Below are positions 1-64,000 of a stretch of DNA of 64,000 nucleotides, piece after piece (position 1 is the stretch's first letter; each line of letters begins with the position of its first letter). The position numbers and the translations under genes are program-made. The DNA comes from Styela clava. Taxonomy: Eukaryota. The DNA is taken from assembly GCF_964204865.1 (NCBI RefSeq), contig NC_135258.1, forward strand, positions 10,788,001-10,852,000. The letters are read 5' to 3'. The notes under the pieces are model-generated. The model was not told the origin of the DNA and did no database searches. It was given only the letters and a program-made list of their open reading frames with translations.

Positions 1-332
1 GCTATACGTCGGATAGGTTTTTTGAATTGCATCGAATTAATATTTCTAGCTATTTCAGAACTTCAACCTATGTTTTTCTTTACTTGATTACAGCCTGCCT
101 CGTATAAGGATTATCATGTTTATCCCGGGCCTTCACTATAAAGTTCTATAACATTCTATGAATATTTACCAGTGAATGAATGACACGACCTGATGTTATG
201 AAATGTTTCTCTTCTCAGGCAAACAAGTCAAATTATTTAAAACGGATGAATGATAAATTTGTAATTGACCAGGGATACAGACAGATTTTATATATGAAAT
301 AATTTTATCTCGTTTTTATTATTATTTTTTAG

Positions 333-3300
333 ATGGGTTTTTGGGACAGTCGGTTGCAAACTGATGAGCTTCATTACTCTTCTCAATCTTTACGGAAGTG
401 TGTTTTTTCTCGTCGCTATGGGGATTGATCGTTACTTGGCAGTTGTCTATGCAGTGAGGGCACGAAATTACCGTACTCCACGAAAAGCTGTCATTGCGTC
501 TGCCATTATATGGGCGTTTGCAAGTCTAATTGGACTCCAAGCTCTCATTTGGAGAAAGGTGGGATAATTATAGCTATGTTTCTTTCAAAAAAGAATTTGA
601 CTGGTTAATTAAATTTTCTAATTGGCGTCTCGGGCGCATGGCACTGCCGTAAGAGATTGTTATAACTGAACATGATGGTATTCTATATTTGGAACAAACC
701 TATTTTAAGAATTATTAATTGATTAAGTCTCGATAAAACAGTAAAAAAAGACTATCACATAGAGTGGGTGGAATTGTATATTGGAAGTGGTATGAATGTT
801 CTTACTAAAACAAAAATATGGACGACGGTAGAAGCGGTTCCAATTTTTCAAATAGTTTGAAAAATATAGACAGTATTAAAAACAGGGCTATAATATAACC
901 TATAACTTTCGTTTAGTTACATGTAAAACCGGGAAGAACTAGGTGCATCTGGGCATTGCCGGATGAACTAATGACAACTTACTACGTGATACGGATGGCT
1001 TTTGGATTTTTCGTACCTTTTATCGTTATAGTCTATTGCTACATTCTTATTATTCTGAAACTGCATAGCCGTGTGAACAAATCGTCGCTCACTGGTTCAA
1101 GTATGACAAATAAGCAACAAAAAGTGAGTATTTACAATAAATAAATATTATATGAATGAGGTTATGATTGTTTTATATTTTTCATGTCTCTGCTTCGTCA
1201 GGCTTATAGTGGTTTTGGACTCTCACGTACTTCGTTATTTCCTAGTGACATGTACAGTTTTAATTTTATTACAGAACCAATATTCCGATTGGCTTCAAAA
1301 CAGTTTAAAAGAATAATTTCTAGAAAATAATTTAAAATCTTACTTGCTCTGATAACAAGGGGCCACCATCATTATCAAGAATCATATATATGCGCTTCCC
1401 CGATTTTTTTCACGATGTATTCCTCGAAGTACAATCATCTTTTTTATCGAAAAACATATGGATTTCAGAAGTGCATCTTTTAATGACCTATTTTAAATAC
1501 TGTACCCTTTAACCAAACGTCCAGTAAATCATATGTGATTTTATAATTTGCAAGTCAAGAGTAAAATCCTCAAATTAATATTTCATGCAAAGCTTCAAGA
1601 TCAATCTCATTCGTGCTTTAGCCATATGTTATCGCACAGATATAATACCAATTTCATTATTTTGTAAAACTCGGACTTAAACGAGATTTTATTTATGAGT
1701 TCCCCTGGTCCCCAACGCCTATTTGCATTGAAAATAATCAAACCATTTTTGAAAGATTTCCTAAACACTCCATCGACTTTGATTAGACTTTGTTATTTAG
1801 TCTACAAGTTTTTGACAAATTACATGCTCTATTTCAGATTACAAGAGCTATTTTGGCAGTCATCAGTTTGTTCGTTGTTTGCTGGCTCCCAAATCACATC
1901 GTTACATTAATACTTGCAGTAACAGTCAACGACAAGGCAGCGAGAAGCAGTATGGACTTGTCGGTAAGCACTGTATCTTATACAGTAATACACAACAAAA
2001 AATTATTGTTTGTTCATCTGAACATCAAACTATCAAATAGCATGTTGAACACGCTGCTAGCACATGCTCAAATCGCATAGCTTTCATTGTAAAATATTTC
2101 GAGCAAGATCTTACAGAAACGCTACTTTTCCGTGACATGAAGATTTCCATTTTCAGTTATCATTACTTGATCTGACCACCAGAGTTTATACCATTTGCTC
2201 AATATAATTAAGTTTAAACCCGTTATGACATTATAGTAACCATTGACAATTTGAATAACGTATACATTTGATTAGAGAAGAGTAAACCATTATGCACAGG
2301 TTGGCAGAGAAGGCAGAGAGATATAAATAATTTATACTAGTAATTTATTTGAAAATAATATCATTCTTAATTAAATAAAGTTTAGAAAGCACCATTTAGG
2401 TAAGACATGTGAAAATCGCGATACAGTAATCGAACGCAAAGGGGTTATACCCAGCATTCGAATACTATATATTTTATGACATCACATTCTGTATGGCTCT
2501 AATTTAACAAATTATTATTAATAAAACAATCTTTGGCTAAAACATCTTAATTTGGCTATTAGTTGGCAGTACGGTAAATAAACCCTTGAATGTTCACCAG
2601 CGTGAATCATTACCCCAGAGATCAGAGCTTTTTGTCACACTAAAGTGGAAAACTGAGAGAACCTTGGCAAACCCGTTCCACTACACAGAAAAGTACGTGG
2701 GTCATATCAATTAAAAGAATGTTGTACTGATAGGCACCAAGCAAGGAATATATATTTTACGATAATGAATGTTATAAATATATGAAGAATTTAGCAATGG
2801 TTATCGGCTATCAAGGTTCATATATTCAGATTTTAACCAGATTTTAACAAGAAATTTACATATAAACGAGTCAGTTTATTGTAAGTATAAACAATGGTGT
2901 TTTACCATATTTTCCGTCACATCTCTGAAAGATATTTTTACATAGACTCTGAAGTAAATTTGGTTGTAAATTTGTATAACGTCCATGTTTTGTATAATCA
3001 AGGAAATGGAAAATTCGCGCAGGAAGCGCGTAGGAGAATATGCAATAAGATGTAATCCATTAGATGAATACTTTCCGATACATATATATAATGGTATTTT
3101 GAAAATAGATCAATAGCGATGTTACGATATTCATTTCTCAAATTTTTCAATACTTAATAATATTATAGATGTAATTCAATTTAGTTACATAAGAAATATT
3201 ATATCTTAAGACTTTGGATAAAAACAAAAAAATGTAAAAATACTCTGTAATACGTTGATTGGCCCAGGAATTAAAACAACTTTTTAGCGTCAAAAGTTTC

Positions 3301-6300
3301 GAAAGTTGTGCTTATAAAATAATATTATATCAATATTATATCCTGAGTCCTTTTTATACTGTATGAGGGTTTTGGATGATATTTTATGATTTACTGTTCA
3401 TTAGTTGTTAAAATAGTCTGGTGGGTTGTTTTGATAAACCATAAATTTGATCAAATTAAATTGAAAAATTTGTAAAGGAAGTTTTAAAAATGTTTTGCAG
3501 TTCGATATTTTGCAGATTTATTGTCTCTTTTTTATCTACAGCGTGCGCGTCATTGTAGAATAACAGAATAACAATGGCTTTCGTACAATTGTTTTCTGTT
3601 CTTTTAAATCATGCTGGAATTATTTATCTTGTTTTTCCTGAGTTCCGTCGGTCGATGTATGCTAAAATATGTATCTACATTCAATGTTCCGCAGCTTAAT
3701 TGCATTTAGCTTACAATATTCTTTGTCCGAGTCGATTTAAATCTCATTGGCTAGATAACACATTAGTCGATATTGGATATTGTACTATATTCAACAAAAA
3801 TCGCAAATTTTACCGGAATTCAGTCATGTTTTGATGTATGTGGATCAAATTTTAAATCAAGATTAGGAGTCATGTCCACTTGAAAACGGTTCAGTAACCA
3901 TTCACGATCACTGGTTCGAGATAGTAATGCATCCGAATTTTTATTACAGTGCGCTAAAATGGATAAATAAACGTAAAAAATAGGGGTACCTTTTCCGGCA
4001 ATATTGTGTTACCTATCAAAATGACTATAAAATGGCCGGGTATAAAGTGACGTAAAAATGAGTTATTTCGAGTAGTGTGCGTACAAGTATAGGGATTTAC
4101 TATTTCTTGCTTTGGCAGCCGACGCCTTACGCAACCAACGACATCATGCCCCTGGGTTTTAATGTAATTTGGCATGAATAATTAAAGTATGTGGGCATCG
4201 ATAGAAAATTAATCTCAGCTTCCTTATATATCAAAATACGACTTTAGGGCGTTGGAATTTGTTAATAAATTACGCAAGATACAAGATTTTGCACACATGT
4301 ATGGAGTTACTAGTCAATCAAAAATTCGACGTTGAAAGTTGAAAAGAGGGTAGGGCGCTATCGTTTGAAAACGATTCGCTGAAAACATCAATTCTGCTGT
4401 TGAACCACAAAACGTTATTAAGAACCAACAAAACCACAGGAATTGTAATTTTGCAAATATTCGACTTGTGGGTACAACTTTATAACAACTGCTCCCCTGT
4501 AATATCCAGCTGATCATTGAGCTACCGCAAAAAATGGCATGCCAAAGAATTATTTAGTAAGTTAAGTTTCATTTAGTATAAAACGACAAGAAAGTGCCTG
4601 GGCACGCAAGTTATTCCAAAACGGGATTTCAAACACGCAGAATCATAACACATTAAATATTCCGTGAACATTGATTCTGTGTTTTTATGATACCATATAA
4701 TAAATTGTAAAAGTTCCGAAAACATTTTTATACCAAATTACTCAAAATAAATCGCGATCCAAATCAACGTTGTAATCCTTTATCAATCGATGCATGTAGG
4801 GTACTTACAATCTTCTTTTCTCCAAATCAAAAACCTGTATGCGATGCCTAGATTTCAGCGATGCAAAAATATTATAACTACCTTACCCAGCAAGAAAGTT
4901 TTTATCTGCAATAACAGAGATCGCAAGTTTCCACTTGTCGAGAACAATGCCTCAATATCTACTTTAAGTTTTCTGTACTGGACTTCAGTTTTTGATATAA
5001 ACGTGATATATGACTGTACGATTCAAAAGAAGGTACATCTCGTTAGAGCATTTACAAATAATAATTTTACGCTTTCTCGCATCCAGCCGACTTATCCTAC
5101 ATTTTCTTGCCGTATGAGAATAGAATGGGCCTAAGTCACATTTTTCGAAAATTTTAATTTTCTGAATCTGAACTCCCCTGCGGCATTCTAAGTTGGAATA
5201 GCACTGAGAGTCAGATTCTGGATAAAATTATAGGATAAAGTTTTTTTTCCTGTTACATATTTTTATGATGACAAAATAGGAATTTGCTTAGTGCATCTTA
5301 GACCTAGGTACCAATGGGTGACAGAAAGAGCCAAAGTCCATCTAATAAATTTGATTATCATTGAAAAAAGAATAGGCCTTTAGAGAGATAAAAACAGCAA
5401 CGAATCTAAGCCGAAGTGCCAAAGAATGTTGATTAAAAAGATATTTTCCGACACATCGACCTAACCCCAGATCATGTCTTTACTGAGTATACATATCTAG
5501 ATTCAAGAATGATAAATTTCAAAATTGTTTTTTGCGATTTTCTCAAAACTCAAAATTATGACATGGGGCTGTTCAGTTCTCATCTGTCGAATTATGCAAA
5601 TTCCTTTGCCTTTACCTATCTCAAGTTTCATCGATATAAATACCACAAACACATCTCTGGGATTCCAGCATATTGCGGTTTTGACAGATAGATAGGGGTC
5701 AATATAGATGACGTAAATGAAGACGCTCATTTGTATTTGTTATTCAAAGATCAGCAGTCTCAAATGCTAATTAGTATAACACTGAATTCCTATTATGATT
5801 TATGATAACACTATGCAAACTTAGCGTTGATTCAAACACTAAATAGATCGGATTAAACGGGGCAGAGCGTTTCTTTGTGGGATCATTATCCAACTGAACA
5901 ACCACTTTCCTCCTCCCCAATCGCGCTTATAAGATGAGATTCAGTCATTTGTCAGGTCAAATCCTCCCAATCAGGATAGATTATATGAATATTCTTTTGT
6001 CGGTCACATTTAGGATAATTTGTGACTCAAAAAACAGTATCTTACACGAAGTTCATTATTTCACAGGCCTTCGTGTATTCATTTTTACGGCTTAAAATGT
6101 GCTTTTGATTTGTAAAAAATTCTGTCTATTATCGTTTTATCTCTGACAGTCGGTCCATTAGCGTGGAATAAACTCACTGGCATTTAGTGGCTTTGGTAGG
6201 ATTAAAGACACGGCTGTATTATTATTTTACGTCCGTAAAATGTTGATCTTTTCTATTTTTAATACTATTTATTCGTCTTTGTCTTTAAATAAGGTGAGGC

Positions 6301-9300
6301 CATCTTGGGAATTTTGCCAAGATGAACCCGCTCTATTTTGTAGATTAAGCGTATGAACTCGGAACAAAATTTGCATCTTTAATCTAGGTAGGATATTTTA
6401 AAACGGTAAATAATGTATAAAAAAAAATATGAAATTGTATATTTTACATTTAAAATGTTTCAAAAGGTTTCGATGAATATTAATCAATATCAGATTAAAA
6501 AATAATTACAATAAAGTTCATGAAATGTGTTTTATTACAAATTTTTCAATATTTCAGTATTATTTTTAAGGAGTATCATTTACATCCAATCATCTTTCAA
6601 TGTTGTTGATTGCTATGCGGAATTGAGTTTCCTTCCTATTTCTACAGTTTTTTTTTATTTTCACTAAAAACATTTTTGTCTACAATTGATCAATCATCAC
6701 AATAAATTAAATTAAAAATTTCTCAGCTCTCACAAAAATATTTTTTACAATTTGCGACCTTTGATTGAGGTCGTTCTGCATAATAGCATCGGATTAAAGT
6801 TCACGGATCAGCTTTGTAAAACTTAATAAAGTAAAGTAATATTCTCGCACGACAACATGAGTAGTATTGACCCAGCCAAATTGACCTTATTTAATTAACT
6901 TTCAGTGTGTATACTCCCAACACGGCGCCTTACTGCATTTCTGCGGTATTTGGCTGTTAAAAAGAGAAAAAGTTTCTTTGCGGTTTTACGTTCGTTCGAA
7001 GAATGCATTCACATACAATAAATGTAAGAATAAATATAAAATTACATGGTTACTTATTCTTTACTTCGAACTAGAACCTGTATAAGAATCCACTGGATCT
7101 ATTACTTTTGGAAAGAACGGGATCTCCCTGTTTCGGCATCGTGAATGTTAAAGCAAAATTTCTTTTTTGTGAATGACCTTCCATAAAATTGCAATGCAAA
7201 ATTAAAGTTACTCCTTCGGAGTAAAATAAGTTCCGTTCGCATATAAAAGATACTTTCTTTATATGCTGATATGTGAGGAATGGAGAAAGTTTTTATTAAA
7301 ACCGTCGAACCTGTGTTAACCCCATTTATTCGTAACTGGATTACACTTGCGGTCTCTCCCGTGTTGGAGAGGGATTGTTTAATTTTCTAATGAGAACGTT
7401 CCAGACACAGAGTGTCAGAGAAAGTTGGGAGTGTACAAGCATCAAACCAAACAAAATCGCTTCTGAAATTTTACGAGGGATAATTGGTCTATCTTCTTAT
7501 TTCACTCCCCTTAATTGCTTTTTGCATTTTGCAAAAAATTGTAACCATATGTTTGTGTTAAAAAATAAAGCGTATCACTAAATTCACTGTGGTGTCGGAA
7601 TAGCTGCGATATAACAGGAATCTTTCGAGTAACAAGGTTCATACAGAGGGTGTATAATCTCGATATCTCACAAGGGATTGGTGTGGAATGCACCACATCA
7701 AAAGTATGCAATATGTATGAACACGAATCTTGCACTTTGACTGTCGTTGGTGTCAAGTCAGAAAGGTGTTTCATGCCCGATCATGGATCTCTATACCTAC
7801 ATTTACTTATGACACTGTATGTCATAATCGGTGATTTCAATAAGGTCATGGAGCAACTAAAGCAAGTTGATTGAACTCACGCGACTTGGTTAAATTTGAT
7901 ATCACGCATTTTTAAACATAGATATAATGTCTGACTATTTGAAACGTAAGCAAGCGCCAATGTGCTGAGGACTTTGGAATGGCAATATATAGACTCAACC
8001 TATTCACGGGGTCATCGATAAATGTTTCTTATCTAGTTGTGGTAAAATTGGAATCTACTTTAGTTTGGCTGCGTTTCATTAAATATCTTAGCGAATGTAG
8101 CAAAAACCAAATATATACAGCCAAAAATCATGTTGTACTTTGGAAACGAGTATAATTTGAAAACGTAAGCTTAATGTATAATGAAAAAGCTGCGAAAAAG
8201 GTCGATATCCATTAGACACGGTCAAATGGACCGAGAGCAAAAGTCAAAATGCCCAATATATCGCGTGAAATTGAGTTTGCCTCAAACGTAATTACTAAGA
8301 ACTGCCTTGATTAAATTTATTTCTATGCAAATTAGGAGGTTGTGTCGCACGTGAAATAATCAAATATTTTACAATATATACCATGTGTTTCCCAAATGAA
8401 TCAGTATCGACCATGTGACTGGTACTAATACCAAGAATCGGTTATTTATAAATCTTCCGAAAAATAGGCGATAGCATACAGAAAGAGCGTAACGAATGTA
8501 TGTATGAAAATGTATTTTTATATCAATTTTTGGTTATCGTAGAAACAGCTATGAAATTATCAATATTAAAGGCTTATATTCAAATCAACCTGTCTCAATA
8601 TACCTACCAGCCTGCCAAAACAATTTGGAAATTGTATATATATTGTAACAAGTATTTGTCTTTTGATATGATATTTTTTTCTGTATATTCAAAGAAAAAA
8701 TTGGCATAACTAGAGTCATTTTCATCATAGCTTATAAGGGCACTGAGCAAAGTTACCGGTGCTCGGAAGGACCCAAGACATTAATAAATTTTTTCAGCAA
8801 TTCTCAATTTTGTTACTGTTGTCACTAAACGTTAGTAGAGTATGCAAAACTCAATTCAATACAAATTTCAATTCCCGAATGTCTTTTTCGTTTAATTTTG
8901 GTATAAAATTACCCCAACATGTTTGAATTGCACATATGGGCACACTTCCTGTATATCAAAGCATTCAAATCCTGCCAATAGTAATAAGATTTGGGGTAAC
9001 AGATTAGATTGAATTTTGACAAAGCGAGATTGAATTTGTCTATAGTTAATGCCTCTGTTGCAACGCTTGGTTCTAGCACAAATACAGTATTCCGTCAAAC
9101 AATTCTCAAGAGAGTCGAAATGAATATGTTCAGTAAATCTATATCCCAGAAACATGTAGTTGTTCTCATTACCCTACCGCGTCGAATTGGCGAATAAACT
9201 TGTTTTCGTTAAGTGAATTCTGGGAACCTGTATTTACCCAACTGAGTCAGTCATGAGAACGTTTTCAATATTTTCTGCCTCAGCATTATGTGTAAAAACA

Positions 9301-12300
9301 CTCATATTTCATATGCTTTCAACAGATTGTATAAATATAACAAAATTGCCCACGATAGTAATTTTAATATGTTCCTCATATATATTACAAATTTACTGCC
9401 GCCCGCGAAAACGCTAATGCACTTTTATTTAGTCTCTGGAGAGGCTGTGTCATAACTACGGACACGGTCGTCGGATGATAACAATTTCAACTGGACTGTC
9501 AGATCAAAATAATGATCATGTGTCCATTTATCGTACCCCACAAACCACGCCATTTTCTTGTCTATCGAAAATTTACATTTTTTATATAAATTTATCACTT
9601 AGATAGGGTGATTTTGAATAGCTTATTCAAAAATTTAAATTGACCTTGAAAGCAGCATGTTAGGCTGCGTATCTGAGAAATATGGCAATTGATGTTTTTA
9701 GCGAACTATCTAAGAAAGAGCGTGTTATTATCGGGTTATCTCAACAACTCTTACCTAACGGTAAAACACTGAAAATATATTATGCAGTGTCAGTGGGGTT
9801 TTATGAAAGATTGGTTGACATTAACTTAAAACTCGCAAGAGGGACAGGAACATTCCCCGACAAAATATATTATTGTGTTTATACCATAAAAAAGTAAAAG
9901 CCAATTTCGTAAACGCGATTGGAATAACGGTACAATAACCCAAACCATAAGATTGAAAACAATATTTTTCATTCACCACGATCTGATGAGTTGTGATCTC
10001 CTTGACGGACCAAAATTTTTGGAGCGATTTTATTCATAAATTTTGTTTTTACGAACAAAAATAAAGCAATACATAAAACATCATATTATAACAATTATTA
10101 TTAATATTTGCTATGACGTAAATATTCAGCATAGAATGATGTGTTCACACATTTTTGAATGATTTGACTGTGCCTAACGAATAAGTTGATATATAACATG
10201 TTTATCATAACTTAAATTATCGATTCTTCCTTTAATTTATTTTTTGGCCCTTGCTCAGCAAGCTTATTTTGCAAGAAATATGGAGATCTTCAGTTACCAT
10301 ATATCTAGTTTGTTCTTTGAATGCTAAGGTGAAACCAAATTTCTGCGTCAGTTGTATATTAAAAATGAATGAAAGAAATTAAAAATATATATATATTCGA
10401 AATATACATTTATCCATATAACTGACAAATTGTATGAAGATGGATAGGTTTTCACAATCAAGATTTTGTACAACCAATACAGCAGTACTTTTAAACAAAA
10501 TGGTGCGTTTTCCGTGTAGGCTATATAGCGTTATGGACGTTATTTTCTATTGCTATTTGAATATTTATATCGCTTTTATTAAAAAAGTGACCAAAACTAG
10601 TAATGGGGCATTTTTCAAATTAATATGCAAATAATTAAAAGGTCGGTATACTGGTACATATTTGTATCGTCATCACAAAGCATGGAATTCAATTTTCTGC
10701 CACGTTATATTTTAAGCCCTAAGACAAACTTGAAAAATTAGATGGGATTTCAACCTTCACATAATAATCGATTTTAATTCTGACTTAAATAAACTGATTT
10801 GCATAATGAAAATTGCACGTCTTGGGAGCTAATTTTCTTTGTATTCAATATATACTATAGTAAATTCATTCATGTTTCTTCTATAACCATATTACGCCAG
10901 CAAAACCTTTTTTGCTTTCATCTTTGATGATCGTTTTCGGTATTAATGAGCATAAGCGTTGTATCGACCGAAACACATCTTCGTCATTGTAGTAGTGAAA
11001 GCCGACACGATTTGGCCGTGATAGAACAAAAACAACAGAACCTTATGAATATGGATAATAACTTTTCTTGCGTAAACAAATGATAAATTTTAGAATGGTT
11101 GTGTTTTATGGATTACGCTGTCATGTTTGTCTTTTGAATACCAAAAACAGTACATCGAGAAATTGTTATATTGAGTATGTTTAATGTTGAATGGCGTTTG
11201 GTATCGAAGTAAAAACTGCAACTTTGTTACTACTGCTAGAAAATTATATTGTATCAGCGTACCACTAAACTATAAGCAATAATCTATATATATAAATATA
11301 CTTTTTTCAGACCGCCAATCTTGTGTCCGTATGTCTGGCATACGCGAACTCGAGTATCAACCCAATTCTCTACGCCTTCATGAAAGAAGAGATACGACAG
11401 GAAGGAACCGAAATGGTGGGGATCTTAAATTTATCAAAGATAAAATAATGAGATAATATTGACGTGAAAAATAAATTCTTAAAAATAATCTCAATCTTGC
11501 AAATAAACGCCCCAAATGTAACAAATGGAACTGAAGAAAAATGATACCAAACTTAGTTGACCCAAAATTTAAGTCGATTCACTCGAATTTTCTTTTTACT
11601 TTGATTATATACGTTGTTAGGGTCATTTCAAGCACCTGTGGTTAACTATGTGAAAGATTACGACGACAGAAGACCAATATTTAAAGGTCAAACAACTGAG
11701 CAATAATCCCAACAGACCATGCCTTTAACGACGCCATAAAATAAAATACAAAGATTAAATATGTGACAACAACAAATTGAAAAATAACCACGAAGCAATG
11801 TGACTATAAATATTCGACCTTTCTGGAGCAAAGTAACAGCAATATACTTTGTACAGAAATCAAAATAAAGTAAAAGGATTTTCTTTATTGAAATAAAAAC
11901 AAGTTAAGTTTCGAAGTTTGTCTGTGTGGTAATGTAAAATTTTCTCATTAAATGTTTTGAAAACTTTATGAATATTTGATTAATAAACAGTTTCAAATTG
12001 CAGATGACAAAAGGGCAGTAGTTGTTCAGACTTTTGAAATACGATAGAGAGTTATTTTTAAAAGACCAGCTGTTGCAAAACCATTTTGAAATAGCATTAG
12101 TGATCTTGAGTTTGAAGATCCTATTATAGTTTTCAGCATTTCTTTGGCTAGGTCCAAGCCAAGAACAAACACTTTTGTTTAAAATACAAACAGCAGGATC
12201 CATTACCAAATCAATAACACGAAAACGGAATACAAAACGCGACACGGCCTTCAATAAATTGATTTCGTTGTTAATTATGGTATCAAGTTCAATTTATTTA

Positions 12301-15300
12301 ACACATAATTAATTGAAACTTGAAATCGTTAAACTAGAAGAATGGAATGAAGAAGACTTTTGTACTAATCGAAAAGTCAAAGTTGTGACATATTTAAAAT
12401 AATTGAACAGTCTTCAACCTAAAAGCAATACCGGTAAAATTGATGTGCACGATATAAAACACTTTAAAATAATAATATGGTCCGTGAAATTGAATCAATC
12501 TTTATTTTAAAATATCGCTGGATGAGAACAGAACAGGCCTAAGTCATAATTTTAAGTTTTGAGAAAAACGCAAAAAAAACTTTTTGAATTTTTTTTTATT
12601 TTTGAATTTCTAGATATTCACACTTAGTAATAACCTGAGCTCTGGTTATTTTAACGTGGATGAGAATATCTTTGTAATAATTATTTTTGGGCACTTCAGC
12701 TTCAATTCCTTCCTGCTTTTTTATCCCCATAGAGGATTTTGGCCCATTCTGTTCTCAACAACTTCTGAAATTTTTTGTATGGGATGCAAGGTAAAACAAG
12801 GTGACTTAGGCCTAAGTTGCACTGAACAAATTTTTAGGGATGTAAGTTTCGGACATTTCATTTCTGATGTTCATGCCCATCATATTGGATGGAAGTCCAG
12901 CTAACATTTTTATTATTGAAAAATTCAGGATTTCAAGACCACCACCTTGTGAAGAGCATGGCCCAAAACCCCAAAATATTGAAAAAAGTGAATTTAAATG
13001 TGACTTAGGCCCCTTCTGTCCTCATCCGGCGATATAATTATTCTCACGAAATATCCAAAATTATATTTTCTCTCCCAAACTTAGATCCGTTGGCATCCGT
13101 TAACCAAAAGCATTAATAATGCAAATAAAAGGGATTTGAATCAATAATCGGATAGCAGTTACCCCGAGCAATGGACCTATAATGATCAAGATCATAAGCT
13201 TGGTTCTCAGCATTGTATCGAGCTTAGTTGTCTTCTTCAGATTATTGATAAAAGCAAAAGTATATTCAAGTTTTGAAATGTTTTTGCGAATAGACTTTGA
13301 GGATAAGTTCCATTAAAAATTTATTTCACGCATTTCACAGTGCGGGTGAAAAACTTTATAAAAACACTTTAACAATTTTGTAATCGACACCTCTTTCTAA
13401 TCAGTTATTGATCAATTCGAAGGGTTCAACTCAAATTAAACTAGAAAATTGCTACCTTGATCAGTGCACTCTACCCCCTTGATTATATATTACAAAGTGT
13501 CTAACAGTAGGAATCTCAACTTAAAAAGTGTACAAAAATTATTAGAAAATATATCAAAATTACATAAAGAAATTCACAGTGAAGTTCTCACGAAGAAAGT
13601 ACCAAAAATATTTGTTTACTGAGTACTGAATTCAGTAAGCTGTTTTCCATTAATGCTATTGGTTTACGATTAATTGAAATTACTTCGAAATACCAGAGTA
13701 GCAAGAAAACGTTTCTAGCAGTGACACCATCGGTCATTTTACGAAATGAAGTGATGAATTATTCAAACCTGAAAGTTACCGTTTTGGATCTTATCAGTTT
13801 ATCGGCGATAGGAAATTACAGCGTTTTGATAAGATCTATTTCACACTTTGAAGTAGAAACCACATCCGTGAAAAGTTTTACTGCATGTGCATTGCTTTTT
13901 TCGAGAATAGACGAAGAATATCTTAGAGAGCAAGCTCCCGTCATTTATTTTAAAAGGGTCGAATACTTAGTGGACATAATGATTTATTTACGAATTCATC
14001 ATCAAAGTACAGATTGCAGTAAAACGAATGACCAATAATCATGAAATATAATTGGAAGGGAACGGGCAAGACTGCAACGTCAACAAGGTCGACCGACCCC
14101 TAATTGGATCGCGAACCTCTTCATTCAATGGTAAAAATTATATTTTCATTGTGGAAAAGAAGACCATGGGTCATAGATATTTCATCAAAGTTTGCAACAA
14201 TGCGAAACTTGCTGTTGCATCTTTTCCGCAACTCTTATTATTCTTGTTTGCTATTGTGATTGTGTAGTTTTGAGCTTTACACATGCCCCACTTACGTCAT
14301 GACTGAGGCAATTTCTCATACTCGACTACGAAATTCAATACACGGATTCGCAAGCTTTCTAGATATAGGACAGATTCGACAAAGCTGAGTCAAGGTCAAG
14401 GTCACGATTCGAATCTACCGAGTCTGCGGTGTCATAATGGAAACGTGAAAGACAAATTCCCGATATTCCTGCAACACCGTCAAAATATGTTTTTTCTCGT
14501 ATCTATTTTCCAAACATTCCCAGTCTTTAAACTATTTTGAGACGCGTGTTTCTCATTTTTTGTTTTCGGTCCCAATATGTTGACAAATGTCACCATCAGT
14601 GGCGGCGCGTCAATAGGGACAACCGGGACAATGCCCCGGTTGTTTTTTCGGTATAATAAAAAATATTCGAAAAATACCTCAATATCGGTTGCACAGACTG
14701 TCTACACTAGCCATATTCTACCGACATGGTTCATTTTCCGCTCGCAAAGCCTTCGCCGAACGTCGACGGGGCGACGCCGATTTTGCCCCGGTTGCTCATT
14801 GTATATCGTATTCTCTCTTTTATCTTCCACTCGCCGCGTTTGTCTCGTTTGTTTTCTGTTTCTTTTACTAAATCATCGGGGCCGATCGGGGCTAGCCCCG
14901 AAATTATGACGACACAATGCCGACGTTTCTTACAACAACGTGTTGACATATTCACGCATTCCTTCTCATTCGTTGGTTGCTTGAAGAGTTGGTAGTTTCC
15001 TCGCCTTCGTTTTTGTCGCTTGTTTCGCTGTTTGAATCAGTTAGAGACCTTTAGTCCATTTGCTTTCGATTTTCCACATTCCTTTTGAGCTCCTCACATC
15101 TTTCCGGCTTCGCATTTCTTAGCCTTAGACCTCATAATGAATAAGGTTGATGCACTACTTCGCACTCCGTTTTCGCAGTTGCCGCTGGAACAAATATTAG
15201 AGGTACAACGTCTTGGGCCTTATCAACCAAAAAATTGTTCACTGGAACAATCCCATGACGGAGGAAAGCGTCGGCGTACATTCTGCGCAGAAACTTGGTA

Positions 15301-18300
15301 TAAAAAACACGAATGGTTGTGTTACAGCGAGGACAAAAATGCACTTTTTTGTTTTTATTGCCTACTTTTTGCTACCGCCCGTGACTCACGTTGGTGTAAA
15401 TTTGGTTTTAGAGATCTTAAACATCTTTCCGAGCGTGCCAGGGATCATCAATCTTCTATGGAGCATCTGGACAATGCAGTAAAATACCGAACATTCGGAA
15501 ATGTTAATATTGCAGCACAGTTGGATGAAGGACGCGCGGTTTCTATTCGTCGGCACAATCAAAACGTCGAGAAAAACCGCCATGTTCTCGGTCGATTGAT
15601 AGATGTTTTGAAGTTCATTGGTTGTCACGAGCTGTCCCTCCGTGGGTCACGATGGACGGGCTGGCTCTTCTAATAGAGGGGTATTTTTGGATATGGTGGA
15701 ATACACCGCATCCCGAGATACAGTATTGAGAGATCATCTTGATGCCGCAACTGTTTCGAAAGGGACATCTAAGGATATCCAAAATGATTTGCTCGACTCA
15801 ATGTATAAAATTTATTTACAACATTTGGCTCTGGAAATTGAGAATTGCCAGTTCCTTTCGATTCAGTCTGACGAGACAACTGACATCACGTGAGTTTCCC
15901 AACTGGCTGTGACTTTTCGGTTTGTGAAAGATGGTAAACCTACCGAGAGATTTCACAGCTTTGTACCAATCGTTGATCGCACAGCTTGCGGGATATCGGC
16001 TGTACTGAAAGAAGTGTTACAGCCTTACAACGCGAAGTCAAAATTGATAGCTCAAACTTATGACGGCGCGGCAGTCATGAGTGGGTCGAAACATGGTGTT
16101 CAAGTTTATATAAAAGAAGATTTTGCTCATGCGCATTTTTTACATTGTTATGCACACCAATTTAACCTCATTATTAAAAATATGTGTCTTGATACCCCTC
16201 TCGTCCGTATATTTTTTGCAAATGTTTCGGGGTTTTCTTCATTTTTTTCCGTTTCGCCGAAGCGCTCTGACCTCCTTCGCCAGATATGTAGCCGCCGTCT
16301 CCCAGCTTGTGCACCAACACGTTGGAACTTCCAATCACGCGTGGTGCAGGGCGTGTCCGAAATTAGGTCTGAGCTCATTGAGTGTTTCAATGGCATTCAG
16401 AGCTCTCCGGTTTGGGACGAACGCTCTGTGAGGGAGGCGGCAGGTCTAAAGCGTCTGCTAGAAGATGGTGAGTTTTCATTTTTTTTCGCTTTTTTCTCCA
16501 CAATATTCTATCACGTGGATGTATTATACGGCGCATTGCAGTCAAGGCTAATGGATGGAGCGTCTGTGCAGTCGTGTATTTCAGACTTCTGCGATGCTGT
16601 ATCTCGTATCCGGGAAACAATAAAATACGACGACACATGGAGTGCTTCTTCACGCCGCGGGCAAACAACGCAGCGTTTGATTTTGTCTGCAAAGGAATGC
16701 TGTGACATTCTGGTGAATCAAATAGGCGATCGTCTGCGCACTGAACACCTTGCCGCGTTCTCTTTGATGAACCCCAAAAATTTTTCAAAATTTGCACGTC
16801 AATTTCCCATCCATTTGTTGGCTACTGTCTCCAAATTTTACCCCATGATAAACGTGGGTAAATTGGAAAATGAATTGCGATGTATATACAGTAATCAAAA
16901 TTTTTTGAACATCACATCAACTTGCGCGCTCTATGGGTTCCACATTGATAACACTCTAGTAACTACCTTTGCGGCGTCTGCAAAATTTCTGGACATTATT
17001 TTGACGACGCCTATTTCTTCCGCCGACGCAGAGCGAACATTCAGCACGCTGAAGCGTATTAAAACGTATCTCAGAAACACAATGAAGCAAGATAGATTAA
17101 ATTCCTTGGCTGTTTTATCCATTCACAGAGACGTTATTTCTGGGATGCATGACTTTAATCAGCGCGTTATTGAGCATTTTGCTTCCAAGAAACCGCGGCG
17201 TGTTGCATATATGTTCAAGCAGTAGAAGTCTAGCAGCATATATATCTATGAGTGAGTGACGCATGTCCTTATCTTTGCATTAACTTTCCTTTCTTCATAG
17301 TAACGTTTTAAACCCTATTTTAGGTTTTGTCTGCTTTCCCGAAGTTTCTGTTAATATGTCATTGTATTTATCTGGGTAAATATTGCCTTTCCTTTTGAAA
17401 GAGATTTCAAAATAAACTATGTCTATATTTATTAATCCCTTGACTTGGACCGGTTTTAAAGACACTTTCTTATCGTTAAAAATTGTCGCTTTTGCCGATT
17501 GGTTGTTACCGATGGAATGGTTTTTATACTCATAAAATGATGGGAGAACTTACAGCGATCATCCTGTCCCCGTAGATGGGGGTGACTTGGTCCCGCAGTA
17601 GCTTGCCCCGGTTGTCAAAATGACCACGCGCCGCCACTGGTCACCATGATTTTAAATCCGGCTTTTGTTAGTATTAGGCGCCTTTTAGCACATCTGGTGC
17701 AGTGATGCCTTCATTACTTGATCCTCCAAATCAAAAATGCGTAATTCTTAGATGTGAATCTCAAAAAACACAGTTTTCGCTACGATACGTCCCCGTAATT
17801 GCCAAAAAATTTGCTGTTTAGTTAAGATAACTAATTAAATGGTGAGGCACTGGTTGTCATACGGCAATACTGACAGAAAGTTTTATTCGGAAATGAATTT
17901 ACACTATCAGAAACGGGTTTTATCAACTAAGATATTTTCCTGTATTAGTTTTGGGGCATTCTGAACTTTCGCTTGGCTTCGTACCGGTGAGAGGTCGTTT
18001 TATATGCTGCATTTCTCAACATGGGTTAAATGACACTTACTGTCAGGAGGGTGAACGTAGATTGAATGATTTTATAAACAAACGATGATATTTTTGGAAT
18101 CTGGGTAGAGTGGTGCTGACTCCCATAAGGTTGACTTAAAATCACTCAATCGAGTAAAAACGGAAAACAGATGATATGGCCTATTTAACATGGCCAATGC
18201 CTATTTGAAACTCGATGTTGAATCAGAATGCTTGGTCATAGCAGTAATCATTATAGCTACAGTATTCTGCTTAATAATCTTGTTTTTGTGGTTTCGAGAA

Positions 18301-20948
18301 ATAATGTTCATAATTTGAAATCCAATGGGATTGCAATTCCTATTTGAGATTGCATGTTGACTCCAAATATTTGTTTAAAACAGTAATCATCAGTCAAAAT
18401 GCTACGGGACCATCGCGCTAAATAATATTATTGTCTGTGGTTACTCTGTTTTGAGTGATTTTGTAAAAATGTATTTCTAATCAATTCGGTGACACGTGTA
18501 TATGATAAAAATAGTTAATGTGGTACGCGGCATCAATACCGTTGAGGAATACTGCGGTAGATTAGTGCTTGTCCATAGCATGTCGTGAAGCTACTAGTGG
18601 TTTATTAGTTCATGTATTGATTTCTAAAGTTACTCACTGCTGAGATTTACTGCCTTTGAGTTGCATGTGCACTCATCATATGTCGTACCAGAAGCCTATC
18701 GATTTTAGATGAATTCTGTCGTATAATTAGCGAGTTATCAATTAATTAGTGATGGGACACAAGGTGTCACTATGAAGTAAGAGCGCTGTTTTGGGGGATC
18801 CCCCAAACTTTCGATCGATAAGTCTTCGGTCCAGTGGCGTAGCAAGACTCTCGTAGCAAGACTTATCGTACATTATTACACTTTTTTATGCTTTTAAAAC
18901 AGTTTGGAAGGAAATTCCACTGTGGAAGAAATATATTTTCGGATCAATAGCATCCCCATGTATTGTCATTTCAGATTTCTTTTGTCTTTAAATTATATCC
19001 ATAAAATTATGTTTTTCAAACTTATATACCCCACAAAACATTCTGTGGCCCTCTTGCACACCCGAGAAGGGAACAGCGGTTACAAGGAGAAGTTGAGGGA
19101 AATGAACTTGTATTGTTATGTCATGAATAACTGCGGCATACTGGTATATTATAGTATAATGTTAGATTGAATTAAAGCCAGATTCGTTATCAATTTTTAT
19201 TACTGAAATGTTAATATGTTTTTTTTTGCGTGAATTTGTGACTTGGAAAAAACTTGATAGATTCGCCATCTCTGTGATACCTTAGGGCCTTAGGCCTAGC
19301 TTTTAACCATACATCAGAGCAACACAATAGCAAAAAAAACATGTTTTCATTGTAGATTTTCATGAACAGCAATAATAAAGATTTGCAATCCAATTTAGGT
19401 TTTCTCAAATCCATGAAAACATTAATAGAAAACGATAAATAATACTAATATTGATTGCAGATTGTAAGATTTTTCACCTGCTGTAAAAGAGAATCAAGAA
19501 GCGATTTTAGAGGACCAAGCGTTACTTCTAAGACCCGTGGGCTCAAATTATCTTTCTGGCGTTCAACACGTCACACCATGATGGCAGTTGTGCCGCGCCA
19601 CTCACAGGCCGAAGTCGAAATGAAAGGCAATCTTGACAACCAGCAAGTTGATAAAGAATGTAAAAATGCTGATGGTATGCTATCCTAAACTATTCTCATT
19701 TTTTCTCAAACAAACACCAGACAAAACAATACTCGTTCAGACCAACTTTTTTTGGTCATTTTATAATTTTGCTTCCATGTGTAATTTACATGTATATTCT
19801 TTCACTTCACAATTCTGGTGATTCCCTATAATGTTATACATACAGTATAGAGAAAATGGTGTCAAGGTAAAACGAATCTAAAATAATGAATGAAAAGCAC
19901 CATTTTAAAAAGCAATTTCACAGCACTAATTCCAAACTGAAAAAAACGTGCATCAAAAATGTGAAGAGCAACAAAGAAAGCCAGATAATTTAGGAGTGTT
20001 CCCACAGAACGCGTGTTTCAACATAGCATTCAAAGTAAACTATAACCCAATATTATGGATAACGCATAGAATCCGGTATAATAAATACCAAATGTTCGAT
20101 TTCGGTAACGTTTTGACTTTTATGTATTTAGCTACAATTAGTAATCATTACAAAACTAGGAACACGGTTCATTAAATTAGGAGCAGAATCAAAAGACTCA
20201 TCTCGTCAAATACATTACACAACAACATGTATTAATATGACAAATTATGGATGAAAGTTGTTGGAATACCCCGGAGAAAATGATTGATTAAAAAAATTCT
20301 CATTTCAAATTCTCCTTCCTTGGGTAAAAAAAAGTGCGACGTAGTTTTATAATTATGAACAAAGATTACATACTTATGAGAAAATGTAATTGCCCTCTAT
20401 AGATACAATTTCCTTGAATAAATAAAAGTAAGCACTGTTAGACATTTTAAAACAAGAAATCGTATGTGTTCGACGCTACTATTAAGATTTCACAATATAA
20501 AAAGCGTATATTCAATTAGCAAATATAAGGAATCCTAATATGTTAAACGGAATTTTGTTTAAAATTTAAATATAGGGTTTGGATGATACAATCAAGTTTA
20601 TCTGCTGGTGAAAGTGCTTTGGACTTGGTTTTTTCAAAACTTTGATATATATGTGTATCCTCAGCATATGTTGTTTTACAATTCAAAATCGTTAGACAGT
20701 GTACATTAAGTTGAAGAAGGGTAATAGAGCGTGTGTAAAGTTATGAACAATATTTACCATTTGTATAATTCTAATGCACAGACTCGTTCATTGAAGACAC
20801 CAAGAAAAGCGATAATTCGGGTTCCTCATTCCCGACTACACCTGGTATAACGGTTGTTAACAATGGACACCATACATTCGATGTTTTTCGAGACGACTCA
20901 AACGACCGTGAAAAAGTTAATCTTGTCGTAAAAATGGATGACATCTGA
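333..20948 (+). CDS. Class A (rhodopsin-like) peptide-type GPCR, 5'-partial, 6 exons in window; RXFP3/4-, angiotensin- or apelin-receptor-like
   Basis: Exons with canonical ag/gt and compatible phases: 333-558 ([38 protein letters not shown]; TM3-TM4 with DRY), 917-1123 (ECL2 Cys; TM5 GFFVPFIVIVYCY), 1838-1963 (TM6 CWLPNH), 11311-11415 (TM7 CLAYANSSINPILY, absent from the ORF track), 19461-19674 (helix-8 end with CC; C-tail), 20782-20948 (ends MDDI*). TM1-TM2 lie upstream of the window. The last two exons are less certain than the TM exons. Confidence 0.9.
5108..5312. mobile_element. Degenerate/truncated copy of the MITE family seen at 12512-13035
   Basis: gccgtatgagaatagaatgggcctaagtcaca matches the TIR of the 12.5-kb element. 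gtgcatcttagacctaggtacc (~5291-5312) matches the reverse complement of its internal palindrome. No second TIR found. Confidence 0.55.
12512..13035. mobile_element. MITE (non-autonomous DNA transposon), ~35-bp imperfect TIRs
   Basis: Left end atatcgctggatgagaacagaacaggcctaagtca; right end tgacttaggccccttctgtcctcatccggcgatat is its near reverse complement. Flanks read as either an ATAT or a TA duplication. Internal palindrome gtgacttaggcctaagttgcac at ~12802-12822. Confidence 0.8.
14597..17639 (+). mobile_element. hAT-superfamily DNA transposon, 3043 bp, inside a GPCR intron
   Basis: Perfect 14-bp TIR CAGTGGCGGCGCGT (14597-14610 / 17626-17639) with imperfect extension (gacaaccggg). Exact 8-bp target-site duplication GTCACCAT at 14589-14596 and 17640-17647. 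Encodes a transposase. Confidence 0.97.
15137..17225 (+). pseudogene. hAT transposase (TTF-type zinc finger, DUF4371-like core, hAT C-terminal dimerisation domain; ZMYM1-like family), disrupted
   Basis: Motifs WLCYSEDKNALFCFYC, LRGHD, SDETTD, YDGAAVMSG, HCYAH, TRW, AERTFSTLKRIKTYLRNTM..DRLNSLA. One extra base in ggg at ~15644-15646 shifts frame (LRG-S instead of LRGHD). An in-frame TGA at 15891-15893 separates ORFs 15618..15893 and 15909..17225, which share a frame. Confidence 0.93.
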
Positions 20949-23206
20949 ATAAACCACCACACTGAATTGACGTTTTCTTTTCTTGTTTTGTGGCTGATTG
21001 TCATACAGTTCTCACAAAATTTTTCAATAAACAGTGTAGAAAGATTATATATACATAAAAAATTGTATGAACCAACCATTTCACCAGTTTTCCAGGTGTA
21101 ATTAAAATATATATTATAGAGAATAGATATTACATCACCATCCCGTTCTTCGTTATGTTCTGTCCATGTCTAAAACTGGATATAAGATACAGCCTTCAAA
21201 ATATCACGAGTATCAAATTCATTTTTGTCTTATTCCCGGTCAGCGGCGTCTTTCCGAACCTAAAAGGATTCTCAAGCAAGAATAGCTAGTTAGATATTAA
21301 CTAGGGTATGATCTGATAAGTTTGATAAGGACAAGTAACTCAAATGGGTTTTAGCGCAATCCTTTATTGTGTCATGTATCAAAATCCACTAACTTGCCCA
21401 GAACGTATAAATATATAGTGTGTAGTTTACGTTTTATTGGAAAGTTACTTGGAAATTTCAATTTATCAGTAAATTCTGCACACTTTGTTGCAGATTACAT
21501 CTTTCCTCAATGAGGAGTGTTCTATGTGTATCAAATGTCAATTCTGACTGAATGTGTGAAAATAATTCGAGTATTATGTATTAGACAATAATAATATTAA
21601 AACAGCGTCAATTTTATATTCTAAGATAAGTAGTTTTTAAGTCCCCCTTTATTGGGTGAAGTATTTTAATTTATACTGTGCTTCCAAAATTACACAAAAT
21701 CGAAAATTGTGGAATCGTTGATAACACTTTGGCTTTACATTGAATTTTTTTGCTTAAATAAATCGTTAAAACTTTTTCCTATTAATTTTATTTATGATGA
21801 TATTGTTTATTTACTGACATATTTTTGGATTTTCAAAAATAAAATAAGTTAGCAGCTGTATAGTGTACAGGTAGCGTCAATTATTCATTCACTACAGATA
21901 GTCCATTCTTCATTTTGAGATTCTTAGGTACTGAACTATTTTTGCATATAAATTAAGTATGAAATCAATTAAGCGTACGCCCATTCATTCCATGATTGGT
22001 CCAAACAGAGAATGTGGACTTTGAACGGGAGTGCCTATAATTTTTAATACGGCGTCAGTATTTATCTGATAATATAATAAATATATATATATACTCATAA
22101 ATACATGGGTATTGGAAAAAGCGTGCGTGGATTAAATCTCTAGGTCAGGATGGCTGGGAAACGTTACCAACCAGCACGTTGAATTTTATATCTAAATATA
22201 TTATATCTTAAATGCGATGAACAATGCTATACAAACCATGAACTTCGCAAAATATTTTTTTGGAATTCAAATTTCTGCACAAAGCTCTTTTAGCATGCGT
22301 TACTATGAGACCAATCTGACGTTGCTTTTGAGAATATCGTAAAAGGAATTCAACTATAGAGAATATATGTTGATCATAAAGGGGATATTTGGGATATAAC
22401 GGGGTAGAAGTTATATTTGAAACTCAGCTTTGACTGATTGCAGGAAATATTCAGTACTTGTTTCTGCCCTGTCAATTATTCATTTTTCGAGAAGTCATCA
22501 GGTCAATGACGGGAAGTAATACACACTCCGAAAAACACCAGATTGCTCAGTTAGGCTTCCAGTGTCATTGCCCATAAAAGAAATGACTTCTTCACTTTAT
22601 TCCAAAGTATGTCAACCTGAGATTTATTGGGTTTAGCATAAACGAAAATCTCACCTACACACTCGATAAATTTTGAATATTTGAAAATCTACATGTGATA
22701 GTGCTACGCAATCAATAAATCAGGTTTTGCTTTCTGTCACCAATCTTGGTCGGATATTGTCCAGAAGGTATACTGAGTTAGGGACATTGGCCACTCTAAC
22801 TAATTTCAGTTTAAAATTATTGTTTATTTTCTTGAAATATCTGATTTAATAAAAGATTTGCGAGTTGTCTCTTTCGGAGATTTTCAAACCGTGTTTATGT
22901 AACGGCAACGTAACATCCAGTTACTTAATTTATTTGCATTATCAATATGATTGTTAGTTTGGGCTTGTATACGCCTGGTTTGCTCCTTTTGTCATCCGTT
23001 AATATTCATTTAAATTGAAACAATGTGGGTAAGCTTTATGGCTACAGACAGCCAAGTCACCTGTAGCCACTGTTTTACGCAACATATCATCCTACCCTTT
23101 AGAAATTTTACCCAGTCGCGCCTACAACAACGACTCAAACGCCATTTCACAAATGCCACAACCTGTGCGTCGCCCCTTTTTCTATGAGAAAAATAATCCT
23201 ATATAG

Positions 23207-25389
23207 CAGTGGTTCCCAAACCGTGGGTCACGTGAAGATTTTCCGGGGTCGCCTGATTTCTGGCGAACATGCGCACACAAGTGACTAAGATTTGAAAGTT
23301 GGAAAGCGAAATTTGTTTTCGTCGGCTGGTATCGTAAAAGTGCCTGATTTCGGCCGATTTTCAGCAATAATTCGACCATTTATTGTCCAAACGGCGCCAA
23401 AATTGCTCAATAAAACTTTCATGTGTACCCAACCTTTTCGGCTGGTCGGCAGGTATCGGTATTAGTAAATGTAATTGAGTGACAGTGTTACGAGCGCCAA
23501 TAATATTTTCCTCATACTTTTTTTTTTTTGATCATGTTACATTCCAGTAGTTGACCCGCTGGTACGCGAATCGGCCTTTAACTAGGTGTTTGACAAGTAT
23601 GGTATTGATTGCCAGGCTGTGTCTTGGTCGATTAATTTCACTTTAGTTTTCGATCAGTTGGGCTATTCCAGGTGACTTTAAGGGGCAATTCCAGAAATTT
23701 TGCTTGTTAGATGCACTATATGTTTACATTTCCAGCTACATGTTTTGTGTTTTTGTTCAATCAGTTGCTTTATGGGGTTGGAACAAAATTGCACAAAACT
23801 TACACACAAGACTTAGTATATATAAATATATAGTAAAATACGGGAAACGGTAATACGGGTACGGTAAACTACGGGACAACAATTCCACCAGGCATTACCG
23901 TTTCACTGTATGGTGTTGTAAATTATCACGATGGTACAGCAGGAGCCCATACTATTTTATGGTGCAGTAGCTGAAGAACACCTCTATGTGTTGCTCAAGT
24001 AACTTAAAACAATGTAGATCGATGCCAATAATGGGCACAATGTATGTGACACTACGGGACATTAGTCCACTTTGGAACAGCAGCCCCTATCATCTCTTAG
24101 AATTCTGGTAATAAATCGTTAGATAGATGAAAACATTTCCTACAGCACTGCAAACACCCAAGCTTCATTAACTTAAGTTCAGTGCATCTATTTTAAATGA
24201 AATAACTGTACCAGACAATTGAACACTAGGTGTTACGATTCTTCACAAAACATGTCGATTATATCAAAATTTCTATATTTCAGGCCACTTTGTGTGAATT
24301 ATCAAAAATCTGGGTGAAATTTTAACTTTCTCGATGAAAGAAATGCAATCCAATAAAATTCAAGTGTATTTTGATTTAAAAAAAAATACAAAACAATTGT
24401 CATTGTCACTACACTTTTAAAAAAATATATGAAATTCAACAGTTGCTTGGAATGGCGCAGTTGCGAAAGAGCTTTAATTCGCGCACGTGTCTAAATTCTA
24501 CGAGTAGGTTATGTACGTCTCTTTTGTCCACATCGCTTCCACATAAAAGTGAACGTTTTCGTATTGCAATATTACGTACACTGCTGGAATATGCTAAATA
24601 AGATTTTTTATTTATTCATATATATATTTAGAAACAATCTTACTATTTCCGAAGTATCGCGTAGGCTTCCTTACGATCCATCACATTTTATCAATTCAGA
24701 TATTTTATAATCAATATGAGGCAAAAGAAAAACACAATAAACTAAAAAAACAAAAAACATTGATTCATTGCAATTGACGCGGGGTCGCGAATAGACTCAA
24801 TGAGTCATCTAGTCAGCGACACCTTGGTGCTGTATTAAAGCAGCAAATATAGCAATGAATTATATAGAACAACAAAAAAAGGAAAATTTATCTTCAGAAA
24901 TACACAAATCATTGAAATACAACAATAGATTCAAAGTAAAATACACAAATCATGGAAAGACAACAGTAGATTCGACAACAAAAAAGGAAAAATTATCTTC
25001 AAAAATACACAAATCATGGAAAGACAGCAATAGATCCGAAATAAAATACACAAATCAAGTCCGTCTATGTTTCGCAAAAGAACTGTCATAATTCTGATCT
25101 AAGATATTTTACACCATGGTTTTCATACGATGCCGTGTGTTTTCAAATCTTCTGAAGTTTTCCGGCGCATTGTCGGACTTGTTTGTATATTTTTTTGGGA
25201 CAATGTTCACCGTGAACGTCCACCTGCGGTCAATATAAAGGTAGGCTACACTGTTCCCGTTGAGGCAATCGAAACTGATATACTGATTTTTGAAGTTGCT
25301 GAACGTTTTTAGTTGTGAGTTCGCGAGTATTTGTAATCTTCGATTTTATGAAAATTGGGGTCGCGAAAAAAAAGGTTTGGGAACCACTG
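23207..25389. mobile_element. Non-autonomous hAT (Charlie-like) element, ~2.2 kb
   Basis: TIR CAGTGGTTCCCAAACC at 23207 and reverse complement ggtttgggaaccactg ending at 25389. ggggtcgc subterminal-type motifs at ~23246, 24781 and ~25357. The putative 8-bp TSD is eroded (ctatatag vs ctatgtcc, 5/8). No transposase ORF. Confidence 0.75.
24868..25060 (+). repeat. Imperfect tandem duplication (~106-bp period; aaatacacaaatca occurs 4 times)
   Basis: acaacaaaaaa(a)ggaaaa(t/a)ttatcttca(g/a)aaatacacaaatca... is repeated at ~24868 and ~24975, inside the Charlie-like element. Confidence 0.8.
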
Positions 25390-26112
25390 CTATGTCCCTC
25401 GGACCGCTCGAATCCCTGCCCATTTTATGGGTATTTTTAAACTTATTTTTTTTGTCAACCATTAAAGCATACTGTTAATATGACGTTAATATCAAGTCAC
25501 CCCCATAAAGGCTATCCTAATGGAATTGAATTTCCTTCATACCGCCAGTGTAATGCAGTAACGTATATGCAGTATACTCATTGCAAAAGTTACCTATTTG
25601 AAGTATAGTGTTATGCCGGTAACTTTCTCCCGTTAGTCAACAGTTCAACCATAAAGATTATTTGAGTGGCACATACAACTCAATTACAATTATGCAAGAC
25701 CTATATTTCGCACGACAATGTTTGTTAATCTACGAAACAAACAGCTTAGCTTCGACGATTAACAGATTTACAATATTGTTTGCAATGGTCCAGACATCTA
25801 ACTAGTTTCTTTGTTTGCGAGTCTGTTGTAAATAGTAGCACACAAATCGGACTTTGACTCATTGATCTATGTCGAGTTGCTATTCGCTTACCAAGCAGTT
25901 AAATACTATCAAACTTTTTGCGGCGATTGCCACATTCCTCATCATAACAGTCAGTTCGCTGCGGTATAGCCAACAACATATCCTAAATGGAAAAACGCGG
26001 GAAGCCATTTCGTTCACGATCATTCAGTTTTGGTTCACTGCGCACAAAAAGGCCCGGAAGTATCGAAAGAAACCAGCTTCTAGATGTCGTGACATCAGTT
26101 CCATTTAACAAC

Positions 26113-29100
26113 ATGGGTAAGTCTTGACATTTATCTATAATTCGCCGCTTATTATTTCTAAATTTTCAGAAAGTCTTCACAGTGCAGCCGATCATTTATC
26201 GGCAGAAAGATTGATAACGAGAGCAACGCATGCGCTTATTTGAGTAATGCCCCATTTGGTTATGTGAATGGACCAGTCATATTCGAGTCACTTGTTAATT
26301 TTAAATATCAGTCAAGGTAGGCTAGAAAAGTGGCAGAGGCAACAGTCTAACTAAATAGGCCAATCATAACATTTAGTTTAACATTTTGGTTGGTGTGAAC
26401 TAGATGAAATTCCTTATACAGATGCGCGGGACACAAGCGCACCACGCAGGAAGAATTCATTTTGTGAGCGATGGAATAAGACGATGCCATATCACGAAAT
26501 TAAAGCTTACAACAAACATATAGAGATGAAACAGACCTATTTGCCTGGCAGGTGGGATTCTAGATATGTGACTATCTTCGGTGATGCAAGTTTGATTTCT
26601 CTGCACTTCATAATTTAGCTGTTAAAATTAGTTGTTTTATATATAAGGTGGCTTTTTGAAAGCAAATTGCGAATTATAGGATAGTATTTCCTTATAGTAC
26701 AATACAATTTTATTACGATGAACATAAATTTTTCAGAAGCGTCTGTCGATATATTTGCAACATTTTAAGATTCGTTGCCACAATATTGATTTCTGTTGCC
26801 TTTGCATTACATCTCCAATATCACTGGCAAATGGGAAATTATGCGGTAGAAATTATTGTTGTCAGTACCACAGGAATAACATCGTTCACGTTTGTCGTGA
26901 TTCTATATATTTTCTTTGGCTTGAAAGGTGAGATATTAAATGTAGCATCACTTTCATCATCATTTTTTTTTTCTTCAAACGAGGTCTCGAGCCCTGGGAT
27001 TGGTTGAGAGAGTTGCAACAAAGATTTTAAAGGATGCCAGAAGAAGACAATACGTGTGCTGGTCCAGAATCCCCCTCATCTCGTAATTTGGTGAATACGT
27101 AGTCGAAAGAACCCGGTAGTTTCCACTGGAAATGCTCAATCACTATTTTTTTTATTTTTTTCAACGTTCTTCAAGTTTCTTCTCTTGTGTTTATTATGAT
27201 TCCGAAAGTTGTCATGTATGGGATGTTTTTTTCGTGAATTTTATTATATAAACCTGGGGGGGTTTTATGTACTTAATTTAATATGAATTATATTTTGCAG
27301 CATTTTCTCGAAGTATTGTTCATTTCTGGATCAGTCTGATGTATGGGATTCTATTCATTCAGCAGACACATTTAAAACTTCTGAATAAAGCAATTTTGAT
27401 TTGTGTACTTTTCAGCACAGCTATAAGATGCTTTTGTTCGTTAGCAGAAAGAGTATTCAAATTGACAATGCACAGGTAATTGTCAAATACACAACTTTAA
27501 TTTTTAGTACGTCACCTCAAACTCGTGAAATATTGTACATCCATATATATACTAAGTTTTTTGTTTGTACAGATCCCAATTTCTTTCAAAAACAGAACTT
27601 TGTGATTTAGTTGCTTTTGGAAGCACTTGTTTTCTTCTACCTCCTCAAAAATGCTTGGATTTATTACTGGAGATAGGAACTTTGGGATTCATTGTAATGC
27701 ATCTGCGGATGAAGTCTCCACTTTGTATAGTCACAGTTCTTATTTACGGAATCGTAACTGGTAAAATTATTGATTTGTATGTTCCAAAACGCGTTCTCAA
27801 ACGGTGATGCTAGTTTTTTTTTTTATAGTGACACCAACAATCTTAACCACTTGGTTTATTAAGCAATTGGTCCAGTATAGTTTAACAAAAAAGCGATTTT
27901 TTCAAAATGAAAAATAATAAGAATATTAACAACAACAAAATAACAAAGCGATCAATATGTCCACTTCGGGTCCAATAAACATGCTATTAGGTTACAATGA
28001 GGCGGCCGTAAAATAGCTAGCGTCCATGTTTGCTGTTTTTCTTCTATTCAAACAAGAAACTGTCTCAAAAAAACTAGCTATGTTTAACAATTTTATTCTA
28101 GGAATTTCCGTTCTTGGCAATCTTGGAGTGATAACAAACAAATATGCTTTCATATGTTTTGTTGTAAGAATGTTATGGGATCCTATGTTGGATCTATTTT
28201 TCTCCAAGCTCCAACCACTTACACGATGGAAATGTTTCTTCAACATACGACGGTAAGATATGCTCTTTATGAAAACTTATAGATTGCTATTATTGTGTTA
28301 TAGTAAATCGTAGTACTGTATATATATGGTATATTTGATCTATTTAATCTATTTAAATAAACTGGTTTCCCTGTTCGGCCTCTGTTTCCACGGAAGTTTC
28401 ATAAAAAACAGCATTTTCAATTACTTAGTTTGGTTGGAAGAAATGTGTTATAAGATTTAAATAAAAATAATTTCACGAAATTCAAATACAATAAAACACT
28501 GTTCCATAAACCATTATGTGTTCCATTATGAATATAATATTTTCTGGGTAAAATTGGCGCGTATCTGTTTTGAAATTTTATAGTAGTAATAGGTTGAATT
28601 GCGATACTTCGTCGACATAGAAGCTATTTATAGTATATTATACTACTCTAATGCTACTTCAACGCAAAAATCATTGGCAATATTAGGTTGCATGTTTTTA
28701 TTTAAAAATGAAGTTTGAATTTAAGATTGCTGTATTTTATTTGTATTTCAGGATATGGATTTGCTTGTTCTTCTTTTTTCTGCTGATAGTTGAAATCGTG
28801 TTTCTCCTTGTTGCACTCCAGGTACATTTTAAAATATTTATTCCATCGGTCCAACCTGTAATACATATCTAAAAACACGACATATTCACGTAAATCGAAG
28901 AAATCATTTGTTGCAAGTAACGAAATTTTGTCTGCCACGGAGTTTACTCTGCAGAATTTTTGGATACTTTCATTCCACACTTCATGCCTCGTCTTGAAAT
29001 TCAGTTTTGAATAAACAGGGCCAGATTTGACGCACCATCTTACAAAAAATAGTATCTGTAAATATTTATTGAACTTCACAAAACATTTTGATTTTACAGG

Positions 29101-31691
29101 CAATAACAATGCACGCCAAATACGAGTGGCCTGTATTTCTTCCATTTGTTGTTCTTTCTACCCTGTCCTGGCTGGCAATGCACTCAACTTACTTTACAAT
29201 GCAGGTATTGCGACTTCTACATGTACCTGCTACAATTCTTTTCATATTGCTAAACGATATTTGTCTTTCTATCTTTAGGTGCCATTTCTTAATAGAGTCT
29301 CGAGATGTCAACGATTATTGGAAAACTCAAAATTTGAAGAAAAAACTCTGTACCAAGTTTTATCAAGTCAAGGTGATGAGGTTTACAACATTTAGAAATC
29401 GTGCTCGGTAAATGTGTACCCATACCTTGCTCCAATTGACTTTAAATTGACAACCATTCCATGAGACTGCATCTAAAGAAATCTTTCCCTTTGTTCAGGT
29501 GTAAAGTTTCTTTGTGGAACTTGTCATGGCGTTACATCAGGATGTGTATTCGGCACTGGAATATTGGGAACAGTTTGTTGGAGAAGAAATGATGGAACAT
29601 ATCCTGCTCTATTTCTCTTTTTGTTGACGATCGAATCTTTGTCATTAGCGCTGTTTGCACATCTGGCAACCTATCTACGTGGAACTTCTTATGGATATGG
29701 CATAGTAGCTTCATCGGACAACTATTCGAGGTACTGGCTATGGTATCGAATGTCTTAGATTCAAGCATTTCATAAGAATGCATTTAATGTATATTATGTT
29801 GTTACAATCGATTACTTCTTCAAAGTTGAGAACTGTACTCGACTAATGGTTTTGATGCATTCTGCCTTATGCTCTTTCACGCAAATACAATTTGGTGTTG
29901 TGCTTTGGTTAAAATAAATAGGAAAATTTTTCCCAGCTGATGGTCAGTGGTAAGCACATGTGGGATTTTTGATAAATGGTCATGTAAAGTTTAGATTATA
30001 AAGACTCCATGGTGAACACTAATTCAAGAAGCTTTCCCTTATTTTACTATCTTTCGATTCCTTACGAAAATCCAGTGAATCATAATCAGCTTGATCGCGT
30101 TCGTTTCATCTCCCATCGAGGGACAACCAAATAAGAAATCATGAACTATAAACTACCACACTGCAATTCTTGAAAACCTACCTCAGTCAGAGCACATCCA
30201 TATTACGTGTAATCGAGTATTCGCAATATAAATTAATTTTACAGAAACAAGCTTAGCCTGACCCTACCATCAAGTTCTACCGAGGTGCAAACGATGTCCG
30301 CAAGTCGTATGATGAATGCCATTCAGCAGTGAGTTCTATTATCTATCACTTACCAGAATGAATATTGAACTTTATATGGGTTTCTTTCGAGCATATCAAG
30401 ATTGGCATATATTGTCCATTTTATCGTTGTAATTCACTCATACTTTTTAATAAATTTTCAGTTTTTTCCGAGATCAACTCATTGATAGTCTTGGATGTGA
30501 TTGTTGGTCACGTGGAGCAAAGTTAACTCTGTCATCTGTTGAAACTAAACTTGCACTTCTTTTCTCAAAACGAACTTCCCGTGACGAAGTTCCGTACGAT
30601 AACTACGTTATTTACTTCAATGGAATCGCTGATGAAAATGGATCATGGATATTAGCAGGTTATAGATTAAGTAGATTTTCTATAAAACACACACTCATCT
30701 TCTTACGATTTTTTATACCGTCCAACAAAGCTGCACACTAGACAAACAGTCAACACACGCCGATTCTCGTAGAATAGTTTGATTGCCAACATTGACTCAA
30801 ACCCAATCCGGGATGTCAACAACGCAGGATCATTGCGGCTGCAACTTTAAATTTAACAATGATCATCCCTATATATACCTTAGATTTGTATATGCACATT
30901 TTCAACCCAATCAAACGCACCATAGGTTTTGCGTACTGTTCACTAGCCTATCGCTTTCTTTTTTCATCGTGCGTTCCATAGTAATTATAAATGTAACATT
31001 GCTTCAAAAGAGAAGCTACGGTTGTCAGCAATATAGTTTCATCGCTTTCTGAATCCATCAGGCAAAATGGGATATCTTATATTTAGATGGAGGTAGATTA
31101 TCTCTGGACCGACTTCTTCAAATATGGAATGATCGACCAGGCGCTGGTAGTCTTGATAGAAAATCAAGTCGAATGATCATTATATCAGACGCTTCAAATT
31201 CGAAAGCTTGGATTGATTCAATAAAGCGATCAAAAGTCTCTATTGTTTTCCAATGTAGCACATATGCATGCGATGAAGGCTTTAAAACCAATATGATTTC
31301 TGAAGAAGCTTGCGCCAATCGTGGTGATTTTACCTTACTATGGACAGCATTTCTGAAATCATTGCAAAATTTAAAAAACGAAGAATCGCAAGAAACTTTA
31401 ACACAGAACTTCATTCGTGAAGTAGAAGGGCAAGGAATTCGAACAAGATACACGTTATCTAAAAATTATATAACATCTACTTTATCTCCACCAAGCGGTA
31501 ACTTTTCTAGTCACGGATGCTTGCTATGCTGCCTTCCGACGGTTCTATTTACGTCTTTTGTGTCGAAACATTTATTTTGGTTTATGAGTTTTGGACCTTT
31601 GAAACTTTTATGCTTTCATATAAATAATCAGTGCTTCAGGCAGAAGATGCATGACGTCGGACAATTTCTAATTTTAATAAATTCTAAATAA
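26113..31691 (+). CDS. TMEM168: Transmembrane protein 168 homologue (~741 aa, 13 coding exons)
   Basis: Phase-compatible exons: 26113-26116 (ATG G, tentative), 26422-26551, 26737-26927, 27301-27475, 27573-27760, 28102-28252, 28752-28821, 29100-29204, 29279-29372, 29499-29730, 30245-30328, 30462-30658, 31087-31691; total 2226 nt, open. Peptides match recalled vertebrate TMEM168 in order: HLRMKSPL~DLRMKSFL; DPMLDLFFSKLQPLTRWK~DPFLDIYFSGLSVTERWK; LRGTSYGYGIV~LGGTSVGYAIV; MMNAIQ~MLNAIQ; GCD; SRMIIISD~SRLIIVLD; RGDFT~LGDFT; HDVGQ~LDTGQ. Confidence 0.92.
27868..27978 (+). repeat. Dispersed repeat family with terminal motif aacgatccat/aggtccactccgtgtccaat (copy 1 of 5)
   Basis: Related copies at ~32025-32063, ~32120-32143, ~33425-33536 (all +) and ~44265-44294 (-). 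Copies 1 and 4 also share about 100 bp upstream (tccagta..aaaagcgattt..aacaac..aaataacaaa). Confidence 0.7.
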
Positions 31692-32993
31692 AATTGCATA
31701 CGGATTATGCTTGTCTTAAGAAATTCAGTTACATGTTACTATATATAATAAGAGTCGAATACTATTGTCTGTTCTTGGTTTCTGGTAGTCAAATATACAC
31801 ACACCAAAATTAAAATTGGAAATATATGCGGCCATTTAGCAATTTTGAAGAGCTATTAAGACAAGCAATGCTCAAATACATAGACACGTTAATCATAGCG
31901 AAGCAATTCTTACCTTTGACGCAACCGGTACCTACGGCGCTGTTCGCCATTCCCTTTAACAAATCTTAGCAGAGCAAGGACTTCGTTCCATACCACCGAC
32001 GTCCAATGATCAAAAGAACAGGAAGAGAAAAACGATCCATAAGTCCACTCCGTGTCCAGTAATGAAAAATAAAAGTAATAGATATATATTATTCAAACAA
32101 TTCTATTCAAAACTATATATAGGTCCACTGACGTGTTCAATAAACACCCAGAATATTCTGTCATGGTAAAAGTTCATGTTTGAGCTTCGTATAGTCTACG
32201 ATGCCATTACCAGTAAGTAGGCTAAATATTGACACACAACAAAAGCAATGACGTTGAAATTTTTTTGCTTCAGGCTGTTCTATGGATACGAGTTACGGCG
32301 ATAACTAGTTCTGACGTAAGCTGTTTATATATGTATATTTATATAATCGGTATATATATATGTGTGTGTGTATTGCTAAAATTACGCCAAAGCGGTTTAC
32401 ATTTCGCGAATCAAACGGTTTGTAATTCGCTGCTTACTGTATTCTTGACGTATAGCCGCTTGTTAAAATAGCACTTAATCAGTATTTTGAGAAAATCCAT
32501 ATTATTTATTAATCGTTCCTATAGCGTACAGCATGTGGATTGAAATGGCAAGAGCCCGAGATGACAATTTATGATATATAGAATAGCAAAACTGTAAATT
32601 GGTAAAGTATACAAAACTGACGGAAGAAGTGTAAATTGATAGCACAACCGATGACAACACGCGAGTACAAAAGAATAACTTTGGATATATATTTGATTTT
32701 TCTGCTTTACCTCTCTTCACATCAACATTTTGGTTGTTTCATTCAGTTTGCGATTCACTATGTTCTTCCGTTTTGTTGTAACAATATAATTTAAGCCCGA
32801 CCTGTAAGAGTGTCAGTTGTATATAGTTGACTTTGGCAATGAAGCTGTTTCGACTCGATTGTAAAAACTAAACGAAGTACAAGTATAGCTACAGTATATC
32901 GTTTTGAATATTGTTAGGTGAAATAAAAAAGCATCTGAAAAAAAGATGTTCATTTCAAATACTGACTTACATCTACATTATAGTGTTCAAACT

Positions 32994-35900
32994 ATGAAAA
33001 TTATTGCTGCAATTGTATTGTACTGGATTTGCTTAAGTTCCTGTAAAAAAGGTACGTTTTTCTACATTTATTAAAAATTTTCCTAATTTTTAACATATCA
33101 AATAATTACGAATTCAACCACACATTACATTGTGGTATTTATTGTATTATGAAAAGAAAACGAGAGAGCGATGCTCAAATATATGGGCACTAAGAACAAA
33201 GTGGAGAAGTAGTCTATCTAATCTTTTAACAGTAGCGGTAAAAAAACTTCCGGTATTCGCGAAGCAAAAAAACCGAAAGAGAGAGGGCGAAGAAATACTA
33301 CAAATAATTTGTATTAATTTCACAGGAATGTAGGTCATCGCACAAAATTTCGAAGTGAAAAACGTATCACGTAGAGAACAGAAGTTGTGAAATAGATTAA
33401 AATTGGCGAATACCTTAATATTTCAATCCAGTAGTTAATGAGAAAAGCGATTTGTTTTTCATACGGTAACAACAAGTAGAAATATAACAACAACCAAATA
33501 ACAAAACGATCCACAGGTCCACTCCGTGTCCAATGAGTTGTATGTAGTATCTGTTAAGAATCTATTTATTTGCTTAATAAAATTTGGAAGATTATACTTT
33601 GTGAAAATTGCTAAAAAAGTTTGTATGAAAAGAGAGACAGAAAGAAACTAGTGAAATTTTCGACGTTACGATTATGCACAAAAAAAGGCAAAGTCAGCTG
33701 AAAAAACACATTCGTTCTTATTATAGTAGCTTCTAATATAGAAAGAAGGGTGGAGTGAAAAGCTAACAGAACCCAAGTCGTGTAAAAAATACAAAAAAGA
33801 AGCATTATGCATGGACATCATGGCAAGCTACGCATATCTAAGAGAACTGATTTAGCCTAATCACAGCCGGTCCCTTTTTAAATATTATTTGCTTATACAT
33901 TTATTTCAAAATATTAACACATTTCAGTTTCGCGCCAATGCATCCACAAAATCGGTGACACAAATGATAAAGTTAAATTTCCGGGAATGAGGTTTAACGA
34001 CGAAGCGAATAACATATTTACAGAAGGAAGAAGAGTGAAAGGAATTTGTATCATACATGGAAAAATATCAGAAAATAAGCAGTTGATATTGAATATAGAC
34101 CCGTCAGTCGCCTACAAAAACTGGATATCGGTATGCCCAATTTTGCTTGCTATGTACCGATAAAGGAAAATAAACAAGTTCAGTTTTACCTCATTTATGC
34201 AAACTGAAATAAATTGGTGTTCAAAGAATAAAATAAATATAGCATGCCAACAATTTTTCTTTGTTCCTGTTTTCGTATTTTGTTTCTACGTCAGATAAAA
34301 CCCAGTTATTATATTGCTGCTGTAATATGCAATCGCATTTTGAAACAATTCAAAATCGAGCTTGTTTCCGCACCTTTTTGAGCAACTGTTAATGAAATTA
34401 TGCTACATAACTCTTTACCAACTTAGTCATTGGCAAAGTAATCAAATTATTCTATTATTGAAAAAATTGTTTTCATCAAACACAGCATTGAATTAATCTT
34501 GTATTTTTATGTGCTTCCAGATCGGTGGAAGGATTTCAAAATACGGCGACTGGAAAAATATGGTTCTTTTATATTATAATTATCAAGGATTGATTGATAT
34601 GGACATCGACCACGAATATCGTACATTTACAAGAGATGGTAAAAACGGGACAAAAGAAATACTGCTTTCAGGATACAAATTTGACCATTTAAGAATTGTC
34701 TTCCCTCGACAACAAACAAATTTTACAATTACGTATTCGTGGACTAACTACCGTGAGTTTATTGTCATATTTTGACAATTTTTCGTGTTTTTTAAATCAA
34801 AAAAAGAAAGAAAATATGTGTTCGTTTATCTCGAACTAAAGCCCAGTATAAGACGACTACGAACTAAATAACGTGACCAGACACTTAGTTATAAATATCG
34901 GAAATATTTGCCGGAACATCAAAAAAATAATACGATATATATCTACAATTACTTTTTGAGTAGGCATATGAATTATCATATCATTATTGAAGAGCAATTA
35001 AGCATCTTGAATAAATCTATCAAACCAATATGTTTGTATCGACTAGAAAAAAAAAACTGTGTATTATTCTCAATACATAAATAATTTCAAAATGCACCAT
35101 GAATTTAATCTTTTGATCTGAATTAATGTCCCATAAATTTGAGATTACCTGCACGTTACCAAACCGGTTAGTGTACTGTATTTCTAAAACAAAACAAACA
35201 CTACTGTAGAGTGATTAATGTTGCAGTAACTAAACAATGAAAAGTCTTTGCAATGAATGAGTGAATATTTCTTGCACATACCTATAATATATACTCCGAA
35301 AAAAATTACTTTACTTGAAGGAAAAGCCTGTAAACCGTTACCCGACATCGTGGACATAGTAACATGTACTAAGAGAAAAAAAGTTAATTCAGTTTGTACA
35401 GTGAAGTGTAAGACTGGATTTGCTCCGTCACCGATATTATACGAACGAGCAAATGATGAAATTAAAACAAAACTGCCTCTAATGTCGACAACATGCAGGT
35501 AATCTGACTTTCATTGAAAATGTAATATTTATTGATTTGATATTTTTTTTTATAATTTATTTTACATTCTATATATTCAAGTACGCTCAAGACGCCGCCT
35601 TGAAATAAAATAGAAAAAAAGATCATCGATAGACTGATGAGCTATGTATTTAAATATATTTATAGTTATCACCCCGTGGAAAAAATAACAAAATTATGCA
35701 TTAGCAGTGCGTCGAATTTTTTCGAGCGTTCAAATGTTGACGTCGGACAACTCCTGATAGTTGGAATGTTTATGAAAGTTATATTCTATTGTTTTTAACG
35801 GTAATAATTATACATAATCTGCGCGGTACAAAAACAAAGGATCGCAAAAGTGTCCATCTATTCAACTGTGCCCATTCTGAGTTAGAGCAGTGACTACAGA

Positions 35901-38900
35901 TGAGCAGTTATGTACACACAGACTGATAACACCGCATTAGAATAACGTTTTCTGACATGTTTCACAAAACGCACTTTGGGCATATTATGTAATATTTATC
36001 GAGTATTGTTTTAAATGATACAAATTTTGTTCACATCGCAAACCACCGTCTACAAAAATTAAATTATGGCAAATGGCAGGTATTTGAAAAATCACAATTA
36101 TTGTCATATTTCTAATATATTTCGTGTTCATAAATTTTACATATTTTACAGGGGAAATGGTTTTGAGCCGCCAGACTGGTTTCCTAAAATTGCATCAACC
36201 TACTATGAACTGAGCTTCAAGGCATTACCCTGCATCGCTTCGTTCATTCCGACACAGATGATTCCGATACAGATAGTGTGAGAAAAATAGTTACGATTGA
36301 CAAAAGCATTTTCGCATAAAAAAATTCTGTATAAAAAAATAGTAAGTTTTCGATCAAAAATTATAGAATGAAAAATGGGAATAGAAAAATTGACCTTACG
36401 AATAGACAAAGCATCAGAATTCCCTACCATTCTGTAGGGCCGACGCCCTTAACTTTATCTTTTGATGTATAATAACTATATCAAGAATAGAACGATCAAT
36501 AAGTTGAAATCTTTGATGTTTGGCAAATGTTACTGAATTAAAGTACAAATGTGCTCAGAATGTCGAGAAAAGTACTCAGCCACAGTCAATAAAGAGGAAG
36601 TTGCAAGAAAAATAGTACGAAAGCGTAATGAGGCTACGTGTACGATCAGTGGCGTTTCTGGGGTGTTGCAGCCATGGCTCTTGTCATGGGCGCCGCTTGA
36701 ACATGGGCGCAAAAACGGCAAAAAGTTTTAATTTAAATAAATGTTTCAATGAAATAATTTCAAATTGGAAATAAGTGAAACTTGTACTTTTACTCGAATA
36801 ACAACGTACAAGTACGTCATTTCAATAACAGTCATTATAAATTGTCAACCAACTATCAATGGGCGCATTTTCAAACTTTGCCATGGGCGACATTTTACGT
36901 AGATAGCCACTGTGTACGAGTTACCTGGGTCTGGAAAAAAGTGAATTCAGCTTGCTTTTCTTCGCTTTCTAGTTTTGAGAGCTTGAGTTCAATTTGGGCA
37001 TGATGAATGTGTTCTCAATTTTTGTCACCAGGGCACCCGAGGTCAAAGAATGGTATCATGCAGTGTTAATCAAGCCAAATTTCGATGATATGTGGAAGGA
37101 AGATGTTATAAATTCGCACAAATGCGTTGACTTAGAAAACATAGCTGATGCCTGTTTTCGGGCAGAGCCAATATTCGTCACGGATGGGATAATGGTAAAA
37201 TTTGTTGTATGGATAAAAGTAACTTTATAGTGTTATACCGCAAAATTAGATGGAGATGATTGTTTCAGAAAGCAAAAGTATTCAATATGGTAAAATGAAC
37301 TAAATATCGCTAACGCCGAATACAGACTTAACATAACTCTGAGTGTAGTTAATATATATATTTTTTAAGCGATGGTCAAGCACCATTTTAGTACTATCCG
37401 ATTTGCGAATATTTTCATAAAACGTAAATCTTAACTCGCCATTATCTGACTGACAACTGCCAAAAAATAATGTTGTCGTGTAAAAATATGTCGCAACTTG
37501 AATGCACTGTATAATCATTCAACTTTTGCGCATAGAATTTTAGGCTCGACAAGTGCCATTATCCAAATGAATATGTTCTGGAGTTATTCGGCGAAGATGG
37601 GGGCACTGGAGTTGATCCCGACACAATTCCAATTCCAACTCAACCCACGCCAAAAGATCGAATTCAACAAATGGATTCCGAAGCGAAACTGCATCTACTT
37701 TTGAAAGTAATTGAGCAAAGAGAAACTTATACGAAATATCTTCCCAGTGAAACAGAGGTGAGGAAAATTGAAAATTTCCTGTCGCGTATACCTACCAGGA
37801 TAACACAGACAGCATCTTGTATTTTAGAGCCCTTGCATAGTAGATGAGTACGAAGATCTATATAATGTTTTGCGTAAACAAGCTACGACCTCGAAGATTG
37901 ACAACATTTGGAATGAATTCAAAGAGTATGCAGATAAGGTAGGTCAGTGCTTCTGGTTTTAGATCTTCAGTACTGCAGTGTTGATATTAAAATGTATTTT
38001 TAAAATCTTGTTCAATATATATATATAAGAAAAATATGGAACTAATGGCTTTATTAATTTAATTTTAAAATACAGGACATAATCAACAAATTATTTCATG
38101 ATTTGTTGAACTTATTTGGGAAAGTGGGAAAGGTTGGGACACTTTTTTTTATTAATTTTAGCCCCATAATCTGCTTATTTATTTGACATTGCATGGCTAA
38201 GTCAGAGAAGGATAAATGAAGTATTTATTCAGCGACTAAGAAATTCTAAAGCGAGACATATTTTACCACCAAAATGCTCTTAAAGACGTTTGTTAAGTGT
38301 CCCACTGCATCTCACTGGTCAGGTACATTAGGACACACCCTGGTGCACAATGGAGCAGTCTGTTAAGTATAATGAAATATACTGTTAAAAATGAGCAACG
38401 AATCAGCATAAACATTTGAAGAAACTGTGCGACTTCAAATTCAACGATTTAAAATTATTGAAACTTATGTTTAATCTAAATATTTCAGATCTTTTTAAAA
38501 AAAAATTCTCAAAATTTGCATTGGCAACATAAAACTGAAAAGGCGTATCTATAAGGTCTACCATTGTAATCGTAAAACTACTTGTTGAATTTTTTAGATT
38601 CTTTTTATTAAATCAGGAATACATTCATTACTTTTGGATTATGCTTAATTCTAATAAATTGGAAAGGAATACGAAACTTTCATTCTTAGTAATGACAGTT
38701 CTTTGTTAAAAAAAAGCCATAAACGCCAAATACGGATTTTGAGTGCCCAAAAAGAACAAAAACGAATGTGTGGTTTTCTCAATCCCTAAACTGTTCACTG
38801 TTTCCAATAAAATAACAAGCTAGTAATTTAATATCAACAAGTAAAGGGTCCAATTCTAGCCAAAAGCAAATAATTTACTCCTTCGAATACACTTTGAAAA

Positions 38901-40390
38901 TATATTTTTGAATCTAAAATATATTTCAAATCGGGCCATGGGCCCAAAGACAACCTAATATTACACAAAGCATAATGCTGTAGGCCTCTGAGCACTCAAT
39001 TGATAACACACTGTCGAATTGTGCCCATGGGAGCATGTCCCGTTGAAATCCAGTCTATTGTTTCCATGGGCACCAAACATTTTCAGACTGCTCCATGTCA
39101 AGATCATCAGGACACATTTCACAGTGGACAGGTTATAATATGCCAGACAGCAGTTCGTTCTGTTGGAAAGGCTAAAGTAGAAAAATGAAAAGACTGAGAT
39201 GGCGAAATTTTAGTTTCAACCCCATAAAAACCAATTCCATCTCATAGCTTGCGTCGCTCGTTTGTGGAGACGTCGTAAGAAAGACGGAGTCAACCTCCAA
39301 GCGAATGACTGATTTTGGATATAGTATGAGCATGAGAGCTGATTTTTTCACTGTACGCTATGTAACATCGTGCTACATTTCTCGTGACTATAATTAAAAA
39401 CAAATGGTATATGTCGTGTTTTTTTCCATACAGAAGTGTTTCAAAGTATTATCTGCTGGATGGAGACCTCACTGTTCTTATAACATTTGTGAAATGGTCG
39501 AATTAAAATTGATTCGTGGGGGAACAGCGCACGAATATAAGTACAAGTGTGCAAGCTTTAAAGGTATTTTCTTTGAACTTCAGAAGCACTTTAAAGCGTA
39601 AAAAAGCAAACCGCTTTGATGAGAATAGCAATATCCTATAATAATAATATCCCCCAACCCCCATACAACTAAATAAGTTTGTATCGAATCGGTTAAATCT
39701 GAACTTTGTATCATTTTTGTACTTGTTGCAAAATTTTCATTCTAATGGGATAGAAAACTTAATTCGCAATTTGGTGGAACGTTGACACTTTTAGTAGGAA
39801 TAGTCTTTCATCGATATATCGAAACTAAACTAAATAAAAATACAGTATATCTTATCAATAAAATTTAAATTTATGATAGAAAATAAAAATGCGAGCTACT
39901 TTCAACAAATCTCGAGTTTTGCCACAATGGAAAGATATTGTGTGTGAAAAAACTTATGACCCTGACCCTATTAGTACAAATCGGTAGAATGACAAACTAA
40001 ACGAATTTTTTGTTCTAATGCATATATTTATTTTACAGAACCTGGCCGACGCGGTGAGTGTATTATTTGCAGACACGGAAAGAATAAACTCTGTCAAACT
40101 CTAAAGGCATATGCATAATCGGAAGACAAATAATCAATATATATATATATATATATTTATAGTGTTCACACGGTGAAGTAACGTATAATCAGTTGAAAAC
40201 ATAAATCCATGCCAAAATCATTTTTTACCTTAATAGAGTAAAATACATTGCGATTCTTTTGCATAACAAATAACTGCTTAATATTAATGTATTAGTAGAA
40301 TATAATATATATCGAAAACGTTGCAAGAACATTATATCGGGGATCCATTTAATCAGATTTATTTGTGTAGAGAGATTGCAAGTGCATTAA
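32994..40390 (+). CDS. Uncharacterised secreted protein: signal peptide, CUB-like region, sushi/CCP module, Cys-rich C-terminal half (~485-500 aa)
   Basis: Phase-compatible exons: 32994-33051 (MKIIAAIVLYWICLSSCKK, signal-peptide-like), 33928-34130, 34521-34752, 35321-35498 (CKPLP..VTC....VNSVCTVKCKTGF...TTCR), 36152-36277 (W...PC closes the sushi), 37032-37194, 37536-37757, 37828-37938, optional 39087-39131, 39434-39563, 15-nt microexon 40039-40053, tentative last exon 40371-40390. No transmembrane helix seen. The 3' end is uncertain. Confidence 0.75.
33425..33536 (+). repeat. Dispersed repeat family, longest second copy (see 27868-27978)
   Basis: tccagtagttaatgagaaaagcgattt...aacaaccaaataacaaaacgatccacaggtccactccgtgtccaat. 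Confidence 0.7.
36647..36912. mobile_element. hAT-type MITE, 266 bp, in an intron of the secreted-protein gene
   Basis: Ends cagtggcgtttct ... agatagccactg. Flanking 8-mers tgtacgat (36639-36646) and tgtacgag (36913-36920) match 7/8. Repeated atgggcg subterminal motifs. Confidence 0.8.
38123..38316. mobile_element. Degenerate ~190-bp MITE-like element
   Basis: Inverted ends gtgggaaaggttgggacactt ... aagtgtcccactgcatctcac. Size and ends recall ascidian Cimi-type MITEs (from memory, not verified). Confidence 0.45.
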
Positions 40391-40849
40391 TGCAAATCGA
40401 CCCAGAACCAGGACTAAGAGGTAGAAGTTTAGCGTGTTTTTGCTGGAGCCGTATCGTAGACTCAAATAGCATTAAGATATACATACACAGCCACTGTAAT
40501 GTGCATATACAGCCAAATGAATATACATATACAGTCATTTAGATAATGTACAAATACGGCCAATCCGTTTCATGTTTATCCAAATTTTCTACACGTTAAT
40601 ATAACGAATTCCGCCGCTCTTGGAGCATGCATACGAATAGTAGGTTACTTTTCAATGAGGCTTTTGTTATTTGAAGTGCCAATTTACTATTTTCAATAAA
40701 TAACCAATTCGGAATTTGGGGTCTTCCGATCGAACAACCACAGTAGCAGAGCCTAAACTGTTACACATCGACATTGAATTTCTCATTTTAAGAAACTTAT
40801 TATTTGGCCATTGGCAGTGAACTGTCTACAGTGTGAATACTGATGAAAA

Positions 40850-42510
40850 ACCAGGAACAGACGGGCTGGAATCTCTAATGAATTCTATCACACATTTTAC
40901 GCGCTTCCCAAAAGGCAAAATGAATAAAAAATAATAACAGGAGACTATATTTTAGAAACACAAAAATGTGCCATACCAGGCAAGTCAATTCAGGACTCTT
41001 TGCGAAACATTCAAACCGTTCGGGAATATTGTAAAACTCATCACACACTATGCTACAATGTCAGCTTTGATCAAGAAAAAGCGTTTAAACGAGTAAATCA
41101 AAAATTCCTATTTGAAATTATGGAGATAATATAATAATACAATACAAAAATACAAAAGCTAATCAAAGAAATGAATAATAACATATTTAGACAAATCTAT
41201 GGAACAACAACTGATAAAATATAGAACAGCAGAGGAATAAGGTAATAAACAAACGAACATATTAATCAAAGAATTTACCTTACTTTGTTTACCTCAAACA
41301 CAATGTCATTTTAAACTAGTTTGCGGACGATAATACCACCTTTGCTGCCACTATACCGGACATAGCAGAAGAATAGCATAGCATGGAATTTGAAAAATAT
41401 GAGAAGACAACTGATCAATGTCTTAACGACACAAAACAAAAGTCTTGTGCTCAAATACGTTAGCCAAGAAAAGAACACAACATACTCATTACGTAAAATA
41501 CGTATGCAAAAACAATAAGATATTAGAAAAAAAATATTTGACAAAGACCACGTGACAAAAACACGTAATTAGTTACACATCGTTCGGTAAACTGCAAATA
41601 TTAAACGCGCTGTGCATATCACAAATAATTAACCATGTCAAAATAATCCCGATCCCTACTTGGTAAAGAAATAAATTCAATAAAATAGTCTTTGAATTTC
41701 TGTGGAAAAAATAATAAAACTAATAAAACAAGATAAATTAATATGAAGGCTTGTAATGGAGGAATTGGAATACCACGCATAAATAGCAAAAACGATAAAA
41801 AGTAAAAATAATGAAAAAACCGGACCATCCTAATGAAATCTGACACACTGTTGAACGTTATAAATTGAGAACGATAACCAACAAAATTAACAAAGAAATT
41901 TACACCAACCAGATGCCACACCACGATAAGCAACCAGTAATATGGAAAAATATTTGAAAAAGTTTGAACTACTAACGAGGAATAGGGAACAATCTCTCTC
42001 AAACAGTTATAGCAAAAAACATTTGAACTAAATTTGGCCATAAAGAACAAAAAGATAAACAAAGACATAAATTGGAAAGAAGTTCTAGAATGAGAAAGGG
42101 ATGTAAACAATTTTAACAAATAAAGAGAAAATAATTTCTTATAGATTGGCGCACGACGGAATACTGAATGGTCAGAAAAGAGAAAAGATTCAATTGATTG
42201 CATTCAATTGGAGAAAAAAGAGTAGCTTTATTTGTCATTTTTTTAATAGTAAACAAGACAACTCTGAACATTTATTAACAGAATGCCTCTTTACATGGTG
42301 AATAATGTATAACATCCAAAATATATTAAATACAGTATTCTGAATACATCATCCTTTTTTGAATGAGACAATCTACTACGATAATTATATAGGAGAAAAA
42401 CAATTAATAGCGAAAATAACAGTAAACATTCTGAAGGCTGAAATATGCAATTTCAGGAAAATCAATTAATCAATCAAGAAAATCAAATTAAAACCGTGGG
42501 CACCAAAAAA
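40850..42510 (+). mobile_element. Decayed non-LTR retrotransposon (L1/Tx1-type) ORF2 fragment
   Basis: ~40940-41125 translates as ETQKCAIPGKSIQDSLRNIQTVREY...SFDQEKAFKRVNQKFLFEIM (RT motif DQEKAFDRV). GGIGIP at ~41758. Decayed zinc-knuckle remnant (C...EHLLTEC) at ~42235-42286. A-rich sense strand with many stops and frameshifts. Boundaries approximate. Confidence 0.8.
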
Positions 42511-43703
42511 GGGTGATTTGGATAAGAATAACGTTTTTTTTTAGCTGTTTTGAGTTGATTTCTCCTGTAATATTTTGGACATATTTTTCAAATTCTTTCC
42601 CGATAGGTCGAGGCGTCCTCACCACCACCGGTATTGTTAAAGTTTTCAAATTCCCACATCTTCTGTATCTCGATTTCTGGATATTTGTATTTTGAGAGTT
42701 TTCAAATATTTTTAGAGGTGTTTCTTTCGGATGGTATAGCTACATCAAAGATTGTTGTTGTCGCAAAAAAGCTATTACACTTATTTATATATTTCTAAAA
42801 TTTCAGTGAGCTCCATGGTATTCGTTTTTCACTTTAAAGTGTTGTGCGATGATGTCATCAAAAAATTGCTCACCGTTCATACAATTAATATGAGTTCACC
42901 ATTTTATGGCTAGGTTTCTGGAGCTAGGAAAATTATTAAAGACGCTTTTATAATATTATGTATTAATACTATATATATGTAAAGTGTAAATATATATACA
43001 CATACATACATATATAGCTTCAGAAATGGTATATTTTGTTTTTCTTTACCCGGCCATATAATTTGCCTCGTTCTCGAAAATTGATTGACTTTTTGTCTAA
43101 CATGAGGTAAAACTAGATTGAAAAAGTGATCATTGGTCACTGATTATTTACAGTAAAGACATAGAGAATAAAGACTTCCACCCGGGCATTGAGATAAGGA
43201 TGATATGGCTTACTGATTCTTTGGCCAACGTTGCACTGCATCCAATATTGGGATTTTGTTTGGGATTTAGTTTATTTTGGTGATGCGCTGATCGCGCAAT
43301 CAGTTGTACTGTATTAATGTAGCTTAGGTCTTAGTATTGATTAACACCATTTTTTATATGAATTTACAGTTATGGCTTCTTTGCAGTAAATGGCTACATG
43401 CGTGTCGCCAAACATTTGTTTCATCGTTGATTTGGAAATTTCTATGAAGTAGCAACATTTTACTAGTTTGAGGAGATTCATGATGTGATCTAGTCAATGC
43501 TAGATTAATCAATAAGAAAAGTGTGCTTAGGGCACCATGGAGAAAAGGAAACCACAAACATTTCAAAATTATGATTTACTCTTTTTTATTTTTCATTTTT
43601 TGCTTTTCCGGTTTTTTTTTCGTTTGCTTTTCTAGTTTTATTTTATTATTTTCATTTCAACACTACAACATTGTTGGGTATATTGAAATTTGATATTCCA
43701 ACT

Positions 43704-46700
43704 TCATAAATATGCTTTTCGCTTTTCTCCAATGCGACGTTTGCATAGCGGACAGTCTGAAATAGAATTTGAGCATTCTTCACAGCAGCAGACGTGTCCA
43801 CATGGAGCGAAGTACATATCTTTACTCCGATCCCTACACACTACACATCCAACCGACGCGTGTCCCTCGGCTGTAAATACAAATATGATTAGACTGTGGC
43901 GTGCATATCGTATGTGGGAATGCTTAAGTTTATTCATGGTTATCTTACGCAAAAATAAACCACATAGAATACAACAAATATAAACAAAAATATGTTACTT
44001 GTTTTCAACGAAAATTTGGATTGCATACATTATAATTTGAATTTGTTGGACTGAAATTAAAAGGGCCCCGAACGTTGCAAAGTTAAACTGCCTATTAACA
44101 CTTACATTCACTCATATTTATAAATAAATATAGTACTACAACATGAATTTTAGCAGCAATAAAGATCCAAAAATGTGACTTCGTGTCATCTATTTCTCTG
44201 AAACCATCGCTTACCGAGTTCCTAAAATTGGCATTCACACAAACCTATTTGTTGCCCCTTGTAATATTGGACACGAAATGTACATATGGATCGTTATGGG
44301 GAATTATGGAAGAAGTCGTTAAAAAGCTTTTTTATGGGTACATAGAATGCGATATTTCACCAAAAAAATTTTGCTGTTTCATTTTAAAAGCGGAAAATTT
44401 TTTTATTCCTTATTGCTCTACTCCCTCCCTATTGCTTGCCCTCCTATCTTTTTAGCAAAATTGGTGCTCTCATGCCGTACCTTTCGTGTTCATATATATT
44501 TGAGCCTTGCTTTTTTCTTATCATTATCAAAAACATAAACTACTCACTTCTGACAGCTGTTGCTGGATTGCTGGGGTTCCCATCTTCGCTAGTATCTACA
44601 ACAAATCATGTACATGGAGTTCGATTGGATATGATTATTAAGTATGGTTACTTATTACAACCTGAATTTTGAGGAAAAGCAGATCTGAAAACTCACTACG
44701 TGTGTTCCCTCATTTTTATCTAAAAAAAAACTACTTACCATTTCCTTGCCTTGTTGGTCACCCGAATCGCCTTGGCGCACATTATTATTAATATTATTAT
44801 TATACAGATATGAGCAACTTACTTGCAACTACAGGATTACTAGAGAAAGTGGGGTTACCGTCTCCATTGTCATCTGTAACAAATGACACAGATGTATAGC
44901 TTGTTAGAGATTATAGTTAAACCTGGACGGTCATCAATATTCTGTAGGCCTACATTGGATTCAATTCATGTGTGAATACAAAAGCGTGAAAAATTAGACA
45001 CTATGAATATTTGATTAGAAAGATATAATTAACATAAATACCTATAACAACATCGTCAGATATGCTATGCTCTCCGTCTATCTTGTGTTTGTTTCGGGCC
45101 CAAACTTCGAATTTGTATGTACTGGACTTTGATGGATCTGCCATCACATATGGGGAGTGATTGCGAACTGCTACTTCCTCGCGTGGGTTTCCGTTTTTAA
45201 TAGTTTTAATTCTATATTCCACTTCATCTTCTTTGTCTTCTTCCCAAGTTATACAAATTTTATCTTCCCAAACACAAGCGACAACATTTTGAACTTGTAT
45301 TGGAGCTGTAAATTGATTATTAAAAGGAGATTTCACGGCAATACAATATATATGTTATATTTTATACTATTAATCACATCACATTTGTACCCATAAACTG
45401 CAATCAGGTAATTTGCACCTGCATAATTTAGCGCTCATACATTTGTACTCACATATTTTAGCACACATGGATACATTCTAATTTTTCAAGTTTCACTTTC
45501 ATTTATAATACACAAATCTTGTCCCATGTAGAATGGTCTGTAATATTTACTGATTTATTAGGTAAAATGTATTTCCAGGATATTTACGGTGATTTTCACG
45601 AGATCTTGAAGAATGTAAATTCACTCAATTTAAAAAATAAATTCACTGGCTCTTTTCGGTAAATATTACCAAGGATTTTGAATTGTGACAATGAGTGCCG
45701 GAAAAGGTGGAAAGATCACAAGTAATATCCTGTGACATTTACAGGTGATCCATGGTAATTTCAGTAAGAAATTTTTGTTCATTACGCTAGAATGGAGGTA
45801 ATTTTTACCGATGCATGGACGATTCCCGGTAAAAAAAAATTCTGGAGTGATACTCACCAGTAAAAATTGTCTCAGATTCTGTGTATTTACTGCGTCGATT
45901 ATTGATTACAGCACACACTCTGAAACTGTATTCCGTAGATTTTCTCAAATTATCAAATCTATGTGTGGATCTTTCTGTCGTTATGACTTCTTTCTCTTGC
46001 TGACATTTCATTACAACTAGACGATATGTTGCAATCCCACCATCTTTGTTACCATCCCATGAGACCGAAATATCTCTTCCACAACGTGCTATCTTTTTAT
46101 TCCTTGGTGCACTCGGATCTCAAAATAAATACATATTTATTAGCTGACGAGTAGTTAATGTTTTTTCGAGATTTTAGAAAGGATACTCATTGATTTGAAC
46201 AATTAAATTTAACGATCAATAATTGAACAAGATTGTCAACTCGCATCAAATGCTGGACTTTATATCGTTATTTTATCCATCTATAATGAGTCTACTTTTG
46301 CAGGCAGATCATTAAAGAAAGTTTATATGATCATTTTAGTTCAAAATTCCTGATGCGTCTTCGGCTAAACATATATAGGCATAATAATTTCTTATAATAG
46401 TTGTTTTATTTAGATTAAGCAGCAATACGAGGTATCTCGTACGCTGAATCGCTTTTACCCCAGTCACATATACGTCTAATAAGATACAGTATTAGACTCC
46501 AGAACTCTGAAGTGAAATGCTAGTTCTAAGTGTATGAAATACCGGCCGATTTTGAGCTGAAGTACCTGTGAAAATTTTTCTTGAACACGCGCCGACTCCA
46601 GAATTGTATCCATTGTTGGCGATTACTTCAAAGTGATAACGCGTAGCGGGGAGAAGATTTTCAAACTTCCAAATTGTGTTTTCGATCCAATCTGATGTTG

Positions 46701-48629
46701 TTCTACCATTATCGCATACAGCCGCGACCTTATATCTTATAATGTATTTATCCACAACAGGTTGCCATTCCGCAGTAATATTACCATTCGCCTTTTTTAC
46801 GATGACACCAGTAACTTTTTTTGGACCTTGAAAGCAATGTTAAAATCGAACATTTTTGAGTTTTAATTAATTCAGTCATGCTAAAAAGTTATCGGAATCT
46901 ACAAACATATAAATTTCAGTAGATTGATCAGTGGTATGATTGTAGGCAGCATATATCTTACAGCACCAAATCAAAAATGTTACTGGAGTAAATTTATCGG
47001 TACCAACAGGTTTGTGTTCACATATTCGCGACATGCTTGGTGCCACAATTGGTGCCACATTGATATGCGATTGAGACCACGTTAAAGCAAGTGAGATCAC
47101 GCACCAAATCAGTTTTATAACGCTGATATCACCTACCAAAGTGGCACCCAATTATGATGTACATATACTAATTAGTGAAAGTTGGTTGATTTTTAAACTA
47201 TTCCAGAACCGCCTACACTTCCAAAACGTCAATCCTCCAAAAACTCAATCTCTCCAAATCATTCACCTGTTATCACAGATTCGAATGTTGAGTATTCTCC
47301 AGTTCCCCATTTATTTTCTCCCCTAATTCTGAAAATATATTTGGTTGAGGTTTGAATATCGGATACTATACACTGATTTTCACCGCATGAGCCAAGTATT
47401 GACCACTGATTACTACTCTTCTCCTTTTCTATCTTGTATGTTCCTTCAAAATGTTGAAGTTGATCCCAATTTAAAATAATTTGTGCATCTTTCGCTGTGG
47501 CTACCGGGTTTTTAATTTGTCCCGGACCTGAAAATAGAACCATAACGGTGGTTCCAACTATTTGATTTGTTAGAAACTCATTACTGGCATGGCGCTTGTT
47601 CAGTTATTTATTCGCTGGTACATTAATGAAATTCGGAGCTGAGATTGTTTGCTCACAATGCAATCAGAATCTTGTAGACTATTTTATATTTATCATACCT
47701 AAAGTCCATACCATCAATTGTTTGGTGGATGTGTTGAATTTTGAAAACTGTTCAGGAAAAGAATTTTTTGGGGCTTCAAAAACAATTAGTTTACCTTTCA
47801 GAACAAAGGTTGATGTTTTCTTTTTTCCATGAAGACCATTGACTACACCATGTATTTCCACCGTAATTTCTGTATTAGTGCGTGCTCCGATACATTCATA
47901 CTTGCTGTCTGTTGTCTCCGTCAATACATCATCTATGCCACAAATTACCCTCACATTGTAATAAACAGATTCCTTTCCTGTTAGATCGTCCCACACGATG
48001 AAATGCTTTCCTTCCACAGCTTTGTACGTTATATTTTGAACCTGTCGTGGGCCTAAATAAAAAATTCATACCGTGTTTGTCTCCTTGTCTCAAACCCAAC
48101 CTAACTAAATTGGGCTAAAAATATATTTGGCATATCTGCCACAAACCGCAATTGATACACAACTCACCTGAATGTACAATACACAGGTCGGACTTGTTGC
48201 CATTTCCATATTCGTTACGAGCTTTCACCCAAAATTTGTATCGTGTGTCAGGATTTGGATCAGCAAGTATATATTGATGAACGGTTGTATTTCTTTTTAT
48301 GAGTTCATTATTTGAAAACACTCCGATAACGTACCCATGTGTCGCATTTCTATTTATGTTCCACTCAAGTTTAATATTACCATCCTTCGTACAATATCCT
48401 TTTACCCTTTTAACTTTACTCGGCTCTGAATACGATACATGTATGTATTTGTATAAAAAAAATGAAAACGAACTAATGTGGATATATTTAATTATCCAAA
48501 ATTTCAAATATAAAACACAGACAATTTGATACTACTGATACTACGCAGACCACACAAAATAAATTATCGGACTCACCAATATGCATGTAATAACTTACTT
48601 CTAAAATTTCTTAGGACACTTCGGCACAT
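43704..48629 (-). CDS. Six fibronectin type III repeats plus C-terminal RING-HC (zf-C3HC4_3, IAP-type) finger; putative E3 ubiquitin ligase (~619 aa)
   Basis: Minus-strand exons: 48629-48599 (MCRSVLRNFR, tentative start); FN3 exons 48425-48168, 48052-47795, 47527-47267, 46826-46566, 46118-45858, 45305-45042 (P..V/I start, strand-B W, strand-C Y, most with Y.F.V/I.A.N..G); microexons 44873-44823 and 44595-44548; RING exon 43870-43704 (CVVC..CGHVCCCEEC..CPLC..KAYL*). All introns are phase 1 with gt/ag; total 1860 nt, open. Confidence 0.88.
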
Positions 48630-48871
48630 TTTGAACGTTGTTTTTTTGTGTTTTCTTCTCGCCAATCTAATAGATGCCTATCAACTGTAAATGCCCGACC
48701 ATTGCATCAAAACAACAATACGATAATTTTCAAACGCACAGTGAAAACATTCTCTGGCATGTCCTATGTAGCATATTAACTTCTACATAAATGCTTATAT
48801 ACATATATATATATACTTGCCATTTCAAGATATTGCACCATTATGTTTGCTAATAAACAGTCAGTCGTACC

Positions 48872-49612
48872 TGTTACAGACAAAGTTTCTTTGTTTTATT
48901 TCATATATATTTGACCTGGGGTTATCTCGAGATAGATCGGTCATTGCACTTTGTCGAATGACCGTTCAGGAAATTACTCCCTTTAAGGCGATTTCACCAT
49001 CTGTTCGTGGGCAGGAATGAGCATGTCAGCGTAAAGAAAGTCTGTTATCGGCCTTTTCTTTTTCTCTCGTTTTTGTTTGTTTATTATTTTGAATAATTGC
49101 CAGTCGGCTGTTTATCATTTATTTCGTGTTAAGAGTTAGCTGTTGAAGAAGTGCTAATTTATTCGCCGCAATGAGCGGATTTGTTTACTTGTCCATCAGT
49201 TTAATAATAGGGTTAGATTCATTTTGCCTATCTTGTATTTTAATGTTGCTATTGTTTGCATCGTTTAGAATTAAGTATGTTATTAACCTGCCTGTTGGGT
49301 TGGTCGTAAACTTTAGCAACCCTCAATATTGTTGTAATCAATTGATTATTGGACCTCAACATTGCTATATCAATTTATTCGGACTTCTACATTCTGCAAT
49401 ACTGGAATCGTTTGTTTTTTATCACCACACAATTTCCTATTTCACGTGACTTCAATAGATTTCAATCATATTCAAGCTGTGGAGTTGTTAACAGCGAGAA
49501 ACCAGGCAGGTTATACATAAAAGAAAGTTAATAGCGCGAAGTGTCACCGCCCAACACGTTATAGGCTTCTTGTAGAGCCTCATCATAAGTACTAAGTCGC
49601 TTATAATCTACA
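48872..49612 (+). repeat. 5' LTR (741 bp)
   Basis: tgttacagac...ataatctaca; about 8 substitutions versus the 3' LTR by eye, no indels. Confidence 0.97.
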
Positions 49613-49693
49613 TGTGTTGCTAAAATATTGGCTTCGTGACACTCGCCATTCGTGGATACTTTGATCGTGTGAACTTGCGTTTATATTGTCGAA

Positions 49694-51397
49694 ATGTCGT
49701 CGTCTCGGACATCGATAACATCGTCGATGACGTCGGATCAAGCCAAGGCCGAGCGTAATCTACGTTTAGCGCAATTAAAGTTGGAGCGGGCGAAGAAGGA
49801 AGCTGCGCTTGAGAGCGAACGTGTCCAACTTGAACTTCAGCGAAGTATATTGGATGCGGAAATGGAAGCAAAACAAGCGAGGATAGAATTGGAAAGCGTC
49901 GGGGCAAGATCAATCAAAGGCTCAACGCGGGATGAAGAAGAAGAAGTGGAATCCCTAACCACCTTATCACCGAAGAGATTGATGGAATATGTGAAGACAC
50001 CAGCAGGGGGGAAGGGACTGTTTTCTGTGCCAAGTCACGATGCACAAATAATTAATAAACATAAAGGTAACTCGGAAATATTAGATTTTAATGAGGATTG
50101 TGACAGGAGTATTTTCAAAATTATAAATTCGGATCAGGATAAACGTTCTACTGCAGAAAAAATTGTTCAGCGGCCTATTTGTATGTTGGATCCAGGCGTA
50201 CCTCTCCATTATTCAAGTCCGGAGCGTGAGGTGCCTGTGAATCAAAGGATATTGGTGAGTCAAATTTTACCTGATAATTACGAGCAACCACTAGATCCAC
50301 AGATTAGTGCGGGGCAATTATTGTTGCCTAATTACGTCAAGCCAGAGATTAAGCCTGAGTTCAAATCTGCCAAGCATGATATCGTGTATGAGGATAAGGC
50401 AGGCATGAGGGCGCCATATGTGGCCAAGCCTCTTGCTACTGAAATGCCTAACATGACACTGAATGCTGTTGCGCAATTGACCAGGGCGATGATGGCGGGC
50501 ATGACTGATGTGGCAAATATAATCAAGCAGGGATTCACATTGCCTCAGATAAAACTTTCTGTGTTTGACGGGAACGTACTAAAATATCCTGAATTTGTTC
50601 GTGAGTTCAATAACTATATTGGGTCTTGCAAACTGGACACTGCTACAAAATTGAATTATCTAATATCTCATTGCACGGGTGAAGCAAAGGAAGCTATAAA
50701 ATCATGTGGGAATTTACCATCAGAAGAGGGATACAATTTGGCACGTAATATTCTTCATCGAAATTATGGTCAGACTCATTTAATCATTGATGCACATCTT
50801 AACTTGTTGTGTGAGGGACCCGCAATAAAAGTTAATGACATTGAAGCTTGGGATAAATTGCTTACTCAAACAAGAAGCACATTTATAACATTTTCACAAT
50901 TTGGTATTAGAGCCAATTTGGATGACTTAACTGTACTGAGAAAAATTGTCAAAAGGTTTCCATCTCAGCATTTGAGGAAATTTGCAAATTTGGCCAATGA
51001 TCGTTATAATGCTGGAGACTTGGTAAACTTCGATACACTCTTATCATTTATGGAATCTGTGTCAAATGTCAATCGATCAGGTTTTGGCAAACTTGCTCGC
51101 GAATCACAAAGGAAGAAGAAAGTTGACGATTCTGGAGGTACTCGTAGTAATCGCAAGATGTCATCCTTTCTCATATCCGAAGAAAATTCTGGTAAAGACA
51201 ATTCAAACCATAAAAATCATGAGTTGAAGTGCATGATATGTGACGGTAGTCATCAATTGTGGAAGTGTGCAAAATTCAAAGAAAAATAAGTTTCTTTCAG
51301 ACACAGGTTTGTGCGACAGAATAATATCTGTTTCAATTGTTTGATTCCTGGTCACTGGACAAGCCGGTGTCAATCTAAAATTCACTGTAGAGTGGAA
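49694..51397 (+). pseudogene. gag: BEL/Pao Gag (coiled-coil N-terminus, DUF1759-like core, three zinc knuckles), interrupted
   Basis: LPQIKLSVFDGNVLKYPEFVREF; knuckle CMICDGSHQLWKC; in-frame TAA at 51287-51289; then CFNCLIPGHWTSRC. The third knuckle CRVE|GCDLKHHTLLH is split by the nested element and resumes at 56194. Confidence 0.93.
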
Positions 51398-53535
51398 CAG
51401 TGTTAACTCTAAGCAAATTATGAGTGCGAAAGTGCTTCGCAGTCGAAAAAAAAAGTGCGAAAGTGCTTTTGCCGATTTTAACAAGTTAGGTGCCCTAGCC
51501 TTTCATATAACCCATTTAAAAGGGCATAGATACTCAAAAAAGCGATCCTCCGGTTAATATTATGAATTAAAAAGAAGCCTTTTCGTTAACCGAGTTCCCT
51601 TTAAGCGAATTCATGTTTAATTGAAACAAGCGAACGCATCGGCAACGAAATGACATCTGCTAACACCTGCCGGGACAAAACTTTCATGCAATGTATCACG
51701 GTGTCAGTTGCTTACTCGCGTAAACAGCAAAGACTTTCACATTTGTTACTCTTTCCATCTAACAGACACGAGCCAGGCTGGAAACCATATTAGTTACAGG
51801 GTGGATCGTTTGTACAAATCCCGTGCAAAAGAATCCCCCCCCCAACCCCCCCCCCCCCCCCCCCCCCCAAATATAAATAGCAATCAACTAATTAGGGTTA
51901 GGTGCGCTGGAAATTCAACTTTTCGATTTATCCCTAAACCTAATCTGATAATTATTAATTTGTGATTTTGAACCACTTTGAAAGTCGCCACCCGCTGTTT
52001 TAAAAGATAAGTTAACCTACGTTCCCTCCGAAATATTATGCTGGATACTCCCCTGTTTTAGGAGATAGGTTGACCTACTTTCCTTTCAAACCTTTTTCTT
52101 TTTCTCCGAAATATTACACAAGATCACTTTGAAAATCCTCCCGTTTCGTGAGCTAGCGTGACCTAATTTCTCATTTACATTTATATTATACTATTTCAGA
52201 GCTTACCCAAAGACAAGTAATTTTTAAATGTCGACATGCCTTGGTTTGTGTGCGAGTTAGTTTAAATCGGGCAGAAAACTTCATATATTGGCAAAATGTT
52301 CAGTAATGTCATGTACTTTCAGCATTCATAAATAGCACTCTTTGTAATGCTGCTGACTGACCTAGTATCAAATATTCGCATCACAACGCCACTTGCGAGG
52401 TTTCCATATATTTCAATTACACTAATAGGAACGATGATACCAAAGAGTTTTCTTTTGCGAAGGTACACTAAATATAACGAGGGTGATTCTTGAGAAAAAC
52501 ATGAATATAAAAAATAAACGAATGATATGATAGTGGATCCCAAATAATTTTGAGAGTGTCTCGAAATACCAATCCATTTGAATAATAATATTATTCGACC
52601 ACATGAACGCTGATATCCTGAAAATTAATGTTGAAAGAGAATTACGCATTCTCAGATATCGGACATCCAGTCGCGATATTCAATCGTTCATATGCACAAA
52701 TCTCACATTAATAGTAATTGCTACCCAAGTTTGTGAAGTTAGAAACCAACAAACAAAAAATAACTTATCCTAAAACACAATTAAAATTCAGTCGGCAATA
52801 AATTCGTCGCCAAGACGATGCAATACAAAGCAAAAAAGATTTGGTCGCGAGAGTTACGTGAGATGACTGCCGTTGTTTTTTAAGCAGAATGTAAAAAAAA
52901 TTATAATTAATAAACGGGAGTTACGACGCCCTTCACACATCGTGTGTATTAAACTTCCCTGGTAAGTACTTTGGTAAGTACTATTATTATTGTACTTATA
53001 CACCTGTTGGAGTATTTCGGACAATTTTGAATTTAAAATAAATGAAAACCCGACATATAATAATGACGCAAAAGTAAAATGAACATTTATTGAAAAAGTT
53101 ATTATTTAAGAAAGACAACATGATCGTACAATTCCGCCAAAACCTCAATGTTCGCAAGTGAGATGATAAATAAATACTTCCCTGTATTCGATCAATTAAC
53201 TTTAGCGTATCGTTGTTCTGCCAACAAACAGCCGGGTGCAAAATATTTCCGTCCTGTGATATGCTCACAAATATTCTCGATATTAATATCATACCCTCGC
53301 GTATGTACTTTCTATTAGCTCTTTAGTGATCCCTTCCATCCTTGGCCAAGTCATGTTTCGAATATGTGAACATTTTATTCGACCCAACGTGGCCGGCGTG
53401 ATGTTAAAATTGTAAACAAGAGAGAGGTAAAATCAATCGCTAATTTCGTTATAACGGCTCGGCTCGTTTACGAATTGTTGCGCCTGTTATCGTCGAAAAT
53501 GATTACATTTGTTGTATTTTGAGGCATTTAAGCAG

Positions 53536-54805
53536 TAATAATTAGGGCATGACATCATCAAAATCGCCAAGTGAGATCTTGAAATTGCAAATTCCGTAAA
53601 TAAAATTGTGAATTATTCGGTAAGGAATTCAGCTTTAATGACCGTCGGGGTATTGTTTTGTTGAAAATTATTATTAATGTGAGAGCGCCAAAAACATACA
53701 GTCCATACCGATGCGACTGCAATTTATATGGTCGCAATTGGTCTGGCGCGTTTATTAATAGTGTAAAATAAATTAAACGAATATCAATTATAACCAAGCC
53801 TGTCAGCGTGTTTATTTTCTGTTGGCAGGAATCATAATATACCATCTTGAGACAAATTCACTCCTATTACAAAATCTTAATTTTCAGTTATTATCGTTAT
53901 ACAAATAACGTGTGGCAACTTTTTAATTTATCGTCGACCAAAAAACCGCCCCACACTCGTCCAAACGTGTGTCGAGCTTGAACGACAGGAACAGATTTAT
54001 CGACGACCTTAATTAGGGAAAATATGCATTTTATTGGGAATGCAAAATAAATGTAACTGAACGCATTTTTTTGTGATATAACTTTGTATTTTCGGAAACG
54101 GGTTGCCGTGAAAGGTAAAATTTGATCTAAATTAATCGCAAAAATGTTTTATTTTAAATGTAACAAAACACATTTTGCGATATAATCTTGTATTTTCGAA
54201 AACGGGTGTCCTGGAAAGTAAAATATGATCTAAATTAATCGCAAAAATGTTTTATTTTAAATGTAACAAAACACATTACAACTGTATTTTCGGATACCGG
54301 GTGTCATGAAGAGTAAAATATGATCTGAATTAACCGTAAATAATGTTTCATTCCAAATGTATCATAACGCATTTTTTGCGATATAACTTTGTATTTTCGA
54401 AAACGGGGCGTAACGAAAATTATTAATCTAATGTTTTATCTATCGTCTAACTAACGTCAAACACATCATTTTCGGGGAGAACTCTAGCCCGCGAAACGTC
54501 ATTTAATTTAAAATAGAGAATGTTTCACGCATTTCAAAACGGAAAATCACCTGTAAGTGGACGGGAATTCAACCATCCGGATTCAGTATTCTATACCCCC
54601 GTGTCAGAACTTTCTGAAGAATGGAACAAAGAACATGTCAAACCGCCGTGGAAGAAGGGGGAGTATTTTTTGCACTAATAATTAGGGCGTGACATTATCA
54701 AAATCTTCAAGAAACTGGTGAATTTGCAAATTCCCTAAATAAAATTGTGAATTGCTTGGTAACATTTTAGCTATAATCATCGCCGGGGTATTGTTTTGTT
54801 GAAAA
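53536..54805 (+). repeat. Dispersed direct repeat pair (~130 bp) at 53536-53667 and 54676-54805 inside the nested element
   Basis: Both read taataattagggc.tgacat.atcaaaatc...ttgcaaattcc.taaataaaattgtgaatt...ggggtattgttttgttgaaaa. Confidence 0.85.
54049..54415 (+). repeat. Tandem repeat, ~3.6 copies of a ~100-bp unit
   Basis: Units start aaatgta at 54049, 54156, 54259 and 54355; shared tgtattttcg.aaacggg and gtaaaat.tgatct.aattaa.cg. Confidence 0.9.
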
Positions 54806-56193
54806 CACGTTGAAACTTGAGGGAATTAGTTACAATTAGCGCCTGAATTCTATTAGGCACTCGAGCACTCGAAAAAAAAAGCACTCGAGCCCAATCTTTT
54901 TAGCATTAAGTTGCATACGTAAAATATCCTGTAAAAGAAGTGCTGTTCATTAACGTCATCTCGTCTTATGACCACGCAGAAATGCCTTTATATCCGAATT
55001 ATTCAATCACTATTTTAAATCAACATTCAGGATTGGCACAATTTCAGATTTGCGAAGTTTATCGCCATAGAAATACATGAGAAAGTTAATTATCGTCTCA
55101 ATAAATATCTGCATCACGGTATGGACAATAATATTACCATTCGCATAAAATTGGGACGGTAAATTTACAAATCTTGATAGGTAATATTAAAGCCAACGCA
55201 AATGTTAATTTGAGTCCTCAATGTCTTCAACAGCTGTTGCCGATGTGAACGAACGGGTAAACCCGAAATATAAAACTTCAATGTCCGCCGACCCACAAGA
55301 ATTCATATTTGTATAAAAGAGAGGGCGGGAATATAGATTACCCAAAACCTGGATATCGCCGCCAAAACGATCGCTGACAAGAACAATTAGCGATTACAAC
55401 GGAATTAACCAGTAAAAAGGCTTTGTTGCCGATTTTTCAATGTTTCCACCACGTTTATTCGGTACTCCTTAAAAATATTCGATTCAAAAAAATATTGAAT
55501 TTTGCCGACCTCGCATATCAATGAGAAATAGTTCTGTAAATATCGCAAAATTACGGAAAATGCCACTCCTTTCAACATTGTGATTACAATAAAATGGCAC
55601 TTAATAATGGTATTTTGTGAATTTGGTGATTTTGCAAATCTGTGACATGCTGCTAAGAGTTTCGTCTGATTTGAAAATCGTGCAGTTTGGTCACAATTCA
55701 TTCAAAGTGACTATAACACCTAACACTTTTATAGTCATTTTGAATTCATCGATATCATTGATAGTCACATGACTACTCTCTTCAAAGAAACGCACTGTGT
55801 ATTATTCCAACATCTGGTTTCAATCACCCGGGAGCTTTTGCGAGAGAAGCGGAATGGGTGTGCTTGTATAATAATCATATTATAAACAAGAATTTTGCCG
55901 TTAATGCAAAAGCTTTATCTCCTATGTCTGCATCTCATAGGTTAGAATTCCGGTAAATATCGTTATGATATGCATAATTGAGTTACAAAAGTACTAGTAT
56001 GTTACTTATTTGTCAACTTAATACTCGAAAATATTTGTTAACTTTGAATTTTTATTCCATTCAAAATCAGAAAAAAGTGCTATTTCTCTTCAAAATCGGA
56101 AAAAAGTGCTATTTCGCAGTCCCTAAAAAAAGTTGCGAAAGTGCTTCGCAATTTTCGCAAAAAAGTGCGCTAATAGTGAACACTGGAGTGGAA

Positions 56194-56788
56194 GGCTGTG
56201 ACCTAAAACATCATACGCTGTTACACTTTAAACATTCAAAGAATGGACGAAAAAACGCTAAAGTTGACTTGAATAAATCAACTGTCGACGCTCGGTCTGA
56301 GGAGCATGGGGACGTTCATCATCGAAGGAGGCCGGGTCTGAACCAGTTGAAGAGGCCGGGACTCGTGTTTTATCGTCATTTTGTTCATCAAGAGAGACAA
56401 CATCACATATTCGTAGAAAGGTAGTACCAGTTAGATGTTGGGGATCGGATGGCCGATCTTGCGACACGTATGCCTTTCTAGATGATGGTTCTGATGTATC
56501 GCTATGTACAAATGATTTGATGAAGAGGCTTGGCATAAAAAGTGTCAAAGATGAAATTGTTTTGAAAACCTTGGGTGGTGTCGTTAAGACTGACAGTGCT
56601 CGAGTATCATTGAAACTTCGTGGATTGCGTGAAGTGCATTCAATTCACATCAAAGACGTCAGAGTTCTAGATAGACTTCCGTTCCATCCGATCTGGAGAT
56701 TAACATTCCTACAAATGCTGATTCGTTAAGATGCAATCACATTCGGGCCCTGAATTTTCCAACGCTTGAAAATGCCAAAGTTGAGATT
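56194..56788 (+). pseudogene. BEL/Pao Gag C-terminus and aspartic protease, frameshifted
   Basis: GCDLKHHTLLH, then after a frame change RKVVPVRCWG...TYAFLDDGSDVSLC (protease active-site motif). A second frame change near 56680 precedes ...KVEILVGVD. Confidence 0.88.
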
Positions 56789-59700
56789 TTGGTAGGCGTG
56801 GATGCTACGGAGGTGCATGTAATTTCTGGGATGAGACGTGGGAAAAAGGGTCAACCATATGCCGCAAGAACAGCTCTAGGCTGGGCGTTGTTTGGTCCTG
56901 ATGATACTTACAATCAGTGCGATGAATCTCATGTTGACAATATTTCATGGATTTCTTTGAACAATGACAAACTGCATGAGCAAATGGAGAAAGCGTTCGA
57001 AACAGAGTTTTCAGGTTGCGATGCATTCGATACTGCTCCTTCAATAGAAGATAAGGCTGCATTATCAATCATGGCAAATACCATCTGTAAAGTGGATGGT
57101 CATTATCAAGTGAGCATTCCTTGGAAAAGTAAAGATCCGAAATTGCCAAATAATATAAAAATTGCTGAGTCACGTCTTACCAATTTAAAGAAAAGATTGC
57201 TTCGTGATCCAGAATTGCATGATAAATATAAGAAGAAAATGGAAGACTACATATCGAATGGGCATGCAAGTAAAATTTCAAATGACAAGTTGAAACACAC
57301 CAAGAAGACGTGGTATCTTCCTCATCACTGCACAGGAGGAAAGTTTCGGATTGTTTTCGATGCTTCTGCTAGATACCAAGACACATCTCTTAATGACAAT
57401 ATTCTATGTGGACCTTCTCAAACTAATTCGCTAATTGGTGTCTTATCAAGATTTCGACAAGAAAAGATTGCTGTGGTTGCTGATATCAAAAGTATGTATC
57501 ACCAGGTTCTGGTTACACCTGAAGATCGCGAAGCTTTGAGATTTTTATGGTGGCCAGATGGTGATCTCAAACAACCAGTAGCGGAGTATCAAATGAACGT
57601 TCATCTTTTTGGTGGAAATTGGTCGCCAAGTGTTGCATGCTACGCTTTAAGACGGGTAGCTGAAGATAATGCAAACCATGAAGATGAAGAAACCTTAAAT
57701 GCGATCAGAAAGAGTTTTTATGTCGATGACTTGGAACGATCTGAGCTGACTGTTCCTCTTGCATTAAAACGAATTAAGGAAGTTTTCGGTTTATTGGAAA
57801 ATGGGGGTTTCCATCTTTCGAAGTTTTCCAGCAATAGCATTGAAGTTATGAATTCTATACCTGAAGTTGACAGAGCTGTTTCATCAGTGAATTTAAATCT
57901 TGACAAAGTGTCATCGCAAAAGGTACTCGGACTGTCTTGGAATATTCCACTAGATTCTTTTGTATTTGAAGTTGATATTCAGCAGAAACCATATACTCGG
58001 AGGGGATTGCTCTCAATGCTGAGTCAAGTTTTCGATCCTTTGGGTATGCTGGGCCCATTCCTGTTGCCGATGAAAAGGTTATTGCAGCGTTTGTGTACCC
58101 AGGATCTCAGATGGGATGATGATCTTCCTGTAGATGCAATTAAACTATGGGAGAATTGGATTGGACAATTATCTGAATTGACAAAAGTGAATGTACCAAG
58201 ATGGCTACATGGAACCAGGTATGATTCATGCAAGATGCAGTTACATACTTTTTGTGATGCCAGTGAATCTGGCCTTGGAGCAGTTTGTTATGTAAGAGTT
58301 GTCGGCACTTCTGGAGCAGTTCAATATGAATTTGTTGCAGGAAAATCTAGAGTAACTCCTCTGAAGGCAGTATCAATTCCTCGATTAGAACTGTGTGCGG
58401 CAGTGGTTGCATCAAAACTGAGTGCTATGATTCAATTGGAATTGGAATATAAATTTGAAAAGATTGTCTACTGGACAGATTCAATGTCTGTTTTACAGTA
58501 CATCAATAATGTGTCAACCCGATTTAAAGTTTTTGTTGCAAATCGAATTGCCACCATCCATGAACTTTCAGAGCCATCGCAGTGGCGTCACGTGGGAACA
58601 AAGAATAACCCAGCTGACATTGCTTCAAGGGGAGTAATGCCCAGGACATTGAACAAGTGCAACATGTGGTTTCATGGACCAAACTTTCTTAGTGATTCTG
58701 AGGAAAACTGGCCTGAAAGACCAAAGATATTACCACAGATTTCAGATAAGGATCCAGAAACAAAGGCGACACGTCAACTGTGTGCAACAACTGGAAAATC
58801 GAAGCCAGCTCTATTCAAGATCTTGGAAAGATATTCATCATGGATAAAGCTATGTAGAAGTGTTGCCTGGTTGTATCGCTTCAAGAAATGTATTCTGTGG
58901 AAGTATGGTAAGAAAGATAAACCTAAATTTCATCAAATTGGATTGAGTGTTGATGAACTCAAGATGGCATCAATTATTATTAGACTTGTACAAGATGAAT
59001 CATTTTCTAGTGAAGATGTGAAACTGACTAAATCATCAAGTTTGAAGAGTCTGACACCATGCTTGATCGATGGGGTAATTAGCGTTGGTGGACGACTTCA
59101 ACGCTCAAGTTTATCTCAAGAATCGAAGCATCAAATGATTTTACCATATCATCATCATGTTACAGACTTGATAATCGACCATTATCACGATCAAGAAGGA
59201 CACAGTGGTGTATTACACATCTTGTCTGTGATCAGGGAAAAGTTTTGGATAATCAAAGGACATTCAGCAATTAGAAATCGAATACGAAGATGTCTAAAGT
59301 GTAAAATCATGCATTCCAAGTCTGGAGCACAAATTATGGCACCATTACCAGAAGTTAGAGTAACACCAGGAAATTCTCCTTTTGCAAGTACAGGAGTAGA
59401 TTTGATGGGACCGGTATTGATCAAGTCTGGCCGGAGTGAAGTCAAAAGATGGGCTGCTATTTTCACCTGCATGGCTACCAGAGCTCTTCATATTGAAGTT
59501 GTCAATTCTTTAGACGCATCAGCATTTCTTGAGGCCTTTGATCGTTTTACTGCAAGACGAGGTTTACCTCTGGAAGTGTTCTCTGACAATGGTACAAACT
59601 TCACTTCCTCTAACAAATATTTGAAGGAAGGTGTTGAAAGATGGAACAAGTCCGTTCATCAGAGTCTCAGCCGAAAGGAAATAAAGTGGAATTTTAACCC

Positions 59701-60265
59701 TCCTGCTGCCAGTCATTGGGGCGGTTGCTGGGAACGCATGATACGGTCTGTCAGAAAAGTGTTAACTGCTCTTGTTGGGGAACGGCAGCTGACGGAGGCA
59801 TCTTTCTACACATTTCTGACACAAGTAGAAAGGATACTGAATAACCGACCAATCACAGCCGTTGGAGATGACCCTAAGGATTTGAAAGCATTGACACCTG
59901 GAATGTTGCTGACTGGACGTCTAGATCCTGCATATTCATCTGACATATTTCTCAAGGCTGATGGATACAGAAAATCATGGAAGTTGGTTCAGTGGATGGC
60001 AGATCAATTTTGGACTCGTTGGGTGAAGGAATATTTGCAAATACTACAGACTCGTCAAAAATGGCAACAACAAAAGAGGAATTTTGCTATTGGAGATTTA
60101 GTGCTTGTTTCGGATGAGAACTCTCCTCGTGGATCTTGGCCTAAAGCTCTTGTGGAAGAAGTTTATCCAGACCAATATGGAAATGTTCGTCGAGTTCGTG
60201 TTAGAACAGCAAAGTCGACTTACATTCGGGACATAAGGAAGCTGTGTTACTTAGAGTCACCTTGA
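56789..60265 (+). CDS. pol: BEL/Pao Pol: reverse transcriptase, RNase H (Peptidase_A17-type domain), integrase, DUF5641-like tail
   Basis: 1158-aa open frame: WYLPHH, FRIVFDAS, ADIKSMYHQV, HLFG..WSP, FYVDD (RT); HTFCDASE, SIPRLELCAA, WTDS, NPADIASRG (RH); H..H..CLKC, GVDLMGP, SDNGTNF, GGCWERMI (IN); FWTRWVKEYL. The annotated start is not a true start; it is part of a broken single Gag-Pol frame. Confidence 0.96.
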   Translation: MVGVDATEVHVISGMRRGKKGQPYAARTALGWALFGPDDTYNQCDESHVDNISWISLNNDKLHEQMEKAFETEFSGCDAFDTAPSIEDKAALSIMANTICKVDGHYQVSIPWKSKDPKLPNNIKIAESRLTNLKKRLLRDPELHDKYKKKMEDYISNGHASKISNDKLKHTKKTWYLPHHCTGGKFRIVFDASARYQDTSLNDNILCGPSQTNSLIGVLSRFRQEKIAVVADIKSMYHQVLVTPEDREALRFLWWPDGDLKQPVAEYQMNVHLFGGNWSPSVACYALRRVAEDNANHEDEETLNAIRKSFYVDDLERSELTVPLALKRIKEVFGLLENGGFHLSKFSSNSIEVMNSIPEVDRAVSSVNLNLDKVSSQKVLGLSWNIPLDSFVFEVDIQQKPYTRRGLLSMLSQVFDPLGMLGPFLLPMKRLLQRLCTQDLRWDDDLPVDAIKLWENWIGQLSELTKVNVPRWLHGTRYDSCKMQLHTFCDASESGLGAVCYVRVVGTSGAVQYEFVAGKSRVTPLKAVSIPRLELCAAVVASKLSAMIQLELEYKFEKIVYWTDSMSVLQYINNVSTRFKVFVANRIATIHELSEPSQWRHVGTKNNPADIASRGVMPRTLNKCNMWFHGPNFLSDSEENWPERPKILPQISDKDPETKATRQLCATTGKSKPALFKILERYSSWIKLCRSVAWLYRFKKCILWKYGKKDKPKFHQIGLSVDELKMASIIIRLVQDESFSSEDVKLTKSSSLKSLTPCLIDGVISVGGRLQRSSLSQESKHQMILPYHHHVTDLIIDHYHDQEGHSGVLHILSVIREKFWIIKGHSAIRNRIRRCLKCKIMHSKSGAQIMAPLPEVRVTPGNSPFASTGVDLMGPVLIKSGRSEVKRWAAIFTCMATRALHIEVVNSLDASAFLEAFDRFTARRGLPLEVFSDNGTNFTSSNKYLKEGVERWNKSVHQSLSRKEIKWNFNPPAASHWGGCWERMIRSVRKVLTALVGERQLTEASFYTFLTQVERILNNRPITAVGDDPKDLKALTPGMLLTGRLDPAYSSDIFLKADGYRKSWKLVQWMADQFWTRWVKEYLQILQTRQKWQQQKRNFAIGDLVLVSDENSPRGSWPKALVEEVYPDQYGNVRRVRVRTAKSTYIRDIRKLCYLESP

Positions 60266-60402
60266 TTTGTACATATTTATGAATTACACATTTTGTTTCA
60301 AATTGCACCTAATGTTAACTAGTGATCGGGAAGAAACTTGTCTGTATTTGTTAAAATGTTTGAAAATAACTTTTGTTCAATTCGTTATTTTGAGGCCGGG
60401 AA

Positions 60403-61143
60403 TGTTACAGACAAAGTTTCTTTGTTTTATTTCATATATATTTGACCTGGGGTTATCTCGAGATAGATCGGTCATTGCACTTTGTCGAATGACCGTTCAG
60501 GAAATTACTCCCTTTAAGGCGATTTCACCATCTGTTCGTGGGCAGGAATGAGCATGTCAGCGTAAAGAAAGTTTGTTATCGGCCTTTTCTTTTTCTCTCG
60601 TTTTTGTTTGTTTATTATTTTGAATAATTGCCAGTCGGCTGTTTACCATTTATTTCGTGTTAAGAGTTAGCTGTTGAAGAAGTGCTAATTTATTCGCCGC
60701 AATGAGCGGATTTGTTTACTTGTCCATCAGTTTAATAATCAGGTTTGATTCATTTTGCCTATCTTGTATTTTAATGTTGCTATTGTTTGCATCGTTTAGA
60801 ATTAAGTATGTTATTAACCTGCCTGTTGGGTTGGTCGTAAACTTTAGCAACCCTCAATATTGTTGTAATCAATTGATTATTGGACCTCAACATTGCTATA
60901 TCAATTTATTCGGACTTCTACATTCTACAATACTGGAATCGTTTGTTTTTTATCACCACACAATTTCCTATTTCACGTGACTTCAATAGATTTCAATCAT
61001 ATTCAAGCTGTGGAGTTGTTAACAGCGAGAAACCAGGCAGGTAATACATAAAAGAAAGTTAATAGCGCGAAGTGTCACCGCCCAACACGTTATAGGCTTC
61101 TTGTAGAGCCTCAACATAAGTACTAAGTCGCTTATAATCTACA
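60403..61143 (+). repeat. 3' LTR (741 bp)
   Basis: Near-identical to 48872-49612; preceded by the polypurine tract at 60392-60402 and followed by TSD GTACC. Confidence 0.97.
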
Positions 61144-62357
61144 GTACCCATACAAACCAGTTAAACATTTCTAGACTTTTATTAGGTTATTTTCTCATTA
61201 TTTCATGGGCTTGAGCACACATAATCAGTGGCGTAGCCAGGAGGTGGTTTTGCGGGTCGAATGCCCATAGAAAAAATAGTTGAGCTGTTATTACGGTTAT
61301 AAAAATAGGATAATGCACTTTTCGCTGACAACTCATATGATTACAACAAAGTTTTGCAAAAAAACTGATATATATATGCTGAACATAACAAAATAGGTCT
61401 TTAAATGTTTTCCATATATGCTAATTTCAACATGTATCATTACGCAATGCATAATACGCAAGCAACAGAAAACAAGCGAATATGTTTTTAGTTTACTTAC
61501 GGAATGCTTTGAATAATATGATTAGGTACATTTACATTGAGGAATTACTTAAGTCAACAAACGTCACGCGCTATCACTGTAATGTCAGAAGAAGGGGATA
61601 TAATTAGCAAAGTCGCTGTTATGCACCCGAATCAAAATCCCTCAAGGTTGAATAAATACAATACATATTAATAAATTACCGTTTAGATGTAGTAGGCCTA
61701 TACTGCCACGAAGAATCGTACTACTAGCGCGATGTTTTCCGATGTGGCAAACGCCATTGAAATGATCTGACATAACAGCCACTAGCAACCTTTGTATCTT
61801 TGATAAAGGAATAAACAAGTCTGTGAAGTCGACTAACATCAAATCAACTGAACTAAAGCCAAATGTGCCTTTATCATCACAATATCATTTTCATGTATCC
61901 CCAACAGCGCCACCACCAATTTTAATCGCAAGTATAGCCACGAGTTATTACCTAATATATATATTCTTTCTAATACATATTTATACCTTGCTTATCTCAC
62001 TTCACCTGTACATTTCCACATAGAATCCCTGAATTTAAATAACGTCTAACCGCAAATAAGGTACGATAACTTATTGTATTGTAAAAAAGTTGTTTTATAT
62101 TTGTACAATAATGATTGGATCAAACAAACATCGTAATTTTTGTGTCGACTGATCAATCATTATGTCGCAGACAACCATATTTTTTAAAGTATCTGATTCA
62201 GTTTAAATATAAAACGAAATATCTTAGAATATACATTGCGAAAGCTAGCTTTTAAAATTGCATCTTTATCTTTCCACTCTAACAGTTCTTGAATCCGAAC
62301 ACTTTTCCATCTTCATTTTTTGTTCTTCCCTTATACCGATATAGTTAACCCCTAGTG

Positions 62358-63845
62358 TCAAACTCGAAAAACACCAACTCGTTGTCGACATTTAATGTCC
62401 GCGACAGGTAGTTTATCTCCAGTCCACGGCTTATAGTACATCCTGGGAGCGTCGTTAACATTCAAAGGCTCGAATACCTGAAAATAAAGTAGCAATGCTT
62501 ATGGCCACGGCTATCATGCTCAAGAACATATTAGTGAGCTCTGAGAATTTCAATTGATTAATTAGGACTCCAACTCGTTCGGATATCCGGCTATCGATTG
62601 ACAATATATTTGTGCTTGTCAAATTTTTACCTCGAATTTACTCCCTATTTTTCACGGATAAGAATCCATGGATTCATGGATAGATAATGAAATTTCGCTA
62701 ACAAACTTTGATACTATCAAATATCAATTTATTTTAGTTTCAAATTTTCAACTTGATCTGACATTTCTAATATCTTGGAGTCTGAAATTTATATTCCGGA
62801 GAGATAATAATTTTTACTCTAAATCTTGCAAGTCATAGAAGACTTCGTGTCCAGTTCTATAACATAAATGCCAGATTACTGACTCCAAATCCAAATTATG
62901 AAAGAATTATAAAAGGACATAACAATAGCCTTGTGTTAAAAATTTGGCTTACTCTAAGACCATGAACTTGATGAGCGTATTCAGAAGCAGATCTTCGCCT
63001 TACAAATGCTACATCACGTTGACTTTTTACCGATGGTGACGGTGTAGCATAAGACAATTTCGTCATTGGAACAACTGCCAGTGAAGCACGTCTCATGGGA
63101 AGTGTGGGGGACAATCTTGTAGAATGTTGTGGATGAACTAAATTTGGTGGGGCGGACATGGTACCGTTTTGTCTGCCGGGGACAGTAAGCAAGGGCCGGG
63201 AAAATGTAACACTTGGTCGTTTCTTTACATAATTTGATGGAGGCCTGGAAAAATACAAGAATGTTTTTTTTTTTGAAATATCATTCATTTTAATTCTAAA
63301 TCTACAACAATGGTAAATTATTAGTACTTTTTTGGGCTTGCAAAAACCAACCTATAGGCTAAGGTCGCAAATATGAGCACACCTGAGTTGCCAGAACTGA
63401 CTGGGTGGCCAAGTTGGCCTGGAATCTTTTATAGATCTCGAGGCATCGTTTTGAACTTTCGGTATTCGGGTAGGGTTACCATATTTTTGTGACCTCAAAG
63501 CGGGACGCCTATACGAAGACCATATCTGTGATTTTTAGGGGCCTACATTCAAAAACATCCCGGCTGTCTTCCTTGACCATATTGTCATCGAGAGTTCATG
63601 CGATGTCCGTCTAAATATCGGTTTCGGTTTGAAAAATAGAAAGGAATTTACGTTGACGTTAAGCACCCTTTTGGCATACGCATGGTAAGCCTGTAATTGG
63701 GCATTCAATAAAGTAAGCCACCATGAAGAATACCTTGGAACAGGACTCGGCGACTGACTTTGTGTCCTTGATGGCAGTATTTGAGTTGTGTTTGCTGTTT
63801 GTGGTCTGGGTTGATTTGCAATAAGTTTTCCGACTTCATTTGTCG
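62358..63845 (-). CDS. 3' exons of an uncharacterised Ser/Pro/Arg-rich (probably disordered) protein; 5' end outside the window
   Basis: Phase-compatible exons 63845-63734 (TNEVGKLIANQPRPQT...SPSPVPR), 63244-62953 (PPSNYVKKRPSVTFSRP...RRRSASEY...GLR), 62477-62358 (VFEPLNVNDAPRMYYKPW...GVFRV*). A possible extra exon 63525-63383 also ends in phase 2. Confidence 0.6.
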
Positions 63846-64000
63846 CTATAAATCGATAAAAATCAGTATGAAATCCAAAGTTAGCAGCGTTCTATCTTGC
63901 TCTAAAGGTAAACAAACTATCTATCTGAACGCAATCTGTAAGCTGTTTCTGGCAAGATACCTTTTAGAACAGCAGAATATGTGCGCAAAGCTTCTCCGTA

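Follow-up and report, generated by a model that had tools for sequence, protein, structure and literature searches.

A single-copy Styela clava gene predicted to place six FN3 repeats before a C-terminal RING

The locus considered here raises the question of whether an FN3 array that ends in a RING belongs to a membrane receptor or to a soluble ubiquitin ligase. It lies on the minus strand, at positions 43704-48629 of a window of the Styela clava genome (NCBI RefSeq assembly GCF_964204865.1, contig NC_135258.1, positions 10,788,001 to 10,852,000). The window is the whole stretch of DNA that was analysed, 64,000 nucleotides, and all positions below refer to it. Ten exons were traced by hand. 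These exons, together with two flanking features, are as follows:

48599-48629, minus strand: start exon, 31 nt, with the ATG at 48629, coding for MCRSVLRNFR plus one base, donor GTAAGT
48168-48425, minus strand: FN3-1 exon, 258 nt, phase 1-1, Pfam fn3 4.5e-07 (30.4 bits), residues 12-96
47795-48052, minus strand: FN3-2 exon, 258 nt, phase 1-1, the most divergent repeat, FN3 by fold
47267-47527, minus strand: FN3-3 exon, 261 nt, phase 1-1, Pfam fn3 2.9e-06
46566-46826, minus strand: FN3-4 exon, 261 nt, phase 1-1, Pfam fn3 1.8e-07
45858-46118, minus strand: FN3-5 exon, 261 nt, phase 1-1, Pfam fn3 1.4e-09
45042-45305, minus strand: FN3-6 exon, 264 nt, phase 1-1, FN3 by hhalign to the sister repeats
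44823-44873, minus strand: linker mini-exon 1, 51 nt, DNGDGNPTFSSNPVVA
44548-44595, minus strand: linker mini-exon 2, 48 nt, TSEDGNPSNPATAVR
43704-43870, minus strand: terminal RING exon, with a C3HC4 RING (C573 to C607), a 12-residue tail and the stop codon
43642-43647, minus strand: AATAAA polyadenylation signal, 56 nt past the stop codon
48872-61144, plus strand: LTR retrotransposon of the BEL/Pao type, outside the gene, with Pfam DUF1759, Peptidase_A17, integrase and DUF5641

All nine introns of the gene were of the GT..AG type, every junction was in phase 1, and the coding exons totalled 1860 nt. The hand-built model coincides with the RefSeq protein XP_077972429.1 (S. clava, 619 aa): the exon translations match it in order, and exactly one split-codon residue stands between adjacent exon pieces. 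The composition given in the preliminary description, six FN3 domains, a linker and a C-terminal RING in one 1860-nt frame, was confirmed by the ten exons and by this match. Of the ten exons, the least certain is the weakly defined start exon of 31 nt; an in-frame stop was found 17 codons 5' of its ATG. The two linker mini-exons are alike, acceptor flank included. Paralogue expansion was looked for with the exons of the gene and was not found, the gene being single-copy in its genome. Another protein of S. clava, named "titin-like" and 621 aa long, is 86% identical to the first, has the same ten-piece architecture and starts likewise (MSRSVLRYFRK). The two public entries were each modelled automatically by the same pipeline. 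The NCBI name of XP_077972429.1 is "receptor-type tyrosine-protein phosphatase eta-like". Judged by domain content, "PTP eta-like" and "titin-like" are misnomers that arose from FN3 similarity alone.

The six FN3 repeats were 14-27% identical to one another, in agreement with their earlier characterization as mutually very divergent. The Pfam fn3 profile scored above the cut-off in four of them (FN3-1, -3, -4, and -5), and the exons of FN3-2 and FN3-6 gave no Pfam match when taken alone. Compared with a profile of the sister repeats, FN3-6 reached an hhalign probability of 96.4% (E 1.1e-09); for FN3-2, hhalign gave only 23%. The AF2 model of FN3-2 had seven strands and a pLDDT of 83.6, and its best Foldseek match was the fourth fn3 domain of PTPRJ (TM 0.79); the alignment behind this model consisted of the sister repeats, and the model therefore leans towards FN3. 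By profile match or by fold, all six repeats are FN3 domains. The linker between the array and the RING comprises 33 residues of Asn/Pro/Gly character. The AF2 model of the full-length 619-aa protein, built from a two-row alignment, had a pLDDT of 29.5, too low to be of use.

The last exon matched Pfam zf-C3HC4_3 with 5.6e-14 and 52.1 bits (cut-off 27). All the zinc ligands (C573, C576, C588, H590, C594, C597, C604, and C607) were present, and these eight positions are nearly invariant in 149 relatives. The ligand pattern and the Pfam score point to a C-terminal RING of the zf-C3HC4_3 family. This RING aligned through the C-terminus with the solved RINGs of XIAP, cIAP1/2, MYLIP, and BIRC7 (1e-7 to 3e-6). 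The tail following it is 12 residues long, KRRIGEKRKAYL, and the protein ends with KAYL, the hydrophobic terminus pointed out previously. Paralogues of the RING exon have tails of 11-13 residues, with a few longer ones, and Y618 is kept in the "titin-like" relative. The RING thus lies at the very C-terminal end of the protein, and the short tail behind it has an aromatic/hydrophobic end. A complex prediction with two copies of residues 560-619, representing a RING homodimer, gave a score of 0.29, the mark being 0.32, and speaks neither way on binding.

No hydrophobic 19-mer above a KD value of 0.7 was present in any exon. The N-terminus (MCRSVLRNFRK) showed no signal peptide, and the gene model contained no membrane segment. 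BIR, B-box, and SPRY domains had no match in the protein (B-box and SPRY at E <= 0.1), nor did the phosphatase domain (Y_phosphatase). The absence of a signal peptide, a transmembrane segment, BIR, B-box, and SPRY had been noted before and held in both the model and the domain search. Assignment of the protein to several known classes was considered and rejected: to receptor-type tyrosine phosphatase eta, as signal peptide, membrane span and PTP catalytic domain are all lacking; to TRIM proteins, with the RING being C-terminal and neither B-box nor SPRY being present; to IAP proteins, for want of a BIR; and to transmembrane receptor E3 ligases of the PA-TM-RING or SRCR-TM-RING type, with no signal peptide or span in the gene model. 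Its domains make a soluble ubiquitin ligase of the RING E3 class the likeliest identity of the protein. A cytosolic location is probable because the predicted gene model, the sole basis of this reading and at the 5' end a model only, lacks a signal peptide and a membrane segment.

Relatives were sought among proteins and among exons of the genome. Of the 149 RING proteins closest to this one, drawn from 1.84 billion representatives, not one carried FN3; BIR was present in 11 of them. A full-length search of 5.8 billion proteins returned only the two S. clava proteins, and in it no full-length copy stemming from an assembled transcript was found. Word searches with the full-length protein, with the linker plus RING and with the FN3-4 exon gave the two S. 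clava proteins or no match, a blank being weak evidence in searches of this kind, which are limited by length and word. In the ESM Atlas, the whole protein retrieved generic FN3 clusters only, below the threshold, with FNDC7 clusters nearest, and residues 444-619 gave no match. Comparison by eye revealed no FN3 exons within approximately 100 kb of the other listed RING exons (150 of 779 FN3 candidates scored). A literature search yielded nothing relevant to the gene. The motif PCGHVCCC was tried as a mark specific to the S. clava RINGs and rejected, as it also occurs widely among LRSAM1- and MIB-like RINGs from other phyla. The suggestion that the architecture is undescribed was upheld in part: none of those 149 RING proteins shows it, but it already stands in RefSeq, automatically annotated and misnamed.

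Conservation rests on one comparison, that of the two S. clava proteins, because no orthologue was found outside this species. The two differ by 89 substitutions with zero gaps. The divergence was 14% overall, 5-8% in FN3-1 to FN3-4, and 42% in the RING. Within the RING segment, 23 of 55 residues differed, with all eight zinc ligands spared (chance 0.009). In the FN3 part, substitutions were less frequent at hydrophobic residues (5.1% vs. 12.7%; Fisher p = 0.008). Since hydrophobic residues and zinc ligands were spared, the comparison points to selection for the fold and for metal binding. Charge was altered by 46 of the 89 substitutions. Hypervariability of the FN3 loops was not seen: 32 substitutions in 53 strand columns and 22 in 36 loop columns amount to equal frequencies.

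We consider it probable that the locus is a real single-copy gene, seen so far only in S. clava, which encodes a soluble, probably cytosolic RING E3 of 619 aa. Alternatively, the fusion could be a young shuffling product that drifts with weak function or none, or the FN3 and RING exons could belong to separate mRNAs. The differences (14% for the whole protein, 42% for the RING) are very high within one species and often change charge, the gene has no orthologue that we could find elsewhere, and a recent retrotransposon adjoins its start. Both readings are nevertheless unlikely: the open frames of 619 and 621 codons were kept without indels, the hydrophobic core and all zinc ligands were spared (p about 0.008 and 0.009), the splice sites are all canonical and in phase, and the gene has a poly(A) signal. 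The LTR element beside the start exon is young; its 742-nt LTRs (48872-49613 and 60403-61144) are 98.9% identical, and the nearer one begins 243 nt 5' of the ATG. This element could split the gene from exons farther upstream, as would suit an incomplete model. The true protein would then be a type I membrane receptor-ligase, with a signal peptide and an FN3 ectodomain on one side of a membrane span and a cytoplasmic RING on the other, and its first and membrane exons would have been missed. FN3 arrays like those of PTPRJ and FNDC7 are mostly extracellular, and a phase-compatible hydrophobic pseudo-exon is found at 44195-44106, in the interval from linker mini-exon 2 to the RING exon. However, its acceptor is purine-rich, Lys and His occur within the hydrophobic run, and when segments of matching length were drawn at random from this window, 35% contained similar pseudo-exons. 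First exons with signal peptide-like sequence occurred upstream at chance level, one of them inside an LTR. Signal peptide and membrane exons are also absent from both public models, which have the same short first exon. The pseudo-exon at 44195-44106 and the upstream signal peptide exons were rejected as chance-level candidates, and we regard a missed membrane receptor as quite unlikely.

A special case of the soluble ligase would be the intracellular immune sensor put forward in the preliminary description, or a self/non-self sensor: its FN3 loops would bind foreign or variable targets and its RING would signal or degrade, by analogy with TRIM5, TRIM21, or LRSAM1. In layout, a repeat-type binder followed by a RING at the C-terminus, the protein resembles LRSAM1, and some of its closest RINGs are LRSAM1-like. 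The divergence within the species is unusually high, whereas the SH2-RING protein of S. clava is one identical sequence under XP_039 and XP_077 accessions, and sister genes pair SRCR arrays with the same kind of RING. Yet the gene is single-copy with no expansion of paralogues, substitutions are as frequent in FN3 strands as in loops, and the strongest divergence lies in the RING and the linker rather than in the FN3 part; a role of this kind is therefore very unlikely on our estimate. A more far-reaching proposal, which we also treat as a long shot, is that a small species-restricted set of ligases arose by shuffling of related terminal RING exons onto FN3 and SRCR arrays and onto signalling modules (SH2, CAP-Gly), with the six-FN3 gene as a highly polymorphic member for recognition of pathogens or of self and non-self. 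On this view, balancing or diversifying selection, not drift or a lost paralogue, would account for the difference of 14% between two individuals and of 42% in the RING. If this were true, shuffled arrays of the extracellular type (six FN3 here; seven SRCR, twice, on C17) would couple recognition directly to ubiquitination.

For the soluble ligase that we favour, a mechanism can be proposed from the sequence and from RINGs of the IAP, BIRC7, and RNF4 type. The RING would bind a ubiquitin-loaded E2, presumably through hydrophobic side chains of CVVC and CPLC. K608, located right after the last Cys and replaced by Arg in the second copy, would act as the basic 'linchpin'. In IAP, BIRC7, and RNF4-type RINGs, an aromatic residue of the tail packs across the RING dimer onto the donor ubiquitin; Y618 in the short tail is a candidate for this role. 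The rod of six FN3 repeats may be the substrate- or partner-binding part, and the 33-residue linker would connect it flexibly to the RING.

The gene possibly originated when phase-1 FN3 exons were shuffled onto a phase-1 terminal RING exon, a member of a group that seems also to end SH2, GLEBS/CAP-Gly, and SRCR-array proteins in S. clava. Exon shuffling, already invoked in the preliminary description, fits the gene because its exons are of phase 1-1, the RING occupies its own terminal exon and related RINGs occur on other modules. One paralogous RING exon appears with the same intron position and phase, according to an acceptor heuristic. Among C-terminal RING ligases of the IAP, LRSAM1, or MIB type, it is the module ahead of the RING that defines each kind. 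Taken with the SH2-, CAP-Gly-, and SRCR-RING genes from the same genome, the six-FN3 gene may illustrate concretely how a new E3 was recently invented through exon shuffling in a chordate relative. The unusual extent to which its two known versions differ marks it as a candidate fast-evolving recognition gene. We present it as a lead and not as a new system.

To our knowledge, a rod of six FN3 repeats before a C-terminal RING, with neither signal peptide nor membrane span, is not among the characterised E3 ligases. The TRIM C-I subfamily (MID1, TRIM9, TRIM36, and others) consists of intracellular FN3-containing E3 ligases. Their order is an N-terminal RING, B-box, coiled coil and a single FN3 before SPRY, whereas in the S. 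clava protein the order is reversed and the FN3 repeats number six. PTPRJ, FNDC7, and titin share the tandem FN3 arrays, and titin fragments were the best sequence matches in the PDB; the S. clava protein differs from them in having no phosphatase, signal peptide, membrane span, Ig or kinase. The likeness to the IAP family (XIAP, cIAP1/2, and BIRC7) lies in the Pfam family and the extreme C-terminal position of the RING, in the short tail with a penultimate aromatic residue and in the basic residue after the last Cys, but BIR, UBA, and CARD are absent. The RING had been called IAP-type, which is correct as to the Pfam family; the nearest RINGs by sequence are, however, LRSAM1-like. Those of louse, Lingula, and hagfish were among the closest, with 52-56% identity. 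LRSAM1 shares the C-terminal zf-C3HC4_3 RING, the PCGHVCCC core and the succession of a repeat-type binding module and a RING, but its LRR, coiled-coil, and SAM are missing from the S. clava protein, in which the binder is composed of six FN3. Within the genome, the closest RINGs (54%) belong to an SH2-RING protein (XP_077967516.1) and a GLEBS/CAP-Gly-RING protein (LOC120327001), and the KAYL tail is common to all three proteins. Two SRCR-array RING genes on C17 have a more distant RING of the same group (38-45%). Seven SRCR exons were found directly ahead of one such RING exon there, and a membrane exon of the SRCR-RING gene did not emerge from the stretches that were inspected. In the SH2- and GLEBS/CAP-Gly-RING genes alike, the RING is encoded by a separate terminal exon; the N-terminal modules of these and of the SRCR-array genes differ.

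The FN3 x6-RING gene was located by hand as ten exons on the minus strand (43704-48629): a start exon, six exons of 258–264 nt each, a pair of mini-exons (51 and 48 nt), and a terminal exon of 167 nt. Its ends are marked by the following features.

48629-48599, minus strand: start exon, 31 nt
56 nt past the stop codon: AATAAA

All nine introns start with GT and end with AG, all exon junctions are in phase 1, and the exon lengths total 1860 nt; a ten-exon frame with such consistent splice sites and phase is far beyond chance. The model is independently backed by the public 619-aa Styela clava protein P0002 (XP_077972429.1), which matches it exon by exon. The RING exon alone as a HMMER query retrieved this protein with 100% identity over its last 54 residues, and the in-frame translations of all exons were found in order within it, each adjoining pair being separated by exactly one residue encoded by a split codon. 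The spliced frame proposed in the preliminary description is thus borne out, and RefSeq already lists the gene, as an automatic model with a wrong name. The 5' end is where the gene model is weakest.

Pfam fn3 matched above the cut-off in four exons (FN3-1, FN3-3, FN3-4, and FN3-5, numbered 5' to 3'), and the last exon matched zf-C3HC4_3 (5.6e-14). FN3-6 was recognized with a profile of its sister repeats (96% probability). FN3-2 gave a weak match by sequence; its model was a seven-strand sandwich (pLDDT 83.6) with the fourth fn3 domain of PTPRJ as the best PDB match (TM 0.79), the underlying alignment consisting of the six repeats, so that the model leans towards FN3. Pairwise identity among the six repeats was 14–27%, and no further FN3 exons were found within the 64-kb window. 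The peptides encoded by the two mini-exons resemble each other and are rich in Asn/Pro/Gly; the mini-exons also have acceptor flanks in common, which suggests that they arose by tandem duplication. BIR, B-box, SPRY, coiled-coil-associated, and phosphatase domains were all absent from full-length P0002. Pfam, profile and fold matches therefore agree with the architecture described earlier, six FN3 domains, a linker and a terminal RING without BIR, B-box or SPRY. The automatic names "PTP eta-like" (P0002) and "titin-like" (its relative P0151, see below) are due to FN3 similarity alone.

No 19-residue window above KD 0.7 was present in any exon, and the N-terminus of P0002, MCRSVLRNFRK, is not a signal peptide. 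A phase-compatible hydrophobic pseudo-exon at 44195-44106, in the intron that separates linker exon 2 from the RING exon, was rejected as a missed membrane exon: its acceptor is poor, its hydrophobic run includes charged residues, and such pseudo-exons occur in 35% of random equal-length segments of the window. Signal-peptide-like first exons upstream of the gene were likewise no more frequent than expected by chance, one being located inside an LTR. The gene model thus lacks a signal peptide and a membrane segment, as had been read from the sequence before. The surroundings of the gene contained the following elements.

48872-61144, plus strand: BEL/Pao-type LTR retrotransposon, on the strand opposite to the gene
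49694-51289: gag-like ORF within this element
56789-60265: pol ORF within this element
41619-42203, minus strand: 194-aa ORF, very Phe/Leu-rich, just downstream of the gene, no Pfam match
15909-17225, plus strand: 438-aa ORF with a hAT-family dimerisation domain

The two LTRs (48872-49613 and 60403-61144, 742 nt each) are 98.9% identical. Since the distance from the ATG to the edge of this upstream element is only 243 nt, the promoter region is short or recently remodelled. The Phe/Leu-rich ORF is probably a chance ORF within T-rich sequence; the 438-aa ORF, judging by its hAT-family domain, is a DNA transposon remnant or copy.

The best paralogue of the RING exon in the 377-Mb genome was only 54% identical, and neither FN3-1 nor FN3-5 had a paralogue there, which indicates that the gene is single-copy. 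A word search of 5.8 billion proteins with the full length or the linker plus RING as the query revealed one relative, P0151 ("titin-like [Styela clava]", 621 aa), which was 86% identical without gaps; the FN3-4 exon alone gave no match in the word search. The top genomic matches of P0151 were the exons of the FN3 x6-RING gene, and on this evidence P0151 is either the version of this gene carried by another assembly or a paralogue absent from the present one. Identity between P0151 and P0002 drops along the gene, from 92–95% in FN3-1 to FN3-4 to 83% in FN3-5 and FN3-6, then to 65–75% in the linkers, and is lowest in the RING (58%). Divergence is accordingly 14% overall and, starting from 5–8% at the 5' end, reaches 42% in the RING exon. 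P0151 may represent an allele, a recombinant form or a paralogue missing from this assembly. By comparison, the SH2-RING protein has XP_039- and XP_077-series accessions for one identical sequence. Such a very high intraspecific divergence merits follow-up.

The 89 differences between P0151 and P0002 tend to miss hydrophobic residues within the FN3 part (5.1% vs. 12.7%, p = 0.008), and all eight zinc ligands are unchanged (chance 0.009), a pattern that speaks for selection acting on the fold and on metal binding. Loop columns were no more affected than strand columns, and this comparison gave no sign of hypervariable FN3 loops.

Elsewhere in the genome, contig C2 (0.39-5.94 Mb) carries more than 35 dispersed or tandem FN3-like units with 27–33% identity to residues ~400-529 of P0151. 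They contain internal stops, probably introns, and seem to make up a large FN3 gene or repeat family within a single chromosome. Contig C19 (14.79-16.58 Mb) has a cluster of about ten terminal RING exons that closely resemble one another (...EEERMCKICFSNPADMVF...), suggesting that another zf-C3HC4_3 gene family has expanded locally.

A search of 1.84 billion representatives with the RING exon yielded 4087 hits. The public protein P0001 (1177 aa, 21 partial RING-like stretches) ranked ahead of the self match owing to summed repeats only. Among the best 150 of the 4087 hits (local profile; Pfam on 149), FN3 was present in P0002 only, a result covering the top of a long list, further down which predicted FN3-RING proteins are possible; the others carried ankyrin/Mind-bomb, BIR, MATH, FYVE, GIDE, and similar modules. 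The core PCGHVCCC was discarded as a species-specific mark, being widespread. Related RING genes of Styela clava lie at the following positions.

Contig C4, 18.02 and 18.23 Mb: paralogous RING loci L002 and L003, Nup98-GLEBS/CAP-Gly-RING protein P0106 (458 aa) and SH2-RING protein P0063 (195 aa)
Contig C17, 11384774-11393751 and 11403675-11415252: SRCR-RING genes (L045, L007, L010), RINGs of the same group

The RINGs of P0106 and P0063 are the closest paralogues, and several partial RING exon copies occur near their loci (C4:18219643-18224132). In the two tandem C17 genes, the terminal RING exon is directly preceded, on the same strand, by seven SRCR exons in one case and at least four in the other; the RINGs of these genes are 38–45% identical to that studied here. 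For one paralogous RING exon, an acceptor heuristic suggests an intron of matching position and phase. Phase-1 FN3 exons joined to a phase-1 terminal RING exon fit an origin by exon shuffling, and this earlier proposal stands.

The RING retains hydrophobic E2-contact positions (CVVC, CPLC), a basic residue immediately following the final Cys, and an aromatic residue that is conserved within the 12-residue tail. As known from BIRC7 and RNF4, such features are typical of RINGs that are active and dimeric; homodimer prediction scored 0.29 vs. a mark of 0.32, which speaks neither for nor against a dimer. By this likeness the protein would be a soluble RING E3 with putative ligase activity, and its FN3 rod may bind a substrate or partner. 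A hypothetical role as an immune sensor comparable to TRIM21/TRIM5, also put forward in the preliminary description, is somewhat disfavoured, as the gene is single-copy and its FN3 loops show no excess of variation. Literature and Atlas searches on the protein returned nothing informative.

Among single RINGs, the nearest are LRSAM1-like ones of louse, Lingula, and hagfish. Equally close are those of P0063 and P0106, which have the ...KAYL tail in common with the FN3 x6-RING protein. Its RING can be aligned up to the C-terminus with the solved RINGs of XIAP, cIAP1/2, BIRC7, and MYLIP, and the protein is a variant form of an established E3 ligase type.
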